A stretch of DNA of 64,000 nucleotides. It comes from an uncultured Acidobacteriota bacterium (lineage in GTDB: Bacteria; Acidobacteriota; Terriglobia; Acidiferrales; UBA7541). Position numbers and translations under genes: made by a program. The notes under the pieces are model-generated. The model made no database searches, had not been told where the DNA came from, and saw only the letters and a list, made by a program, of their open reading frames with translations. Of this stretch, positions 1-64,000 are shown in pieces. Positions within the stretch are counted from its first letter, which is position 1, and every line of letters begins with the position of its first letter. The stretch spans positions 315,383 to 379,382 of the forward strand of contig CAVWEZ010000007.1 in assembly GCA_963754105.1 (NCBI GenBank), in the 5' to 3' direction.

Positions 1-510
1 GGTGTTCCGGTGCTGCCGGTGAATACTTTTTTGCGCTATTCGCGTCTGCTGCCGTATTCGAGCCTGGCGAAAACGGAACGCGATGCGGTGCGCGTCCCGC
101 TGCCGCAGCTTTATGCGGATATGTTCGGGTGGAAAAACATGGCGGACACCGTGGCTCAGGTGTACGACAGCCTACCGGCGTCAGATCGCGCGAACTGCGC
201 AATTTTGGGCGGCAATTATGGCGAGACGGGCGCGATCGATTATTACGGGCCGGCGCTTGGTCTGCCGAAGGCGATCGGCGGACACAATAGTTACTTTTAC
301 TGGGGGCCTCGCGGTTACTCGGGTGCGTGCGTGATCATTTTTGGCGAACAGTCAGGCGAGTTTATTAAATTGTTCGGTGAGGTTCGGCAGGCGGCGACGA
401 TCGTGAGTCCGCACGCGATGCCGAATGAGCAATCGGTGCCGGTGTACGTGTGCCGGAAGCCGCGCGCGCCGCTGGGGGTTCTGTGGCCGCGGTTCAAGAT
501 GATCATCTGA
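1..510 (+). CDS. Glycosyltransferase family 39 (ArnT/PMT-like) protein, C-terminal fragment; the 5' end lies outside the window
   Basis: The frame is open from base 1. The translation (LYADMFGWKNMADTVAQVYDSLP...ILGGNYGETGAIDYYGPALGLPKAIGGHNSYFYWGP) resembles the conserved C-terminal region of bacterial GT39 membrane glycosyltransferases as I remember it. Confidence 0.6.
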   Translation, partial: GVPVLPVNTFLRYSRLLPYSSLAKTERDAVRVPLPQLYADMFGWKNMADTVAQVYDSLPASDRANCAILGGNYGETGAIDYYGPALGLPKAIGGHNSYFYWGPRGYSGACVIIFGEQSGEFIKLFGEVRQAATIVSPHAMPNEQSVPVYVCRKPRAPLGVLWPRFKMII

Positions 511-530
511 GGAGTACGCTCCCGGGGGAA

Positions 531-594
531 TGGTTGCAGCACGCCCGGGCAAGCCCGGGCGGCAAACAGCGGGAGCAAGCTCCCGCACTCCACA
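531..594 (-). repeat. Intergenic repeat family B, copy 1 (reverse orientation)
   Basis: The reverse complement reads tgtggagtgcgggagcttgctcccgc...gcccgggcttgcccgggcgtgct. This is the same element as 49678-49780 and 53051-53102. It contains the perfect palindrome gcgggagc-tt-gctcccgc. Confidence 0.75.
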
Positions 595-802
595 AGATGC
601 GAGGCGGATGGGTTCCGTGGGCGCAGTACGAGGATACAGAGAGAATCTTTACACAAGGGGCCGAAATCGCGCAAGTAGTTGTTGGTGTAAAGAAAAATCG
701 TCCACGGTGAATCGTGGAGAAGCGCCAAATTTGGGTTAAAAGCGGGTGGCTGGCACGCGGGACGGAGAACCTCTCCTGGAGTGAACTTTTCCTCGGCGGT
801 CG

Positions 803-887
803 CATCGAAGAGAGTCCTTCGACTGCGTTTCGCGCCCGCAAAAACCGCGGGAAAAGAAGAACCGCGCGAAACTTCGCTCAGGATGAC
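803..887 (-). repeat. Degenerate family-A-like intergenic element
   Basis: The reverse complement starts gtcatcctgagcgaag, has a gcgggcgcgaaacgc core and ends ctctcttcgatg. Head, core and tail are shared with the copies at 13255, 16664, 49939 and 12614. Confidence 0.4.
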
Positions 888-1110
888 GGCGCACGCTGGC
901 GGGTGAGATTGGTCAGGTGAGGGGGGCGCGGCGGGGAAGGAGGACGTCTCGCTCGAGCTTCGGCTCGTCAATTCCGGTGGCGGACAGCCTGCGACTGATT
1001 TCGGAGCCGGCGTTTCGCAGGATGCAAAGAAGAACGCATTCCGTGGTCAGGATGGGGGTCGAAGTAGCGCCGGATCCTTCGTGGAACGGGCGTGATCCGT
1101 TCCGCCTGTT

Positions 1111-1557
1111 TCAGGACGGACAGCATATCCGCGGAAGGCCACGGAGAATTGTCGCCAGCCTTGCCATTTTTCGATCTTCGCAGCTTTTGCCAAACCCGTT
1201 TGGCGCTATCGTCGCGACTGGTTTGATACGACTCGATCCAGGAGTGCCACCTCTGAGGGCTGATGCGGCAGATTCTTTGAGAAGCGTCTCAACTTCCTCC
1301 TGCTTGCTGTTGGCCCAATAGCGGGAGAGGCGGTCCCAATTGGAAATGTACATTCCGGCCAGCAGATCGGTGGTTTCAATGGAGTCCGAGGAGCGGCTTT
1401 TGGCCATCATCGCGGCGAGAACCTCGGCGCGATAGAGATCGAGCGTCACCCGATGCGATGAGGAGAGTTGGCCCTCTTTTTGCCTGGCAGCGCGTGCGCG
1501 GCCAGCGTCCGCAGCGGCTTTGCGGCCGAAGATTTTCACGATGAAAGAAGCCCTCAA
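1111..1557 (-). CDS. Hypothetical protein
   Basis: A 148-aa ORF with no recognised domain. Coding status rests only on ORF length and the absence of a better gene on the other strand. Confidence 0.3.
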   Translation of the reverse strand: MRASFIVKIFGRKAAADAGRARAARQKEGQLSSSHRVTLDLYRAEVLAAMMAKSRSSDSIETTDLLAGMYISNWDRLSRYWANSKQEEVETLLKESAASALRGGTPGSSRIKPVATIAPNGFGKSCEDRKMARLATILRGLPRICCPS

Positions 1558-1669
1558 AGGCAGTCTATCAGCGCAGGCGAGGCTATCGGGGCTTCTCTCC
1601 TATCGGGTTGGCGATTCGATTAATCGTGCTCGATGACGCTCGGGGCGCGAGGGAGGAGGAGCGCAGCAT

Positions 1670-1699
1670 GGGCCGCCACCCCACCTACCGTGGCGGCCC
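1670..1699 (-). terminator. GC-rich hairpin just downstream of glnA (no U tract)
   Basis: gggccgccac-N10-gtggcggccc forms a perfect 10-bp stem about 60 nt after the glnA stop. No T run follows, so terminator function is uncertain. Confidence 0.3.
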
Positions 1700-1758
1700 A
1701 CTGCGTACTCATCCAAGTTGATGTCCGCGAACTCCGCGCGGGCTGATGCGGGCGGATC

Positions 1759-3175
1759 CTAGATGTCGTAATACAAGTGGAACTCATACGGGTGCGGACG
1801 CATCCGCATGGGATTCACTTCCTTCGACATCTTGTAATCAATCCAAAGATCGATGAAGTCCTTGGTGAACACGCCGCCCTTAGTCAGGAAAGCATGATCT
1901 TTCTCGAGGGACTTGAGCGATTCCTCGAGCGATCCAGGGACAGAGGGGACGTGCGAGAGTTCTTCCTTGGAAAGATCGAAGATGTCTTTGTCGAGCGGGC
2001 CTCCCGGATCGATTTTGTTCTCGATGCCGTCGAGTCCGGCCATGAGCATTGCGGAATAGGCGAGATAGGGATTGCATGACGGATCCGGCGGGCGGAACTC
2101 AAGCCGCTTGGCCTTCGGATTCGTTGAGTACATCGGTATGCGGACGGCGGCGGAGCGATTGCGTCGCGAGTAGGCGAGGTTCACAGGCGCCTCAAAACCG
2201 GGGACCAGCCGCTTGTAAGAATTGGTAGAGGGCGCGGCAAACGCCACGATTGCGGGAGCGTGCTTGAGCAGACCGCCGATGTAAAACATGGCGAGTTGGC
2301 TCAATCCCGCGTAACCGTCTCCGGCGAAGAGCGGTTTGCCCTTGTTCCATAGCGATTGGTGGGTGTGCATGCCCGAGCCGTTATCGGAAAAGACTGGCTT
2401 GGGCATGAAGGTGACGGTTTTGCCGTGCTTGTAGCCGGTGTTGCGGAGGACATATTTGTACTTGCACATGTTGTCCGCGGCGCGAATCAGCGTGTCGAAT
2501 TTAAAGTCAATTTCACATTGGCCGGCGGTGGCCACTTCGTGGTGGTGACACTCAACCTCGATGCCAACATCCTGCAGCTTCAAAACCATCTCGCTGCGCA
2601 TATCCTGAAAGCGATCGGTGGGAGGGACGGGGAAATAGCCTTCCTTGTAGCGCGGGCGAAAGCCCAGGTTTGGCTGATCGGGATTCGCGGCCGGAATTCC
2701 AGCGGCCTTCATCCGAGTCCACGTAGTAGTAGGCTTGGTTCTCGCGGGAGTCGAAGCGAACGTTATCGAAAATAAAGAACTCGGCCTCGGCGCCGAAGAA
2801 GGCCTGGTCGGCAATTCCCGTCTTCTGAAGATATTCCTCGGCGCGATGAGCGAGGTTTCGCACGTCGCGATCGTAAGGCTTGCGCGAGAGAGGATCTTGC
2901 GCGTCGCAGATCATCACCAGCGTGGGCGTTTCGAGGAATGGATCCATGAAGGCGGTGTTGGGGTCGGGAATCAGCAGCATGTCCGATTCGTGAATCTGCG
3001 CCCATCCGCGGATCGAGCTGGCGTCCATCCCGAATCCTTCGTGGAAGGAATCCGCGGTCAATTCCTTGATGGGGTAGCTGACGTGTTGCCATACGCCGGG
3101 CACATCGATAAAACGAAGGTCGAGAATCTTAGCCCCGTTTTTCGACGCGAATTCAAGAACGCCTTTCGGGTCCAT
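1759..3175 (-). pseudogene. glnA: Glutamine synthetase type I; frame interrupted once near 2690-2700 (probable indel error)
   Basis: ORF 2552-3175 gives the GS N-terminus (MDPKGVLEFASKNGAKILDLRFIDVPGVWQH...[16 protein letters not shown]). ORF 1759-2814 continues in another frame ([22 protein letters not shown]...[12 protein letters not shown]...[29 protein letters not shown]...). Together they make about 470 aa. Confidence 0.9.
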
Positions 3176-3221
3176 CCGTCCTCCAGTCAGTAGATTGCAG
3201 GGAATAGAATTTAAGTGGCAG

Positions 3222-3251
3222 ACGTTACCGCAGCCGTTCGTTCGGCGTCAA
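3222..3251 (-). promoter_or_regulatory. Possible sigma70-type promoter for glnA (TTGACG-N18-TAACGT on the minus strand)
   Basis: The minus strand reads cttgacgccgaacgaacggctgcggtaacgt about 47 nt upstream of the glnA start. The same TTGAC-/TAACGT pairing is seen upstream of the ilv leader. Confidence 0.25.
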
Positions 3252-3521
3252 GCGGAGCCTTGGACGCCCCTGAGTTGTTTTTTTCATCGGATGGATAAGT
3301 TTTCTTTATGGGCTGCAATTGAGCTTCCTGACGATTTATTTACGTTTTCTTTATAACTCTCCTGCATTTCCGGCGGTTTGACGGGGGGGCTCAAATCCAC
3401 GCGATCAGTTCTTTCGATTGGACGTCGTGCCGATCCGCGATATCGTATTGTTGCAATCCGGACCTCCGTCCTAGTTGCGCCAGCTTTATAAATTAATTTA
3501 CTTCAAGGATGAAGGAGATTC

Positions 3522-4952
3522 ATGTCTAACGAACTTCGCGACTTTCTGGAAATTCCATATAGCGAACTGGAAGAACTGAATTTGAAGGCCAAGGAGCAGC
3601 GGCAAGGCCGCGTTCCAATGGAGGAACTGCAGGAGGAAAGAGTCAAGTATCTGACGGACGAGAAGCGAATCAAGGCTGTGACGGTGCTCTTCAGCGATCT
3701 GGAAGGCCGCCTCCACATGCTGGATTACGACAAGAAATTTCTGGTGAAGAGCTGGGACAACCTCACGTTCGACGGCTCGTCGATTCGAGGCTTCACGGCG
3801 CAGCGCGAGAGCGATTTGCGGCTGGGAATCGATTGGAGCGCTTTCTATTGGGCTCCGGCGGATTTTTTCGGCTCCGGCAAGGTGATGGTGTTCGGCGAGG
3901 TGATCGACAAGCAGGGCGGCCCTTACGCAGCCGACATGCGCGCCATGCTGAAAAGCTTTTCGGACGGCATGTACAAGAAAGATGGATACACGCTGAATGC
4001 CGCCAACGAAATCGAGGGATTTCTTTTTGCGGGCACGGACGCGGAGAAGCGCTATTACGAAACCGGCAAATTCGAATACGTGAACACCGGAGGTTACTAC
4101 CATTCGCTTCCCGGCGATCCACTCCGAACGTTCATCGACACAGTCGCGGAAGTGCAGCGCGCCATGGGTTTCCAAAACGAGAAGGATCACCCGGAGGTGG
4201 CGCCGTCGCAATTCGAAATCAATTACGGCTACGGGGAAGTGGTGGCCGCAGCGGACCAAATCCAACTTTACAAACTGATCTGCCGCCAGGTAGCGACCAA
4301 ATCCGGCATGACGGCGTCGTTTTTGCCGAAGCCGGTAGTGGGAGTTAACGGCAGCGGAATGCACACGAACGTTTCCATCAGCAAGAACGGGACGAATCTT
4401 TTCTGGGATCCGAAAGGGCAGGAAAAGCTTTCGAGCTGCGGATGGGAGTTCATCGACCGCATCCTGACACACGGGAACGACATCTGCCTGGCGCTGAATC
4501 CCAGCGTGAATGCGTACCGCCGCCTCGACCCGCATTTCGAAGCGCCGAATCAGATCAAAGCGTCGGCCGTGGACCGCGGCTCGATGATTCGCGTGCCGAT
4601 CGGCAACTCGAAGAGCATGCGGGTGGAGGTTCGCTCAGTCGCTCCGGATGCGAACCCGTACCTGGTGATGCTCAGCGTATTCAAGACCGGGATTGAAGGC
4701 GATACCGCTGACTTGGAAAATCTGCGGCAGGCCGAGCGCTATCTGCCGGACAACATCTACACGGCGATCGATGATTTCCGGGCAGCCGAGTGGACGACAA
4801 AGCTGCTTGGGGAGGATGTGAAGGGCCGTTATGCCGACCTGAAGCAGGCCTCCGCGGACCGTTGCGCTCGCTTGCTGGGCACGGTGGTGAAAGGACCGGA
4901 GGTGCAGTTCCACCACGAGGTCTACAACCAATATTTGTGGAACCAATTTTAG
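3522..4952 (+). CDS. Glutamine synthetase family protein (second GS-like paralog)
   Basis: An intact 476-aa ORF with GGAG upstream of the ATG. GS catalytic-domain motifs are present (HPEVAPSQFEINY, VNGSGMHTNVS, NAYRRLDPHFEAPNQIKASAVDRGSMIRVP). Confidence 0.85.
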   Translation: MSNELRDFLEIPYSELEELNLKAKEQRQGRVPMEELQEERVKYLTDEKRIKAVTVLFSDLEGRLHMLDYDKKFLVKSWDNLTFDGSSIRGFTAQRESDLRLGIDWSAFYWAPADFFGSGKVMVFGEVIDKQGGPYAADMRAMLKSFSDGMYKKDGYTLNAANEIEGFLFAGTDAEKRYYETGKFEYVNTGGYYHSLPGDPLRTFIDTVAEVQRAMGFQNEKDHPEVAPSQFEINYGYGEVVAAADQIQLYKLICRQVATKSGMTASFLPKPVVGVNGSGMHTNVSISKNGTNLFWDPKGQEKLSSCGWEFIDRILTHGNDICLALNPSVNAYRRLDPHFEAPNQIKASAVDRGSMIRVPIGNSKSMRVEVRSVAPDANPYLVMLSVFKTGIEGDTADLENLRQAERYLPDNIYTAIDDFRAAEWTTKLLGEDVKGRYADLKQASADRCARLLGTVVKGPEVQFHHEVYNQYLWNQF

Positions 4953-4978
4953 TCTGGCGCTGAAACGGCGAGATGGGG

Positions 4979-5020
4979 AACGTCCCCGGGCAGAACGACG
5001 CGCCGGGGCGTTTCGGTTTT
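4979..5020 (+). terminator. Candidate intrinsic terminator after the GS-like gene
   Basis: aacgtccccgg...ccggggcgtt forms a stem with one bulge and is followed by tcggtttt. It sits between convergent genes. Confidence 0.45.
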
Positions 5021-5047
5021 CGTGCCGAGGGGCGCAACCCCGTTCGT

Positions 5048-5765
5048 TTACATGGACCGGACCGGCAACTTCACTACATCGTCGGCGCGCATTACTTCCT
5101 TCACCACGAATCCCTCCGCATACTTCACGCCGATCATTCGGCCGTAGTGCCGGGCGGCGTCACTCATCCACGCCTCGAGCTCGTCCAATGGGAGTGAAAC
5201 TTTAGAACGGCCTTCGCGCTTTGGCGGACGAAACTGCGATGCATAGGCGAGAATCGCTTGGCGGCGGCGATCGTATTGCGCGGTGATATCGACGGCGAAA
5301 GTCGGACGGACGTCCGCATACGCGGCTGCGTAAATGATCTTGAACGGGCGGAACGCTTCGCCGGCGAGCACATAATTCTTCAGGCCGGCGACGAAGCAAG
5401 CCTCCCATCCCAGAGTCGCCGCTGTGTAGTGATCAGGGTGGCGTCCTTGCCAGTAGGGAAGTATCACCGTGTGAGGTTCGAGTTCGCGAATCACGGCGGC
5501 GATGGCTTCCTTTTGCTCGTCACACACTTGCAGATGAGCGTCCGGCAATCCTAGATTCCGGCGCACGCCGGGCGCCCAGGATTTTTCCCGCGCGCTCCGC
5601 TTCCTTGAGCCTCGTTTCCGGAGTCCCGCGCGTGCCCGTCTCCCCACGCGTAAGATCGAGGATCCCCGTGCGGTAGCCCGCCTGGGCCATCTTGAGCATG
5701 GTGCCGCCGCAGGTGAGTTCCACATCGTCCGGATGCGGCGCAATTGCCAGCAAATCGAGTTTCAT
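5048..5765 (-). pseudogene. PIG-L/LmbE family deacetylase (BshB1-like); frame interrupted near 5570-5580
   Basis: The N-terminal ORF reads [42 protein letters not shown]. The second frame continues [11 protein letters not shown]...HPDHYTAATL...RRRQAILAYASQF. Confidence 0.8.
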
Positions 5766-5881
5766 TATCCTCTCCTACGCGCCGCACGATTTTACATGAA
5801 ACCGACGCGAGAAAAGTTGGCGGGAGACTCCTTCGGAAGCTTGATAGTGTTAATGTGTCCGTTGAATTCAGGAGCTAAGCA

Positions 5882-6613
5882 ATGGCGGGGAAACCCCTGG
5901 AGGGTCAGGTTGCGCTGGTTACCGGGGCGGCGAAGCGCATCGGACGGAGCATTGCGCTGCGTCTGGCCGCAGACGGCGCCGCGATCGTGGTGAATTACAA
6001 AACGTCGCGCGGCGAGGCCGAATCGCTGGTTCGCGAAATTCATGATGCTGGAGCGAAGGCCGCGGCGATTCAGGCGGATGTTGCCAAGCGCCCGGAAGTG
6101 GAGAAAATGTTTGCCGCGGTAGAGCGCGAATTCGGACGGCTCGATATTCTTGTCAACAATGCCGGCATGTTTTTCCCTGCGAAATTCGAAAGCCTCACGG
6201 ACGAGCAGTGGGATCGCATCATGGATACGAACCTGAAGTCGCAGTTCCTCTGCGCGCAGTCGGCCGCGCCGATGATGAAGCGCCTGGGCCGCGGGAGGAT
6301 TATCAATCTTTCGTCGCTCGGCGGTTTGCTCGCGTGGCCGGCGTACACGCACTACTGCGTGTCGAAAGCGGGATCGATCATGCTGACGCGGTGCCTGGCG
6401 CGGGCGCTCGCGCCGGAAATTCTGGTGAACAGCGTGGCGCCAGGGACCATCCAGTTTCCTGGCGAGCCGCCGGACGAAGAATATATTCATCGCGTTCCGT
6501 TGCATCGCACTGGCACGGGAGGTGATATTGCCGGCGCCGTCGCGTATCTTGCGACCGCCGACTTCGTTACCGGACAAGTAATCGTCGTCGACGGTGGCAG
6601 AGCGCTAGTGTAA
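5882..6613 (+). CDS. SDR family oxidoreductase
   Basis: An intact 243-aa ORF with the TGAAKRIG Rossmann motif, NNAG, and the YxxxK motif (YCVSK). Confidence 0.85.
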   Translation: MAGKPLEGQVALVTGAAKRIGRSIALRLAADGAAIVVNYKTSRGEAESLVREIHDAGAKAAAIQADVAKRPEVEKMFAAVEREFGRLDILVNNAGMFFPAKFESLTDEQWDRIMDTNLKSQFLCAQSAAPMMKRLGRGRIINLSSLGGLLAWPAYTHYCVSKAGSIMLTRCLARALAPEILVNSVAPGTIQFPGEPPDEEYIHRVPLHRTGTGGDIAGAVAYLATADFVTGQVIVVDGGRALV

Positions 6614-6636
6614 GAGCGTCAAGCCACAAGGGAATT

Positions 6637-6990
6637 ATGCCAACTCTGATCGAGAAACCAACTGAGGTCGTAGCGGCGGGGACGAAGCCGAAGCTCATCG
6701 AAGAATTTGTGGGGCGGGTCAACTCGAAGACTGCGGGCGTGAGCGTCGCGCGCATGCGAAGTCCCGCAGGATGGTCGGAGCCGGGGCAAACGCCAGAATT
6801 CGACGAATATAGCGTCGTGCTGAGCGGAACGCTTCACGTCGCCCACGCGGCGGGTGACCTAGACGTTCGCGCTGGTCAAGCTGTGATCGCGCACGGCGGA
6901 GAGTGGGTGCAGTACTCGACGCCCGAGGGTGCGGAATATATCTCGGTATGTCTGCCGGCGTTTTCTCCGGCTACTGTGCATCGCGACTGA
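6637..6990 (+). CDS. Cupin domain protein
   Basis: An intact 117-aa ORF 23 nt after the SDR gene. It has a cupin-like pattern (EFDEYSVVLSGTLHV...AGQAVIAHGGEWVQYS). Confidence 0.55.
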   Translation: MPTLIEKPTEVVAAGTKPKLIEEFVGRVNSKTAGVSVARMRSPAGWSEPGQTPEFDEYSVVLSGTLHVAHAAGDLDVRAGQAVIAHGGEWVQYSTPEGAEYISVCLPAFSPATVHRD

Positions 6991-7090
6991 ACGCACTTTT
7001 TCATCGAGTGTGCCTCGCAGCCGCGCAGAATCCTGTTTCCAAAAGCAACGTTCTCGAATATTCTAGTTTGTTAGGGGGTGCGCAAATAGG

Positions 7091-7852
7091 GTGGCGGAAT
7101 CTTCAACCGTAGAGGGTTTGACTCGTTTCGGGAACACGCAGCGGCGCGACGCATGGTGGATTGAGAACCTGCCGTTCATCATCGTCCTCGGCGCTTTCAC
7201 CATTTACACCACTTGGCGGGCCGTCTTTGAGGGTAACTTTTATTGGACCGACCCGTATCTTTCGCCTTTTTTTTCACCGCTGATTGACGCGCAACACCGC
7301 TGGTGGCCCTTTTCGCCCGCGATTTTAGTTCTCTGGGGGCCCCTCGGCTTCCGCACGACCTGCTACTACTACCGGAAAGCATACTATCGCGGTTTTTTCC
7401 TCGATCCTCCGGCATGCGCAGTAGCAGAGGGTAGCCATCGCAAATACCGCGGCGAGGCGGCTTTTCCGTTCGTCCTCCAGAACGTGCATCGCTATTTTTT
7501 CTACGTCGCCGTGATCTTTGTCGGCTTTCTTTGGTATGACGCGATTCGCGCCTTCTTCTTCCCCAGCGGTTTCGGCATCGGGGTCGGCACCTTAGTCATG
7601 CTTGTCAATATCATCCTGCTGACGATTTACACTTTCTCGTGCCATTCGCTGCGCCATCTGGTCGGTGGCAAGCTCGATTGCTTCTCCTGCGCGACGCTTG
7701 GGACGCCGCGCGAATCGGTTTGGCGCGGCGTCACGAAACTGAACGAGCACCACATGTTCTGGGCCTGGGTGAGCATGATTTCCGTTGGCCTCACCGACCT
7801 CTATATCCGCTTGGTGGCCTCCGGCGCGTTGAAGGACATTCGAATCCTGTGA
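7091..7852 (+). CDS. sdhC: Succinate dehydrogenase/fumarate reductase membrane (cytochrome b-type) subunit
   Basis: A 253-aa polytopic membrane ORF with a GTG start. Its stop overlaps the sdhA start (GTGA at 7849-7852). Gene order is C-A-B. Confidence 0.7.
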   Translation: MAESSTVEGLTRFGNTQRRDAWWIENLPFIIVLGAFTIYTTWRAVFEGNFYWTDPYLSPFFSPLIDAQHRWWPFSPAILVLWGPLGFRTTCYYYRKAYYRGFFLDPPACAVAEGSHRKYRGEAAFPFVLQNVHRYFFYVAVIFVGFLWYDAIRAFFFPSGFGIGVGTLVMLVNIILLTIYTFSCHSLRHLVGGKLDCFSCATLGTPRESVWRGVTKLNEHHMFWAWVSMISVGLTDLYIRLVASGALKDIRIL

Positions 7853-9567
7853 CCTCCAAGTACGAAACCCACGAACACGACGTCCTCATCATTGGGGCGG
7901 GCGGAGCGGGACTCAGAGCTGCAATCGAGGCTCTCGCGCAGGGCTCGCGAGTGGCGGTGGTCTGCAAATCACTGCTTGGCAAGGCGCACACCGTAATGGC
8001 TGAAGGCGGCCTCGCCGCAGCAATGGCCAACGTCGATAAAGCCGACGATTGGCGCATGCATTTCCGCGACACGATGCGCGGCGGAAAATTGCTCAACAAT
8101 TGGCGCATGGCTCAGCTCCACGCTCAGGAAGCTCCCGACCGTGTTCGCGAACTCGAGCAGTGGGGCGCACTTTTCGACCGCACCGAAAAAGGCGAAATTT
8201 TGCAGCGCGCCTTTGGCGGGCACACTTTCAAGCGCCTTTGCCACGTCGGCGACCGCACCGGCCTCGAAATGATTCGCACCTTGCAGGACCGCGGCGTGGA
8301 GATGGGCTTCGATGTTTTCATGGAATGCACGATCACGCGGCTGCTCAAGGATGGCGACCGCGTCGCCGGCGCTTTCGGATACTGGCGCGATAGCGGCAGC
8401 TTCGTCACGTTCAAGGCCAAGTCCGTGGTGATCGCCACTGGCGGCATCGGAAAATCCTGGAAAATTACTTCGAATTCTTGGGAGTGCACCGGCGATGGCA
8501 TGGCCCTCGCCTACGAAGCGGGCGCCGAATTGCTCGACATGGAATTCGTGCAATTTCATCCCACCGGAATGGTCTGGCCGCCGGGAGTGCAAGGACTTCT
8601 GGTTACCGAAGCCGTCCGCGGCGAGGGCGGCATCCTGCGCAACAAGAATGGCGAGCGTTTCATGGAGAAGTACGATCCCAAGCGCATGGAGCTCTCCACG
8701 CGCGACGTCGTGTCGCGCTCGATTTACACGGAAGTCAAAGAAGGACGCGGCACTCCGCACGGCGGCGCGTTCCTCGATATTTCGCACAAGCCCGCCGAAT
8801 ATGTGAAGCGCAAGCTGCCCAGCATGTATCACCAGTTCAAGGAACTTGCGGATGTGGACATCACCAAGGGGCCCATGGAAGTCGGCCCCACCTGCCACTA
8901 CGTGATGGGCGGCATTCGCGTCGAGGCGGAAACTGGCCAATCGTCCGTGCCCGGACTCTTTGCCGCTGGCGAAGCGGCCGGCGGCCTTCACGGCGCGAAT
9001 CGCCTGGGAGGGAATTCTCTCTCGGACCTGCTGGTATTCGGGCGCCGCGCGGGCTTGGCCGCCGCTGAACAGGCGAAGAAAACCGCCGCCCCAGCTCTCG
9101 ATGACGCTCAAATCCGGGAAGCCGAGCGCCAGGCACTGGCTCCCTTTGAGCGCGCCGGCGGGGAAAATCCGTATACCATTCACCATGACCTGCAAGAAAT
9201 CATGCAGAATCTAGTCGGAATTTTCCGCGCAGACGAAGATCTGCGGAAGGCGCTCGTCGAAATCGAAAAGCTAAAAGAGCGGGCCAAGAGGACGCACGTC
9301 GAGGGAACGCGCCTGTTCAATCCCGGCTGGCATCTTTCCATCGACTTGCAATGCATGCTCACCGTTTCCGAGGCTTGCACGCACGCGGCGCTCGCACGCA
9401 AGGAAAGCCGTGGCGCGCATAGCCGCCTCGACTTCCCGAAAACCGAGGACGAATGGGGCAAGAAGAATCATGTAATCGTGAAGAAAGGCGATGCGATGTC
9501 GCTCTTCGAAGTGCCCAAGCCGGATCTGCCCGCTGACTTGCAGCAAATTTTGGCGGAAGATAAGTAG
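7849..9567 (+). CDS. sdhA: Succinate dehydrogenase/fumarate reductase flavoprotein subunit
   Basis: VTSKYETHEHDVLIIGAGGAGLRAA (FAD fold), HTVMAEGG, FVQFHPTG, RGEGG and HYVMGGI are present. The long ORF from 7639 is an upstream in-frame extension, and GTG at 7849 fits the conserved N-terminus. Confidence 0.93.
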   Translation: MTSKYETHEHDVLIIGAGGAGLRAAIEALAQGSRVAVVCKSLLGKAHTVMAEGGLAAAMANVDKADDWRMHFRDTMRGGKLLNNWRMAQLHAQEAPDRVRELEQWGALFDRTEKGEILQRAFGGHTFKRLCHVGDRTGLEMIRTLQDRGVEMGFDVFMECTITRLLKDGDRVAGAFGYWRDSGSFVTFKAKSVVIATGGIGKSWKITSNSWECTGDGMALAYEAGAELLDMEFVQFHPTGMVWPPGVQGLLVTEAVRGEGGILRNKNGERFMEKYDPKRMELSTRDVVSRSIYTEVKEGRGTPHGGAFLDISHKPAEYVKRKLPSMYHQFKELADVDITKGPMEVGPTCHYVMGGIRVEAETGQSSVPGLFAAGEAAGGLHGANRLGGNSLSDLLVFGRRAGLAAAEQAKKTAAPALDDAQIREAERQALAPFERAGGENPYTIHHDLQEIMQNLVGIFRADEDLRKALVEIEKLKERAKRTHVEGTRLFNPGWHLSIDLQCMLTVSEACTHAALARKESRGAHSRLDFPKTEDEWGKKNHVIVKKGDAMSLFEVPKPDLPADLQQILAEDK

Positions 9568-9593
9568 TCGGGCGGTAGCGCGGAGGCTTTTTA

Positions 9594-10328
9594 ATGGCGG
9601 ATGCAACCCTACGAATTTTTCGCGGCGACAAAGAGGGCGGCCAAGCGGTCGATTACAAGGTGCCGCTCACGCCGGGCATGGTCGTGCTTGACGCCGTTCA
9701 TTCCATTCAGGCGCACCAGGCTCCCGATCTTGCGGTGCGTTGGAATTGCAAGGCTGCCAAGTGCGGTTCTTGTTCGGCGGAAGTGAACGGAAAGCCGCGT
9801 CTGATGTGCAAGACGCGCATGGATTCTCTGCCGCTAGACCAGCCCATAATTGTGTATCCGATGAAAGCCTTTCCGATCATTAAAGACCTGGTTACCGACG
9901 TTTCCTGGAACTACAAGGTCAACAAAAAGATTCCGGCATTCAAGCCGAGGGCTGGCGCAACGTGGAAGTTCTATCAGAGCGACGTAGACCGCGTGCAGGA
10001 ATTCCGCAAGTGCATCGAGTGCTTCCTTTGCCAGAACGTTTGCCATGTCTTGCGCGACCACGATAAGAAGGATGTGTTCGGCGGCCCGCGCTTTTTCGTC
10101 CGCACCGCGGGCCTCGAAATGCATCCGATGGACGGCGTGAATCGCATCCCGCTGTTAAAGGAACAGCTCGGCATCGGCTATTGCAATATCACCAAGTGCT
10201 GCACGGAAGTCTGCCCCGAGGAAATCCACATTACTGATAACGCTATCATTCCCCTCAAGGAGCGCGTCGTGGACCAATTCTACGATCCGCTAACCATGAT
10301 TGTCCGCAAAATCTCCGGCGCCAAGTAA
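9594..10328 (+). CDS. sdhB: Succinate dehydrogenase/fumarate reductase iron-sulfur subunit
   Basis: An intact 244-aa ORF with Cys clusters (CKAAKCGSCSAEVNG, CIECFLCQNVC, CTEVCP). Confidence 0.93.
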   Translation: MADATLRIFRGDKEGGQAVDYKVPLTPGMVVLDAVHSIQAHQAPDLAVRWNCKAAKCGSCSAEVNGKPRLMCKTRMDSLPLDQPIIVYPMKAFPIIKDLVTDVSWNYKVNKKIPAFKPRAGATWKFYQSDVDRVQEFRKCIECFLCQNVCHVLRDHDKKDVFGGPRFFVRTAGLEMHPMDGVNRIPLLKEQLGIGYCNITKCCTEVCPEEIHITDNAIIPLKERVVDQFYDPLTMIVRKISGAK

Positions 10329-10384
10329 TCGTTTCCTTCATCATCACGCCGCACCCGCGTTATGATGAGATTGAAGGAGCATCG

Positions 10385-10795
10385 ATGCGTACCGTCGTGG
10401 CTGCCGTCATCGAACATCAAGGCAAGCTGCTGGCCTGCCAGCGGCCGCGTGGCTCCCGCTACGAGCTGATGTGGGAATTTCCCGGCGGAAAAGTCGAGCC
10501 GTGGGAAACTTTGTCCGAAGCTCTCTCGCGGGAACTGCGGGAGGAACTCGGCGTGACTGTCCAGATAGGCCCGGAAGTTTTTCACACGCGCCACACCTAT
10601 GCCGATACCGACGAGCCGCTCGACCTATTCTTCTTCGCGGCGCACGCTTCGCCCGCCGAAATCCAGAATCTGGAGTTCGAGAGGATCGAATGGCGCACCC
10701 CGGAATCGCTGCGCCAACTGTCTTTTTTGGCTGCGGACCGTCCTCTGATCGACGGCCTGGCAACGGGCTCGATCCAAGTACCCTCATCGCCCTAA
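10385..10795 (+). CDS. NUDIX hydrolase (MutT-like nucleoside triphosphate pyrophosphohydrolase)
   Basis: The Nudix box GGKVEPWETLSEALSRELREELG is present in an intact 136-aa ORF. Confidence 0.8.
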   Translation: MRTVVAAVIEHQGKLLACQRPRGSRYELMWEFPGGKVEPWETLSEALSRELREELGVTVQIGPEVFHTRHTYADTDEPLDLFFFAAHASPAEIQNLEFERIEWRTPESLRQLSFLAADRPLIDGLATGSIQVPSSP

Positions 10796-10837
10796 CCAAC
10801 GCTAAACATCGGCCGCGGTTGCGGACGGCTAGTCGCT

Positions 10838-11722
10838 GTGCTACTTTCGCTCGCGGGTGTCCTTGAACTCATCTCCGTGAAAAAGTTCGAATCTTTCAAA
10901 GCTGCGAATCCTGAAGAAGCCGCGCTTCTCGAAAAGCTGGACCCGCACCGGCTTCCCAAGCACGTCGCCGCCATCATGGATGGGAACGGCCGCTGGGCGC
11001 AGCGCCGCCATTTGCCGCGGATCGCCGGCCATCGCGCCGGCGTAAAAGCCTCCCGCGTGGTGATTGAAACCTGCGCGCAATTGCACATTTCGTGCCTCAC
11101 TCTGTACGCTTTTTCGCTCGAAAACTGGCGGCGGCCGCAGCCCGAAGTGGATTTTCTGATGCGCTTGTTGCGCGAATATCTGAAACGCGAGCTGCCGCTG
11201 ATCCAGCAGAACAACATCCAATTGTTGGCCATCGGTCGCTCCAATCAGCTTCCGGAAACGGTGCGGAAGGATCTTGCCGACGCCATGCGCCAAACGGCGC
11301 GCAACACGGGAATGAAGCTCGTTCTCGCGCTCAATTACGGCGGCCGCGCGGAGCTCGCCGATGCTTTCAACGCCATGCTCGACCAGGTCCGCGCCGACGG
11401 CCTTTCTGCCTTCCATGCGGACGAGCAGACGATTTCCGATCATCTCTATACCGCCGGATTGCCCGACCCCGATCTTTTGATTCGCACTAGCGGCGAAATG
11501 CGCGTGAGCAACTTCCTGCTTTGGCAGATCGCGTACGCGGAAATGTACGTAACGGAGACGCTCTGGCCCGATTTTTCACGGGCGCGCCTGCTCGAGGCGC
11601 TCCTGGATTTTCAGGATCGCGAGCGCCGCTACGGAGGGTTGGAATCCGCGCGGGGCGCCGCGCCGGTGCATAAGAAGGAGGCTCCCGTCATCGGGCGCCT
11701 CGCACGCACGGGTCGGGGCTGA
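10838..11722 (+). CDS. uppS: Isoprenyl transferase (undecaprenyl diphosphate synthase)
   Basis: HVAAIMDGNGRWA, TLYAFSLENWRRP and IRTSGEMRVSNFLLWQIAYAE are present. The exact start is uncertain. Confidence 0.9.
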   Translation: MLLSLAGVLELISVKKFESFKAANPEEAALLEKLDPHRLPKHVAAIMDGNGRWAQRRHLPRIAGHRAGVKASRVVIETCAQLHISCLTLYAFSLENWRRPQPEVDFLMRLLREYLKRELPLIQQNNIQLLAIGRSNQLPETVRKDLADAMRQTARNTGMKLVLALNYGGRAELADAFNAMLDQVRADGLSAFHADEQTISDHLYTAGLPDPDLLIRTSGEMRVSNFLLWQIAYAEMYVTETLWPDFSRARLLEALLDFQDRERRYGGLESARGAAPVHKKEAPVIGRLARTGRG

Positions 11723-11728
11723 CGCCGG

Positions 11729-12589
11729 ATGCTTCTTCGCATTCTGACCGCTGCGGTGCTGATACCTGCCGTTGTCGCGCTGGTATGGTGGGGACCTGCC
11801 CCGCTATTGGCTGCTGCGGCAGCGCTGGTTGCGATCCTTGCTTTGCGCGAGTTTTTTAATTTGGGCGAACTCGTCGGCCTGCGCGCGTATCGCTATTGGG
11901 CATTCGCGTGTGCCGCCGGAATATTCTACGCGCAGTACGTGGCCGGTTCCGCGGACACTTTGACGCTCGGCTCCGGCGTCACGATCGTTCGACCGTCATC
12001 GAGCCCCTTTGCCATTTCCCTCGATGAAGTGCTCCTCATTTTCGTTTTCGGTTTGGTGATCGCGGGGCTCGCCACGCGCCGGCCGTTGCATGATGTGCTC
12101 TCCGCGGTATCGATCAGCTCGGCGGGACTTCTATTGATCGCGTTGCCATTCAGCTATTTGGTGCGCGTCAACGAAATCGTTCCCGGCGGCCGTGATCTCG
12201 TTCTATTTACTCTTGTTCTGATCTGGGCAGGCGACATGCTGGCCTATTTCACTGGGCGGACTTTCGGACGCATACCGTTCGCACCAATACTAAGCCCCAA
12301 AAAAACGTGGGAGGGGGCGATAGCAAATTTTGTGGCTTCGCTGCTGGTTGCGGTGGCTTTCGCGCGGTGGACGCAAGTGAGCGTCGTCACCCTTACAGTT
12401 GTCGCGGGGCTCGCGAACATCGCCGGTCAAATGGGAGATTTGATCAAGTCGGCTTATAAGCGCGCCGCTTCCGTGAAGGATTCGGGCACGCTTCTGCCAG
12501 GGCACGGCGGAATGCTGGATCGCATCGATAGCCTAATCCTTGCCAGCCCGGTCGTCTGGCTAGCCTGGCACTGGCTCGCCCCAAAGTAG
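11729..12589 (+). CDS. cdsA: Phosphatidate cytidylyltransferase
   Basis: A 286-aa membrane ORF with SPKKTWEG...GDLIKSAYKRAASVKDSGTLLPGHGGMLDRIDS. Confidence 0.9.
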   Translation: MLLRILTAAVLIPAVVALVWWGPAPLLAAAAALVAILALREFFNLGELVGLRAYRYWAFACAAGIFYAQYVAGSADTLTLGSGVTIVRPSSSPFAISLDEVLLIFVFGLVIAGLATRRPLHDVLSAVSISSAGLLLIALPFSYLVRVNEIVPGGRDLVLFTLVLIWAGDMLAYFTGRTFGRIPFAPILSPKKTWEGAIANFVASLLVAVAFARWTQVSVVTLTVVAGLANIAGQMGDLIKSAYKRAASVKDSGTLLPGHGGMLDRIDSLILASPVVWLAWHWLAPK

Positions 12590-12613
12590 CATCGCGAACT
12601 ACCCTCATGGCCT

Positions 12614-12688
12614 GTCATCCCGAACGAAATCCCGCGCTTTTCCCTCCGCCAGCGTCGTGTGCGGGCGCGGGACGTAGAGAGGGATCTG
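12614..12688 (+). repeat. Degenerate family-A-like intergenic element
   Basis: gtcatcccgaacgaaatcccgcgc...gcgggcgcgggacgtagagagggatctg aligns block by block with the reverse complement of 803-887. Confidence 0.35.
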
Positions 12689-12773
12689 CTGTTTCCTTTT
12701 TTGGCCTCTAGGTGTCTCGGTGGCGAGTGTTTTTGGCTTGCTCTTCACGGCCTCGGAAGGGGAAGTCCTCGTG

Positions 12774-13166
12774 CTACGAAGCAACCCCCTTCGCAGCGGA
12801 TCGAAACTCTCTCGCGCATTCATCGCAAGGACAAAGCTCCCGCAGGCAAGCGAAGCTGTAGATTCCCGTGGTGTGTGCGTCGGAGAACTCTATCTGAATG
12901 GCGTAATTGCCCACCGCCTTGGCTGCTTTAGCCGTCACGCGCGGCTTGTACATCGGCAGCACCGCCGCAGCGGCCGCCGCTTTCGGATCGGCTTCCTTCT
13001 TCGCGCGTTCGTCGTTGCATGTCGCGCAGGGGCAGTTCTCGCGCAAGTAGGGAAAATCGTAGCGGCTCGTGTGCCCGTCGGACCAGGTAATCGCCACGCC
13101 CTCGCCCGTGGACACGAAGACCTTCACGTCCTCCGGTTTCTTCCGCGCATCAATCGGTATCGGCAT
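12774..13166 (-). CDS. DUF971 domain protein (gamma-butyrobetaine hydroxylase-like N-terminal domain)
   Basis: An intact 130-aa ORF with the pattern WSDGHTSRYDFPYLRENCPCATC...YAIQIEFSDAHTTGIYSFACLRELCPCDEC. Confidence 0.7.
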   Translation of the reverse strand: MPIPIDARKKPEDVKVFVSTGEGVAITWSDGHTSRYDFPYLRENCPCATCNDERAKKEADPKAAAAAAVLPMYKPRVTAKAAKAVGNYAIQIEFSDAHTTGIYSFACLRELCPCDECAREFRSAAKGVAS

Positions 13167-13254
13167 TTTAGTTATTCTAGCAAACGGCGTGGTTCTTTGC
13201 GGGCCTGGCGCGGATGCGGCTGCGCATTTTCGATCAAACGTGAAAGTCTATCCC

Positions 13255-13371
13255 GTCATTCTGAGCGGAGTGTCCCGCGCTTTTTGTTTTGCGCGAAGCG
13301 CCGGGACGCCAAACAGGGCTCCCAGGTCGACGGTTAGTCGAGCCTGGGATAGGTCGCAGAATCTCTCTTGG
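13255..13371 (+). repeat. Intergenic repeat family A, copy 1 (about 117 nt, two hairpins)
   Basis: gtcattctgagcggagtgtcccgcgc...gcgcgaagcgccgggac...ggctcccaggtcgacggttagtcgagcctggga...aatctctcttgg. It is near-identical to 16664-16780 and 49939-50056. Confidence 0.85.
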
Positions 13372-13428
13372 ATTGCCCAGCGGCTTCTCTTTTGGCTCGT
13401 CGCCGTCGGATGAAGCAGAGCCCCTGTT

Positions 13429-14262
13429 CTATTCAAACCGGAACGGTGGGTTCTCGGGTGCGCGGTCCGCGCAGGAACGGACGTGTTCGATGCCGCCCCA
13501 ATCGTGGAATAGCGTTTCCGTCCGCTCGTTGATCTCTTCAAGTGACATCGGTCGATGCTCGCCTGAGCCTGGAAATACCAGGTACAGAATGCCGCCCCAT
13601 CTACCGCCGCGGCGCGCATCCGACCAAATTCCCAGATTATCCGCAAGCGCGATCGAACCCTCGCCGAGCCTCCCGATGTCCGCGAAAATCGCGTATGCGG
13701 ACCTGCCGTCTCGCATGTTCACCACAACCGCCAAATCTCCCAACCGCGCGCCCGACTCGTGGGCCAACTCTCCGGGCAGCGCAATGTACGGGATCTTCGA
13801 AGCGTCCACATATCGCCTCGGATCGACGCGTTCTTTCGTCCAATCCGAAAGCGCCGTGCAGGAAATGTAATATCCAGGGAACGGGTCACCAGGCCCTTGA
13901 ACCACGGGATTTCCTTCGTCGTCCGCAATAATGCCGTCCCAGTGCTCCGGTTGCCCTGCGTTGGAAAGGTCGTCCAATCCGGTGTCTTCCGGATTGTAGG
14001 CGTTCGGCGCTCCATCAGCGTCAATCATCAGGCCGGACGTGAAGAAAAAAGCTGCGTCGTCCTGCAATCGCCAGATCGGCACTTGCCGCACAGCCTGCCC
14101 ACCCCGATAAACATCGAAATTCAGCAGCAGCGACCTCGTCGGGCAGCTATTCAATGAGTCCACAGCGCCATTCAGCGCAGCCGTCTGAATATTCCGCGCG
14201 AGGCCCGACGCAGGAAGCGCCAGCGCGACCATCAATGGGAAAATTCTTCCGATCCGTTGCAT
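13429..14262 (-). CDS. Secreted GH75 (chitosanase-like) family protein, tentative
   Basis: The start is placed at MQRIGRIFPLMVALALPASGLA (signal peptide), although the ORF extends to 14406. GLMIDADGAPNAYNPED...PGYYIS...RYVDASKIPYIALPG...GDLAVVVN resembles bacterial GH75-like proteins from memory. Confidence 0.5.
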   Translation of the reverse strand: MQRIGRIFPLMVALALPASGLARNIQTAALNGAVDSLNSCPTRSLLLNFDVYRGGQAVRQVPIWRLQDDAAFFFTSGLMIDADGAPNAYNPEDTGLDDLSNAGQPEHWDGIIADDEGNPVVQGPGDPFPGYYISCTALSDWTKERVDPRRYVDASKIPYIALPGELAHESGARLGDLAVVVNMRDGRSAYAIFADIGRLGEGSIALADNLGIWSDARRGGRWGGILYLVFPGSGEHRPMSLEEINERTETLFHDWGGIEHVRSCADRAPENPPFRFE

Positions 14263-14469
14263 GGGGAACACAATTATACACCGCTGCCTCTTATCCGCGG
14301 TCGTTGGCTGCACGCCGGTGCGGCTCTCTTGATGGGTCCGAAACGTGCGACAAAGAATACGGGACCCCAGTCGGAACCGCACTGGGTGTATAAGTGTACC
14401 CCGCAAGTCGAAATCGGTCAGCGAGTGGCGTAGCTGGCCCGATCAAGAAAAAGTTCCAGCGGAGAACGC

Positions 14470-16555
14470 ATGCATCGCGATTCGTATCGGCGCGCACTAC
14501 TGGCCATGGTGGCAGTCTCGGTACTGACCATCACTGGTTGCGCTCGACACGTCCAAGTGGACGACGCTGCGCTTCGAGCCGCGGATTCCGATTCCGCGAA
14601 CTGGATCACCTATGGTCGTACATACTCCGAGCAGCGTTTCAGTCCTCTCAAGCAAATTGATGAGCAGAGCGTCGAGCCGGTTGGGGCTCGCCTGGTCCAT
14701 GGATTTTCCAACCCTGCGCGCATACGAAGCCACTCCGCTGGTGAAAGATGGCGTGATGTATACCACGGGCGCTTGGAGCGTCGTCTATGCCGTGAACGCG
14801 CGAACCGGTGCCCTGCTGTGGACCTACGATCCACACGTCCCCAAGGACTACTCGAAATTCGCGTGCTGCGATGTCGTGAATCGCGGAGTCGCGCTCTATA
14901 AAGGACGTGTCTACGTGGCCGCGCTGGACGGGCGACTGATCGCGCTCGACGCCAAAACGGGCGCAGTCGCGTGGCAAGTGCAAACCACGCCCAAGGGCCA
15001 ACCGTATTCCATCACCGCCGCGCCGCGCATTGCCAAGGGCCGGGTTCTGATCGGCAACGGAGGATCGGAATATGCGGTGCGCGGCTACGTTTCCGCCTAC
15101 GATGCCGAAACCGGAAAACTGGCGTGGAGAACCTACACCGTCCCGGGTGATCCCTCGCAGCCAGGTGAGTCCGACGCGTTGCGCCAGGCCGCCAACACTT
15201 GGCAGGGCCAATGGTGGAAACTCGGCGGCGGAGGAAGCCCGTGGGATAGCCTCGTCTACGACCCCGATCTCGGCCTGGTTTACGTCGGAACGGGAAACGG
15301 ATCTCCCTGGTACGACCAGGTTCGCGGCAAGGGAGATGATCTTTACATCGCCTCCATCCTCGCGCTCCGCGCCGACACTGGCGAACAGGTCTGGCACTAT
15401 CAAACTACGCCGGGTGACAACTGGGATTTCGATGCCACTCAGCCCCTCTTGCTCGCCACTCTCACCATAGACGGACAGCAGCGCCGCGTTTTGATGCAGG
15501 CCAATAAGAACGGCTTCTTTTACGTCTTAGATCGCGAGAAGGGCTCGCTTATCTCCGCCACTCCATTCACCGAAATCAATTGGGCAACCGGTATTGATTC
15601 GAGCGGGCGTCCCGTGGAAAACCCTGAAATCCGCGCGATGAAAGACGCCACGATCGTGAAACCTTCCACTGAGGGCGGGCACAATTGGAACCCGATCTCA
15701 TTCAATCCAATGACCGGGCTTGTGTATCTCAGCGTGCTCGATAGCGCCTCGATCCACGCGACGCCGCGCGACTGGAAAATCGATCTTCACGATCAGACCA
15801 CTGCCTCAGACAGAGGCTATCGCGGACCTGTGCGAGACCAATGGCTCAGGCTTCAGTCGAAGGGACGTCTGGTCGCATGGGATCCAGTTGCACGTCGCGA
15901 AGTGTGGCACGCGGACCAGCCTTTTCCCAGGAGTGGCGGAACGCTGACCACGGCCGGGAATCTTGTCTTTCAGGGCAGAGCCGACGGAAAATTCATCGCC
16001 TATCGTGCCGCCGACGGCAACCCGCTGTGGGAATTCGACACCGGCGTCGGGATTTCAGCCGGACCAATGACCTACTCCGTGGACGGAACCCAATACGTCG
16101 CAGTGATGGCCGGATGGGGCGGACCCACGACGCTTGGCAATCGATCCATCGGCAAGGGAAAGATCGGGAATGGAAGACTCGCCGTCTTTTCAATCGGAGG
16201 AACCGCGACGCTCAAACAACGCGCTCAGCCAGCCGTTCCGCCGGTCCCTATGCCAACCTTCAAGCTCACTGTATCTTCGCGTGAGATCGATCAGGGATCG
16301 AATCTGTTCGCGGCGTTCTGCGCGCGCTGCCATGGCGGCGACGCAGTAAGCAGCGGGCTCGTGCCAGACCTGCGCTACACCAACGAGTCCAAGCACGAAA
16401 TCTTTCAACCAATTGTTCGAGGCGGCGCTTTGCGGGAGCTAGGTATGCCGTCATTCTCCGAGGACCTTACCGCTGCACAGGTCCGCTCCATCGAAGGCTA
16501 CATCCTAAAACGTGCCCGCGAATCCGCTCAGGCAGACGCCGCCGCAAAGCATTGA
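14470..16555 (+). pseudogene. PQQ-dependent quinohemoprotein alcohol dehydrogenase; frame interrupted near 14665-14680
   Basis: A lipoprotein-like N-terminus followed by NWITYGRTYSEQRFSPLKQI lies in one frame. The other frame reads RLGLAWSMDF...ATPLVKDGVMYTTG...FACCDVVNRG...PGDNWDFDATQP. A C-terminal cytochrome c domain carries CARCH. Confidence 0.85.
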
Positions 16556-16663
16556 GTGCCGAGGTCAGCGTCGCCCGTTCGCGTTTCGTCATTCTGCCTG
16601 CACTTAGCAAGGAAGGGAGCATAGCCCGCGCCGGCTGTGCATTTCGCAGTTCCGTCTCGCGCC

Positions 16664-16780
16664 GTCATTCCGAGCGGAGTGTCCCGCGCCTTTGTTTTTG
16701 CGCGAAACGCCGGGACCAGGAAGGGCTCCCGGGTCGACGGCTAGTCGAGCCCGGGAGATAAGTCGAGGAATCTCTCTTCG
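16664..16780 (+). repeat. Intergenic repeat family A, copy 2
   Basis: Its architecture matches 13255-13371. The second hairpin reads ctcccgggtcgac/gtcgagcccgggag, a paired change relative to copy 1. Confidence 0.85.
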
Positions 16781-16857
16781 ATTTCGGTAAAACCGCAATC
16801 TACTGCGAATCGCCCTCCGCCGTGTAGAATGGTCTTTCCTCCTACGGAGGTATCGCC

Positions 16858-17244
16858 ATGGCCAACAGCTATCTGCTAAAAACCGAAGCTTCCGCATATT
16901 CCTTCGAGGACCTTCAGCGCGACGGCACCACAGTCTGGGACGGTGTCTCGAATCCGGTTGCCCTACGGAATCTGCGCGAAATGCAGCCAGGCGCGAAACT
17001 CGTGATTTACGAAACGGGCGACCGCAAAAGCGCAGTAGGCACTGCGACAGCCGTCTCGGTCGATGCTTCAAACCCGAAAAACCCCGAAGTGAAAATCAAA
17101 GGAGGAAAGCCGCTGCCAAAGCCCGTCACCCTCGCGGAAATCAAAGCCAACAAGCTATTCTCCGACTCGCCTCTAGTCCGCCAAGGACGCCTCTCCGTCG
17201 TCCCTCTCACCGCCGACCAATACAAATTCCTCGCCGGTTCGTAA
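16858..17244 (+). CDS. EVE (PUA-like) domain protein
   Basis: An intact 128-aa ORF reading YLLKTEASAYSFEDLQRDGTTVWDGVSNPVALRNLREMQPGAKLVIYETG...RLSVVPL. Confidence 0.8.
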   Translation: MANSYLLKTEASAYSFEDLQRDGTTVWDGVSNPVALRNLREMQPGAKLVIYETGDRKSAVGTATAVSVDASNPKNPEVKIKGGKPLPKPVTLAEIKANKLFSDSPLVRQGRLSVVPLTADQYKFLAGS

Positions 17245-17558
17245 TCGACTCGAACTGCCCCGCGCAAGAGTCCACAGGTTTTTCTTCCTTGCATTTGTCA
17301 TCTGCTTGCTAGTCTGAGCCCGTGACGATGAGAACCATGGATTTTGGCGGCGAAGAGAAGTGGCTCTGGGCCTGGAGGAGTCGCAGTGCGCCCTCTTCTA
17401 GCGGGCGCCGAGCTTCGCGAAAACCGCTCGAGCTCCTCCACGGCTTATTCGACACAGGAGCCGAGTAGAATACGATGCAAGTTATTCAAAACAAAGGATC
17501 GGCGCACACTCTCACTCGACACTCTTCGAAGGGGTCGAATGGACTCCTCAAACGCGGA

Positions 17559-18240
17559 TTACAACCTGCGCCAGTCGGCCATGAGCCAGATCGATCCGCC
17601 GGTCAGCCAGCGCCCAATCGACGGCGCGTGCGTCACCATCAGAATCGTGTGGCCCTCGGAGTGCAGTTCGCGCAGCAGCCGCAGAACGATCTCCTCGTTG
17701 GCTTCATCAAGATTTCCCGTCGGCTCATCGGCGAGAATCAGTTTCGGATGGTTGATCAGCGCCCGCGCCACGGCCACGCGCTGCTGTTCGCCGCCGGAAA
17801 GCTGGGCCGGCAAATGTTCCATGCGATCCCCCAGGCCCACCCGCTCGAGCGCCTGCCGCGCCTCGTTCTCATCCGTGGTGCTGTGAAAATACTGCGCCAG
17901 CATCACGTTTTCAAGCGCAGTCAGATAAGGAACCAGGTGAAACTGCTGAAAGATAAACCCGATTTTCTCCGCGCGAAAGCGCGTCGAGCCCGCTTTCATC
18001 CAGCCGCGCCACATCGGTGCCGTCCACCAGCGCCCGTCCGGAGGTCGGCGTGTCCAGGCCGCCCAGAATATTGATCAGCGTCGTCTTGCCCGAGCCCGAA
18101 GGCCCCATGATGGCGATCCATTCCCCGGCGTCCACGTCGAACGACACGCCATCGAGCGCGCGCACGCTCCCGAACTCCTTTCGCAGATCCTCGATTTGGA
18201 CCAGCGCCTGCGTCATCCGATTGTAGATCTCCGTTGTCAT
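17559..18240 (-). pseudogene. ABC transporter ATP-binding protein (MacB/LolD-like); frame interrupted near 17990-18010
   Basis: The N-terminus (MTTEIYNRMTQALVQIEDLRKEFG...IMGPSGSGKTTLINILGGLD) lies in the tail of ORF 17911-18831. The rest (IGFIFQQFHLVPYLTALENV...LSGGEQQRVAVARAL...ILADEPTGNLD) lies in ORF 17559-18014. Confidence 0.85.
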
Positions 18241-18311
18241 CCCGAACCCGGTCGCGCCGTATGCGAACCGGGGTGAGGGATCTGCTTTTAGCTTTGCGCT
18301 TGAGGAACATC

Positions 18312-19461
18312 CTACTCTCCGCGCAAAATTACCGCGGGCTTCACCTTTCCCAGCGCGCGCAGCGGCAGCGCTCCGGCCATCCACGCGATCGCCATCATCA
18401 CAATCGTCAGCGGGAAAATTTCCCAGCGCGCTGCAATGGACGCGCCGAACACGCGCTCGCCCATCCAACGCGCCAGCGCGAAACCCGCCATGCAGCCGAC
18501 CAGCTCCGCCTGCCGCGCCGAGCACTCCCACTTCCGCCAGAAACAGCCCCACGATCCGCGCAATCGATCCGCCCAGCGCCTTCATCAAGCCCACATCTTC
18601 GCGCCGCTCCATCGCCAGCGCCGCCATCGTCGCCAGCACGCACAGCGCCGTCAGCGCCAGAATCAGCACGACGATGGACGCGATCAGCAACCGCGTGCGT
18701 TGCAGCAGATTGCCTTCGGCTTCCGTCACCTGCCGGATGGGACGCACATCATAGCCGGGAAGGGAACTCGCCAGTTGCGCCGCGTAGGCGCCGATACTCG
18801 CCGCCGTGCCGCTCACGCTCATCTGCACCAATTCGATTTGCCCGCGCGTCGCGGCAGTTGTTGCGCCGCGGAAAGGTCACGAAAACTTGATTGTCCTTCA
18901 GCGGCGCCGGCATCAACTGCGCCCGCGATTCCAAAGCTGGCGCTGCGGCCAAGATAGTTCAACGTGATCTTGTCGCCCGGAGCGAAATTAAACTGCCGGG
19001 CGGCGTTGCGGCCGACGATGCATGCGCGTCATCCTCGCGCGACGCGACCTTGCCCTTAATCTTCCAGGTAGGCTCGAGTTCGCAAGCTGGTTGAGCCAGG
19101 TGCCGGCCACCACCACAGGAGTATCTTGATTACGGGCCACGATATACAGAAACGGCGCGGCGCCCACCACTTCGGCGCGTGTGCAGTCGCTGGAGTTGAT
19201 TCAGCACGGCGCTTTGATCCATCAAATCTGGCGAGCCCGGCGTGCCCACGGCGCCACGCCCGCTCCCGACGTCCTGCCGCGGGAAATAACCAGATTCGCG
19301 CCCAACAGCGCGAAACTCGTGCGCCAGCTTTTCCCGCATGTCGAACTGAAGATTCAGCAGCCCGAGATCACCGTCGCGCCACTGATCACTGCCACAAGTG
19401 CCACGGCAAGGCGGCCGCGATTGCCGCGGAGCAATTTCCAGAGCATGCGGCCGAACATCAT
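18312..19461 (-). pseudogene. ABC transporter permease, FtsX/MacB-type; several frame interruptions
   Basis: The start MMFGRMLWKLLRGNRGRLAVALVAVISGATVISG overlaps the stop of the upstream permease (ATGA). The C-terminal FtsX domain pieces are ...MKALGGSIARIVGLFLAEVGVLG and ...FALARWMGERVFGASIAARWEIFPLTIVMMAIAW...LRALGKVKPAVILRGE. Confidence 0.75.
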
Positions 19462-20753
19462 TCGCCCCGCAGAATCGGCGCGGGATCGAAATGCGCCGCC
19501 CGCCGCAAGGGAATCAGACCGCCAGCCAGCGCCACGAGCGCCGCAAGCCCCAGAACAATCGGCAGAAGGACAATTCGTGGCGATGCCGGCGCACCGAAGA
19601 CACTTTCTCCGAGAAAACGCGCAAGACCGTGCCAAAGACAAACCCGATCGCTCCGCCGATGAGCGCCAGCATCAAGTGCTCCGCCAGAAATAGCGCCGAG
19701 ATGGACGTGTTCGTCGCGCCGATCGCTTTCATAATCCCGATCTCCGCGCGCCGCTCGAGCACGGCGGCGGCAGACGTGGCTGCCACGGCAAGCCCGCCGC
19801 CATCAGCGCGGCCAGCGTCACGATCCACAGCAGCGTGCTCACATGAGAAAGAATCTTGCCCTCGGTATCCGCCACCCGCCGGATCGCATGCACATCCGTT
19901 CCGGGCAGCACTGCTTCAATCTGGTAGCTGATCGACGAGATGTAGGGCGAGCAGAACCAGCGGTCGTATTCGGTTGGCGTCAGCGAATGCGGATCGCGGC
20001 CGCCAGCGCGTCGGCCGGCTTGGTCAGTGCGCTCACAAAAAGCTGCCGGAATTGCCCGGGATGACCAGAAAGATTTTGCGCGACCGAAAGCGGAACCAGC
20101 AGGGCATTGTCCTCGCGTCGCCCGTCGAAACGATGCCCGTCACGACCAGCGGGCGCGTAGAGCCCGAATTCTCCGTTCTCCGCCACATATATCGTTTTGC
20201 CGATCGTGAAAGTATCGAGGCTGCTTCGCAGCCAGCGCCTCGCCCACCACGGCTTCCTTGCGCCATCCTGAAACCAGCGGCCTTCGAATTTTCCACCAGG
20301 GATGCGTCGACGCTCAGCGCCCGTTTTGAACGCCGTTCCGTCCGGCACCGGAACATCGTGTTCGTACCATGTGCCGATCAAGTGCGTCAGTTTCGCCTGT
20401 GCGCCGCCGGGACCGACATACGCCGGCACGTCGAGGAATGGCGTGAAACCCAGAATATTGTGGCGCCAGAAAATCGTTTTAAGCTTGCCCAGATCCGCTT
20501 CTCGCAGGTAGGCGCCTTCGTCCACCGGACGATAATCCACGCCGCCGATTTCGACGGGCAGCGTATCCGACTGCGGCGTCACCATCAGGTTCGCGCCCAG
20601 GCTGCGAAATTCGCGCGCCATGCGGTCGCCCACTTCGAGCGCGATCGTCAGCGTGGCGGTCGCTACGGCCATGCCCACCACCAGCGCCGCCGCGGTCAAA
20701 ATTTTGCGGCGCGGATTGCGAACGAACGATTCGCCCACGAGGCGTGCGAACAT
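19458..20753 (-). pseudogene. ABC transporter permease, FtsX/MacB-type; several frame interruptions
   Basis: The N-terminus MFARLVGESFVRNPRRKILTAAALVVGMAVATATL is followed by a large periplasmic region. FtsX pieces are spread over three frames (ERRAEIGIMKAIGATNTSISALFLAEHLMLALIGGAIGFVFG..., ...LIPLRRAAHFDPAPILRGE). Confidence 0.75.
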
Positions 20754-20755
20754 TT

Positions 20756-21289
20756 TTAAGAGTGAATCATCGCGTTAGCGTTGGCCAGCGCCGAAAGATC
20801 GACGATCACTTCTCCTCCCGCCACTCGTCGATTTCACCGGAATCGGATTGCATCCGCCGCGATCGCCGATCGACGGAATGTAAATCGAGGCGCCGCAATT
20901 CCGGCAGATGACGTTTTGGCCCTCCTGCCGGTAGCCGCGCGGCCGCAAATCTCGCAGGCGTCGAGCGCGGTGGCGTAGTCGCCGTTGGTCTGGTGAATCA
21001 CCATGAAGCGAATCACGGTGCCGTTCACGTCGGCGGTATAAAAGTGCAGGCTGAATCGGTCAGTTCGGAGAGCGGAATGCGGACTTCGTCGTTTTGCGCG
21101 CGTCGAGCGATCTGCGCGGGCTGCCGGAGCGTTCATCGCGTGCGTGTACGCAAATTCCGCCGCCAGCGACACGACCACCAGCACGCACAGGATTGCCGCG
21201 GCAAAGCTCCATCGCCGCTGCCGGCGAAATTCCCATTCGCGCAAGCGGCGTTCGGCGGGATTGGCGGTAGCGTTCTCGGCCGGCTGGCG
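20756..21289 (-). pseudogene. DUF2318-type Cys-rich membrane protein (FTR1-associated); at least 3 frame interruptions, and the upstream boundary is not resolvable
   Basis: Pieces in three frames read WSFAAAILCVLVVVSLAAEF (TM), VRIPLSELTD, LHFYTADVNGTVIRFMVIHQTNGDYATALDACEICG, YRQEGQNVICRNCGASIYIPSIGDRGGCNPIP and GGEVIVDLSALANANAMIHS-stop. No clean stop or start separates it from FTR1. Confidence 0.6.
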
Positions 21290-22022
21290 CGCGCCGAACC
21301 ATTCGCGCAGCACCACCAGCGCGGCCACTCCCAGAATCACCACAAAAAAGAAAACCTCGTTGCGCACGATCGGCCCGACAGTGGCCATCTCGGTTTTGCT
21401 GGACCATATCCACATGCGCCTCGCTCAACTCGTGCACGCCTGTGAGCGCCAGTTGGAACGCGACCACCATAAGGATGATGCTTGTCGCACGAAAGAAGCG
21501 ATGCAGCGGAATCCGCAGTGTTCCCTGGAAGAAGAAAACGCCCACGCCGACCGCAATCGCGATGCCCAGCAGCGTCCCAATCCACACTTGCACGCCTGCG
21601 GTGGAAAGCTCCACTGCCCGCAGGATCAGCACGAGCTCCGCACCCTCGCGCACCACCATGAAGAAAACAAATGCGCCGATAGCCCATCCCGCCGCGCTCG
21701 TGGACCGCTGCGCGTAAGCCTCCACGCGCGCTTCGATGTTTTTTCGCAAGCTCCGCGCCACCCGGTTCATCCATATAATCATGGTGACCACCAGCGCGGA
21801 GGCCAGCAGCATCAGCAGGCCTTCGAAACCGTCTTCGCTAATTGCCCAGCGCTGCAGGAGCACGGCGGCGGCGACGCTGGCCGCGCACGCCAGGATAACT
21901 CCTCCCCATGCATAGCTTTTCAACGCGCGGCGGCCGCTGCGGTCCAAATATACGAGTACAATACCGACGATGAGCGCGGCCTCGACGCCTTCCCGAAGGG
22001 CTACAAGGAGAGCTGGAATCAT
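21290..22022 (-). pseudogene. FTR1 family iron permease (EfeU-like); frame interrupted near 21412-21418, and the 3' boundary is approximate
   Basis: MIPALLVALREGVEAALIVGIVL...VVREGAELVLIL contains two REGxE motifs. After HELSEAH the protein continues in another frame (WSSKTEMATVGPIVRNEVFFFVVILGVAALVVL). Confidence 0.8.
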
Positions 22023-22166
22023 AGAATTTCCAGTTGTAAACGAGTTGCAACTGGCATTTCCAGTCTAGCGAGGTACTGGCCCAAATTCAAGCTCTTTGAA
22101 CAACATCGTTCTGCTTTACAGCCGCACGGTTTACGTTCCTTTGTACAATGGCATCACACATTAGCC

Positions 22167-25100
22167 ATGGCCGATCAGAATTATCCGGACAAGGTCCGAG
22201 GGCCCCGTCGCGTTGCAATCTCGAGCGGCTTCTGCCTGCTGCTTTTTGCCGGCACTTTGGCGATCTGCGCGACCGCAGCTCAGGCACCCTCGCAATCGCC
22301 AGGGTGTTAAGCCCACCGTCTCGCCGGTAGTATCCAAGGCCGATGCGAAAAAAGCGAAAGCGGCCTATGAAGACGGCGTGAGGGCGGAGCAGCGGCTGGA
22401 TTGGGACGCCGCTTTTGCCGCCTACTCCGACGCGGCGCACTGGGATCCAAGCGACCGGGAATATCTGCTGCGTCTCGCAATTGCGAAGAGCCGAATCGTT
22501 CAAAAAAAGGTCGACGCCGCCGAGCGCGATGCTGTCTCAGGGCAGCTGGACGCAGCCCGCAGGGAACTGCTCGACGCCAGTTCCATCGATCCCTCGAATA
22601 AGACAGTGCAGGAACGGATCGTGGAACTGACGGCCGCGGAGCCGGAGCGAGTTCGACAAATCGATGAGCCGGAAATTACGGGCGAGCCGGATCTCGAATA
22701 CCGGCCTGGCAAACAGAGCTTCGACTATCGCGGCGATACGCAGGGAGCGTACCAACAGTTGGCCTCGCAATTTGGTGTGGAAGCGGCATTCGACGTCGAT
22801 CTCCATGCTCGAACGGTCCACTTCCAGGTAACAGACATGGATTTTCCGACCGCCGCGCGCGTGCTGGGCGACTTGACCGCAACATTTTGGCGGCCGCTCA
22901 CGTCGCGTCTCTTTTTCGTCACTGACAATACGCCGCAAAAACGAAAAGACTACGACGCCTCGGTGGTCCGCACCGTTTTGCTTCCGTCTTCGGAAACGCC
23001 CGAGCAGATGACGGAAATGCTGCGAATGGTTCGCGATATCACCGGCATCACCCGCTCTGACCTCGATACGAACAGCCGCACTATCACTTTGCGCGCGTCT
23101 CCGCAAGCGATTGCGGTGGCCTCGGATTTGATTGGCAATCTCGAGCAGCCCACGGGAGAAGTGGTTTTAGAAATTGAAGTTCTCGAGGTGGACCGCAACC
23201 GCGCGCGGCAGCTCGGAATTACTCCGCCTCAAACCGCAACGGTTTATTCGCTCAGCTCGCAGCAAATCCAGGAGGCGGAACAATCCGCCCAAGGTCTCAT
23301 TGACGTGATCAACCAAATCTTCGGGACCTCATCGGTTCCGCCGGTCATTGCTTTCGGCGGAGGCAAGACGACGTTTCTCGCCACCCTTCCCGGTGCGGCG
23401 GCCAATTTTGCCGAGATGCTCTCGCTCGTCCGGCAGGGCCGGCGCATTTTGCTCCGTGCGCAGGACGGCCAGCCCGCGACGTTTTTTGTGGGCGACCGCG
23501 TTCCGGTGTCCCTTACGACTTTTGCTCCGAGTATCACATCGGCGGGAATCAGCAGCGTCAGCGCTGCCGCGGCAACGGTGGCTCCGCTGACCAACTATGC
23601 GGCGGGGAATTCACCTGCTTTCGTGGCCACAGCCGACCTGCGCGGCACTAGTATCAACGACCTGATCGTCGCGAATTCGGCCGACAATACCATGTCGGTG
23701 TTGCTTGGAAATGGCGACGGGACATTCGGCGCACAGACGACGTTCCCGACGGGGACGACTCCGGTTTGGATTGCGAGCGGGCAATTCAATAACGGCGCGG
23801 CTGCTGCAAATAGCGATAACATTCTGGATTTGGCGGTCGCCAACAAGGCCGCAAATACGGTTTCGATTCTTGCTCGGGAAAGGCGACGGCACGTTCCAGC
23901 CCAAAGTGGACATACCCACGGGCAGAGGGCCTGTTTCAGTGATCGCCACGGATTTTCACGATCTCAGCGGGACGGGATTTCTCGATCTTGCGGTCGCCAA
24001 CCAGGACGACAACTCGATCTCTATCTTTCAGGGGAATGGCGACGGTACTTTCCAGGCGCCGGCGTTGATCCAGCTTCCCGCCGGTTTTTCACCCGCCGCT
24101 CTTGCGGCTGCGGATCTGAACGGCGACGGCCACGCGGACCTGGTCGTCGCGGACCAAGGCCACAACACCATCTCCGTCTTCCTAGGTAACGGGGACGGAA
24201 CTTTTCAGAATCGCACCGACTATCCACCGGAGACGCGTCCCGTATCAGTGGCGTTTGGAGACTTTAACGCCGATGGCGCCGAGGACATCGCCGTAGCGAA
24301 CCTCGGCGGAAACTCCGTGACGGTCTACTACAATCAAATCAGCACCACCAACTCGGCGCCCCTTGGCAAATTCGTAGCGGGTGCCACCCGGGATTTCGCC
24401 GCGGGCAACGGTCCAACCGCGATCGCCGTGGCGGATTACAATGCGGACGGTGCTCCCGATATCACGGTTTCCGACACAACGGACAATGCTATAACGGTCC
24501 TTCTAAACGCCGGCAGTGAGCTTTTCACGGCGCTTCCGGAGATTCCGGTGGGCACTGCTCCCGCTTCCATCGCCACGGCTGATTTCAATGGCGACGGCCT
24601 ACCAGATGCGGCCACGGCAGACAACGGGTCCGCCCAGGCCACCGTAATCATCAATTCCGCCAGCCTTTTTGGCAGCGGTGTAGGGCTCAATTCTTTCGGC
24701 ACGCCGTATCCGGGAGTGCAGTACCTCGACATCGGTCTGAAGGTGAAGGCCACGCCGCGAATCCATCCCAACGACGACGTTACTCTTGATCTGAACTTCA
24801 ATATCAGCAGCCTGAGCGGCCAGAGCATCAATGCAATCCCCGTCATCAGCAATGACGAAGTGGATCAGACAGTTCGGGTGAAGCCCAACGAAACGGCGGC
24901 GCTGGCAGGGTTCCTCGAAACGCAGCTCAGCAACGCGATCACCGGCAACCCAGGAATCGCCGACATTCCGGGAATCGGCCTTCTCGATCAGAACCAAAAC
25001 GCGCAGCAGGAGGAGACCGAGTTGCTCATCCTGGTCACGCCGCGGATGGTGCGGCTCGCCCGACGCAAGGACCATACGATTTACGCGGGGCAGGGGTCGG

Positions 25101-25234
25101 CGGAGAGTGAAGGCGCTGGAGCGGTGGGAAACACGTTGCCGCCACTGCCACCACAGCAAGTTCCGGAGCCGGGGCGAGAGCCGCCGCAAAGCCTGCCGAC
25201 GCAGCGGGGCATACGGTCTATGCCGGACCAATAG
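22167..25234 (+). pseudogene. Secretin (GspD/PilQ superfamily) with a seven-repeat FG-GAP/VCBS propeller inserted in the secretin domain; frame interrupted near 22300-22310 and 23866-23872
   Basis: The signal peptide (MADQNYPDKVRGPRRVAISSGFCLLLFAGTLAICATAAQA) lies in the tail of the 21144-22310 frame, and the rest lies in ORFs 22213-24189 and 23705-25234. Secretin blocks are VVLEIEVLEVDRNRARQLGI, LLRAQDGQPATFFVGDRVPV, GVQYLDIGLKVKATPRIHPNDDVTLDLNFNISSL and IADIPGIGLL...ETELLILVTPRMV. Seven GNGDGTF/DxNxDG repeats occupy about 23584-24658. Confidence 0.8.
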
Positions 25235-25268
25235 AGATTCGGCGCGGCGCCTGGAACGGCGGAAATAG

Positions 25269-26243
25269 CTATTGTGTTGCGTCGAGCACGACCACCGGCT
25301 GATACGTCCGCGGCACCACAGGCTCGGCAATGGCGATCAATTGTCCTTGCTGACTGAAGACCCGCAGCCGCGCGGGCTTCCATTCCCCGGAATCAAGCTC
25401 GGCCGGCGCGCCTTGCGCCGCTGTCGCATGGCCGGGCTGAATTTGCGCGAGCGGCAAATTGAACTTCGCTCCGTGCCGCACGCGCTTCTCGATGATCGGG
25501 CAGCACGGTGGCACGCGGCAATTCGGGCAGCAGATCTTCGAGCCGGATCACGCGCGCGGCGATCTTCCCCGATTTTGCGTCTTCGGCAAGTTCGGCCAGC
25601 GGCACGGCGTGGTCGAGCGTGAATTCTCCCACCGCGGTGCGGATTATTTCCGCCAGGTGCGCGCCCGAGCCGTGCAGCTTCCCCAGATCGTGCGCCAGCG
25701 AACGAATGTACGTGCCCGCGCCGCACTCCACCGAGAAGCGCGCCAGCGCGCCTTCGATGCCGGTTAGCCTGAATTCGTACACTTCCACGTCCATCGGTTC
25801 GAGCTTCACGGGCTTGTTTTTGCGCGCGAGTTCGTGCGCCGGCCGCCCGTGAATTTTCTTTGCCGAAAAGGACGGCGGCGTCTGCTGGATTTTCCCTATG
25901 AATTGCGCGGCCAGCCCCTGAATTTGCGCCGCATCGAGCGTCGGTGCCGCATCCGGCCCTGCGCTTCGCCATCAGCGTCATAGGTGTCCGTGGCGAAGCC
26001 GAAGCGCACGGCGCAGGTGTAGCGTTTACGGCGTCCGGTATAGAAGCGCGCGAGCCGCGTGGCTCTGCCGAGCGCGAGCACCAGCACGCCCGTGGCCAGC
26101 GGGTCGAGCGTGCCAAGATGTCCGATTTGGCGGAAGCCGACGAGGCGGCGCACGGTTTCGACCACGTCGTGCGACGTCTTTCCCCGCGGCTTATCGACTA
26201 CGAGGATTCCGTCGAGTGGAGGCGGTTGCGGGATTCGGGGCAT
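25269..26243 (-). pseudogene. truB: tRNA pseudouridine(55) synthase; frame interrupted near 25955-25965 and 25495-25505
   Basis: DGILVVDKPRGKTSHDVV...GHLGTLDPLATGVLVLALGRATR, then GKIQQTPPSFSAKKIHGRPAHELAR...ECGAGTYIRSLAHDLG, then the C-terminal PUA-like part in a third frame. Confidence 0.9.
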
Positions 26244-26303
26244 TTTGGCTTTGTTCGCAGCGCCGGATTCGAGCCGGCAAAACTGCGGGTCGACTTCCGC
26301 CCG

Positions 26304-26669
26304 CTACGATTTCTCCGGCTGATGCACTTTTCGCAGCAGCTCGTCGATATGCTGCGCCGTACTCCTCGGATTCATCGACGAGGAAAATGATCTCGGGAGC
26401 CCTCCGCAGCCGGAGCCGCTCGACCAATTCGTGGCGGACAAAACCCGCGGCGGCTTTCAAGCCCGCGAGCGCTCTTCGCGTTCTCTCCGCATCGTCTCCG
26501 GGACTGCACGAAAACGCGCACGGCGCGCATGCCGGGCGCCGACGCGAACCTCCGTGACGCTGAGCGGCACCGCCAAGCGCGGATCTTTCAACTCACCGGC
26601 CAGCATCAGGCCAACTTCATTGCGGATTTCTTCCGCAATTCGTTCCGCGCGAAATCCGCCGACGGTCAT
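26304..26669 (-). pseudogene. rbfA: Ribosome-binding factor A; at least 2 frame interruptions
   Basis: MTVGGFRAERIAEEIRNEVGLMLAGELKDPRL...VTEVRV, then LKAAAGFVRHELVERLRLRRAPEIIFLVDESEEY, then HIDELLRKVHQPEKS-stop in a third frame. The start overlaps the DUF503 stop (ATGA). Confidence 0.8.
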
Positions 26670-26960
26670 TCCCCATCCTCGAAATATTCGATTTGGCTTG
26701 AAACCAGATCGCGCCCCAGGATGCGCTCCGATTCGGCGGCGATCGCTTGAACGCGATTCCTCGAGATGTTTGCCGTCGCCCGAAATGGTGACCACGCCCA
26801 CGCGCGACCGCTGCCAAACTTCTTGATGATCCAGCTCGGAGACGGCCACGTTGAAGTGGGCGCGCAATCGGTCTTTCAGGCTGCGAAGCACCTGCCGCTT
26901 GTCTTTGAGCGACTGCGCGTCAGAAATGTGAATTTCCAGTGTGAGGAGGCCGACCGGCAT
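26666..26960 (-). pseudogene. DUF503 (YlxP-like) protein; frame interrupted
   Basis: MPVGLLTLEIHISDAQSLKDKRQVLRSLKDRLRAHFNVAVSELDHQEVWQRSRVGVVTIS, with the C-terminus ...IAAESERILGRDLVSSQIEYFEDGE-stop in another frame. It occupies the classical position between infB and rbfA. Confidence 0.7.
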
Positions 26961-27075
26961 TTCCGTTCATCCCGAGGCAGTAAAGCCGCCCCTTTTCGGA
27001 GCCAAAACCGGAGCGAGCCGAGGTACAGGCTCCGGTCCGCACCGAAATTCGCGCGTTGCGCCGGCGCGCGCGCTG

Positions 27076-29907
27076 CTAGCCGCGCCTGGCTTCTGCCACC
27101 GCTTGCGGCCGTGCCGCTCGATCGGGCGGAGCTTCGACCGGCGCGACCTTCTCGATCTTGAAGCATTCCAGGGAGTCGCCAACTTTGACGTCGTTGAAAT
27201 TGGAGATGCCTGCGCCGCACTCGAAGCCGGCGCGTACTTCGCTCGCGTCTTCCTTGAATCGCCGCAGGGAACTGATTTTGCCCGTGTAGATCACCACGTT
27301 GTCGCGAAGCACGCGCACGTCCGCATCGCGCTTCAAGATTCCCTCCTGGACGGAGCATCCCGCGATCATGCCCACGCCCTTCACGCGGAAGGTGTCGCGA
27401 ACTTCGGCGCGGCCCAGGTAGGTTTCCTTGATGAGCGGCGCCAGCAGTCCGGAGACGGCCTTCTTCAGCTCATCAATCAGCTCATAGATAATCGTGTGGA
27501 GGCGGATGTCCACACCCTCGCGCTGCGCCAGATCGGATGCCTTGCGTTCGGGCCTTACGTTGAACGCCACTATAATCGCATTGGAAGCCGAGGCGAGCAG
27601 CACGTCGCGTTCGGTCACTGCGCCCACGCTCGCCTGAATCACTTTCAGCCGCACCTGATCGTTCGAAAGTCCCGGCAACAGTTCGTTGAGGACTTCCACC
27701 GAACCTTGGACGTCTGCTTTCACGACTACGGGCAATTCTTTCATTTCGCCGGCTCGAAGTTGTTCGTGCAGTTGATCGAGTGTGAGGCGGCCGGAGGGAC
27801 CGGTCTTCGCCAGAGCCGCCTCGCGCTGCTTTCCTTGACGGTACTCGACGATGTGGCGGGCCTTGGCTTCGTCCGCCACCTGGAATTGGTCCCCCGCTTC
27901 GGGCACGCCTTGCAATCCGAGAACTTCCACGGGAGTGGACGGCTCGGCCTTCTGAATGGCCTGGCCGCGATCGTCAAACATGGCGCGAACTTTGCCGTAC
28001 ACCGCGCCGACGATGAAAACATCGCCGACGCGCAGGGTTCCGTTCTGTACCAGCACGGTAGCCACAGGTCCGCGGCCCTTATCCATGCGGGATTCGAGAA
28101 CGGTGCCGCTGCCAGGAGCGTCGGGATCGGCCTTGAGTTCGCGCAAATCGCTGACGAGCAGAATCATCTCGAGCAAGCGCGGCAGATTTTTCTTGGCTTT
28201 AGCGGAGACTTCCACCATCACCGTGTCGCCGCCCCATTCCTCGGGCATCAAGCCGCGGTCGGCAAGCTGGCGCTTCACGCGCTCGGGCAGCGCTTCGGGC
28301 TTGTCGATTTTATTTATGGCGACAACGATGGGTACGTTGGCGGCTTTGGCGTGCGCAATAGCTTCTTCCGTCTGCGGCATCACGCCATCGTCCGCGGCTA
28401 CGACCAGCACGACGATGTCTGTAACCTTTGCGCCGCGCGCGCGCATTCGCGTGAACGCTTCGTGGCCCGGCGTGTCGATAAAAACAATCCGCCGCTGGTC
28501 CACGTGCGCTTCATATGCACCTATATGCTGGGTGATTCCGCCTGCTTCGCCCGCCGCTACTTCGGTTTCGCGGATGGCATCAAGCAAGCTGGTCTTGCCG
28601 TGGTCCACGTGGCCCATCACGGTGACTACCGGAGCGCGCGGTAGTTGGTTTCCACTGCGCTCTTCTTTGATTTTTTCTTCCTGGACCACCTGCTCTTCAA
28701 AGGTCACAACTTGGACGATTCCATTGAACGCTTCCGCCAAGCTGGTCGCGGTAGGAACGTCGAGCGCCTGGTTGATGCTGGCGAAAACTCCGCGGTCGAG
28801 CAAGGTTTTCAGCAAGTCCTTGGCGCGAATATCCATCTTCTCGGCAAGCTCGCGTACGGTGATGCCTTCCGTAACCGTGACGTTCCGCGGCTCGCGTTGC
28901 ACCGGGGCCACAGGTTCAGCGTGAGCCGCGCGTCCTGCTCCCACACCAGCGCGCGTCCGAACCGGGTGCAGCCTGCGCTCACCTTCGGCATAGCGTTTTT
29001 CGATCGTCGGACGTCCGCGTGAAGCGGGCGGTTTTCGCTGCGTATAGGGGCTTTCCTGGCTCTGCCTTGGGCAGGCCTGAAACGCCCGTGGCGCCGGGAC
29101 GCTGACTTCCAAGAGGCCCCTGACCGGGTCGTCCTGTCCCAGGGCGCTGCGGAAATCTTGATGGCGGTGCTCCGCCAGGTCTCGGTGGGCCGCTCGGTCT
29201 GGACTGACCTGGTGCGGCCGCAGGACGCATTCCTTGAGGAGCGCCCGGCCGACTTTGGCCGAAACCTTGACCAGGACGCGCCGGGAATCGACCAGGCTGT
29301 CCTGCTTGCGGCGGGCCTGCGGGCCTCGGCGCACCCGAGGCGCCTGTGGCCGGAGCTGAAGAAGCCGCTGCCGGGCGCATCGCCCCGGGGGCAGACGGTT
29401 GTCCCGTGGCCGTTCTTGGAGGGGACGGGCGGCTTGGTGGCACAGTCCGTGGCGCAGTTGGCGAAGCCGAAGGTGCGGCGGGTCGAGTCGCAGCCGCAGT
29501 TGCCGTGGCGGCCGGCGAAACAGTCGGACGCACGGGCGCAGCAGCGGAGCCGCTGCAGGCGGCGCGGTGCTAGCCGCAGGCGATGTTTTTGCCGGAGCCG
29601 CTGGCGAACCTGGAGCCGCGGATGCGCCGGTTGGTGCCAGGGCAGGTCCAGCGGGCTTCGCGGGTGCCGCGGCAGGCCGGGCGACCTTTGACTTTGCGGC
29701 TGTCTTGGCCGCCTCCGCCGCCGCTTCCGCGTCCGCTAGCTCACGAAAATGCTTTCGCGCCAGCTCGGCATGCTCAATGTCAAGTGAGCTCGAATGGGTC
29801 TTTTTCTCCGCGACGCCGATCTCGGGGAGAAAGTCGATCAGCACCTTGGCTTTGATCTCAAGCTCTCGCGCCAGTTCGTTGATGCGGATTTGGTTGGAAT
29901 CTGACAT
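27076..29907 (-). CDS. infB: Translation initiation factor IF-2; the ORF is open, but about 29045-29550 appears to be read in the wrong frame
   Basis: The N-terminus is [27 protein letters not shown]. The G domain has [24 protein letters not shown] and NKID, and the C-terminal domains are intact. The Arg-rich middle of the 943-aa ORF is replaced in the -1 frame (ORF 28979-29533) by a Pro/Ala/Gly-rich linker typical of IF-2. Confidence 0.93.
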
Positions 29908-29977
29908 CAGCCTCTATTCTTTGAACATGTCGTCCAAAACTCTTTTTGCCCGGCGCCGATTCCGCCGGGAGCCGGTG

Positions 29978-31504
29978 CTATTCCTCGGGAGTTTCTCGCT
30001 TCTCGGCGCTTTCGTCTACCGTGGAGGCTGCTTCCTTATCCGCCGGAGTGGTTTCTTCAGCCTCTTCAGACGGTTCCTCCGTGCTCGGCGCCGGATCGGC
30101 TTGCGCTTCTTCGGTCAAGTCGGCCGTTCCCGCCTCGTCCAGCGCCTCCGTTGCCTCCGGCGTTTCAACACTTGCTTCTGGCATTGCTTCTGCCGCCGCT
30201 TCGTCTTCGGTGGAGGGTTCAATCGGAGCGATCGGCTGCGCTTCAAGGGCCTCGAAGTACGCCGCGACCGATTGGTGAATCTTTTCCACCATTTTCTCGC
30301 CGATGCCAGGAATTTCTACTAGTTGCTCCGGGGTCATATCGGCGAGTTTCTCGATCGAAGTGATTCCCGCGGCTTCGAGCTTCTCAATTGTTTTCGGGCC
30401 GACGCCCTGAGTTCGGCAAGCGCGGTGCCAGGAGCGGTGAGCGCGGCCATCTGCGCTTCGATTTCGCGCCGCTTTTCTTCCTCGCTCTTGATATCCACAT
30501 TCCAGCCGATCAGCTTGCTGGCGAGGCGGACGTTCTGCCCTTTCTTGCCGATGGCCAGCGACAATTGTGTATCCTCGACGATCACTTCGAGGCGCTTTTC
30601 CTCCGGGTCCACGATCTGCACGCGAGTAACTTTCGCGGGGCTGAGGGCCTTTTGGGCGAAGGCGACTGTTTCTTCGCTGTACGGAATGATGTCAATCTTT
30701 TCGCCGCGAAGCTCGCGGATGATCGATTGGACGCGCATGCCCTTCATTCCAACGCACGCGCCCACGGGGTCCACATCTTTGTCCCGGCTTTCGACTGCGA
30801 TTTTTGTGCGCTCGCCCGCTTCGCGCGCCACCGCGCGAATTTGTACGGTGCCGTCATAAATTTCCGGCACTTCCATTTCGAAGAGCCGCTGCACCAGGGC
30901 GGGATCGGCGCGGGAAACGATCACCTGCGGTCCTTTTGCAGCGCGCTCGACCGCTCGAATCGTCACGCGCAGCCGGTCGCCGACATTGTAGGCCTCAAGG
31001 CGCGATTGTTCGCGCTTCGGCAGTCGCGCTTCGGTGCGGCCGAGGTCCACGATCATGTCCGGGCCTTCCATGCGCTTCACCACGCTATTGATCAGCTCGC
31101 CCACGCGCGTGTGAAATTCGTTGTAGATCGTATCACGCTCGGCTTCGCGCACTTTTTGCAGGATCACCTGCTTGGCGGTCTGCGCGGCGATTCTTCCCGA
31201 GCACGTCGGTCGGCTTTGGTTGCGTGATTTCTCCGCCGACTTCGATTTCTGGATTTCGCTTGCGCGCGTCCGTCAGGGAAATTTCGCGCACAGGATCTGC
31301 TACTTCGTCCACGACCATGTGAACGGAAAATACGTCTATCTGGCCGCTTTCGGGGTTGAATTTCGAGCGCAGCTCTTCCTCAGTGCGGTAGTACTTGCGC
31401 GCCGCCACGACCATCGCGTCCTCGATGGCCGCAACGATGATCTCCGGTTCAATATGCTTCTCCCGGCTGATCTGCTCGATTGTCTGGTATAGCAGACTCG
31501 CCAT
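29978..31504 (-). pseudogene. nusA: Transcription termination/antitermination factor NusA; frame interrupted near 31195 and 30410-30420
   Basis: The N-terminal domain (MASLLYQTIEQISREKHIEPEIIVAAIEDAMVVAARKYY), S1/KH domains (PVGACVGMKGMRVQSIIRELRGEKIDII, LSLAIGKKGQNVRLASKLIGWNVDI) and the HhH C-terminus (MTPEQLVEIPGIGEKMVEKI) lie in three frames. Confidence 0.9.
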
Positions 31505-31529
31505 CTGTCTTATTTCTCCCCCCGATGCC

Positions 31530-32016
31530 CTATGTCCCGATCACAATCTCCACGACCAAATTCGCCTTCCGAATCTGGCTATACGGCACGGCAACCTCGC
31601 GATCGCGAACCGCCAGCTTCACAACGCCATTGGCGTAGCCAGCCAGCCGACCTTCCAGATATTTCTGGTTCTCGACCGGCTCATTCAGCCAGATTTTCGC
31701 CAGCCGTCCGGCAAACCGCTCATAATCCGCGGGCTTGATCAGCTTCCGATCCAGCCCCGGTGAACTCATCTCCAGTACATAACTGCCGGTCCCGGAATCA
31801 GATCTTCCACATCCAAAATAACGCTCAACTGCTCGCTCACACGCTGGCAGTCGTTGTGTGCTCCACGGCCCCGTCGGGTTGCTCCGGATCGGGCAGGCGG
31901 TCGATATAGACCCGCAGAAACCGCTGCTTGCCGACCTTCCACTCGAGGTCGAAGATTTCAAGACCCTCGGAATGGGCCACCCGCTCCGCCGCCTCTCGAA
32001 TCCTTTCTAGGTCCAT
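31530..32016 (-). pseudogene. rimP: Ribosome maturation factor RimP; frame interrupted near 31858 and 31795
   Basis: MDLERIREAAERVAHSEGLEIFDLEWKVGKQRFLRVYID..., then NDCQRVSEQLSVILDVEDLIPG, then YVLEMSSPGLDRKLIKPADYERFAGRLAKI... in successive frames, immediately upstream of nusA. Confidence 0.8.
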
Positions 32017-32281
32017 TCTCTTCTAATCGCGGCAGTTACCCCTGACCGGAGGCACCGCGTCCCGTTTCATGCGGCCAACAAAAAAGTGGGCTCGCGCCCA
32101 CTGGTTTGTGCGACCTATCTGGAAGCAAATTTAGTATAAGCTTCGTTACCCCTGAAACGCAAGCCACCGCCCCCAGACTTGATTTCGATACGTTTTTGCA
32201 CGTGTTTTACCCGAGGGATAATCGCGCTGTATTCTGCTACCATGCGCCGTCTGGAAGTGCAGACACTTTTGAACGGAGCCG

Positions 32282-32558
32282 ATGGCGATGCAAACGCCGG
32301 ATCCAGACGCCAAAATCGAGTTAAACCAGGTTGTCCAGAAGTATTTGGGAGCGGCAGGCAGCTACGGGCGGACGGTGCCGCTGGATTCCCTGGGGCTTTC
32401 GGCCAAGGAAGTCGAGGATGTGTTCGGCACATTCGATGGAGGACTACCACATCAGCCGCTACTTCCACTTTGAGTGCGCTTCCGGCGCGAATTTCCAGAT
32501 CAACGGCTTTCCGCAGACACACGTTTCGATTGACGCGGAAATCCAAAGCATCCTGTAG
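32282..32558 (+). pseudogene. Hypothetical small protein (about 90 aa); frame interrupted near 32430
   Basis: GGAG lies 6 nt before the ATG. MAMQTPDPDAKIELNQVVQKYLG...KEVEDVFGTFD continues in the +1 frame as MEDYHISRYFHFECASGANFQINGFPQTHVSIDAEIQSIL. No domain recognised. Confidence 0.3.
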
Positions 32559-32653
32559 TCATTTTTTCTGCGACGGTTGGTGGCGGATTCCGGCGAGAGC
32601 CCTCGGATCAGAAACTCGAGCGATCCTTAAGCCCTCGCCGAATCTTCGCATGG

Positions 32654-33142
32654 CTAGCCGGCTGTCTGTGCGCGCTGTTGCGTCTTCATTGCTTCCTGCA
32701 TCCGCTTGCTCATCTCTTCCGGTGAAACATCCTCTTTGTGAGTGGCCAGCGACCAGGAATGGCCGAACGGATCGGTGAGCCTGCCGTAACGATCGCCCCA
32801 AAGTTGGTCAGCGAGCGGTTGCGCTTCCTTGGCGCCCGCAGACAATGCTTTCTTGAAGGTCGAGTCAACGTCCTCTAGATACAAAAAGATACTGACCGTG
32901 GAGCTGCCAAGGGATTGGGGAGAGCGGACCCCACTGTTCGCCTGCGAAGGGCCCAGCATAATGATCGAGTCGCCTATCTTGATTTCGGCATGAGAAATCT
33001 TACCGTCGGGCCCGGGCATGCGCATGATTTCCTTGGCTCCAAATGCCTGCTGATAGAACTCAATTGCGCGCGCTCCGTCGTCAACAGCAAGATATGGTGT
33101 GACGGTGTGAAAGCCTTCTGGAACTGCGTTTACTCTTGACAT
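32654..33142 (-). CDS. VOC (glyoxalase/PhnB-like) family protein
   Basis: An intact 162-aa ORF reading VTPYLAVDDGARAIEFYQQAFGAKE...HAEIKIGDSIIML...WGDRYGRLTDPFGHSWSLATH. Confidence 0.8.
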   Translation of the reverse strand: MSRVNAVPEGFHTVTPYLAVDDGARAIEFYQQAFGAKEIMRMPGPDGKISHAEIKIGDSIIMLGPSQANSGVRSPQSLGSSTVSIFLYLEDVDSTFKKALSAGAKEAQPLADQLWGDRYGRLTDPFGHSWSLATHKEDVSPEEMSKRMQEAMKTQQRAQTAG

Positions 33143-33254
33143 GGTTTCTCCTTTTCGGGTCGTCCCGGTCCTAAGCGTGGGACGTGAATGGGTGGTGACA
33201 GGCTGGGGCGAATCGGCTGGATAAGAAACTACTTACCGCAACGGCGGATGAAAA

Positions 33255-34957
33255 TCAAATTGAGGGATCGACGTCCACGGGAATGTCGGAGCCTTTGGCC
33301 AGGGCGGCGGAGAGTTCCGGGGGCATAACTGCGTACTTTGTGAACCACTTCTCGGTGCGCGCGCGGTCTCCTGTGGCTTCTTGCTCGAGTAATTCCTTAG
33401 CGAGCGATGCGATTGCTGCGGGCATTTTCTTGAAGTCGATTTCGTAGAGGCCGGTGGAAGGGTTTCGGCGGATCGCGCCCTGTTCCGTGAGGTAGCTCAG
33501 CTCCATCATGGCGCCTGCGCCGTGCGCCTCGGCGATTCCGAAGCGGATGGTGCGAAAAGTTTCGCCGAGAAAGGAAGCGTAAATTTCATTTAGCTTGTCC
33601 TTGGAATCACGCCGTGGTCCACCAGCCACTTCACGCAGAGCAGGCCGGTGATGTCCGCTTTGGATTCTTCGAGTGCGGAATATTGCGGGCCGATTGCTTC
33701 GCGAATGTCGAGTTTGCCATTCGAGCCGTGCACGTATGCGGGCCGAGGCCGTGGGAGATTTCGTGGAGGATGACGAAGTCGAGCGTGCCTTCGCCGGTGA
33801 CCATCGTGGCCTGATCGGCGCGCATGAGGCGCTCGGCGAGCGGCAGAATGATGTAGTTCACGCGCGCATCCAGGAAATTCTTCCAGAAGATTTTCTTCGA
33901 GCCTTTTTCCTCGTGGATGCGCGGATCGTTCGGCAGATTATCGGCCACGGCCTGGTAGCCGTGCAGCAGGTCGCCCGCGCGATAAATGGCGTCCACCACT
34001 TCCATGGGCGATTGCTTGCCGCGCTTCGGAAGGCAAATCCTCGGCGCGAGCGGCAGCGATTCCTGAAGATCGGGAACGTATTTCTGGAAGAGCGGCGAGC
34101 TTTTTGCTTTCTGCGTCGTTGCGGATCATGATCCGACGCGCCGTAGGAGGTTTTCACGCCGAGCAGACCGTCGAGATAGGTTTCATACGGCGCGAAGATG
34201 ACGTCGAATTTCGGATTTTCGAGATCGAGCCAGGCGATGTCGCTCGCGAAGTAATCGTCGGTGAGCAGAGCGTCGGCGCGCAGGCGCAGGAAATTCGCGA
34301 ACGCCGGATCGTCGCTCAGCTCGCGCGGCTTCGCGGAGATCCTTGGCCATGGGAACGAGGAACTCGCGGAAGGCGACGTGGTAGGGAACGGCTTCGAGAG
34401 CGTCGCCGTTGCGGCCTGACTATCGTTTGACCATTGTAAAGAGCCGGCTTTTTGGTCGGGATGCGCGGCGACGTAGGCGTCGAATTTCGCGCTGCGTAAA
34501 ATCCTTCGGGATAAAAATCCGCGGCCGGGCGGCATCGGCTGCGTGCCGACGAAGGGCTTGTTGTCGTCGATCAGATCGTAGCGGCTGCCGTTGATTTTGA
34601 GATATCGGCGCAGCATCTGGTCCTGCGGATTCTTGCTATTTGCGAGCGAGAGATAGAGTTTCAGTCCTTCGGGATCGCTCTGGCGCCAGTAGATGCAATC
34701 GAGCAGGCCGGCGGCGTCGACGAGCTTATCGACCATTTTCTTTTCGCGCGGGGTGAGATCCTTGGAGTTGAAATGGTATATTGATGGGCTTGAATTTTGC
34801 AAACTGCTGGGCAAGATCCGGCGCGATAACCAGTTTGGATGAGGCGGACTGGGAAGCAGATGATCCTGGAGCTGATATCGTCCACGCCGCTCCGATGACG
34901 ATCAAGCCCGAAAGTATCAGGGAGAAAATTGCGGGATCGGAGAACGCCCCCTCGCAA
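33255..34957 (-). pseudogene. Secreted zinc metallopeptidase-like protein (HExxH; DPP3/M49-related family, tentative); at least 4 frame interruptions
   Basis: A TTG start with a signal-like N-terminus (MRGGVLRSRNF / SLILSGLIVIGAAWT). Pieces read FNSKDLTPREKKMVDKLVDAAGLLDCIYWRQSD, ...DFVILHEISHGLGPH, and ...FGIAEAHGAGAMMELSYLTEQGAI... Confidence 0.55.
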
Positions 34958-35200
34958 AAAGTTCAGAGTAGAATCTACCTCGACCCTTTGTTTTCTGTAA
35001 GTTGCGTCACGTTTTATTCGTCTCTCAGTTGCGAGTAGAGATGAGCGATGCGCGGCAGCCGGCGGCTCGGCCAGGGTTCGTTCGCCCGCCGTCGGTCCAT
35101 GTCTTGGTCGACTTCCTTAGTATTTCGCACGCGCCTATATTAGAGCAGGGGGCGGCTAGCGCAAGCACAAACTCCTGTGGACTTATTTCTCTGATTGACG

Positions 35201-35696
35201 ATGGCCAAGAAAAGCGCGGGACTCTGATGTATCGAGTGCGGGATGGAAAGTTAGAGGTTCTGCTGGTGCATCTGGGCGGGCCGTTTTCGGGCGAAAAAGG
35301 ATGCCGGGGCCTGGTTTGTGCCCAAGGGAGAAGTGGAGCCTGGCGAAGACGAACTTGGCGCCGCCAAGCGCGAATTTAGAGAAGAAACCGGTTTCGATCC
35401 GGGCGATGAAGTGCAACCTCTCGGAAGCGTAAAGCACAAGAGCGGGAAAACAGTTACCGCAGTGGGCGTTCGAGGGCGATTGCAATCCTGCCGCTTTGAA
35501 AAGCAATACCTTCACAATCGAGTGGCCGCCGCGCTCAGGGAAGCAGCGGGAATTTCCCGAGATTGATCGAGCCGCGTTCTTCACCGTCGAAACGGCTCGC
35601 GCCAAAATTCACCCTGCCGAACTTGATCTTGTTGAACGACTGCATTCGCTTTGGGAGGGGCTCCAACATCTGGACCTTAGAAACAGGGATGCATGA
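35201..35696 (+). pseudogene. NUDIX hydrolase (COG4119-like); at least 3 frame interruptions
   Basis: MAKKSAGL / MYRVRDGKLEVLLVHLGGPF / VPKGEVEPGEDELGAAKREFREETG (Nudix box) / TFTIEWPPRSGKQREFPEIDRAAFFTVETARAKIHPAELDLVERL across frames. Confidence 0.75.
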
Positions 35697-36399
35697 GGAA
35701 TCTGAAGAAGCAGGAGCGAACCGCCATCGAAGCCGTCGCCAGACGGTTCTCGGCAACGTGGGAAAAGGGCGGTGATCCCTCCGACGCCTGTATCATGGTC
35801 GCCGGGAAACGGGTTGCTCTTGCATCGCAACCCTCAAACCGCGCGGCGCCAGTCACGGTAAGGACGCCAAGCCTCGTTTGAGGTTCGATAAGGTTGCCAC
35901 CAGGCTCATCGAACATCTGCAAACCACCCTTGACGAAACCGTTCCGGAAGGCATGACAGTCTTGCTGACCATCACCGCTCCCATCCGCTTGCCATCGAAA
36001 ACCGCTGCCTCGCTGGAAGGGAAAACACGAACTTTTCTCGGGCAGGGTTCGCCGGGTCGAGATGAGAAAGCCACGATTCACGGGAATCGCATTCGGATTC
36101 GACTTTTGAAAGGCAAATCCGAGCGAGCGCCAAAAATGATCGGGTTCGTGCACAATTCCGACTCAGACCCACTTCTACTTTTGAACATGACACGTGAATT
36201 GCTTGAGCTGATCAGCGCCGAGGCTGGCGGGCGGACTCTGAGGCGGGCGGGTGATCGGTGGCTGGTTGTAGTAAGCGCTGGAGGGATTTCATGCCTAGAG
36301 GCATATCGCTACATCTATTCGCAGCTGCGCATAGCGACCGGCTTTAAGAAAACTCTCATGGTGTTTGACGATGGACGCCTCGGCATGTTGAAGGAATGA
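35693..36399 (+). pseudogene. Hypothetical protein (about 235 aa), start overlaps the NUDIX stop (ATGA); frame interrupted near 35830-35880
   Basis: MRNLKKQERTAIEAVARRFSATWEKGGDPSDACIMVAGKRVA... continues as RFDKVATRLIEHLQTTLDETVPEGMTVLLTITAPIRLPSK... No domain recognised. Confidence 0.4.
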
Positions 36400-36459
36400 A
36401 ACGACCGTAAGGAAAAGGGTTCAAGTAACATATCAGGCTGGCTGTGAGGAGTTGCTGAA

Positions 36460-37336
36460 ATGGAAAATCGCGGTTTCCTCCCTTGCATCACTCTGATAGG
36501 AATTTGCTTACTCCTACCTCAACTTTCGGGTGCACGCCAGAGCGCGATCGTTTGGAACGATCAGGAAAAACCTATTGCACAGCAGATTGGCACGCTGCGT
36601 TCGCTGCCCGATGATGTTCGCGCGCGGACGACAAAGCAGCTTGCGCTTCAGATTCGTCAACTGCCTGCCGGCGCCAACAAACTGACGCTAGCGAACTCTC
36701 TCGCCAATCTCTCGACGGAAGGTGATTTCGGCCGCGACACGCTGCAGGAAGTGACGACCACTCTGGCCGAAGCGCTTCGCGAACACCCCGTGCCTGAGGA
36801 AGAAGGGCCAACCTGCCGCGCCGTACGTCGAACTTGCACAACTTGTCCGTTACGAGCACATGCAAGCGTCGTCCGATTCGCCGGAGTTTTCCGCGGCAAT
36901 GGCGAAACTTGAAAGCGATGACAAAGGGCGCCAGCATGCGGACTTCACGCTCACGGACCTGGAGGGCAAGAGTTGGACGCTCAGCAAACTCCGAGGCAAA
37001 GTTGTGGTTGTGAATTTCTGGGCTACCTGGTGTCCACCGTGCCGCAAGGAAATGCCCGATCTCGAGGCTCTCTACAATCATTTCAAGGGCCAGGGGCTCG
37101 TAGTGCTGGCCATATCGGACGAAGATGCCGCCAAGGTGCGGCCGTTCATCGCCGAGCGCCAGGTGACGTACCCCGTCCTGCTCGATCCTGGTCGCGAGGT
37201 GAACGATCTATTTCAGGTGGAAGGAATTCCTAAGACCTTCGTCTATGACCGCAACGGCAAGCTGGTCGCACAATCCATCGATATGCGGACCCAGAAGCAG
37301 TTCCTTGGGATGCTCGCGGAAGCAGGACTCAAATAG
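36460..37336 (+). pseudogene. TlpA/ResA-like thiol:disulfide oxidoreductase with N-terminal extension; frame interrupted near 36810
   Basis: A signal peptide (MENRGFLPCITLIGICLLLPQLSGA) is present. The C-terminal thioredoxin fold has VVVVNFWATWCPPCRKEMPDLEALY...GIPKTFVYD. Confidence 0.8.
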
Positions 37337-37461
37337 CCATCGCAGGGAGAACTGGGTGGGGACGGCGGGCCAACGTCCCGCCGAACCCTGACTCCGGTCT
37401 TCGAGTCCGACTGTATCTCTCTTTTGATGGGTTTGTGCGGACTCCTCGCTGCTTTGAACCG

Positions 37462-37755
37462 TCACGCAGCTTCGACGATACGAAAATCCCGTTGCGCGGC
37501 GTTGTCGAAGGCTTTGAGCGCCGCCCGATACAGGTCGCTTTCATACGCGGCGATCGCCTTTTCCAGGTTTTCAAACTCAACGACGACAACCGACTGATCT
37601 ACTCCCGCCTCGCGGGTTTCCGCAGGCTTGCCTCCGATGATAACGCGACCTCCCAAAGCATCCAGCGCAGCGCGCGCAAGCCTCGCATATTCTGACATCG
37701 CGGCGGGATTCGAGACCGATTCGTAGCACACTACCCAATATCCCTTCTTAACCAT
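37462..37755 (-). CDS. DUF1330 domain protein
   Basis: An intact 97-aa ORF reading MVKKGYWVVCYESVSNPAAMSEYARLA...VVVVEFENLEKAIAAYESDLYRAAL. Confidence 0.8.
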   Translation of the reverse strand: MVKKGYWVVCYESVSNPAAMSEYARLARAALDALGGRVIIGGKPAETREAGVDQSVVVVEFENLEKAIAAYESDLYRAALKAFDNAAQRDFRIVEAA

Positions 37756-37970
37756 TGTGAGTCCTCCAGGAAAGAATGAATGCGACGATCGTAATCCGTG
37801 CCTTAAATCGTTGGGATTGTGCCGCCATCAATTACATACTCAGCACCAGCAATGGCGGCAGCTTTCTCCGAAGGCAATGGATCGTACGGGCTGTTACCAA
37901 TAACTGGGTGCGAGCGGCAGAAAGCAGAAAAGCCGCCAGACAGGGCCGCTCCCCGACGGCACCTGCGGCT

Positions 37971-38456
37971 TCATTCACTAATGACGTGGTCGGCCCATTC
38001 CACCAGGGAAACGTAGATCGGAACCGTGCCCCATTGCGCGTTCCAACTGCTCAAGTCCGCCTCCGTGACCCCACGGGCCCGGGAGCAGGCTCCTCAAGAA
38101 AATACCGGGATGCGTTTGGCTACAACCTTCGCCATGGTCTCGCTCAGGGGAGGCCATCCGATGGGTTTGACCACATCAACCGTCGCTTTGCGCATGAGGT
38201 ACGTAGCGTCGTGAGTGAGAAATATCTGCACATCATGCCCGGCGTCGGCCAGTGCGAGCCCGTGGGAAAAGACGAAGGATGCGCGGGTCGGCTCATCGGT
38301 TCCCCAAGAACTCCTCATCAAAATGTGCAGTTTCTTCTTGGGTGCCTGAGGTTGCTGAGTCTGCGCATCGCTGGTGGAAGCCGTAATGGCCCCGGCGGCG
38401 AGTACGCCAGCAGCCAATTGCGTCGATTTTTCAAGAAAGCTTCGGCGGGTTGCCAC
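37971..38456 (-). CDS. Tat-signal DsrE/DsrF-like protein with an in-frame TGA (38094-38096); selenocysteine candidate, or point error/pseudogene
   Basis: MATRRSFLEKSTQLAAGVLAAG carries a twin-Arg signal. The ORF stops at ...KRIPVFS-TGA, but the same frame continues for 40 more codons as GACSRARGVTEADLSSWNAQWGTVPIYVSLVEWADHVISE, a typical DsrE-family C-terminus. The TGA sits where the first Cys of a CGAC motif is expected. Confidence 0.6.
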
Positions 38457-38571
38457 ACCTCACCTCCGGCAATTCGCAGGACTCTACACGAGCCGTGGGC
38501 TGATTACAAATTATTATTGAGGTTCGCATAAACACACTTATAAGGGCAACAGTTCCGCTATCGCAGCAGAA

Positions 38572-39483
38572 CTAGTTTGCGACGACGGCGGTAGGGGCGG
38601 GGCGGCCGGAGACAATTTCGTGGACGATTTTGGCGGCCAGGGCTTTGCTTGTGGCGCAGGATGAGTCGTTGATGCGGCATTGCGCGATCGTGAACTTGCA
38701 GCCGCAAGTACAAAGGTCCGTGTTCATGCGCTTGAGCGCCTCGCGCTTTTGCGCCGCAGTCAGCCCCTTAAAATCCACGCCGGGGAGTTCCGTGGCGTTC
38801 GCTGCATTCTTCATGAAAATCTCGCCGACATCCTGGAACGTTTCAACTTTAGCTTTCACGGGCATGCCGAGCAGCGACCGGATTTCGGTGTCATAAACTC
38901 CGATGGGGTAGAGGCCAGCGTGCTTTTGGACGACGCGTCCTTCGGGCGAGATAATAAATGAGGTAGGAAGGGCCGGCACGCCTCCATATTCGGCCTCAAT
39001 GGCGCCGCTGCCCATCACGACCGGATAGGTGATGCCAATCTGTTTGGCGAATTCCAGAACCTCGCTGGCGGGTGCGTCGTCCATCGAGACGCCGATGATC
39101 TGGAGCTTGTCCTTGTAGCGGCTGGAGAGTTCGATCAGCTCTGGAATCTCTTCGCGGCAAGGTGGGCACCAAGTGGCCCAAAAATTTACTAGCACGACTT
39201 TGCCGTGGAAGCCGGCTGTGGAGATGATGCCGCCGTCCAAATCGTTTACTAGAAACGGAGGCATGCGCTCGGGATTGCGCGCGAAGTGGATTACCGACGG
39301 CACGCCTGAATCATCGGCATCATCTCCGCTCTCCTGCGCGCTTTTGGCATGAGCAGCTAATGAGTGGGAAGAAGCGGCGTGATTCGCGGCTAAGATGCGG
39401 CGCCCGCGGACCAGGGTCACAAGGCCGATCAGCAGGAGAATAGCGGCGCCCAGCGCCAATAAGATTGTGGAAGTCCGTTTCAT
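38572..39483 (-). CDS. TlpA-like thioredoxin-fold protein with a C-terminal Cys-rich domain
   Basis: The start is placed at MKRTSTILLALGAAILLLIGLV (GAGGAA 5 nt upstream), although the ORF extends to 39531. VVLVNFWATWCPPCREEIPEL is present, and the C-terminus reads DLCTCGCKFTIAQCRINDSSC. Confidence 0.8.
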   Translation of the reverse strand: MKRTSTILLALGAAILLLIGLVTLVRGRRILAANHAASSHSLAAHAKSAQESGDDADDSGVPSVIHFARNPERMPPFLVNDLDGGIISTAGFHGKVVLVNFWATWCPPCREEIPELIELSSRYKDKLQIIGVSMDDAPASEVLEFAKQIGITYPVVMGSGAIEAEYGGVPALPTSFIISPEGRVVQKHAGLYPIGVYDTEIRSLLGMPVKAKVETFQDVGEIFMKNAANATELPGVDFKGLTAAQKREALKRMNTDLCTCGCKFTIAQCRINDSSCATSKALAAKIVHEIVSGRPAPTAVVAN

Positions 39484-39990
39484 ACGATTCCTCTGGCTAT
39501 TATGAGCCAGAGCCTGGATTCGCACAATCATTTGGAGTTAGCGATGCTGGCTCCGGTCCGCTACGGGATGGATATTCCCGAATCGAAACGCTAGATTAGA
39601 AACCGCAGTAGTGCTGGAGCGTTAAGTGCTGGGTATTGAACAATCGAAGCTAGGAATTATAAGTTTCTTTGAGGCATGCCGTTTGCAATGAGCAGGGGCG
39701 TGGTCGCGTTCCTACGCGGTCCGCGCTATTGGGGGATGGGGAGGAAGGGGCCCATTTACCGGTGGAACGGATCGTTCCCACCTGCCTCTGAGAGGGAAGC
39801 TAGGATGGATGACCCCATGGTCCGGTCTCGCCTAGGCCGGGCCAATGGAACGCGACTTTGGGGGTTCCCGATCCCAAGCGGGGCCCCCTCTTTTTTTCCA
39901 TCCGACGTCCGCGCAATTCAACTACTCGAAGATCTGTCTGGGCTTGTGGCTGGGTTGCATCCGACGGCGCGTGCGATAATCCCCCTGCGC

Positions 39991-40782
39991 ATGCGCAACA
40001 TCAAACTTACAATCTCATACGACGGCACGAATTTTCACGGATGGCAGATTCAGCCAGGCCTTCCTACAATTCAAGGGCTGTTGAACGATGCCGCATGCAC
40101 CATCACGCAGGAAAAAATTGTGGTTCACGGCGCCAGCCGGACTGACAGCGGAGTGCACGCGCTGAGACAAGTGGCGCACTTCAAGACGCTTTCCGGCCTG
40201 CCGGCGTCGGAATTTCAGCGCGCGCTGAACGCGTTGCTGCCGCCGGCGATTCGTATAGTGGACGCGGAGGAAGTTGGCCCCGAGTTCCATGCGCGCTGGC
40301 TGGCGCAGGCCAAGACGTATCGCTATCGAATTTATCGCGGACACGTGCTGCCGCCGTTCGATTACGGCCGCGCGCTGCACTATCCGTGGCCGCTCGACGA
40401 GGATGCCATGGCCATGGCCGCGCGGCAGTTCGCAGGCGAGCACGACTTTACTTCATTTGCAGCGTCGTCCGGCTCCGATGAAGACGACGGCGGGCGGAAT
40501 ATGGTTCGTGTGATCCATTCCTCGGAGTTGATTGGTCGGGCGGCGAATGAGGAAATCGAGTACACGGTGCGCGGGCGATCGTTTTTGAGATACATGGTGC
40601 GGAAGATCGTGGGGACGCTCATTGAAGTGGGGAAGGGAAGGCTCGCCGCTTCCGATGTTCCCAGAATTCTGGAAATGCGCGACCGATCGTCCTCGGGAGC
40701 AACTGCCCCGCCGGAGGGCTTGTACCTCGTTTCGCTGGAATATCCCGATCCTACGGACTCGCTGGGGTCGCGCCGCCCATAA
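39991..40782 (+). CDS. truA: tRNA pseudouridine(38-40) synthase
   Basis: MRNIKLTISYDGTNFHGWQIQPG...GASRTDSGVHA...RSFLRYMVRKIVG. The ORF extension upstream to 39676 has no TruA similarity. Confidence 0.9.
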   Translation: MRNIKLTISYDGTNFHGWQIQPGLPTIQGLLNDAACTITQEKIVVHGASRTDSGVHALRQVAHFKTLSGLPASEFQRALNALLPPAIRIVDAEEVGPEFHARWLAQAKTYRYRIYRGHVLPPFDYGRALHYPWPLDEDAMAMAARQFAGEHDFTSFAASSGSDEDDGGRNMVRVIHSSELIGRAANEEIEYTVRGRSFLRYMVRKIVGTLIEVGKGRLAASDVPRILEMRDRSSSGATAPPEGLYLVSLEYPDPTDSLGSRRP

Positions 40783-40938
40783 AGGCGGTCGCAGGACTTG
40801 ATGTTTTGCTGTGATGACTTTTGCTGAGTGTAAAGCGGATGTTCAAGCACGGGTTGCTTGCTACTTTCCGGCGCGCTATTGTGGGAACGCCTCGATGGTA
40901 GCCTCAGGGAGTCAGTTTTTCGGGCAGGAGATGGCCTC

Positions 40939-41307
40939 ATGAATGTCGCTTACAGCCAAATCGACATCGAATTTCGCGAAGCGGTCGAAAAAGAATGCGC
41001 GCGCCATGTCGAAAAGTTGAACAGGATTCTGAAGCGGTACACGCCCGACGCAATACAGCTGCATGTGTCGTTAGAAAAAAGTCCGCGGCGAATCGAGTAC
41101 AACTCCTCACTTAACTTGACGCTGCCGACTGGGGTGCTTCATGCCACGGGTTCCGGCGGGAGCGTGCGCTCCAGCGCAAAGGTGGCCTTCGCCGAAATCG
41201 AGAGCCAGCTGAAAAAACATCAGCAAAAGCTGCGCAAAGACTACGTTTGGAAACGAAAGCGGGGGCGCGGCGCAGTAAAGCTCGCGGAGCTACCGCAGGC
41301 GGACTGA
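40939..41307 (+). CDS. HPF/RaiA (ribosome-associated inhibitor) family protein
   Basis: MNVAYSQIDIEFREAVEKECARHVEKLNRILKRYTPDAIQLHVSLEK...FAEIESQLKKHQQKLRKD fits the S30AE-family layout from memory. Confidence 0.55.
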   Translation: MNVAYSQIDIEFREAVEKECARHVEKLNRILKRYTPDAIQLHVSLEKSPRRIEYNSSLNLTLPTGVLHATGSGGSVRSSAKVAFAEIESQLKKHQQKLRKDYVWKRKRGRGAVKLAELPQAD

Positions 41308-41392
41308 AAAGCCAACGCGCTTTCGCGGAAAAGTAAACCGTACCGCGCGGAACCTGCTTGTAGGCGCGTCCCTCTTGTGATTGAATAATTAC

Positions 41393-41465
41393 GGCAAAGG
41401 AGTTTGCCTCCCCTCGCTCGTGGGGATAAAACGCCGTTTCTTCAACGGCTGATAACTCCTCCTAA
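41393..41465 (+). promoter_or_regulatory. Fluoride riboswitch (crcB motif) candidate with an extra internal hairpin
   Basis: GGCA-AAGGAGUU-UGCC forms P1 with an 8-nt loop. ...AAAACGCCGUU-UCUUC-AACGGCUGAU-AACUCCUCC follows. The AACUCC can pair with GGAGUU of the P1 loop (pseudoknot), mirroring GGCGAUGAGGCCCGCC...AAACUGCCC...GGGCUGAUGGCCUC of known aptamers. It lies upstream of crcB and the DUF190 genes. Confidence 0.6.
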
Positions 41466-41658
41466 TTACTGCGCACCAGCTTGGTGCATGAGGACGGTAT
41501 GGGAGGAGCCAGAACAAATCGGACAATCGAAACATACATCTTGAAGTTTGCGCGGCAGTTTTGTCTGGGTTATCTGGTTATCGGTGTGTCGCAATGTAGC
41601 GTGGGATAGATCGAGGGCGCCTGGCGGCGTCGAAAGGAGAAGGAGCAGAGTCGTTACC

Positions 41659-42036
41659 ATGACCAAATATCTTATTGTTGGTATCGGAGGAGCCGTAGGG
41701 TCAATATTGCGCTTCTGGGCCGGAGGCTACGTGAGCGGCCGGTTGGGCGCTCGCTTTCCGTACGGCACCTTCGTCATCAATATCACGGCGTCGTTTCTAA
41801 TTGGTTTTGTCATGACTCTTCTGGCCGAAAAAGCGCACTGGAGCCCGAATTGGAGATACTTGATTCCGATCGGATTCCTCGGAGGATACAGCACGTTTTC
41901 CGCTTTTGAGTATGAGACGTTTCGTGTCTTCCAGGATGGCGAGCTTCTCATTGCGGCGATGAATATCGTGCTGAGCGTGGCCGTTGGTTTTGTCTCGGTC
42001 TGGCTGGGGGTCATCACCGGAAAGGCAGTCTCGTAA
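41659..42036 (+). CDS. crcB: Fluoride channel CrcB
   Basis: MTKYLIVGIGGAVGSILRFW...GTFVINITASFLIGF...GFLGGYSTFSAFEYET, with a strong AGGAGAAGGAG upstream. Confidence 0.9.
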   Translation: MTKYLIVGIGGAVGSILRFWAGGYVSGRLGARFPYGTFVINITASFLIGFVMTLLAEKAHWSPNWRYLIPIGFLGGYSTFSAFEYETFRVFQDGELLIAAMNIVLSVAVGFVSVWLGVITGKAVS

Positions 42037-42104
42037 CTGGATAGCGGCGAGAGCCGCTGAGTTCTCGATCGCACACTGCGGAATCGGAAGCTTGGGGGGG
42101 CGAC

Positions 42105-42839
42105 ATGCTCAAGGCAGGACCTGCCAAAAAGGTCAGCATCTCTGTAGGGGAAGATCACCAGTACCACGGGCAATCCTTGTATGTCGCGATTCTGGACTTT
42201 CTTTTCTACCGCGGAATCTCCGGCGCCAGCGTAACGCGAGGGATCGCGGGATTTGGAGCTGACCATCACCTACATACAACTCGGATTGAGGCCCTCACAC
42301 AGAACCTTCCAATGAAGATTGAATTTATCGAGTCTGCGGAGAAGGTCGAAGAAGTTTTGCCAAAACTCTACGAGTTGGCAGGTACGGGACTGATCGAAAT
42401 TCAAGACACCACGGTGCTCAAACCGGCGGAAGTATCGAAAAAAAAGGTCACGCAAGAATCGTCGCCATCCCTCAAGCGCGAGGGCAAGGCCAAGCTGATG
42501 AGGATTTATGTCGGCGAGAACGATAAGTGGAGCGATAAGCCGCTGTACAGGGCTTTGATCGAGAGCATGCGGGCAAATGACATCGCCGGAGTCACGGTGT
42601 ATCAGGGAATTCTGGGCTATGGTGCGAACCGGCGAATCCACAAGGATTCAGCGCTGCACCTCTCCCACGACCGCCCCATGATGTTGTCGGTCGTCGAAAC
42701 CGAGGAAAAGCTGCAGGCTTATTTCCCCGTTCTCGATCAGATGGTCCAGCAAGGGCTCGTTGTCTTGTCCGATGTGGACATCATCAAGTACACCCACGAC
42801 ATTGCGACAACGGAGCGGCGAAAGGAGGCCCGGTCATGA
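42105..42839 (+). CDS. DUF190 domain protein (two tandem DUF190/PII-like domains)
   Basis: KKVSISVGEDHQYHGQSLYVAILDFLFYRGISGASVTRGIAGFG... and KLMRIYVGENDKWSDKPLYRALIESMRANDIAGVTVYQGILGYG... Confidence 0.8.
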   Translation: MLKAGPAKKVSISVGEDHQYHGQSLYVAILDFLFYRGISGASVTRGIAGFGADHHLHTTRIEALTQNLPMKIEFIESAEKVEEVLPKLYELAGTGLIEIQDTTVLKPAEVSKKKVTQESSPSLKREGKAKLMRIYVGENDKWSDKPLYRALIESMRANDIAGVTVYQGILGYGANRRIHKDSALHLSHDRPMMLSVVETEEKLQAYFPVLDQMVQQGLVVLSDVDIIKYTHDIATTERRKEARS

Positions 42840-43183
42840 AGCTTTCAGGGAAGGCGAAAATGCTGCGAATCCACTTCGGTGAGGACGATAAGTGGAAGGG
42901 CAAACCGCTTTACCGCGCGATTGTTGAGAAATGCCGCGAATTGGACATTGCGGGCGCTACCGTACTGCGAGGCATCGAAGGATACGGGGCGAGCACACTC
43001 ATCCGAAGGCCTCACCTTCTTTCATTTTCCCACGACGCTCCCGTGATGGTGAGCGTCATCGATTCAGAGGACAAAATTCAAAAACTGTTGCCATTCCTCG
43101 ATGAAGTAGTCGCTGAGGGCCTGATCGCCACATCCGAAGTCGAGGTGATCAAGTACTCCCATCAGGACGGCGCCCGTTCTTAG
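42836..43183 (+). CDS. DUF190 domain protein (single domain)
   Basis: KMLRIHFGEDDKWKGKPLYRAIVEKCRELDIAGATVLRGIEGYG. The start overlaps the preceding stop (ATGA). Confidence 0.8.
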   Translation: MKLSGKAKMLRIHFGEDDKWKGKPLYRAIVEKCRELDIAGATVLRGIEGYGASTLIRRPHLLSFSHDAPVMVSVIDSEDKIQKLLPFLDEVVAEGLIATSEVEVIKYSHQDGARS

Positions 43184-43328
43184 CAGAAAACAACGAGGTA
43201 CAAAGAATCTACCTTGGCCGATGCGATTCGCGAAGTGCAGGCCCCAATGCCACGACGAACAACGCTGTATATTTATTCTGACCATCGATGCCAGCTAAAT
43301 CATTTCCATGTAAGATGTTAAAACACAC

Positions 43329-43403
43329 AGGGGCGTAGCTCAGTGGTAGAGCAGCGGCCTTTTAAGCCGAAGGTCGTGGGTTCGATCCCCACCGCCCCTA
43401 CCA
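43329..43403 (+). tRNA. tRNA-Lys (anticodon UUU)
   Basis: Folded by hand. Acceptor AGGGGCG/CGCCCCU, D arm GCUC-AGUGGUA-GAGC, anticodon loop CU-UUU-AA, T arm GUGGG-UUCGAUC-CCCAC, discriminator A and an encoded CCA. Confidence 0.93.
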
Positions 43404-43499
43404 ATCCAATTTGTTTTCAGCGACTTGCAACCATGTTTTTTAACAAAACGCGGTTTTTTAGCAGTTGGCCTCAGTTTACCAGTTTTGTCGATTCTGAAC

Positions 43500-43846
43500 C
43501 GCGTTGCGCTGTGCCTCTCCGACAACATGACCGTAAATTCCGAGCGTGATTCGTGCTTCGGAATGGCGGAGTTGTGCTTGCACAACGGCTGGAGTTGCGC
43601 CGTCCGCCAAAGGGAACTTGCAGCGCCGTGTCTCATCGAATGAAATCCACCACTGCTGCCCGTGCTACTTCTGCGATCCACAGAGTCCCTGGCAACGCGG
43701 CACCAACGAAAACACCAATCTGCTGTTACGGCAATACTTCCCGCACCGACCTGTCTGGCTATTCGCACGCGCAACTGGACGAGGTCTCGCTGCGCTTGAA
43801 TCAACGACCGAGAAAGACCTTAGGATTCCAAACCCCCTGCGAGTAA
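43500..43846 (+). mobile_element. Decayed 3' fragment of an IS30-family transposase gene
   Basis: Across two or three frames: YFCDPQSPWQRGTNENTNLLLRQYFP and TDLSGYSHAQLDEVSLRLNQRPRKTLGFQTPCE-stop, the conserved IS30 DDE C-terminal region. No intact N-terminus and no inverted repeats were identified. Confidence 0.65.
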
Positions 43847-44053
43847 ACTTGACGCAAGTGCGTCGACCGTCTGAGCCGGCACGGCTAATCGGGCACTACG
43901 CCGAGATCGTGATAAATTCGTGGCTGAGCACAATCCCGACGCACATGACATTGCCCGCCAACTTTCCCGCAAGTATTACTGTCCATGTCTTGCCCAATCC
44001 CGCCAGTGGCCTATCTTCGTTGGCGAAGACGGCATGTGCTTTCGAAGAGTTGC

Positions 44054-45376
44054 ATGTCTGATTCGTTGGTAAAAGCGGACACTACCAAAAAGGGGCCGCG
44101 GCCCAGCGGCGGGGCCGTGAGTGTTCTGCAGCGTCTTGGGCCTGGCGTGATTACTGGTGCTGCGGATGACGATCCGAGCGGCATTGCAACCTACTCACAG
44201 GTCGGGGCGCAATTCGGTTTGGGCATGCTCTGGACGATGCTGTTTTCCTTTCCCCTCATGGCGGCGATACAGGAAATCTGCGCCCGGCTCGGCCGAGTGA
44301 CGGGCCTCGGGATTGCTGGCAGCATGCGTCGGCATTATCCAAAGCCACTGCTCTATGGCCTCGTGTCTCTACTCTGCCTCGCCAATATTTTTAATCTTGG
44401 TGCTGACGTCACGGCCATGGGCGCCGCGGCGCAGCTCGTATTCCATGGACGCGTCGACGCTTACGTGGTTGTTTTTGGAGCGATTTCTCTGGTTCTCCAG
44501 ATCTACGTGCCCTACAGAAAATATGTTCATTACCTGAAATGGCTGACGCTTGTATTGTTGGCCTACGTCGCAACTGCGTTCGTCGTTCACGTTCCGTGGC
44601 TGAAAGCTATTCGCTCGACGCTCGTACCGTCGGTTACTTGGTCCACGGGCTATTGGATGGCGCTCGTTGGTGTGCTCGGAACCACGATCAGTCCCTATCT
44701 ATTTTTCTGGCAGACATCGGAAGAAGCCGAAGATGTACGCCTTAACAAGGGAGAGAAGCCCCTTAAGAAAAAGCCTTCTCAAGCTTACGAGCAATTCCGC
44801 CGCATAGCCATCGATACAAGAGTTGGGATGGGTTTCTCAAATCTGGTGGCCTTCTTCATCATCCTGACCACGGCGGTGACCTTACATGTGGCCGGCGCCG
44901 GCAAACCAATCAAGACCGCTGCCGATGCCGCCAAGGCCCTTCAACCGCTCGCCGGGAACCTCGCCTTCCTGCTTTTCGCCCTGGGAATCATCGGCACGGG
45001 CTTATTGGCGATCCCCGTCCTGGCGGGTTCGGCTGCTTACGCCGTCGCGGAAACATTCCAATGGCGGGCGAGCCTTGAAAGCAAGCCGCGCCGCGCGCCG
45101 CAATTTTATCTTGTTCTCGCGGTGGCCACGATTCTTGGAATTTTGCTGAATTTCGTCGGACTAGACCCTATCCGCGCCCTTTTCTGGTCTGCCATAATCA
45201 ATGGCACAGTGGCTGTGCCCCTCATGGTAATGCTAATGGTGATTTCGGCGAACAAGGCCATCGTCGGCAACTTTTCGCTCCCGGCGCATCTCCGTGTAAC
45301 AGGGTGGAGTGCGACGATTGCCATGTTCCTGGCATCACTTGCCTTCATCGTGAGCGGAATCAGCGGACTATTTTGA
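44054..45376 (+). CDS. NRAMP family divalent metal cation transporter
   Basis: An intact ORF of about 440 aa with LGPGVITGAADDDPSGIATYSQVGAQFG and many TM segments. The start is placed at MSDSLV, although the ORF opens at 43985. Confidence 0.85.
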   Translation: MSDSLVKADTTKKGPRPSGGAVSVLQRLGPGVITGAADDDPSGIATYSQVGAQFGLGMLWTMLFSFPLMAAIQEICARLGRVTGLGIAGSMRRHYPKPLLYGLVSLLCLANIFNLGADVTAMGAAAQLVFHGRVDAYVVVFGAISLVLQIYVPYRKYVHYLKWLTLVLLAYVATAFVVHVPWLKAIRSTLVPSVTWSTGYWMALVGVLGTTISPYLFFWQTSEEAEDVRLNKGEKPLKKKPSQAYEQFRRIAIDTRVGMGFSNLVAFFIILTTAVTLHVAGAGKPIKTAADAAKALQPLAGNLAFLLFALGIIGTGLLAIPVLAGSAAYAVAETFQWRASLESKPRRAPQFYLVLAVATILGILLNFVGLDPIRALFWSAIINGTVAVPLMVMLMVISANKAIVGNFSLPAHLRVTGWSATIAMFLASLAFIVSGISGLF

Positions 45377-45518
45377 CTTCCGGAAAACAATCCCGAAGAC
45401 ACAGTCCGAGCAACGCCTGTCGTTGCAATCTGAAAAGTGTCACAATCATTCGGACGAGTACATGCGCTTGACCGGGATTGATGGGCGCGATAGGCTAGCT
45501 AAACAACCGCGAAACTTG

Positions 45519-46600
45519 ATGAAGCAAACCGTCCGAATTGCCGGAGGGATCAACGAGCTCTTCGGCACCCTCGATGAAAACCTGAAGTTCTTGGAATCCT
45601 CGCTGCACGTCAGCACGCACCTGAAGGATCACGACCTCGAGATCGAAGGCGAAGCCAGCCAGGTGGAGCGGGCCGGCGCACATTCTGGATGCCTACAACG
45701 AGCGCATCCGCGCACGGGCAGATTCCTACGCAGCCAGGAAGTGAAATCGCTGCTGCGCGTCGCCGCGGACGAAGCCCGCGTCGACATTGCGACGGCGCTT
45801 TCTCGCCCACGCGCACGCGGGCGCTTGGGCAAGAAAGAGCGTCGCACCGAAAAGCCCGAACCAGCGGCGCTACATCGAGGCCCTCGAAACCTACGACATG
45901 GTTTTCGCGATCGGTCCCGGCGGCACGGGGAAAACCTATCTTGCCGTGGCGATGGCGGTTTCGGCGCTGCTTTCGAAGCAAGTGAACCGAATCATTCTGG
46001 CGCGGCCGGCGGTGGAAGCGGGCGAGCGGCTGGGATTTCTTGCCCGGAACGCTGCAGGAAAAAGTCGATCCGTACATGCGGCCGCTTTACGACGCGCTGC
46101 ACGATCTGCTGGAAGCCGACAAGCTCGAGCGGTTTCTCGAAAAGGACATCATCGAAGTCGCGCCGCTGGCTTTCATGCGCGGGCGCACGCTGAACGATTC
46201 GTTCGTGATTCTGGACGAAGCGCAGAACACCACCAGCGAGCAGATGAAAATGTTCCTCACGCGCCTGGGCTTCAATTCCAAGGCGGTGATCACCGGCGAC
46301 GTGACGCAAATCGATTTGCCGGACGCGCGGCGCTCAGGGCTGGTCGAGGCCATCGAAGTCGTCGGCAAGATCGAAGGCATCGCGCTGGTCTATTTCGACG
46401 AGCGCGACGTGGTGCGGCACAACCTGGTGCAGCGCATCATCAAGGCCTACGACGAATATTCCGGGGGACAAACTGGCGGAAACTCCGGCCGCAGGCGCGT
46501 CAGGCTCTGGCCGCCCCAATTCCAACCGGGAAAATGGCCCTCACAATTAAGGCGAGAGCGGTTTCAAGTCCAACGCCCCAATCTCCATGACGGCGATTGA
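45519..46600 (+). pseudogene. phoH: PhoH family ATPase (YbeZ-like); at least 3 frame interruptions, and the 3' end is uncertain (46550 or 46600)
   Basis: [37 protein letters not shown]...[18 protein letters not shown] / [19 protein letters not shown]...[37 protein letters not shown]...[10 protein letters not shown]. Confidence 0.85.
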
Positions 46601-47544
46601 AAACTGGGTTGCGCAAATTCGCGCGGGCGACGTGCGCGCCATGTCGCGCGCCGTGTCCGCGATCGAGAATCGGACGACCGAAGCCGAAGCCCTGCTGCGA
46701 GCCCTCTTTCCTTTTTACCGGAAAAGCCTTTCGAGTGGGGATCACCGGCGCTCCTGGAACGGGCAAGAGTACCCTCGCGGACCGGCTCGCCTCCCACTAC
46801 CGCGCGCACGCAAAGGGGGTCGGCATCATCGCCGTCGATCCCTCCAGCCCGTTTACCGGAGGTGCGATTCTGGGTGATCGCATCCGCATGCAAGGCCACT
46901 CATCCGACGAAGGCGTCTTCATACGTTCGATGGCCACGCGCGGTCAACTGGGAGGGCTTGCGCAATCCACGGGCGACGTGATGTTGCTTTTGGACGCCGC
47001 AGGAAAAGACATGATCCTCGTCGAGACCGTTGGCGTGGGGCAGGGCGAAATTGAAATTGTGCGGCTCGCGGATTGCACGGTGGTGGTGCTCGTGCCCGGC
47101 ATGGGAGACGACGTGCAAAGCCTCAAGGCCGGCCTGATGGAAATCGGAGATATTTTTGTTCTCAATAAGAGCGATCGCGAAGGCGCAGGGCAATTCCAAG
47201 AGCGGCTTCGCGCTATTTTGCAACTGATGCCGGATCGAGAGGGCTGGAGGCCGCCGGTCGTCCGCACAGTTGCAACTGAAAATACGGGTGTGGACGAATT
47301 GGCGCGGCAAATCGCGCTTTTTCGGGAGCATTTTTCGAGCGCGCCGAGCCGCGGCAGTCGCGAAGTCGCTTACTGGAAGGAATGGTTGATGCGGCTGGTC
47401 CGAGCGCGATTGCTTGAGCAAGTGGCGGCTAGCGGGATGACGGACGCGAAGTTCGAGGCGTTGGCGTCACAAGTGGCAGCGCGGAAGAAAGACCCATACG
47501 CCGCCGCGAGCGAGATTCTGTCCCGCGCCGGATCGACCAGCTAA
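46587..47544 (+). pseudogene. meaB: Methylmalonyl-CoA mutase-associated GTPase MeaB/ArgK family; frame interrupted near 46715
   Basis: [43 protein letters not shown] / TGKAFRVGITGAPGTGKSTL...VDPSSPFTGGAILGDRIRM...VETVGVGQGE...NKSD. Confidence 0.85.
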
Positions 47545-48154
47545 TCCCAGAAGTCGTCGCGATCAACGAGCTCGACGCCGATCTGGCGCTGGCCTTCGGA
47601 GTCAATACGAGAATGACCACGCGGGCCGACGCGCGGCCACCCTTGTCCTTGCGCGTCACTATCACCATCCCGCCCTTTTCAACCGGATGGCGGCATACGA
47701 AACCAGCGCCGTGGCGACTCAGCGTCGAAGTCCAAGTATCTTCTTCCCACGTTCGGCGCGGATCCTCGCGGCGCAGCCACACGGGCACTGCCGTGGCCGT
47801 GCGGGGGCTTCGCCTGAGAGATTTGCCCGTTGAAGATATCCACGCGAGAACATCTTGAAGACGCGTTTTCATCTGCTGATCCGCGAGGCGTCCATCGTCG
47901 GCAAGGTCCTCGGCTTGGCGCGCCCATTGCGCCAAGAATTCCTTGAAAGCGCCGGCGGCCGTGGCGTCCGGCTTCTGCAGCAAGCGTTTGTGGCGCGCTT
48001 GCAGTTCCTGGAACGAGTCCGAAAGGAAATGATTGAGGCAAAAGAGGCGCGAATCGACTTCCGCGGAGACAACGTCCTCGCAGGATTCAACGCTGCATGA
48101 AATATTGCCGGCTGCCAGTAGTAGGAGGCCCACCGATTCGATTTGACCTTCCAT
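47541..48154 (-). pseudogene. Protein with an N-terminal Cys motif and a C-terminal PilZ domain; frame interrupted near 47590-47610
   Basis: MEGQIESVGLLLLAAGNISCSVESCEDVVSAEVDSRLFCLNHF..., then RRSPRTATAVPVWLRRE...STLSRHGAGFV (RxxxR and SxxG PilZ signatures). The C-terminus VVHSRIDSEGQRQIGVELVDRDDFWD-stop lies in the +1 frame. GGAG precedes the ATG. Confidence 0.6.
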
Positions 48155-48189
48155 CGCTCCGCCTGGAAACGGCCCTGATGGGGGCCCGC

Positions 48190-49567
48190 CTAGTCCTTGG
48201 ACAGTTTCCCGAGTCCCTGAGCCAGCTGAGAAATCGCGCCGCTGACAAATTCGAGATGGCTGCGGCTGTGACGCGACATTTCCGCCGCGAATTGGCGCGA
48301 TATCTCCGCGGCCTTTTCTTTCAAGCCGGCAAGAGCGCCTTCGGCGACAGGCTCCAACGCGCCCTTTAGGCGGGCTTGAGTTTCTGCCTCCTCCTGCTGG
48401 GCCGAAGCGCGAACAGTCTGGAGAGCCGAGTCCGCAGCGGCGGTGGCGGCGCGCTCCATTTCCTGGCGAGCGCCATCGAGGCCCTTCTGAACAATCGTTT
48501 CCAGCCGCTTGTCTAGCCGCGCGCAAGTCTCTTCGAGCCGGGCCGCGGAGTGGTCCACAGACTGCCGGCAAAGCGTTTCGAAGTCCTCTTGGCGTTTGGT
48601 CAGATCCGCTACCACCTGGCGCGCATGATCGATCACCGGTCCCGACTCTTGCTTCAGGCGGGCGATGATGCGATCCACTGCGTCCTTTCGGGAACTATCG
48701 AGAAATCCCTGAAGCCGGCTTTGGGCCATGGCCGTCAGCGTCGTGGAAACCTCCTCCAGCTCGCGATTGCGAGTTTCCAGCGAAGTGAGAGCCCCCTGAA
48801 GTTCCGCTTCGATTTTCTTGGTCCATTCGGCGTGGCGCGCTTGCACGGTTCGTTCGCCGGCCTGGCTCAAGTGCTTGAGAGAGCGATCGATCCACGGGCC
48901 GGTCTGCGCTGAAATAACTTCGCCGACGATTCGCTCCGCTTCTTCCCGGAGGGCGGCGCGCATCCCACTGAGCAGATCGTCTGCTTTATCCCGAACAACA
49001 GCTTCCGCCGCGTCGGAGAGCATCGCTTCCATCTGTTGCTGAAAACCGCCGATTAACTGGCCCAGGGGCCGCCCGCCGGAAGATTGCGGCGAGACGGATG
49101 CTCCTTTGCCGCGCTCCTCCTTCGCGACGGAAGTCGCCTCGGGCCGGAGAACCGCTACCGCCTTCGGTTTGGGCTCGGGTTCGGGATTCGAGAGGCCCGC
49201 AAAAAGGCAGCCAATCGCCGGGCGGCGAATCGATGCCCCAGATGTTGCCGGGCGCGTCGAGTTCGATCGCGGTCAGGTGGAGGCCGCCGGTTTGGACGGG
49301 GCGCTGGGTCCATTTCACGTGGCCGCGCGCGGAAACCGGCTTCGCATCCTTGCCGTTCAATTGCAGCACGACGAACGCGTTGTTCAACACCTCGTGGTTC
49401 GACTCGTACATGCAGCCGTGGGCATTGACGGTTATGGTGGATACTTCCTCGTGGTAAGGGCCGCGGAACGAGTCCACGCCCTCCACAGCGAGTTGAACGG
49501 CGCGGTTGACGCGAGTGCTGCGCCGCATTTTCGATCCTGAATGAACTGCAAGTGAGCTGTTTGACAC
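48190..49567 (-). pseudogene. N-terminal PilZ domain fused to a long coiled-coil (apolipoprotein-like) region; frame interrupted near 49185-49195
   Basis: MRRSTRVNRAVQLAVEG...STITVNAHGCMYES carries the PilZ signatures. After ...PPGDWLPF the protein continues in another frame as AGLSNPEPEPKPKAVAVLRPE...QQQMEAMLSDAAEAVVRDKADDLLSGMRAALREEAERI... (about 280 aa of heptad-like helix). Confidence 0.6.
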
Positions 49568-49677
49568 GTTTTCCCTCTGTGTGCTGTTTGAGACACAATA
49601 TAAGACGCGCCACGCCGGGGAGTACCCGGCAAATCAACAACCCTGCGTCAATCAGTTACTACCCATTTGGCGCCCTG

Positions 49678-49780
49678 TGTGGAGTGCGGGAGCTTGCTCC
49701 CGCTCAGGAAGGGCTCCCAGGTCGACGGCTAGTCGAGCCTGGGAGATCAGAGCCCGGGCTTGCCCGGGCGTGCTCCTCGA
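49678..49780 (+). repeat. Repeat family B, copy 2, interrupted by a partial family-A element (49705-49750)
   Basis: tgtggagtgcgggagcttgctcccgctcag-[gaagggctcccaggtcgacggctagtcgagcctgggagatcag]-agcccgggcttgcccgggcgtgctcc. The bracketed part equals the 3' hairpin half of family A. Confidence 0.75.
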
Positions 49781-49938
49781 ATGCGGACGCGGCGTCCAGT
49801 GCCGTTGCCGTCGTTGGGCCACGATATCGTGCCTGGCACACATGCTCGGCTACTTGCTCGCTATCTGCCGAGCAGCTCTTGTAGCGCCGGCATCTTGCCG
49901 GCGTCTTTGCCTTTTCCCCTTAGCTTTCGTCAAGGTCC

Positions 49939-50056
49939 GTCATTCCGAGCGGAGTGTCCCGCGTTTTCGGTTTTGCGCGAAGCGCCGGGACACAATCAAG
50001 GGCTCCCAGGTCGACGGCCAGTCGAACCTGGGAGATCGTCGAGGAATCTCTCTCGG
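49939..50056 (+). repeat. Intergenic repeat family A, copy 3
   Basis: gtcattccgagcggagtgtcccgcg...gcgcgaagcgccgggac...ggctcccaggtcgacggccagtcgaacctgggag...aatctctctcgg. Confidence 0.85.
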
Positions 50057-50168
50057 ATGTAATCAGGAGGCGTCCGCCAACGTCTCAGTTTGAACTTTCC
50101 ATCCTCGCCTGTTAATTTTGTTTACCTGTTTTGAAGATCGCGACACACACTCCGTGGCCGGGGGCCAG

Positions 50169-51005
50169 ATGAAGCTGGGCGACATCGAATTCCACATCAT
50201 TTGCGCCGGACACGTGATGCTCGATGGCGGGGCAATGTTCGGCGTGATTCCGCGTACTTTGTGGGAGAAAAAGATCGCGCCCGACGCGCGCAACCGCATC
50301 ACCCTGGCCATGAACTGCCTCCTGATTCACGCTGGAGGTAAGCGCATCCTCGTAGAAACCGGCGCGGGCGACAAATGGAGCCCCAAACTGCGGGATATTT
50401 ACGGTATTGAGCAGTCCCGCCTGGCGGATGGCCTGCGCGAATACGGTCTGCATCCACAAGATATCGACGTCGTTGTGAACACGCATTTGCACTTCGATCA
50501 CTGCGGTGGCAACACCTCAACTGAAAAAGATAAAGTCGTGCCTGTGTTTCCCAACGCCCGCTACGTCGTGCAGCGCGGAGAATTCGACCACGGGAAAAAT
50601 CCCAACGAGCGCGACCGCGCCAGCTATTTTGAAGAAAACTATGTTCCCCTGGAATCCGGCGGGATGCTGTCGCCGGTCGAAGGCGACCATGCCATCATGC
50701 CAGGTGTCGAGCTGATCGTAGTCCCTGGTCATACCGCGCACATGCAGTGCCTGAAACTCACTGGTGGCGGCAAGACCGCCTTCTTTTTCGCGGACTTGAT
50801 TCCCACCACCGCGCACCTGCCTCTTCCGTGGATTATGGGTTACGATCTTTACCCCATGACGACGCTTGAGAATAAGAAGCGCTGGGTTCCGCAGGTGATT
50901 CGCGAAGGCTGGCTCGCGCTTTTTGGACACGATGCGCGCGTGCCGGCAGCACATCTTCGCGAGAGGGATGGAACTTGGGAAGCCGAGCCTGCGCAAATCG
51001 ACTGA
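50169..51005 (+). CDS. MBL-fold metallo-hydrolase
   Basis: NTHLHFDHCGGN (HxHxDH motif) and VVPGHTAHM are present. The start is placed at MKLGDIEF, although the ORF opens at 50118. Confidence 0.85.
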   Translation: MKLGDIEFHIICAGHVMLDGGAMFGVIPRTLWEKKIAPDARNRITLAMNCLLIHAGGKRILVETGAGDKWSPKLRDIYGIEQSRLADGLREYGLHPQDIDVVVNTHLHFDHCGGNTSTEKDKVVPVFPNARYVVQRGEFDHGKNPNERDRASYFEENYVPLESGGMLSPVEGDHAIMPGVELIVVPGHTAHMQCLKLTGGGKTAFFFADLIPTTAHLPLPWIMGYDLYPMTTLENKKRWVPQVIREGWLALFGHDARVPAAHLRERDGTWEAEPAQID

Positions 51006-51020
51006 AATTCAGGAGCGTGG

Positions 51021-51920
51021 ATGCCGAAAACGAAGAAAGGGAAGAGAAGTGCCAAGAGGGAGCCGGTCAGCATAGGTATCATTGGCGGCAGCGGGCTCTA
51101 TCACATGGCAGGGCTGACGGAAACGCGCGAAATGCGCGTAAAGACGCCCTTCGGCGAGCCATCGGATGCAGTGGTGATCGGGAAACTCGAGGGGCGCCGG
51201 GTGGCATTCCTTTCGCGCCACGGGCGCGGGCATCGCCTATCTCCCAGCGAAATCAATTATCGCGCGAACATTTGCGCTCTGAAAATACTTGGCGTAGAGC
51301 GCATCATTTCCGTGAGCGCCGTTGGTTCTCTCCGCGAGGATGTCCCACCGCTCGATTTTGTGATCCCCAACCAGTTTTTCGACCGCACGCGCGGACGAAC
51401 GGCGACCTTTTTTGGTGGCGGCGTTGTGGCGCATGTGGGATTCGCCCAGCCCACCTGCCCACAGCTTTCCGCCCAACTAGCCGACGCCTGCGATCGCGCC
51501 AGAGTGAAAGTCCATCGCGGCGGGACCTACGTCTGCATGGAAGGGCCGCAGTTTTCAACCTTGGCCGAGTCGCATACCTACCGGCAGCTGCGTTTTGACG
51601 TGATCGGAATGACTGGAGTCACCGAGGCCAAGCTCGCCCGAGAGGCCGAACTTTGTTACGCTACCTTCGCGTTGGTCACCGATTACGATTGTTGGCACCC
51701 AGAACACGGCTCGGTCACCCTCGAAGAAATTATTTCGAATATGGCGAAAAATTCGGACAACGTGCAGCGCACCATCCGAGAGGCCGTCAGTGCTCTGGGA
51801 AACGACCGCGATTGCAAGTGCGGGTCCGCGCTCGCGCACGCAATCCTTACCGATCGGAAGGCAATTCCGGCCGCGGCAAAAAAGCGCCTCGCGCCGATTG
51901 CCGGCAAATACATTTCATAG
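51021..51920 (+). CDS. mtnP: S-methyl-5'-thioadenosine phosphorylase
   Basis: IGIIGGSGLY...FLSRHGRGHRLSPSEINYRANICALKILGVERIISVSAVGSL...YVCMEGPQFST.AES...GMTGVTEAKLAREAE. Confidence 0.9.
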   Translation: MPKTKKGKRSAKREPVSIGIIGGSGLYHMAGLTETREMRVKTPFGEPSDAVVIGKLEGRRVAFLSRHGRGHRLSPSEINYRANICALKILGVERIISVSAVGSLREDVPPLDFVIPNQFFDRTRGRTATFFGGGVVAHVGFAQPTCPQLSAQLADACDRARVKVHRGGTYVCMEGPQFSTLAESHTYRQLRFDVIGMTGVTEAKLAREAELCYATFALVTDYDCWHPEHGSVTLEEIISNMAKNSDNVQRTIREAVSALGNDRDCKCGSALAHAILTDRKAIPAAAKKRLAPIAGKYIS

Positions 51921-52012
51921 GGAAATCTACTCGCAGTTGCTTTTGGGGCGCGTGCCTGTCCTTTGTCAAAACGCGGAACCGCTCGGCGGTCCGCTAAAAA
52001 CCTGGAGACCTC

Positions 52013-52921
52013 ATGTCACTGCTGGTTGTCGGATCGGTTGCATTTGATGGAATCGAAACACCGTTTGGCAAAGTCGATCGAACGCTCGGAGGCACCGGGA
52101 CCTATTTCGCGCTTGCCGCGAGCCATTTTGCGCCAGTGCGCCTCGTCGCGGTAGTGGGTGAGGATTTTACGGCTAAGGAGGAGGCGATTTTCCGGGGCCG
52201 AAGGATCGATCTCTCGGGCCTCGAGCATGCTAAGGGCAAATCTTTTTTTTGGGCCGGCAAATATAGCCAGAACATGAACGAGCGCACGACGCTGGTGACC
52301 GACCTCAACGTGTTCGCAACGTTCCGCCCCACGCTGCCGAAGTCTTTTACCGATTCACCCTACGTATTTCTTGGCAACATTGACCCGACGTTGCAGCGCT
52401 CCGTCCTCCAGCAGGTGCGGCCCAAGCCGAAAATCGTAGGCCTCGATACCATGAACTATTGGATTTCCGGAACTCCCGAAGAACTGCGCAAAACGCTCAA
52501 GCACGTGGGCATTCTCATGATCAACGAAGATGAGACGCGACAGCTCGCCGCGGAACACAATCTATTCCGAGCCGCTAAGCTGGTTTTCAAGATGGGTCCG
52601 AAGACGATGATTATCAAACGCGGCGAGAATGGCGCCATCATGGTGCACAAAGACTTCGTATTTTCCGTTCCCGCATATCCTCTTGAGGAAGTATTTGATC
52701 CAACCGGCGCCGGCGACACCTTCGCCGGAGGATTCATGGGCTATCTCGCGGGCAAAGGCCGGATCAACGAGCAGACGCTCCGTTCTGCCATGGTGTACGG
52801 TTCGGTGCTGGCCAGCTTCACGGTGGAACGTTTCGGTGTCGAGCGTCTCGCCAAGGTCAAGCGCGCGGAGATCATCGCGCGTGCACGCCTATTTTCGAAG
52901 CTTACGTCGTTCAAACTGTAG
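52013..52921 (+). CDS. PfkB family carbohydrate/nucleoside kinase
   Basis: An intact 302-aa ORF with MSLLVVGSVAFD...GGTGTY and DPTGAGDTFAGGF (PfkB signature 2). Confidence 0.85.
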   Translation: MSLLVVGSVAFDGIETPFGKVDRTLGGTGTYFALAASHFAPVRLVAVVGEDFTAKEEAIFRGRRIDLSGLEHAKGKSFFWAGKYSQNMNERTTLVTDLNVFATFRPTLPKSFTDSPYVFLGNIDPTLQRSVLQQVRPKPKIVGLDTMNYWISGTPEELRKTLKHVGILMINEDETRQLAAEHNLFRAAKLVFKMGPKTMIIKRGENGAIMVHKDFVFSVPAYPLEEVFDPTGAGDTFAGGFMGYLAGKGRINEQTLRSAMVYGSVLASFTVERFGVERLAKVKRAEIIARARLFSKLTSFKL

Positions 52922-52949
52922 TTGTCGCTGTTCCTGATTTTGCCTTCGT

Positions 52950-52985
52950 AGCGGCCGCCTCCAGGCGGGCGATTTCGCTTTTTTA
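52950..52985 (+). terminator. Candidate intrinsic terminator after the PfkB kinase gene
   Basis: agcg-gccgcc-tcca-ggcgggc-gattt-cgct forms an imperfect hairpin followed by tttttt. Confidence 0.4.
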
Positions 52986-53050
52986 GTTGCAGGGGTTTCA
53001 ACGTCGCGGCGAGGCCTTCAGCGCGGCACTTCGCTTCATCGCTCATTTCA

Positions 53051-53102
53051 TGTGGAGTGCGGCGGCAAGCCGCCGCCCGGGCTCGCCCGGGCGTGCTCCT
53101 CG
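53051..53102 (+). repeat. Repeat family B, copy 3
   Basis: tgtggagtgcggcggcaagccgccgcccgggctcgcccgggcgtgctcc. The first palindrome is gcggcggc-aa-gccgccgc, fully re-paired relative to copies 1 and 2. Confidence 0.75.
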
Positions 53103-53121
53103 CATCCGATTGCAAGGCTGC

Positions 53122-53490
53122 TTAGTGCCCGGAAACTCCAGCTTTCAGTTCGCGGATTAATTCAAAAATGCGATCTGGCGGGACAGGTGAGGCATTTGCA
53201 GCGAAGAATCGGTCCCAGTGGATATCAGGAAATCCCATCCGAGTGACTGCAGCGGCAAGCTCCCGCCGCAGTGTTTCGGTATCCGCAGTATTGGTTTTGA
53301 TCAGAGCCTCGTAGATCACTCGATGGTCAGTATGTTTCCAGTGATATTCTTTAAGTTCATCGATTAGTTTTGCGTACGCAGGATCGCTTGCCGGCCTCGT
53401 GCAAAGCGCCCGCAATACATCAAGCTCCAGCTCAGTTGTAGTCACGGACTCGGCGGAAACGCGAAGTGGTTTTTCCGAAGGCAGACGCAT
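53122..53490 (-). CDS. Hypothetical protein (weak DnaB-N-terminal-like helical pattern)
   Basis: An intact 122-aa ORF, last gene of the minus-strand run that begins with three PilZ genes. The domain guess is weak. Confidence 0.35.
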   Translation of the reverse strand: MRLPSEKPLRVSAESVTTTELELDVLRALCTRPASDPAYAKLIDELKEYHWKHTDHRVIYEALIKTNTADTETLRRELAAAVTRMGFPDIHWDRFFAANASPVPPDRIFELIRELKAGVSGH

Positions 53491-53591
53491 TTTGGTGCCG
53501 TGTCGAATCTTAAATCAAGATTCCTCGCCACCATTCCGTATTTTAGAACAGAACTTCGGCAGGCCTACACTCGTTCGCCGCAAGGGGACCA

Positions 53592-53969
53592 CTACGCTGC
53601 CGCGTGGGAAGCGACAGGCCGGACAAAATCGATTCGGTCGATCGTAACAGCCACTCCGTAGATCGGCGCGACTTCCCCGGGAAGCTGCGATACACGCAGA
53701 GCTTTGGCGCTGGCTCGAACCAGAACCGATGCGCCTCGGTCCTTGTCCGCGGGCAGGGCGAACGTGAGTTCAACGGGTGCGCCTGGATCGATTGCCTGTT
53801 CTGAGTGGAAATACAAACCGGACCGCGAAATGTCTCGAAGATGAGCCGTATAGAATTCTGCCGGACGGCGGCGCGATCGGCAAACCTGCAATGGCAAGTA
53901 TACTTCGTACCTCCGGGCCTTCCTGCGTTCACCCATGAGTACCCCCTTGATGAGCGTCTTAGGTTGCAC
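53592..53969 (-). CDS. PilZ domain protein
   Basis: RRKARRYEVYLPLQV...AHLRDISRSGLYFHS is a canonical RxxxR ... DxSxxG. The start may be the internal Met at 53936. Confidence 0.7.
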   Translation of the reverse strand: MQPKTLIKGVLMGERRKARRYEVYLPLQVCRSRRRPAEFYTAHLRDISRSGLYFHSEQAIDPGAPVELTFALPADKDRGASVLVRASAKALRVSQLPGEVAPIYGVAVTIDRIDFVRPVASHAAA

Positions 53970-54160
53970 GGGGAATGCCAGCCCTATCGAGCGACTGCGC
54001 CGCTGATATTAAAAGGGTTAAACCAGAGGTAGTACCCCGAAATGACACGGAGCAAGGAATTTTTTCCGGGACCGGGAAACACCTTCATTCTGAACCTCAA
54101 GGGCTCTACGGCCCCAAAGGAAGCTGAATCCCCCTCGTTTGGCGTCTTGTCTTTGGAAGT

Positions 54161-54697
54161 CTAGAGTACAGGGTCAAACAGAATGGAGGATCCCTCTGCC
54201 TCGGTAAGGATCCCTTTCCCGATCATCAGCCGAACCAGCCGGACCAGAGCAGCCGAATTGCCGGCCATCGGGGTGGCCCCTTCGCGGGCGATCTGCACGA
54301 CTTCTCGAGAGGCTACTTTCCGCGCGCCTGTCAATTCCATGAGCCAGTTATCGAGCGCCGCACGCTGGGTTGTGTCCAATGCATCGAACGCGATGCCCAT
54401 TCCCAGCCCGTGCTGGGAATAAACTACCGTTCCGCGCGTATCGAATTGGGTTTCGTCCTTGCGGACGGCAACCTTGACCTGAGCACCTACCGGAAAGGGA
54501 ACCATGGTGTCAACGAAGCATCCCCCGGGTCCGAGGTCGGTTGTGCGGGTTGAAAAACGAGCGCCGGAGCCGAGTTCGATTACTTCGGCGGACGCAGTGA
54601 AGGAATGACGGTCCGCGTTCCTCCGTTCTGCCTCGCCAGTCGCCGCTTTAGCGCCTGTGGTGTCGCGTGGATGCTTTTTGTTGCCGTGATCGTACAT
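54161..54697 (-). CDS. PilZ domain protein with a C-terminal helical extension
   Basis: ERRNADRHSFTASAEV...TTDLGPGGCFVDT is present. The start is placed at MYDHGNKKH, although the ORF extends to 54805. Confidence 0.65.
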   Translation of the reverse strand: MYDHGNKKHPRDTTGAKAATGEAERRNADRHSFTASAEVIELGSGARFSTRTTDLGPGGCFVDTMVPFPVGAQVKVAVRKDETQFDTRGTVVYSQHGLGMGIAFDALDTTQRAALDNWLMELTGARKVASREVVQIAREGATPMAGNSAALVRLVRLMIGKGILTEAEGSSILFDPVL

Positions 54698-54852
54698 AGA
54701 ATTGCCAACCGCCTTCCGTTCGGCTACGCCGATTGTCCTAAGTATTCTGAATGTCGTGCGCCATCGATGACAAGTGCAATCCCCGGTGTCTTGCCCAAAA
54801 GCCAATCAGCGCGACAGGCCGGTCCAAGCGGGCCGCTGCGTGATGCGGCGTG

Positions 54853-55200
54853 CTACAACAAGAATCTGACAGCGAGGCCAACATGGTTGGCCCCTCGGTC
54901 TTCGAGGCGCACAATCGAGCCAAGGAATTTCCGATGAGCCGAGACTTTGTCGCCGAAAGGAAATGTAATCATCAGACGCATCCCGACGGAATAATGGGGC
55001 ATCGAGGTCGTGAAATAGAGGCCATCACGCGTAAAATCAATCACTTGGCCGACGTCTTCGATCTCCGCAAACCGGGCGTCAAACGGCCGAATGTGTAGCG
55101 GCAGAGAGACTTTCAGCCTCTTTCGCCGGCGGGCATCTCGGGCTGCCTTTTCGGAAGCTCGGGTTGAGGATCGCATGTTGGGCCAGGGCGCTGCACTCAT
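54853..55200 (-). CDS. PilZ domain protein
   Basis: ARRRKRLKVSLPLHIRPF...GQVIDFTRDGLYFTT. Confidence 0.65.
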   Translation of the reverse strand: MSAAPWPNMRSSTRASEKAARDARRRKRLKVSLPLHIRPFDARFAEIEDVGQVIDFTRDGLYFTTSMPHYSVGMRLMITFPFGDKVSAHRKFLGSIVRLEDRGANHVGLAVRFLL

Positions 55201-55473
55201 TTGTCGCCTCCACTGATAGAGCGGCTCTGCATGTCTATTTTACGTGCCGGGGAGCGCTCTCCTATAGGACGGGGGTACCATGGGCCACCTACCAAAGTTC
55301 GGCTTTACCGCACGTAAAGCTTCGAGTTTGAAGCATCGGAAAGTTCGAGTTTGCCTCACGAGAATGGCTAACTCGAAACATTAAGGGTGCCTTAGCGGGC
55401 CGATTCTGACGCGAAACGCCGCCGATCTGACCCTTTGGCGAGCAGACAGTAGAATCTCCACAGCAAGAGCTTC

Positions 55474-55502
55474 TTGACAGGCGGGGGCGCGGAGGTTAAC
55501 GT
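55474..55502 (+). promoter_or_regulatory. Possible sigma70-type promoter for the ilv leader (TTGACA-N17-TAACGT)
   Basis: cttgacaggcgggggcgcggaggttaacgt lies about 30 nt upstream of the leader-peptide ATG. Confidence 0.3.
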
Positions 55503-55533
55503 AGCGGTTGGTAAATCTCCAGACGCGGACGCT

Positions 55534-55611
55534 ATGGGAATCTACGCAAACTTGGTAAGACTCGTAATTGTAGGACTCGTACGCGCGCTCCGGGCTGGAG
55601 GGCATCACTGA
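55534..55611 (+). CDS. ilvBN leader peptide candidate (25 aa, branched-chain-rich)
   Basis: Hand translation gives MGIYANLVRLVIVGLVRALRAGGHH-stop. Ten of 25 residues are Leu/Val/Ile, concentrated in LVRLVIVGLV. It lies between the putative promoter and a strong terminator preceding ilvB. The RBS is weak. Confidence 0.45.
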   Translation: MGIYANLVRLVIVGLVRALRAGGHH

Positions 55612-55643
55612 GCTGAGCGGTAAGAATCCAAAAGGCTCATGAG

Positions 55644-55685
55644 ACCCACCTGCCAGAGACGCTGGCAAGGTGGGTTTTTATTTTT
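55644..55685 (+). terminator. Intrinsic terminator (attenuator) 33 nt upstream of ilvB
   Basis: acccacctgccag-agacg-ctggcaaggtgggt forms a 13-bp stem with one bulge and a 5-nt loop, followed by ttttattttt. Confidence 0.75.
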
Positions 55686-55717
55686 GTACCCATGGAAGAA
55701 TTGAAGAGGGGACTGCG

Positions 55718-57448
55718 ATGGAAAGCAAAAAGGAAACGATGACCGGCGCGAGAATTCTGTGGGAATGTCTGGAACGCGAAGGCGTGAAAACGGTATTCGG
55801 CTATCCGGGCGGAGCGATTCTGCCCGCCTACGACGCGCTGCGGCACAGCTCCATTCACCACATTCTGGTGCGCCACGAGCAGGGCGCGACGCACATGGCC
55901 GATGGCTATGCGCGCGCGACCGGCGAGGTTGGCGTGGCCGTGGCGACCTCCGGCCCGGCGCGACCAACATGGTCACCGGAATCGCCACGGCGATGATGGA
56001 TTCCTCGCCGATCGTTTGCATCACCGGCCAGGTCGGCAGCAAGCTGCTCGGCTCCGATGCGTTTCAGGAGACCGACATCACCGGCGTCACGCTGCCGATC
56101 ACGAAGCACAACTATCTGGTGACGCGCGCGGACGAGATGCGCCCGCCGATTCGCGAGGCCATGTATGTCGCAAAATCCGGACGCCCCGGGCCCGGTGCTG
56201 ATCGACATCACCAAGGACGCGCAGCAGAGCTCGTGCGAATTCGATTGGGAAGCGGCGGCGCCGAAGATGCGCGGTTACCGGCCGGATCACTCGCCTGCGA
56301 AGGAAGCATACGATAAGGCGCTGGAGCTGATTCGCGCGGCCAAGCGGCCGGTGATTCTGGCAGGGCACGGCATTTCGATTTCCGGCGCCGAGCAGGAAGT
56401 TCAGGCGTTTGCGGAGCGGACTTGCATCCCCGTGGCGATGACGCTGCTCGGCTGGGCCGCTTGCCCGCGTCTCACGTGCTGAACCTGGGAATGATGGGCA
56501 TGCACGGCGAAGCCTGGGTGAACAAGACGATTCAGGAAGCCGATCTGCTGATCGCGTTCGGCATGCGCTTCGACGATCGCGTGACCGGCAACTTGAAGAC
56601 CTATGCGCCGAACGCCAAGAAAATCCACGTCGAAATCGATCCCGCGGAGATCAACAAGAATGTGAAGGTGGACGTCGCGCTGGTCGGCGACCTGCGCAAA
56701 ATCCTGCACGAAATGCTGCCGCGGCTCGAATCCGCGAATCACAGCGAGTGGCTCGAGCAGATTCGCGGCCTCAAGGGAGATTCCGCCGTGCGCGACATTC
56801 AGAATCTGCCGGACAACGGCCATCTCTACGCCGCGCACGTGATCAACGATATGTGGCACGAAACGCGCGACAGCGACGCGATCGTGGTCACCGACGTGGG
56901 CCAGCACCAGATGTGGGAGGCGCAGTATTACAAGCACGAGAAGCCGCGCTCGCTGATCACTTCCGGCGGCCTGGGCACGATGGGGTTCGCGCTTCCCGCG
57001 GCCATTGGCGCGAAAGTGGCGCGGCCCGATGCCGACGTTTGGGTCGGTGGTCGGCGACGGCGGCTTCCAGATGACCATGGCCGAGCTGGCCACGATCGTG
57101 CAGGAAAATCTGAAGGTGAATATCGCCATCATCAACAACGGCTATCTGGGAATGGTCCGGCAGTGGCAGGAATTTTTCTACGACCGCAACTACGAAGCCA
57201 CGCCGCTGCTGAGTCCCAATTTCGCGAAGCTTGGCGCAGGCCTACGGCATCCGCAGCATCGCGGTGAAGAAGCGGGCCGACGTGGTTCCGGCGGTGCGGG
57301 CGGCGCACGCGCACGAAGGGCCCGGTGCTGATCGATTTCCAGGTCGAGCAGGAAGACACCGTGTATCCGATGGTGGCGGCCGGCGCGGCGCTGCACGAAA
57401 TGATCCGCCGGCCGAATCCGCTTGGTGGAAACGGCGGAGGACGAATAG
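55718..57448 (+). pseudogene. ilvB: Acetolactate synthase large subunit; at least 6 frame interruptions
   Basis: [34 protein letters not shown]...[17 protein letters not shown] / [28 protein letters not shown] / [10 protein letters not shown] / MMGMHGEAWVN...GMRFDDRVTG / VVGDGGFQMTMAELATI...INNGYLGMVRQWQ / [13 protein letters not shown], spread over all three frames. Confidence 0.9.
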
Positions 57449-57456
57449 GAGAAACC

Positions 57457-58005
57457 ATGCTGCATACATTCGTGGTCTACGTTGAAAATAAGCCGGGCGT
57501 GCTGTCGCGCGTGGTGTCGCTGTTCCGGCGCCGCGCATTCAACATCGACTCGCTGACCGTGGGCCGCACGGAAAAGCCGGACGTCTCGCGCATGACGATC
57601 GTCGTCGATGCGGATCGAGGATCAGGCGCGGCGCATCGTCGCGAACATCTACAAGCTGGTGAACGTGCTGCTGGTCGACGACGTGACCGGACAGGGCGCG
57701 CTGCTGCGCGATCTTCGCTCATCAAGGTGGGCGCGACCCAGGAGAATCGCGCGCAAGTGTTGCAGCTCGCCGAGGTGTTCCGCGCGCGCGTGCTGGATAT
57801 TGCCGCTGAGTCGATCACGCTGGAGATGACCGGCGGCGAGGAAAAAGTAGACCGCTTCCTCGAACTTCTCGCGCCGTTCGGGTTGCTGGAAATGGTGCGC
57901 ACCGGAATCGTAGCCATGCGGCGCGGCGCGAAATCGCCGAACGTGACATCGAAAGCGGCTCGCGTAGGAGCCACAGACGACGACACCGTTTCCTATTCGG
58001 TGTAA
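57457..58005 (+). pseudogene. ilvN: Acetolactate synthase small (regulatory) subunit; frame interrupted near 57612 and 57715
   Basis: [50 protein letters not shown] / [24 protein letters not shown] / [28 protein letters not shown]... GGAG lies upstream of the ATG. Confidence 0.85.
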
Positions 58006-58103
58006 GCGCTCGCGGCAACGCAGCTCTTAAGGAAACGGCGGTTAGGGTACTGGGTCAGTTTGGAGCGTGTCGCGAGGGAATGATTGACAGCGGGCGTGGG
58101 TGA

Positions 58104-58643
58104 GTGTATGTCATACACACCCGATCCTTAGGCGGGAAACAGGGCGAAACATTAGGGGTCAGGCATGAGCGCACCAATGCAGTCCTTGAGCAAGAAGCAC
58201 GATACGACAGCAACGCGATCCGGCTAGAAAACATAAAGATGCTCGGCGGGCGTTGCTCGAATCCCAAGTGCGGATGGCACAATGAAGACGATACGATCGG
58301 GTGCACAAACGCCAAGGCGTTGCAGTTCGATCACAAAGACGGCGGAGGCACTGAGGCGCGACGTGGCGGGCGCGATGGCCTTGCGGGTCTGTACTACATA
58401 AAGAATCATCCTGAGCTTTTCCAACTTCTTTGCGCGAATTGCAACTGGATCAAGCGGGACAAGAACGAGGAGGCGCGCGGGACGTATCAGTTTAAGCAGC
58501 CCCCATTGGTGAGGCGCTCACTGCACCAGCCCGGGCGAAGAGTCAATGAAACGCACGCACTGAAAGATGCTCGGCAACGGCAAGAGTTCCTTAAAGCAGA
58601 ACGGTCCTTTCTCGCTGCTAAAATCCCAGAGACGACGAAATGA
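58104..58643 (+). CDS. HNH endonuclease-like protein (start uncertain)
   Basis: LGGRCSNPKCGW...LQFDHKDGGG...LLCANCNWIKR shows HNH/zinc-finger spacing. It lies in a lower-GC islet. Confidence 0.55.
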   Translation: MYVIHTRSLGGKQGETLGVRHERTNAVLEQEARYDSNAIRLENIKMLGGRCSNPKCGWHNEDDTIGCTNAKALQFDHKDGGGTEARRGGRDGLAGLYYIKNHPELFQLLCANCNWIKRDKNEEARGTYQFKQPPLVRRSLHQPGRRVNETHALKDARQRQEFLKAERSFLAAKIPETTK

Positions 58644-58969
58644 CAGCCTTTTTCAAACCGATGCGCGCGCGCAAGGAGCATGAACGTCTGGTTTTGTTCA
58701 ACAAGCGGCCAAACCCCGTATGCAACCTCGTAGCCGAATTGACTGACCGGCCAATTGGAATAAGGTTGGAATTGTTTCCGAACGAGCGTGCATCTTCCCC
58801 AACTTCCTACCTCACCGCTGACCGGGGCAGAACGTTCCATCACGTTTTGAGCGTGATGTCTGCGAGCGGGACCAAAGTGCAAGTTGGGGAGGAAGAAACA
58901 AATCCAGAAACCTTGGCCTCGTTGCGGGCATTGCTTGCAGCGTGGGGCGAGGGGCTTGCGCCGGTTTAG
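58640..58969 (+). CDS. Hypothetical protein
   Basis: A 109-aa ORF whose start overlaps the HNH stop (ATGA). No domain recognised. Confidence 0.3.
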   Translation: MTAFFKPMRARKEHERLVLFNKRPNPVCNLVAELTDRPIGIRLELFPNERASSPTSYLTADRGRTFHHVLSVMSASGTKVQVGEEETNPETLASLRALLAAWGEGLAPV

Positions 58970-59056
58970 AAAGCACGTCGCCAGAGCAAATTGACCCAGC
59001 ACGTTGATTAGGGGTGGGTTATAACGACAATGATTTGCTGATATTCTCTACTTCCA

Positions 59057-59251
59057 ATGGCGAAAAAGAAATCAAAACTCGATAGGGCGACCGACATGGT
59101 TGCCCAAATAATCGCAGAGCAGTTCGCCACCTTGCCCCCAAGCGTTGCAGTGGCAAAAGGTAAAAGGCTGCACGATCTGGCGGTAAAAGTTTCCTGCGCT
59201 TCAACACCCGGTAACCCCGGCGACAGCCTATCAGAAAACCTGCCAGGGTAA
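59057..59251 (+). CDS. Hypothetical small protein
   Basis: A 64-aa ORF in the lower-GC islet. Only ORF evidence. Confidence 0.2.
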   Translation: MAKKKSKLDRATDMVAQIIAEQFATLPPSVAVAKGKRLHDLAVKVSCASTPGNPGDSLSENLPG

Positions 59252-59259
59252 CGGCTCGC

Positions 59260-61056
59260 TCAGGCGGATTTGCGCTTGGCTGCTTTTGGCTTTGCTGCTT
59301 CGGGCTTGGGCCTGAGCGCGGCGAGAAACTGCTCCAGCGGCAGGGTGTTGATCACGTCTTTCTTTTCGATCCAGCCGCGCCGCGCTGTGATTACTCCGTA
59401 TTTCATCATTTGCCAGGTGCAGCGTCGAGTGCGCGTCGGTGGAGATGACGATCTTCACGCCGCGTTGCTTCGCCATGCGCAGATGAACGTCGCGCAGATC
59501 GAGCCGGTCGGGATAGGCATTGCATTCCATCGCCATGCCGCGCGCGGCGGCCGTATCGAGGATCTTTTCCATGTCGTAGTCGAAAGGCTCGCGGCGCAGC
59601 ACAAGCCGGCCCGTCGGATGCGCGATGATCTGCGTGTACGGATTCTCGATGGCCGCCAGGATCCGCTCGGTCATTTCCGCGCGTTCCATATTCATGTAGG
59701 AGTGAACGGACGCGACCACCACGTCGAGCTGCGCCAGCACTTCGTCGTCGAGATCGAGCGAGCCGTTCTTCTTGATGTCCACCTCGATGCCCGCAAGCAG
59801 GCGAATGCCGGGAACGCGCTCTTGCGCGGCGCGGATTTTCTTGATCTGCTCGAGCGTCCGCTCTTCATCCATGCCATTGGCGACGGTGACCGCCTGCGAA
59901 TGATCGGTCAGCGCGATGTATTCGTAGCCGAGCTCGCGCGCCGCCTCGCCCATTTCCTCGATCGAGTTGCGGCCGTCCGACGCGGTGGTGTGCATCTGCA
60001 AATCGCCGCGAATGTCCTCGAGCTCGACGAGGTGCGGCAGCGTGCCCTGTTCCGCCGCTTCGATTTCGCCGGTCATCTCGCGTAATTCCGGCTCGATGTA
60101 GGCAAGTTTGAGCTTCGCGTAGATTTCTTCTTCGGTTTTGCCCGCCACCGCTCTGCCGCCTTTCAGAGTGGTGAGCGCGTATTCGTTGAGCGTCCAGCCC
60201 ATATCGAGCGCGCGTCCGCGCAGCGCCACGTTGTGCGCCTTCGAGCCCGTGAAATACAGCAGCGCCGCGCCGAAGGACTTCTTTTCGAGCAGCCGCACAT
60301 CCACTTGCAGGCCGCTGCCCAGCAGAAAGCTGACTTTGTTTTCGCCGTGCGCGAGCGTTCTGATCGATGCCCGGATATTTCAAAATATGCTCGGCCACGG
60401 CGTCGACGTCTTTCTGCTTGTCTGGCCCGGGACGCATGGTGACGAGAAGATCGAGATCGCCGATGGTTTCGCGGCCGCGGCGCAGCGAGCCTGCCGGCGT
60501 GACAGACTCGACGGCGTCGCCCGCTTTCGCGATGTATGCGACTCAGCTTCTGCGCCTCGTCGTCGGCAACGTTCATGCGAACGCGGCCCGAGCCCGAAAG
60601 GTTCTTGAATTGCTCGGCGGCCTTCAGAATATTCTGTTCGCTCTTTTCGCCGAAGCCCGGAAGGTCGCGCAGTTTGCCTTCGCGCGCGAGCTTCGCGACG
60701 CCATCGACGGTGCCGACTTTGAAATTGCTCCAGAGAAACGCGACCTTTTTTGGGCCGAGCGATTGCAAATGGAGCAAGTCGAGCAGCGTGGGCGGATATT
60801 TCTTCAGCAGCTTCTGGCGCAGGCGTAATCGCCGGTCTGCGAGGATCTCGCGGATGTGCTCGGCCATGCTGTCGCCGACGCCGGGCAGCTCTTTCAGCTT
60901 TTTGGGGTCTTTGGCGAGGTCCTCGATGCGCTCGTGAATGCTGTAGAGCAGTTCGGCGACTTTTTCGTAGCTGCGATAGCGGCCGATGATCGCGCCGTCG
61001 ATTTCGAGCAGTTGCGCGGTCTCGCGCAGGATTTTCGCGACTTCTTTGTTTTCCAC
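59260..61056 (-). pseudogene. polX: DNA polymerase X family protein with C-terminal PHP domain; at least 4 frame interruptions
   Basis: GTG start. MENKEVAKILRETAQLLEIDG...LKELPGVGDSMAEHI...LQSLGPKKVAFLW are HhH motifs. FGAALLYFTGSKAHNVALR is present. PHP: GDLQMHTTASDG...IALTDHS...VASVHS...IIAHP...VISTDAHS. The C-terminus lies in another frame and ends ...KPKAAKRKSA. Confidence 0.85.
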
Positions 61057-61083
61057 TGCCGCTTCTCCGATTTGCGCAGCTAA

Positions 61084-61656
61084 CTATTTTCCGCGCGCAA
61101 GAAATCTAGCGTAGTACAGAATGCCCGCCACGGTTTTCGAGTCTCGAATCTTGCCGCTGCGAATCCATCTCCGGGCTTCGGTCAGCGTCAAAATGCGCTG
61201 CGTGATTTTTTCATCGTCTTCCGGACTGCGCCTTGCCCTTCGTCAGACCCTCGGCCAGAAATATCACCATTCTCTCGCCAAGCAAACCCGGGGAAGGGAA
61301 CACTTCGAGCAGCTTTTGCGGATTCTGCGCGCCGTGTAGCCTGTTTCTTCCTGCAATTCGCGGTGCGCGCCGTGGAAGAAAGTCCTCGTGCGGCTCCTTG
61401 TGGCCGGCGACCAGCTCCCACAAGATATTGTCCGGCGGCATGCCGATACTGGCGGATCAGCACGATGCGCCCGTCTGGCAGCACCGGCAATACCACGACC
61501 GATCCGGGATGCTGTACAAATTCCCGAATTGCAGTCACGCCGCTGGGCTCGAGCACACGGTCGCGCTTCAGCGAGAAAACGCGGCCTCGAAAAAGAGTTT
61601 TGCTGCTCAGAATTTTTGCCTTCCGCGCCTGTTTACTCTCTTCTCGATTTCACCCT
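61084..61656 (-). pseudogene. NUDIX hydrolase (ADP-ribose pyrophosphatase-like); at least 3 frame interruptions, and the start is approximate
   Basis: LFRGRVFSLKRDRVLEPSGVTAIREFVQHPGSVVVLPVLPDGRIVLIRQYRHAAGQYL / WELVAGHKEPHEDFL / HRELQEETGY / LLEVFPSPGLLGERMVIFLAEGL... ILYYARFLARGK-stop. Confidence 0.7.
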
Positions 61657-61742
61657 GGCTCCTCAACCGCTTTGCGTTGCAATTCTACCCCAGCCTCGGT
61701 CCCTGCCCCGCGATTTCCTATATACTTCTGGTGGGTGCCTGC

Positions 61743-62528
61743 ATGCAGATCAACACCGTCATTGTGGACGACGAACGCCCCGCGCGCGACGAACTGATCT
61801 ACCTTCTGAAGGGTTTTTCCGAGGTCAATGTCGTCGCCCAAGGCAAAAATGGCCTCGAAGCCGTCGCGCTGATCAAGGAGCACGAGCCTGATTTGGTGTT
61901 CCTCGATGTACAGATGCCGGGCCTGGATGGCTTCGCGGTGATCAAAAAATTGATGGAACGCAAGCTGCCGATGCCTCAAATTGTCTTCGCCACGGCCTAC
62001 GATCATTACGCCGTTCAAGCTTTCGAAGTAAACGCCGTGGACTACGTCCTGAAGCCGTTCGACAAGGCGCGCATCGCGCGGGCGCTACAGCGTGCCAAGA
62101 AAATGGTGGATACGCACGCGTCGCACGTCGATCGGCTCGAGGCGCTCGTCGGACAGTTAGGCAAGGGCATGCCCAAGCTGCAGCCCCTGGCGCCCGTGAA
62201 GCTCTTGGTAAAGTCGCAGTCGCGCATGATTCTGATTGATGCGGACGAAATGATTTACGCCTCGATTCAGGATGGCGAGATCACCATATTTTCGCGCGAT
62301 GCGGAGGGCGTCTCGAACTACCGCACGGTGGAGGAGCTGATGGAGTCGCTCGATCCCGGCGTGTTCTGGCGGCCGCACCGCTCGTATCTCGTGAATATCA
62401 ACCACATCAAGGAAGTGATGCCGTGGTTCAAATCGAGTTTCATGTTAAAGATGAACGACAAGCGTGCCAGCGAAATTCCCGTCTCGCGCAACCAGACCAA
62501 GCGCCTGCGCGAGCTGCTGAAGCTGTAG
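61743..62528 (+). CDS. LytR/AlgR family response regulator (REC + LytTR)
   Basis: MQINTVIVDDERPARDEL...PDLVFLDVQMPGLDGF is the REC domain. ...FWRPHRSYLVNINHIKEV... is the LytTR domain. The ORF extension upstream to 61233 is antisense to the NUDIX gene. Confidence 0.9.
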   Translation: MQINTVIVDDERPARDELIYLLKGFSEVNVVAQGKNGLEAVALIKEHEPDLVFLDVQMPGLDGFAVIKKLMERKLPMPQIVFATAYDHYAVQAFEVNAVDYVLKPFDKARIARALQRAKKMVDTHASHVDRLEALVGQLGKGMPKLQPLAPVKLLVKSQSRMILIDADEMIYASIQDGEITIFSRDAEGVSNYRTVEELMESLDPGVFWRPHRSYLVNINHIKEVMPWFKSSFMLKMNDKRASEIPVSRNQTKRLRELLKL

Positions 62529-62640
62529 CGCTTCGCCTTTACCCTCAACTCTCAACTGTGAACTGTGGCCTTCTGTGCTAGCATCGCGTGGAGCATTTCC
62601 TTTTCACATTTCAATCTCCTAGCTGAGGTTTTCCCACAGA

Positions 62641-63829
62641 GTGGCGAAGCGCAAACGAGTTCTAAGCGGCATGAGGCCCACCGGCCGTCTGCATCTCGGC
62701 CATTATTTCGGCGCCCTCCAGAATTGGCTCAAGCTCCAGGAAGAATATGAGTGCTTCTTTTTCGTCGCCGATTGGCACGCGCTGACCACGCATTACGAGG
62801 ACACTTCTTCCATCTCCGAAAACACGCTGCAAGTGGCGATGGATTGGCTCTCGGTCGGGCTCGATCCCGCCAAATCAACGTTGTTTGTCCAGTCGAGCAT
62901 ATTGGAACATGCCGAGCTGTATGTGCTGCTTTCGATGATCACGCCGCTCTCGTGGCTCGAACGCGTCCCAACCTACAAAGAGCAGATCGAGAATCTGAAG
63001 GACCGCGACCTCGGCACCTACGGCTTCCTCGGCTATCCGCTGCTGCAAGCGGCGGACATCGTCATCTACGACGCCGATTTCGTCCCGGTGGGCGAAGATC
63101 AGGTTCCGCACGTGGAGCTGACGCGGGAAATCGTCCGCCGCTTCAACACCACCTTCGGCATGCAAATCTCGAAAGAGTTTTTCGATGATAAAGAAGCTCT
63201 TCGGCGAGTTTTGGATCTCGGACCGCATCATCTGAAAAGGGAATCATATGAGCCGTATGACAGCGTTTACGTCCAGTCTGCGCACGCAGCCGCACACGAG
63301 TCGGGGAATTTCTAACTTCCTTGAAGCTTTGGGAAAATACCGCCGATACTTCAAGTGCAAAGAGGTTCTTCACGAGCCGGGGCATTTGCTCACGCAGACG
63401 CCTCGCTTGCCCGGAACCGACGGCCGGCGCATGGCAAAAAGCTACGGCAATGCGATTTGGCTTAGCGATCCGCCCGACGAAATTCGCGCCAAAGTCCGCA
63501 ACATGATCACGGATCCGCAGCGCCAGCGCCGCACCGATCCGGGGCGGCCGGAAGTTTGCCCCGTTTTCGCGTGGCACAAATTGTTTTCGCCGCCCGAGAC
63601 GATCGCCTGGTCCGACCACGGCTGCCGCACCGCCGGCATCGGCTGCATCGAATGCAAAGCGGCCATGGCGGATAATCTGGTCAAATGGATTGAGCCCGTT
63701 CAAGCACGCCGCAAGGAATTCGAGGCCAATCCGCAGCAAGTTTGGGATATTCTCGATGCGGGCGACAAAAAGGCGCACGCTGCTGCGCGACGCACCATGA
63801 AGCGCGTCCGCACGGCAATATTCAAGTAG
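62641..63829 (+). pseudogene. trpS: Tryptophan--tRNA ligase (long form with insertion and a Cys4 motif); frame interrupted near 63250-63310
   Basis: VLSGMRPTGRLHLGHYFGAL is the HIGH region. ...GYPLLQAADIV...VPVGEDQVPHVELTREIVRRFN follows, and the second frame has LPGTDGRRMAKSYGN (KMSKS-like) and CPVFAW...GCRTAGIGCIECK. Confidence 0.9.
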
Positions 63830-63850
63830 CATGAGGCGCGACAAAGAGAA

Positions 63851-64000
63851 ATGACAGCCATCACTTGGGACGCGAAGCTTTATGACGATAAGCACGCCTT
63901 CGTGTGGGAAAAAGCAAAGGGCGTCGTCGAGCTTCTATCGCCGAAAGCTGGTGAGCGCATTCTGGATCTCGGGTGCGGCACGGGACGCCTGACCGCTGAA
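63851..64000 (+). CDS. Class I SAM-dependent methyltransferase, N-terminal fragment (continues beyond the window)
   Basis: MTAITWDAKLYDDKHAFVWEKAKGVVELLSPKAGERILDLGCGTGRLTAE carries SAM-binding motif I. Confidence 0.6.
   Translation, partial: MTAITWDAKLYDDKHAFVWEKAKGVVELLSPKAGERILDLGCGTGRLTAE

Follow-up and report, generated by a model that had tools for sequence, protein, structure and literature searches.

Secretins form the outer-membrane passage used by type II and type III secretion, type IV pili, Tad pili, and filamentous phage. As far as we know, GATE1 is a short hairpin in all solved secretins, and the tips of these hairpins seal the channel. The hinges that define GATE1 include G453 of V. 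cholerae GspD, which is equivalent to G458 of PulD and N386 of InvG; the tips of GATE1 form a barrier across the lumen, and in the open state of the secretin they swing approximately 40 Å towards the lip (PMC6155069). The gene described here lies in a 64-kb window (the whole stretch of 64,000 nucleotides that was analyzed). Its product is a true secretin from a TPR-secretin lineage not characterized before, and it carries a β-propeller that two flexible linkers join to the tip of the channel-sealing GATE1 hairpin. A literature search found no description of a secretin with an FG-GAP/VCBS propeller in its gate. The arrangement thus appears to be undescribed, as had been suspected when the sequence was initially annotated.

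The propeller-secretin gene occupies positions 22167..25234 of the window on the + strand, as do all of the features given below, and encodes 1021 amino acids (aa) once two spurious bases are removed, as judged from open reading frame (ORF) analysis and orthologues. Three overlapping ORFs cover it, at 21144-22310 (frame 0), 22213-24189 (frame 1), and 23705-25234 (frame 2). The initial annotation had joined these into a protein of ~1020 aa, and two single-base deletions do yield a 1021-aa ORF. Each frameshift consists of one extra base, the first in CCAGG[G]TGTT at ~22304 (22301..22304) and the second in ATTCT[T]GCTC at ~23871 (23869..23871). A MAFFT alignment against the intact orthologue at locus L001 (protein P0001, 1046 aa, 95% identical) placed +1 insertions in the window at precisely these two sites and revealed a further compensated −1/+1 pair at 24224/24237. 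Intact orthologues of the gene are 1000-1120 aa long. Nearly all genes in the window, including nusA, rbfA, rimP, truB, and infB, carry frame-breaking indels relative to the 95%-identical orthologue, and the alignment of the window with L001 contains 128 gap openings within 17 kb. Because so nearly every gene is affected, we read both frameshifts as sequencing or assembly errors in a gene that is intact in relatives. The two uncompensated frameshifts could also be taken to mean that the architecture is an artefact, whether a mis-assembly, a chimeric join, or a decayed pseudogene in this organism. This is extremely improbable, since the identical join recurs in >130 assemblies produced independently by Illumina and long-read projects, the density of frameshifts in the secretin gene is no higher than that in essential neighboring genes, and the orthologue at 95% identity is intact. 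A pseudogene or mis-assembly was rejected on these grounds, and the earlier question of a chimera can be answered from the same short-read and long-read assemblies: the join is not chimeric.

The order of elements in the corrected protein is a signal peptide, a TPR-like domain, an N0/STN-like domain, an N3-like domain, secretin part 1, a 27-aa linker, the propeller, a 21-aa linker, secretin part 2, and a Pro/Gln-rich tail. An AlphaFold2 (AF2) monomer model was built with 57 sequences and had a pTM of 0.44, with the secretin part at moderate to low confidence. The signal peptide (aa 1-40, ending in ATAAQA and followed by PSQ; 22167..22286) was delimited from the translation and homologue N termini, with the cleavage site placed by eye. 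Tat export was considered and dropped, as the RR of the signal peptide is not conserved among homologues; the Cys is likewise not conserved, so that the protein is probably not a lipoprotein. The TPR-like helical domain (aa 57-157; 22336..22638) is modeled as helices at aa 60-156 with a pLDDT of ~90, and the corresponding region of relatives such as P0168 matches Pfam TPR_2 above its cut-off. It is followed by two α/β N-domains in the AF2 model, where only one had originally been reported. The first of these (aa 181-255; 22708..22932) has a β-α-β-β-α-β-β order at a pLDDT of ~90 and is labeled N0/STN-like by topology only, a Pfam search having given no match for it. The second (aa 262-328; 22951..23151) is a candidate N3-like, Secretin_N-type ring-building domain that aligns to XcpQ N3 and is modeled with a β-α-β-β-α fold directly upstream of the barrel. 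Pfam Secretin_N scored 27.7 bits against a cut-off of 28.2 in the homologue P0147 and was not reported for the window protein.

Secretin part 1 (aa 329-446; 23152..23505) comprises the first outer-barrel strand, the lip region, and the first GATE1 strand, ending in ATFFVG(442)DRVP, according to the XcpQ alignment and AF2. Linker 1 (aa 447-473; 23506..23586) is Ser/Ala/Thr-rich, and linker 2 (aa 831-851; 24659..24721) is Gly/Ser-rich; both are predicted to be disordered (pLDDT <50). Secretin part 2 (aa 852-962; 24722..25054) contains the second GATE1 strand YLDIG(856)LKV, GATE2, the IPGIG motif, and the last barrel strands, and corresponds to Pfam Secretin positions 46-169. The Pro/Gln-rich C-terminal tail (25055..25234) is predicted to be disordered (pLDDT <50), is variable in homologues, and has no recognizable S-domain.

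The secretin assignment draws on several comparisons. Pfam Secretin (PF00263) matched with an E value of 2e-27 (96.3 bits versus a cut-off of 27.5), over profile positions 46-169 only (aa 844-962). When the insert was deleted, the remaining sequence aligned unbroken to residues 292-571 of XcpQ (5WLN) and likewise to GspD, PilQ, and RcpA; propeller-less relatives matched Pfam Secretin positions 4-169 as a single stretch. The continuity of these matches bears out the initial annotation, which had taken the flanks to be two halves of one secretin domain, and the Secretin and FG-GAP domains in the frame-corrected protein both exceed their Pfam thresholds in the profile search it had proposed. Scores against the GspD equivalog TIGR02517 (93.3 bits; cut-off, 351.35) and the PilQ equivalog TIGR02515 (71.9 bits; cut-off, 284.35) fell far under the thresholds. 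The insert sits between the GATE1 hinge glycines G442 and G856, both of which are invariant in 57 homologues. The first, the glycine of FFVGDRVP, aligns with GspD residue 453 (5WQ8 numbering), and the second is the glycine of the Y-x-D-x-G motif, which is the second GATE1 hinge. The insertion had been described as replacing a short loop of the secretin at ~23510-24712. The location was correct, but the site can now be refined to the tip of the GATE1 hairpin and the limits to 23506-24721 with the linkers included, as checked by translation.

The inserted domain itself is an FG-GAP/integrin-α-like seven-bladed β-propeller (aa 474-830; 23587..24658), as determined by Pfam, AF2, and Foldseek. Pfam FG-GAP_3 matched six stretches with an E value of 3e-49 (165.9 bits versus a threshold of 26.9), and Pfam FG-GAP matched with an E value of 3.5e-15 (56 bits versus a threshold of 22.1). 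AF2 places 28 strands, seven blades of four, at aa 474-830 with a pLDDT of >90. Pfam and AF2 thus agree with the original reading of a complete seven-blade FG-GAP propeller within the secretin domain. Foldseek returned matches with a probability of 1.0 to ITFG2, LGI1 EPTP, integrin αIIb, and the AAL2 lectin, with target-normalized TM scores of 0.66-0.78 for ITFG2 and LGI1 EPTP and ~0.5 for integrin αIIb and AAL2; a search of the propeller sequence against the PDB gave no match at E values up to 0.001. Four D-x-[DN]-x-D-G-x-x-D motifs begin at aa 649, 698, 756, and 805. These correspond to four D-x-N-x-D-G-x-x-D loops that are predicted to bind Ca2+, at 24113-24139, 24260-24286, 24434-24460, and 24581-24607, and they were assigned by motif to blades 4 to 7, the blades being numbered from the AF2 strand order. 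We consider the propeller to be an autonomous domain of the integrin-α type with predicted Ca2+ binding. Measured against P0001, homologues average 64% identity over the propeller, 70-74% over the barrel, and 36% over linker 1, and we rate the propeller as conserved as the barrel on these values.

Whether the same architecture occurs in other Acidobacteriota had been posed as a question, and it does: >130 independently assembled homologues carry the propeller insert, and 418 GTDB species genomes contain relatives. Database searches returned 987 matches, and the best 120 were all intact proteins with FG-GAP and Secretin domains; the 80 genome loci that were examined came almost entirely from "Ca. 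Acidoferrales"/Acidiferrales. Spacing between the GATE1 motifs is bimodal, at 19-46 aa in 29 proteins and 360-449 aa in 138, with three further proteins at 580-700 aa. The propeller-less TPR-secretins are ~600 aa long and have a modal GATE1 spacing of 31 aa. All propeller forms fall in a single clade whose sister is the propeller-less P0168, found at the same genomic locus. This phylogeny indicates that the propeller was inserted once, in a propeller-less TPR-secretin lineage that was already at this genomic position. In some members, Big_2 or He_PIG Ig arrays (identified by Pfam) are nested inside the propeller insert, giving an insert of roughly 65-75 kDa per subunit.

"Ca. Acidoferrales" (UBA7541) is an abundant uncultured soil lineage and a proposed iron cycler (PMC7980381). 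Because the gene is present in hundreds of its species genomes, the propeller-secretin is probably part of the core cell-envelope biology of this group. A folded 40-kDa domain occupies the GATE1 tip, and Ig-array variants carry far more than this. The canonical closed state would therefore be sterically impossible, and these secretins would have to gate their barrel, or put it to use, in a different way. It represents a natural test of the size of cargo that a secretin gate tolerates and is a possible scaffold for multivalent surface display.

We hypothesize that secretins of this family extrude their propellers as an external, Ca2+-dependent ligand-binding crown that caps the pore, a proposal for which we regard the case as evenly balanced. 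Like other secretins, the protein would assemble as a 12-15-mer double-walled outer-membrane barrel. In known secretins, the GATE1 tips meet on the channel axis and seal a lumen of ~75 Å, and a single seven-blade propeller, that of PilY1, is proposed to fill the chamber over the PilQ gate. Twelve to fifteen propellers of 40 kDa would thus exceed the lumen and would be expected to lie outside it; the Ig-array variants would be harder still to accommodate. The gate hairpins would then be held extended, in an open-like state, with the propellers pushed to one side, most likely the cell surface, where a multivalent Ca2+-dependent ligand-binding crown would also cap the pore. In this way the barrel would export its own gate insertion and anchor it as well. 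A crown or plug of propellers, already envisaged in the initial annotation, is probable on geometric grounds. A surface location would accord with the Big_2 and He_PIG Ig arrays nested in some inserts, which are typical of surface adhesins, with the flexible linkers of 27 and 21 aa, and with the proposal that the PilY1 propeller corks PilQ from the outer chamber. Several considerations weigh on the other side. If each subunit already carried a folded propeller when it entered the membrane, the propeller would most simply stay periplasmic; for extrusion, either folded domains of 45-50 Å would have to traverse the forming pore or folding would have to be delayed. A 75 Å pore that never closed would be a hazard if it were not capped, and Big_2 and He_PIG domains also occur in proteins that are not at the surface. 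A bolder and distinctly tentative extension of the external crown is that the secretin exports and permanently displays its own gate insertion, which would constitute a new, self-contained mode of surface display or autotransport. The 12-15-fold crown of integrin-like propellers, with Ig stalks in some lineages, would then work as a multivalent adhesin or a substrate trap, and as a ligand-controlled cap it would replace the canonical gate of a large-bore pore.

The propellers could instead hang below the gate of an otherwise normal barrel, into the short vestibule and beyond, either plugging the channel in place of the gate or binding a periplasmic or inner-membrane partner. Folding of Sec-exported domains in the periplasm before barrel insertion would be the simplest biogenesis, the two N-domains of the AF2 model would make for only a short vestibule, and linkers of 21-27 aa could span about 60-90 Å. 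However, the fifteen propellers, with their thirty linker chains, would first need to get through and then find room beneath the N-domain rings and TPR domains, known secretins open GATE1 outwards, and the Ig-array variants look like surface adhesins; we therefore consider a periplasmic plug or adaptor unlikely, if conceivable. TPR pilotins such as PilF, PilW, and Tgl serve type IV pilus secretins. Their existence, together with a secretin core nearest to GspD/XcpQ and PilQ and the proposal of the seven-blade PilY1 propeller as a PilQ cork, is consistent with a secretin that serves a type IV pilus or a type II secretion machine whose genes lie in another part of the genome. In that case the fused TPR domain would be a built-in pilotin and the propellers an exit collar or cork, taking the role of PilY1 in cis. 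Such an assignment is compatible with the external crown, but it too seems rather unlikely: no pilus or type II secretion genes are found in the 64-kb window or in the 10-kb flanks of relatives, the scores lie far under the GspD and PilQ equivalog cut-offs (93 versus 351 and 72 versus 284), and a pilus could pass only if each of the 12-15 tethered propellers were moved out of the lumen.

The genomic neighborhood offers a further possible partner. No type II secretion, type IV pilus, type III secretion, or Tad genes were detected in the 64-kb window, where a Pfam scan of 20 further ORFs returned housekeeping genes only; pilus and type II secretion genes were also missing from the 10-kb flanks of relatives, and neither a gsp operon nor a pilMNOPQ context was seen in the window or at homologous loci. 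The initial annotation was thus correct that no secretion-system or pilus genes adjoin the secretin, and its term "orphan" holds within the scope of the window and the 10-kb flanks of relatives. The secretin could be the outer-membrane partner of the divergent operon encoding FTR1/FtrD, two MacB-like proteins, and an ABC protein, admitting or capturing an iron species. This divergent arrangement is kept in ~65/80 genome loci and also occurs for P0147 (46% N-terminal identity) and the propeller-less sister P0168 (37%), and the host order is a proposed Fe cycler. Coupling was judged from synteny in 83 loci and from intergenic motifs. The truB-rbfA-infB-nusA housekeeping cluster on the opposite side is equally conserved, several lineages retain the secretin with unrelated genes replacing the FTR1 operon, and more distant family members have unrelated neighbors. 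In addition, a conserved palindromic operator adjoins FTR1 and is missing where FTR1 is missing (L061, L063, and L068), loci in which the secretin's own −10-like box is retained. That box, the conserved TGTACAAT (22142..22149, 17 nt upstream of the ATG), is a candidate −10 element and probably belongs to the secretin gene's own promoter; a similar box, TGTAGAAT, is kept in loci without the FTR1 operon. Because the truB-rbfA-infB-nusA side is conserved equally, the linkage of the secretin to the FTR1 operon looks like inherited synteny. Functional coupling to FTR1/FtrD-MacB-ABC was accordingly set aside, the linkage being no stronger than that to truB-infB-nusA and lost in several lineages and the operator tracking FTR1, and we keep an iron-uptake role only as an improbable alternative.

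Among known systems, the type II secretion secretins GspD, XcpQ, and PulD (5WLN, 5WQ7, 5WQ8, and 6HCG) provide the best sequence matches among solved structures and NCBIfam models. Both they and the window protein have every conserved block of a complete secretin domain and the two GATE1 hinge glycines; ahead of this domain they have N3, and the window protein has a predicted N3-like domain. The window protein differs from GspD in lacking the N0-N1-N2-N3 series and the S-domain, in having an N-terminal TPR domain, and in having no gsp genes close by; its hinge glycines are 414 aa apart, versus about 28 aa in GspD. The uncharacterized propeller-less TPR-secretins of Acidobacteriota (e.g., P0168, P0196, and P0206; ~600 aa) have the same order of TPR, N0-like, N3-like, and secretin domains and likewise no secretion-system genes nearby, and P0168 occupies the same position between FTR1 and truB. 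They differ in having a GATE1 spacing of 19-46 aa and no inserted domain, and we take them to represent the ancestral state of the propeller form.

The propeller finds its counterparts in ITFG2, integrin αIIb, and the fungal lectin AAL2, all with seven four-stranded blades and FG-GAP repeats. In integrin α the Ca2+-binding loops sit in blades 4 to 7, and the D-x-N-x-D-G-x-x-D loops of the window propeller are also in blades 4 to 7. Identity to these integrin-type propellers is 12-17% only, and there the propeller is a free-standing ectodomain whereas here it is inserted in a membrane-barrel hairpin. PilY1 is a functional analogy only, likewise placing a seven-blade Ca2+-binding propeller at the gate or outer chamber of a secretin; its propeller is not known to belong to the FG-GAP family. 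For that propeller, a dual role as adhesin and as a cork over the PilQ gate has been proposed (PMC11525922). PilY1 is a separate protein, present in one copy per machine and delivered on the pilus tip, whereas here the propeller is fused into the gate hairpin of every subunit. Finally, type V secretion (autotransporters and intimin-invasin) may offer an analogy, in that a barrel both exports and anchors a linked passenger or adhesin with a similar hairpin-loop export topology, but its fold is unrelated, its barrel is monomeric, BAM dependent, and built of 12-16 strands, and its passenger lies at a terminus.

The secretin gene lies in a region of the + strand that is spanned by three overlapping open reading frames (21144-22310, 22213-24189, and 23705-25234), with frame shifts between CCAGGG and TGTT (~22304) and between ATTCTT and GCTC (~23871). 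Deletion of one base at each of these positions yields a single protein of 1,021 amino acids (aa), in agreement with the ~1,020 aa that the initial annotation had obtained by joining ORFs. The closest database protein, the orthologue P0001 (1,046 aa, 95% identical), is intact. When the window was aligned at the DNA level to L001, the genome locus of this orthologue (92% identical to the window as a locus), +1 insertions were present in the window exactly at both frame-shift sites, along with a compensated −1/+1 pair at 24224/24237 and a total of 128 gap openings over 17 kb. Frame-breaking indels relative to L001 occur in almost every window gene (e.g., in 18300-35300), FTR1 included, with 13 in each of the MacB-like genes, 6 each in nusA, rbfA, and rimP, 2 in truB, and 1 in infB. 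Since indels are this widespread, P0001 is intact, and the related genomes are mostly long-read MAGs, we concluded that the two frameshifts in the secretin gene arose by error in sequencing or assembly and that the organism itself has a functional gene. An error-prone long-read assembly is the apparent source of the window, and its pervasive single-base indels mean that ORF-based findings there need frame correction.

Pfam searches matched the protein to FG-GAP_3 (E = 3e-49, six stretches), FG-GAP (E = 3.5e-15), and Secretin (E = 2e-27), the last over profile positions 46 to 169 only, at aa 844 to 962. A structure model was generated with AlphaFold2 (AF2) on P0001 with 56 homologues, and window coordinates, all on the + strand, were checked by translation. 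A TPR-like helical domain (aa 57 to 157, AF2 helices 60 to 156; 22336-22638) and an N0/STN-like alpha/beta domain (aa 181 to 255; 22708-22932), both with pLDDT of ~90, are followed by an N3-like domain with a beta-alpha-beta-beta-alpha arrangement in the model (aa 262 to 328; 22951-23151) and by the first part of the secretin domain (aa 329 to 446; 23152-23505), modeled as beta-strands with moderate to low confidence. The propeller (aa 474 to 830; 23587-24658), modeled at pLDDT above 90 as seven four-stranded groups (28 strands), lies between two linkers (aa 447 to 473, 23506-23586; aa 831 to 851, 24659-24721) whose pLDDT is mostly below 50. The secretin domain then resumes as beta-strands (aa 852 to 962; 24722-25054) and ends in a disordered C-terminal tail (25055-25234; aa 963 to 1021 in the window copy and 963 to 1046 in P0001), the least conserved part of the secretin. 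The FG-GAP matches and the strand grouping bear out the seven-blade FG-GAP/VCBS propeller first read from the sequence. Foldseek searches with the model matched the seven-bladed propellers of ITFG2, LGI1 EPTP, integrin alphaIIb, and the lectin AAL2, as well as the secretins PilQ (6W6M) and InvG (5TCR) across the insertion. Blades 4 to 7 carry four D-x-N-x-D-G-x-x-D loops, which we take to be the integrin alpha subunit pattern, and the propeller belongs to the FG-GAP/integrin-alpha class.

With the insert deleted, the protein aligned without interruption to Pseudomonas aeruginosa XcpQ (5WLN residues 292 to 571) and also to other GspD, PilQ, and RcpA structures. The junction VGDRVPVSLTTFAPS / FGTPYPGVQYLDIGLKV aligns with the GspD/XcpQ pattern VGQ(D/N)VP...(V/I)G(I/V)xLKV, whose halves are 17 to 20 aa apart, and the glycine of FFVGD falls on GspD residue 453 (5WQ8 numbering). 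In characterized secretins, GATE1, the hairpin that closes the channel, is formed by inner-barrel strands 4 and 5, with one kink at InvG N386 (PulD G458, GspD G453) and a second at a conserved glycine, G407; its tips form a barrier across the ~75-Å lumen, and on opening the tip moves ~40 Å up, towards the lip (PMC6155069). The hinge glycines that flank the insert, G442 and G856, do not vary across 57 homologues. This invariance and the alignment with the gate hairpin place the propeller at the GATE1 tip, where the span between hinges is 414 aa, versus ~21 to 28 aa in characterized secretins. The initial annotation had placed the propeller inside one secretin domain; that observation stands, and its interpretation is supported and narrowed to the gate tip. 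We are nearly certain of the overall architecture and the insertion site. The protein is shown by these data to be a secretin whose gate hairpin bears a folded, predicted Ca2+-binding propeller on flexible linkers.

Database searches returned 987 matches at E below 1e-10, and the best 120 of these were all FG-GAP plus Secretin proteins, most of them 1,000 to 1,120 aa long. Their annotations are generic ("FG-GAP-like repeat-containing protein," "GspD/PulD," or "CpaC"). When GTDB species genomes were scanned, 418 encoded relatives, and the 80 best-scoring genomes were almost all Acidobacteriota of the "Ca. Acidiferrales/Acidoferrales" (UBA7541), sampled from soils that included Danish, peat, and palsa sites. 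This host order is abundant in acid soil, is uncultured, and has been proposed to cycle iron (PMC7980381). A HMMER search of the entire sequence library with the N-terminal 425 aa as the query recovered two size classes. GATE1 motif spacing was bimodal among 170 proteins (19 to 46 aa, n = 29; 360 to 449 aa, n = 138; 580 to 700 aa, n = 3), and the short forms (~600 aa) combine TPR matches with an unbroken Secretin match (profile positions 4 to 169). The three longest homologues have extra arrays nested between the blades of the inserted propeller: Big_2 in P0154, He_PIG in P0147, and repeats in P0122 that look Ig-like by eye and had no Pfam match. These are domains within domains within domains, reaching 1,336 aa. 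Another homologue (P0207, 780 aa) has four tandem N0-like plus N3-like modules and lacks the secretin barrel.

In a neighbor-joining tree built from the core alone, without the insert, every propeller form grouped in one clade whose sister is the propeller-less P0168. One propeller-less homologue, P0139 (621 aa; L084 2060-3925), fell inside the propeller clade, which suggests a clean secondary loss of the insertion, as judged from a single sequence on a 4-kb contig. Mean identity to P0001 was 64% for the propeller, 70 to 74% for the barrel halves, and 36% and 57% for the linkers; the conservation of the propeller relative to the far more variable linkers indicates purifying selection.

In L001, leftward ABC, two MacB-like, and FTR1/FtrD genes precede the rightward secretin gene, which is followed by leftward truB, rbfA, DUF503, infB, and nusA. 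This order is common to ~65 of 80 genome loci and is identical at the loci of P0147 and of P0168, the propeller-less sister, which indicates that the insertion happened in situ, in a pre-existing gene. The secretin and truB 3' ends overlap by ~34 nt in L001 (13108-13141); the window copy of the secretin gene ends (stop, 25234) ~100 nt short of the truB-derived ORFs. Some relatives have a DtxR-type Fe_dep_repr_C domain fused to the ABC ATPase of the iron operon (L002 4898-5974; L087 602-1702), and the operon is similar to the accessory portion of the Campylobacter P19/cFtr1 system; no P19 gene adjoins it. The truB-side housekeeping cluster is as conserved as the FTR1 side. Some lineages keep the secretin beside truB with FemAB-like or ABC genes upstream instead, others have PolX, methyltransferase, and molybdopterin oxidoreductase neighbors, and the more distant propeller-less members have unrelated ones, all of which speaks against the iron operon being a specific functional partner. 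Elsewhere, the 64-kb window contains housekeeping genes (Sdh/Frd flavoprotein, redoxins, TruA, Nramp, PhoH, MeaB, AHAS, PolX, a LytTR regulator, an aminoacyl-tRNA synthetase, and glutamine synthetases, the last as a divergent pair at 1762-2910 [−] and 3513-4949 [+]).

A strongly conserved palindrome, CCAGTTGTAAAC-n-GTTGCAACTGG (22030-22054; spacer GA), precedes the FTR1/FtrD start codon by a few bases. Of 69 loci, 48 have its 8-mer AGTTGTAA, and most others have close variants. The palindrome probably serves the iron-uptake operon as its operator and is not known to match any regulator box. A separate conserved box, TGTACAAT, precedes the secretin ATG by 17 nt, and at most loci a conserved CC(C/T)TGTA(C/G)AAT-n-GCATC (22137-22166) lies 15 to 25 nt upstream, suggesting a −10 element and a very short leader, in which there is no obvious Shine-Dalgarno sequence. 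At three loci without FTR1 (L061, L063, and L068), the palindrome is gone and a similar box, TGTAGAAT, is kept. We take the position of the secretin gene next to FTR1 to be inherited synteny, with the two regulated independently.

In known secretins, 12 to 15 GATE1 tips meet on the axis of the ~75-Å lumen. As many propellers (~40 kDa each, or ~65 to 75 kDa with Ig arrays) would be too large for this space, which would make the canonical closed state impossible. The gate hairpins would instead have to be extended and the propellers to lie outside the barrel, perhaps at the extracellular face, where they would form a multivalent binding crown and possibly also cap the pore. The extracellular face is favored because open GATE1 points to the lip, because linkers of 21 to 27 aa can span ~60 to 90 Å, and because the Big_2 and He_PIG arrays within the propeller are similar to surface adhesins. 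Propellers on the periplasmic side are a serious rival, as folding before insertion would be the simpler route. We give the surface crown an even chance or somewhat less. The secretin may also belong to a pilus or T2SS whose genes lie elsewhere, its TPR domain acting as a cis-pilotin; its flanks contain no T2SS, T4P, T3SS, or Tad genes, in keeping with the initial annotation, which had also named FTR1 and truB correctly as the neighbors.

The above-threshold Pfam match, the uninterrupted alignment of the domain, and its hinge residues identify the window protein as a bona fide member of the secretin superfamily. Its scores against the GspD, PilQ, MshL, and SctC equivalog models were all far below the cut-off, and it is thus not an equivalog of any of these. 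No FG-GAP, VCBS, or propeller insertion in a secretin is described in the literature searched, consistent with the initial annotation, which knew of none characterized. In type IV pili, a single seven-blade propeller plus vWA domain of PilY1 has been proposed to fill the PilQ outer chamber (PMC11525922). The resemblance of the secretin described here to this PilY1 cork and to type V autotransport is one of functional analogy only.

Follow-up and report, generated by a model that had tools for sequence, protein, structure and literature searches.

How the TGA in this DsrE-like gene should be read is the question raised by the present locus, which lies in a 64,000-nucleotide stretch of DNA from an uncultured Acidobacteriota bacterium (the whole stretch is called the window below). 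A 120-codon open reading frame that begins with GTG at 38456 closes with ...AKRIPVFS-TGA at 38096-38094, and the same frame stays open past this TGA for 40 further codons (GACSRARGVTEADLSSWNAQWGTVPIYVSLVEWADHVISE), up to a second TGA at 37973-37971. An earlier reading made from the letters alone (the sequence-only reading) had described this arrangement and proposed that the TGA stands where a Cys is expected and encodes selenocysteine (Sec). The frame is as it described, and alignment with Cys-type homologues, which are 161 aa long and colinear with the window gene, places the TGA in a column that is an invariant Cys in the full-length proteins, within the local sequence CGACSRARG. The results below lead us to conclude that the gene, carried on a unit of about 700 bp, very probably codes for a 161-residue selenoprotein with the DsrE/YchN fold, in which a UGA accompanied by a SECIS element encodes Sec and which has a U-G-A-C centre and a predicted Tat export signal (Table 1). 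Across the 64-kb window, no other in-frame TGA candidate with a convincing redox motif was found.

Table 1. Features of the predicted selenoprotein gene and its surroundings (window coordinates).
Feature	Position	Strand	Description
Extra segment, 805 bp	37767..38571	minus	Between the stop of the TlpA-like gene (38572) and DUF1330; missing from the closest syntenic relative fetched
Upstream part of the unit	38457..38571	minus	Conserved promoter-like/5'UTR stretch, TTGTAATCAGCC...TGTAGAGT; conserved with other loci to 38559
34-nt motif in the upstream part	38513-38546	minus	Single occurrence in the window; 0 expected by chance
Ribosome binding site, GGAGGTG	38467-38461	minus	
Predicted selenoprotein gene, complete	37971..38456	minus	GTG start at 38456; 161 codons and stop; basis, translation
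Predicted Tat signal peptide	38364..38456	minus	Residues 1-31; motif read from the sequence, cleavage site predicted
In-frame UGA, codon 121	38094..38096	minus	Probably read as Sec; first residue of U-G-A-C
40 codons after the predicted Sec	37974..38093	minus	C124 of UxxC, R126/R128/G129 motif, C-terminal helices of the DsrE fold
Bacterial SECIS-type hairpin	38063..38082	minus	Nucleotides +15..+34; RNAalifold consensus 15-22/26-34
Possible lower extension of the hairpin	38053..38092	minus	G5-U44 ... U13-G36; in the MFE fold; weak candidate
Predicted true stop, TGA	37973-37971	minus	
Conserved 3' flank	37872..37970	minus	GC-rich hairpin, then CTTTTCTGC; possible terminator; conserved in closer loci
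Remnant of another insert	37768..37871	minus	Homologous to the 3' end of an insert with TetR and short-chain dehydrogenase genes

Fold, Active Site and Predicted Export

The Pfam DsrE model (PF02635), of which positions 2-114 out of 116 are covered, matches residues 42-159 and so extends to both sides of the TGA (E 9e-14; 52 bits, where the threshold is 22.7), with U121-G-A-C124 inside the match. An AlphaFold model with a mean pLDDT of 71.8, a moderate value, and of 82-91 across most of the core was compared with the PDB by Foldseek, and its six best matches were all DsrE/YchN-type proteins (YchN, BT1422, DsrEFH, Swol_2425 and DsrE-like proteins from Sulfolobus). A PDB sequence search returned no relatives, no NCBIfam model recognised the protein, and the DsrE2 sulfur carrier model NF047629 scored 16.4 bits, far below its equivalog cut-off of 210. 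Both hhalign and MAFFT placed U121 on Cys78 of TusD, with an hhalign match that was itself not significant (probability 0.2). The predicted Sec121 thereby aligns with the persulfide-carrying active-site Cys of DsrE/TusD, a conserved residue that opens the helix following the central strand.

The N-terminus carries a candidate twin-arginine signal, T3-R4-R5-S6-F7-L8-E9-K10, followed by a hydrophobic stretch (residues 14-26) and S-D-A31. R4, R5 and F7 are invariant among homologues, and the TIGR01409 model scored 15.3 bits, just under its cut-off of 16.7. We infer that the signal would direct the folded protein into the periplasm by the Tat route.

What the predicted Sec would do there admits more than one answer. 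The selenoprotein could be a thiol peroxidase or a general thiol-disulfide oxidoreductase instead of a sulfur-relay protein, as the JGI name for its homologues ("predicted peroxiredoxin"), the occurrence of UxxC as a typical motif of redox selenoproteins (PMC1088965) and the lack of any DsrF/DsrH/TusA-type partner nearby would suggest. However, the fold is that of DsrE/YchN and not of thioredoxin or peroxiredoxin, no peroxiredoxin family matches the window protein, and the predicted Sec aligns with the Cys that carries the persulfide in TusD/DsrE, so that we hold this assignment to be unlikely while giving it appreciable weight. The peroxidase/oxidoreductase and sulfur-relay readings overlap mechanistically, because both use a Se-S intermediate resolved by Cys124. 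For the DsrE/YchN-type selenoprotein that we favour, Sec121 and Cys124 would together form the U-G-A-C centre: Sec121 may attack a sulfane-sulfur, disulfide or similar chalcogen substrate to give a Se-S adduct, which Cys124 would resolve into an intramolecular selenenylsulfide, and periplasmic thiol-disulfide reductants would then restore the reduced pair.

Codon 121 in Related Genomes

Homologues of the window gene are carried by roughly 430 GTDB species genomes, and codon 121 was compared across 75 related loci from species-level genomes, in each of which the codon was located. It is TGA in 64 of these loci and TGT or TGC in the other 11. In every one of the 64 TGA forms the 40 codons that follow remain open, and 63 of these forms share an identical stop codon position. 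In the set of 65 Sec forms, which includes the window gene, there are no premature stops, and the stop position is shared by 64. Pairwise differences downstream of the UGA fall predominantly at third codon positions (24307, against 10296 and 9941 at the others). The sequence-only reading had judged a TGC-to-TGA error somewhat less likely but not excluded. By the comparison, the TGA is not a read error, because it recurs in 64 of 75 independent genomes with a conserved downstream frame.

The terminal stop is itself TGA in 48 of the 65 Sec forms, the window gene among them. Because so many Sec forms also terminate at TGA, UGA still acts as a stop codon, and there has been no reassignment of the genetic code. 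Cys forms sit inside Sec forms at at least four places in the tree. The window gene has the residues typical of Sec forms (GVT, TVP) and not those of Cys forms, in most of which Val130 is replaced by Ile.

A SECIS-Type Hairpin Downstream of the UGA

Immediately 3' of the TGA, a hairpin can be drawn (numbered with the U of UGA as 1) in which three outer pairs (C15-G34, C16-G33 and G17-C32, with A31 bulged) support five inner pairs (G18-C30, G19-U29, C20-G28, C21-G27 and C22-G26). Bacterial SECIS elements have an expected window of distances between the UGA and the loop, and here the apical loop G23-U24-G25 (38074-38072) lies 23-25 nt from the U of UGA. A small G-containing apical loop in a stem-loop immediately 3' of the UGA is a feature of bacterial SECIS elements (PMC1088965), and the hairpin at +15..+34 has such a loop.

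Comparison between genomes points to selection on this stretch as RNA. Nucleotides +13..+34 after the TGA are nearly invariant in TGA forms, synonymous sites included, and codon entropy at codons +4..+10 is 0-0.38 in the 65 Sec forms, whereas the rest of the gene has 1-1.9. In the Cys forms these codons have decayed, with entropy up to 1.5 and 0-7 mismatches in the former hairpin, the highest numbers being those of the two most divergent groups. Pair 18-30 covaries (GC, CG, AU, GU and UG); for the register with the GUG loop, 99.6% of cells are paired, and its score was reached by none of 500 shuffles. The covariation evidence comes from this single base pair, because the remaining hairpin is invariant. 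It takes in two Sec forms on a branch at about 40% protein identity, which retain GCCC-GUG-GGGU at an equal distance from the UGA. Support for the RNA element is comparative and does not come from fold stability: folded alone, the window sequence reaches -21.4 kcal/mol (z = -1.1), a value within chance, as 28 of 200 shuffles were equally stable. Searches of Rfam at gathering and at permissive thresholds gave no RNA family match on the element.

The sequence-only reading had drawn the hairpin as CCGUG-GGGU-CACGG at 38076-38063. That pairing can be formed, and the claim of a hairpin with loop G residues 23-25 nt from the UGA holds up as a conserved feature, but the register does not: for C21-G25/C30-G34 with a GGGU loop, A31U breaks the pairing both within the GVS clade and on the distant branch, and covariation is absent. 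The comparative data instead favour the register beginning at C15-G34 with the 3-nt loop G23-U24-G25. The lower extension (+5..+44) was likewise set aside, its pairs being kept in about 75-95% of cells with little covariation and missing from the RNAalifold consensus. The hairpin stretch also codes for the conserved residues A-R-G-V.

Decoding of the UGA

By the reading we favour, Sec-tRNA(Sec) and SelB would read codon 121 as selenocysteine after recruitment by the downstream hairpin, whereas the second UGA, which has no such hairpin, would terminate translation. Neither the 64-kb window nor about 1.4 Mb of related loci contains selA, selB, selD or a tRNA-Sec gene. ARAGORN reported tRNA-Lys alone in the window and no tRNA-Sec in the window or the related loci, and tblastn with E. 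coli SelA, SelB and SelD returned only translation-GTPase-like stretches, the match in the window being IF-2. The Sec machinery is not near the DsrE-like gene, an observation that carries little weight for the genome as a whole. Elsewhere in the phylum, Occallatibacter riparius is listed as Sec-utilising, with FdhA, AhpD-like and deiodinase-like selenoproteins (PMC12013277).

Three other accounts of the TGA were weighed against this evidence. First, UGA could be recoded to a residue other than Sec, either to Cys, by a tRNA(Cys) resembling tRNA-Sec that works with a SelB-type factor, or to Ser or another residue by allo-tRNA suppressors. Allo-tRNAs in Acidobacteria may be nonsense suppressors, and SelC*-type tRNA(Cys) may read UGA in other phyla (Mukai et al., PMC5389517), but the SelC* tRNAs are reported from anaerobic Firmicutes, Thermodesulfobacteria, Nitrospirae and Proteobacteria and not from Acidobacteria (PMC5389517). 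A general suppressor would moreover leave unexplained both a conserved hairpin at a fixed position and the use of UGA as the true stop of the gene, and ordinary selenoproteins are documented in Acidobacteriota; we consider such recoding improbable. Second, the TGA could be a true stop, giving a truncated 120-residue DsrE-like product or marking a decaying pseudogene. Public annotation holds dozens of 120-aa "DsrE family/hypothetical" proteins ending ...VFS or ...VFA, and no Sec machinery is seen in the window. Such a product, however, would be without its active-site residue and would lose the final strand and the helices of the Pfam domain, and a true stop does not fit a downstream frame that is open in every one of the 65 Sec forms, ends at a common codon in 64 of them and has a third-position bias. 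Nor would a pseudogene preserve this frame in lineages that diverge to about 63% protein identity, and this account is accordingly very improbable. Third, a sequencing or assembly error for TGC or TGT, as might be suspected from the at least one probable indel elsewhere in the window (a TlpA-like gene is split near 36790-36810), can practically be dismissed, as the same TGA occurs in 64 assemblies produced independently by different projects, among them that of the isolate Acidobacteria bacterium AB60 (L018), and the window itself carries the Sec-type hairpin core and Sec-type residues. The proposal that the UGA encodes selenocysteine is thus supported, each of the tests suggested with the sequence-only reading that was run having had a favourable outcome.

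Genomic Setting

Within the window, the DsrE-like gene has TlpA-like genes, DUF1330 and TruA as neighbours. The sequence-only reading had taken the TlpA-like and DUF1330 genes as a redox context. These genes do flank the gene, but they are not conserved neighbours, at most 6 of the 75 loci sharing any one neighbouring gene family. The redox context is a coincidence and does not count as evidence, because the DsrE-like gene is an insertion at the TlpA-like/DUF1330 spot. Prediction of function from neighbours was abandoned, the neighbours in the window being unrelated to the history of the gene. Genes of the DsrF/H, TusC/B or TusA/DsrC types were found neither beside the window gene nor recurrently at the 75 loci.

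The insertion is apparent from the closest syntenic relative among those fetched (L086), in which a TlpA gene 95% identical to that of the window is followed 31 nt on by DUF1330 and the DsrE-like gene is missing; homology to the window stops at 38572 and restarts at 37766. An insert with TetR and short-chain dehydrogenase genes fills the same spot in other relatives, and the remnant at the downstream end of the extra segment is 85.6% identical over 104 nt to the 3' end of such an insert (L087, 8486-8589). No terminal inverted repeats or transposase were found at the ends of the unit. A promoter function for the conserved upstream stretch is inferred at most, because a simple sigma-70 scan found no promoter. 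The hairpin of the 3' flank had no significant fold z-score, and an intrinsic terminator scan was negative there. From these alignments, the DsrE-like gene appears as a self-contained unit of about 700 bp that occupies differing chromosomal sites among soil Acidobacteriota. It is possible, and we propose it tentatively, that the unit moves horizontally among soil bacteria into unrelated sites, including the TlpA-like/DUF1330 hot spot, with Sec as the ancestral state and four or more replacements by Cys, every one of them followed by decay of the SECIS element. If so, the unit would amount to a portable selenoprotein module, and its spread would require recipients that already decode Sec.

Relation to Known Systems

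A predicted selenoprotein family named "DsrE-like protein, UxxC" has already been published (Zhang, Fomenko & Gladyshev 2005, PMC1088965; PMC13188914), with WP_014524487.1 as its reference sequence (PMC9312934, PMC13188914, PMC12013277). The sequence-only reading had mentioned such a listing, correctly, though the published family is a distant relative: in BLASTP the reference and window proteins are 30% identical across 67 residues (E 0.009), the two U residues falling in one column. Like that family, the window protein has the PF02635 fold, a U-G-x-C motif with an equivalently placed predicted Sec, Cys homologues and a hairpin directly 3' of the UGA. The reference protein has 107 residues, no signal peptide and the motif UGKCMGIHG, whereas the window protein carries a Tat-type signal, reads UGACSRARG at the motif and extends further at its C-terminus. 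By these comparisons, the window protein appears to be a separate, distant branch of the predicted DsrE-like selenoprotein family.

The window protein shares its fold with DsrE and TusD, the active subunits of DsrEFH and TusBCD, and DsrEFH (2hy5) is among its top structural matches. Alignment with E. coli TusD sets Sec121 on the persulfide-carrying Cys78 and the ..RRG motif on RARG, at a sequence similarity that is not significant alone. In contrast to DsrE and TusD, the window protein is predicted to be periplasmic and not cytoplasmic, would carry Sec in place of Cys, with a further Cys three positions later, and has no nearby genes for DsrF/DsrH (TusC/TusB) or TusA/DsrC partners. The best structural matches are stand-alone, single-domain small DsrE/DsrF-like proteins (YchN 1jx7, BT1422 2fb6, Swol_2425 3pnx, and Sulfolobus 3mc3 and 2qs7), with E-values from 1e-4 to 6e-2 and TM-scores of 0.43-0.72. 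They are 11-23% identical to the window protein, and according to their entries none is a selenoprotein or Tat-exported. To DsrE2-type sulfur carriers there is a weak HMM match.

Periplasmic formate dehydrogenase catalytic subunits of the FdnG/FdoG type bear a twin-arginine signal, and their coding region contains a UGA for Sec together with its SECIS element, a combination that the window gene is predicted to share. FdnG/FdoG-type proteins belong to the molybdopterin enzymes, run to about 1000 residues and have partner subunits, whereas the window protein would have about 130 residues when mature and no cofactor domain or partner was detected for it.

Implications

The finding extends a predicted family and does not overturn current understanding. 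A large number of the 120-residue "DsrE family/hypothetical" database entries from soil Acidobacteriota would really be 161-residue selenoproteins cut at Sec, and recognising the clade would correct their annotation and enlarge the known selenoproteome of a dominant soil phylum. The family also offers a clean natural experiment, in which the hairpin freezes synonymous sites and fixes Val130, and mismatches have accrued once TGA became TGT or TGC. Finally, a small, probably exported protein of the DsrE fold whose predicted Sec aligns with the persulfide-carrying Cys suggests Se-dependent sulfur or chalcogen chemistry in the periplasm of these bacteria.

An in-frame UGA in a DsrE-type gene

The reading frame that opens at GTG 38456 on the minus strand ends after 120 codons at ...AKRIPVFS-TGA, and 40 further codons (GACSRARGVTEADLSSWNAQWGTVPIYVSLVEWADHVISE) remain open up to a second TGA (37973-37971), as the sequence-only reading had described and as translation and relatives bear out. 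With the first TGA bridged, the Pfam model PF02635 (DsrE/DsrF-like) matched residues 42-159 over 113 of 116 model positions (E 9e-14), so that the sequence past the TGA is the DsrE/DsrF C-terminus it had been taken for, and a 120-residue product would be a truncated domain. NCBIfam holds no specific model for the protein; its DsrE2 model gave a sub-threshold match, as did its Tat signal model (15.3 bits, cut-off 16.7). By eye, the N-terminus (M-A-T-R-R-S-F-L-E-K, a hydrophobic stretch, then S-D-A) resembles a textbook twin-arginine signal.

Codon 121, the first TGA, very probably encodes selenocysteine (Sec), as first proposed, a reading supported by the downstream frame, the Cys column of homologues and a hairpin tied to the UGA. 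Among 5.8 billion proteins searched, the close relatives fell into two classes: 161-residue proteins (70-93% identity) with C-G-A-C-S-R-A-R-G, among which Cys121 and Cys124 are invariant, and many 120-122-residue proteins (~90-95% identity) that end precisely at ...VFS/VFA. Checking the TGA column against the full-length class thus places U-G-A-C on C-G-A-C, as expected. A GTDB scan at one genome per species found 430 relatives, and DNA was inspected for the best 80; codon 121 could be located in 75 of these loci and is TGA in 64, TGT in seven and TGC in four.

This recurrence excludes a sequencing error, which the sequence-only reading had already considered somewhat less likely, since the TGA genomes comprise, besides one isolate (Acidobacteria bacterium AB60, locus L018), metagenome-assembled genomes (MAGs) that several projects obtained from Terriglobales, Ca. 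Sulfotelmatobacter, Acidiferrales and related groups. A pseudogene is excluded because all 40 codons past the TGA are open in every TGA form and because pairwise differences among Sec forms over codons +12 to +40 favor the third position (24307, vs 10296 at the first and 9941 at the second), so that this region is translated, under purifying selection; the final stop lies at the identical position in 64 of 65 Sec forms, the window counted. Nor is the genetic code reassigned, because 48 of the 65, the window included, terminate at TGA: these organisms still use UGA to end translation and recode only the first one of the gene. One Cys-type copy (TGT; P0055, L054 10361-10482) loses its frame a few codons past CxxC (…CGACSRAVGSRRQT*), which points to a pseudogene with a frameshift or to misassembly.

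Two MAGs carry the gene on two contigs each. One pair (L037 and L038) has a 5.8-kb identical block in common with rearranged flanks of ~85% identity; in the other (L020 and L024) the gene differs and the flanks are 91-99% identical. Either mixed strains or genuine duplication could account for these pairs. Close copies (64-94% protein identity) also occur on contigs L023, L033, L053, L058, L059, L060, L061 and L066, binned as Eremiobacterota (Aquilonibacter, Baltobacteraceae), Verrucomicrobiia, Deltaproteobacteria, Methylomirabilota, Kofleriaceae and Dormiibacterota, reflecting either cross-phylum horizontal transfer or mis-binned acidobacterial contigs.

A conserved SECIS-type hairpin

The stability of the hairpin is unremarkable in this GC-rich gene (-21.4 kcal/mol for the 47 nt after the UGA, z = -1.1, equaled by 28 of 200 dinucleotide shuffles), and the comparative signal is strong. 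Across 65 Sec forms, codons +4 to +10 after the UGA (S-R-A-R-G-V-T) have entropies of 0, 0.32, 0, 0, 0, 0.38 and 0; elsewhere in the gene, four- and six-fold degenerate codons reach 1-1.9 in Sec forms, and in the ten Cys forms used codons +4 to +10 vary with entropies up to 1.5. The frozen stretch, TCCCGGGCCCGTGGGGTCACGG, covers nt +13 to +34 (38084-38063, minus strand), and RNAalifold folds it around a GUG loop. In a set of 47 distinct sequences, 99.6% of cells of the apical helix are paired, and pair 18-30 occurs as GC, CG, AU, GU and UG with scores that no shuffle reached, the covariation being that of this single pair in a stretch that also codes for conserved residues. Conservation of the longer lower stem seen in the minimum free energy fold is weak.

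The sequence-only reading had correctly placed a small-loop, G-containing hairpin after the UGA, in a register (C21-G25/C30-G34, loop GGGU) that we reject. That register is paired in 94.5% of cells, shows no covariation, and is broken throughout the "GVS" clade and in a distant branch, so the GUG-loop register is preferred. The distant branch, at ~40% protein identity, is represented by L090 (37-519) and L091 (240-746), which have RR signals and a TGA at the identical column (…IPIFV-U-KACATARGVV…). Both carry GCCC-GUG-GGGU at the identical distance from the UGA, with G18-C30 switched to C18-G30, and Sec use would therefore not be confined to the window's acidobacterial clade. An Rfam search of the hairpin region returned no matching family. 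The hairpin fits the published bacterial SECIS description from the Gladyshev group, a small apical loop containing G directly after the UGA (PMC1088965).

Probable repeated replacement of Sec by Cys

In a neighbor-joining tree built without the hairpin region, Cys forms nest within Sec forms in at least four places, suggesting that Sec is the older state among these loci. Mismatches to the Sec consensus in the former hairpin number 0 in the Cys form L062, 1-3 in the Cys group L030/L006/L017/L027/L033/L034, 5 in L060 and L068, and 7 in L059. The replacements thus appear repeated and recent, with the hairpin decaying once the UGA is lost, which ties its conservation to the UGA and is among the more unusual aspects of the gene. 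Residue 130, within the stem, is Val (GUC) in all Sec forms and Ile (AUC/AUA) in most Cys forms, so that RNA structure appears to constrain protein sequence here.

An inserted, possibly portable unit

The proposal that a redox-related neighborhood supports Sec did not survive comparison: the flanking TlpA-like and DUF1330 genes are present in the window, but in none of the 80 loci does any of them occur 10 kb or closer to the gene. When window 34001-42000 was compared with the loci by blastn, only 37871-38559 matched (72-96% identity); flanks are little shared among loci, and clustering of all neighboring ORFs placed genuine neighbor families in at most six of 75. A locus retrieved through the closest retrievable TlpA homologue (L086, 95% identical) has the TruA-TlpA-DUF1330-TlpA-NUDIX order of the window with DUF1330 31 nt after TlpA (6912-6944) and no DsrE gene, while L087-L089 (93%) hold a TetR regulator and a short-chain dehydrogenase between TlpA and DUF1330 (7049-8554). 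Homology between the window and L086 ends at 38572 and restarts at 37766; the intervening cargo (37767-38571) comprises the selenoprotein unit and a 104-nt remnant (37871-37768) matching the tail of the TetR-dehydrogenase insert. These breaks, with the restricted blastn match, indicate that the gene is a ~700-bp unit (~37872-38571) inserted at a spot that apparently accepts other cargo too; such an apparently portable, self-contained gene is also among the more unusual aspects of the finding.

The upstream region of the unit (TTGTAATCAGCC...TGTAGAGT...GGAGGTG) and its 3' flank are conserved, and neither terminal inverted repeats nor a transposase was found at the unit. A 34-nt motif (CCCTTATAAGTGTGTTTATGCGAACCTCAATAAT) precedes the gene in the window and in about ten of the closer loci. 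In four loci it recurs on the downstream side, and in L013 and L014 its copies flank the unit as a direct repeat, which may be a scar of insertion or duplication. In L022, ~1.1 kb past the gene, an ORF (~11510-12630) resembles by eye an IS110-family transposase; four loci have members of its family, at differing positions, and no mobility gene accompanies the unit consistently across the loci.

Near 36788-36807 the second TlpA-like gene breaks into two ORFs (150 and 158 aa) that overlap in different frames; its L086 orthologue is one 289-aa protein matching both pieces, so an indel, by assembly error or pseudogenization, is probable. The fluoride riboswitch upstream of CrcB and DUF190 genes is an ordinary, known arrangement.

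Features of the window gene, its surroundings and the repeated motif in related loci (hairpin numbered from the U of UGA codon 121)
Feature	Position	Strand	Detail
First TGA (codon 121)	38096-38094	-	
TlpA-like protein	39531-38572	-	membrane-anchored
DUF1330	37755-37462	-	
Second TlpA-like gene	36460-37336	+	convergent
Hairpin, lower part		-	C15-G34, C16-G33, G17-C32, A31 bulged, G18-C30, G19-U29
Hairpin, apex		-	C20-G28, C21-G27, C22-G26, loop G23-U24-G25
34-nt motif, window	38513-38546	-	upstream
34-nt motif, L013	9919 and 10608		
34-nt motif, L014	9912 and 10613		
34-nt motif, L005	10615		downstream
34-nt motif, L026	10615		downstream
Fluoride riboswitch	41384-41468		Rfam RF01734, 39 bits
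CrcB fluoride channel	41548-42036		
DUF190 protein	42105-42839		

Fold and possible role

A PDB sequence search found no relative. The closest Cys homologue, modeled with AlphaFold2 (mean pLDDT 71.8; 82-91 across most of the core), gave as its six best Foldseek matches YchN (1jx7), BT1422 (2fb6), DsrEFH (2hy5), Swol_2425 (3pnx, titled "putative sulfurtransferase DsrE") and two Sulfolobus DsrE/DsrF-like proteins. In the model, residue 121 ends strand 118-121 at the start of helix 122-127. Profile and multiple alignments agree in placing it on E. coli TusD Cys78, with the RARG that follows on the TusD RRG, the profile score alone not being significant. Cys78 is the persulfide-carrying residue in TusBCD/DsrEFH relays. 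We read the protein as a DsrE-fold protein of predicted periplasmic location, and a reasoned guess at its biochemical role is that Sec121 would act as nucleophile or persulfide carrier and Cys124 as the resolving residue. The family is small, an exhaustive comparison against 1.84 billion cluster representatives yielding 481 proteins at E <= 0.001, and includes signal-bearing members, cytoplasmic 120-residue C-x-x-C-x-x-A-R-G members and further members cut at the identical column.

Sec decoding and place among known selenoproteins

The 64-kb window encodes one tRNA, for Lys, and no selA, selB or selD, its sole SelB-like match being IF-2. Acidobacteria have figured in selenoprotein listings since 2006 (PMC1794560), Occallatibacter riparius, catalogued under Acidobacteriota, is a reference Sec user whose selenoproteins include FdhA plus AhpD-like and deiodinase-like proteins (PMC12013277), and Sec-containing hydrogenases occur in Acidobacteriota (PMC13582414). 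The Sec trait thus exists in the phylum, and we infer it for the source genome.

That DsrE-like proteins are among predicted selenoprotein families, as the sequence-only reading stated, is confirmed by the literature, where a "DsrE-like protein, UxxC, PF02635" family was predicted from Sargasso Sea data and Desulfovibrio vulgaris (PMC1088965, PMC13188914). The reference WP_014524487.1 (107 residues, ...LAAUGKCMGIHG..., without a signal) aligns U on U with the window protein, though identity is just 30% across 67 residues (E 0.009). Fold and motif together define the published family and place the window gene in it; by sequence, the gene forms a separate branch with a predicted Tat signal, which current annotation misses. 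The finding is useful for annotation and as a model of how a SECIS constrains sequence.
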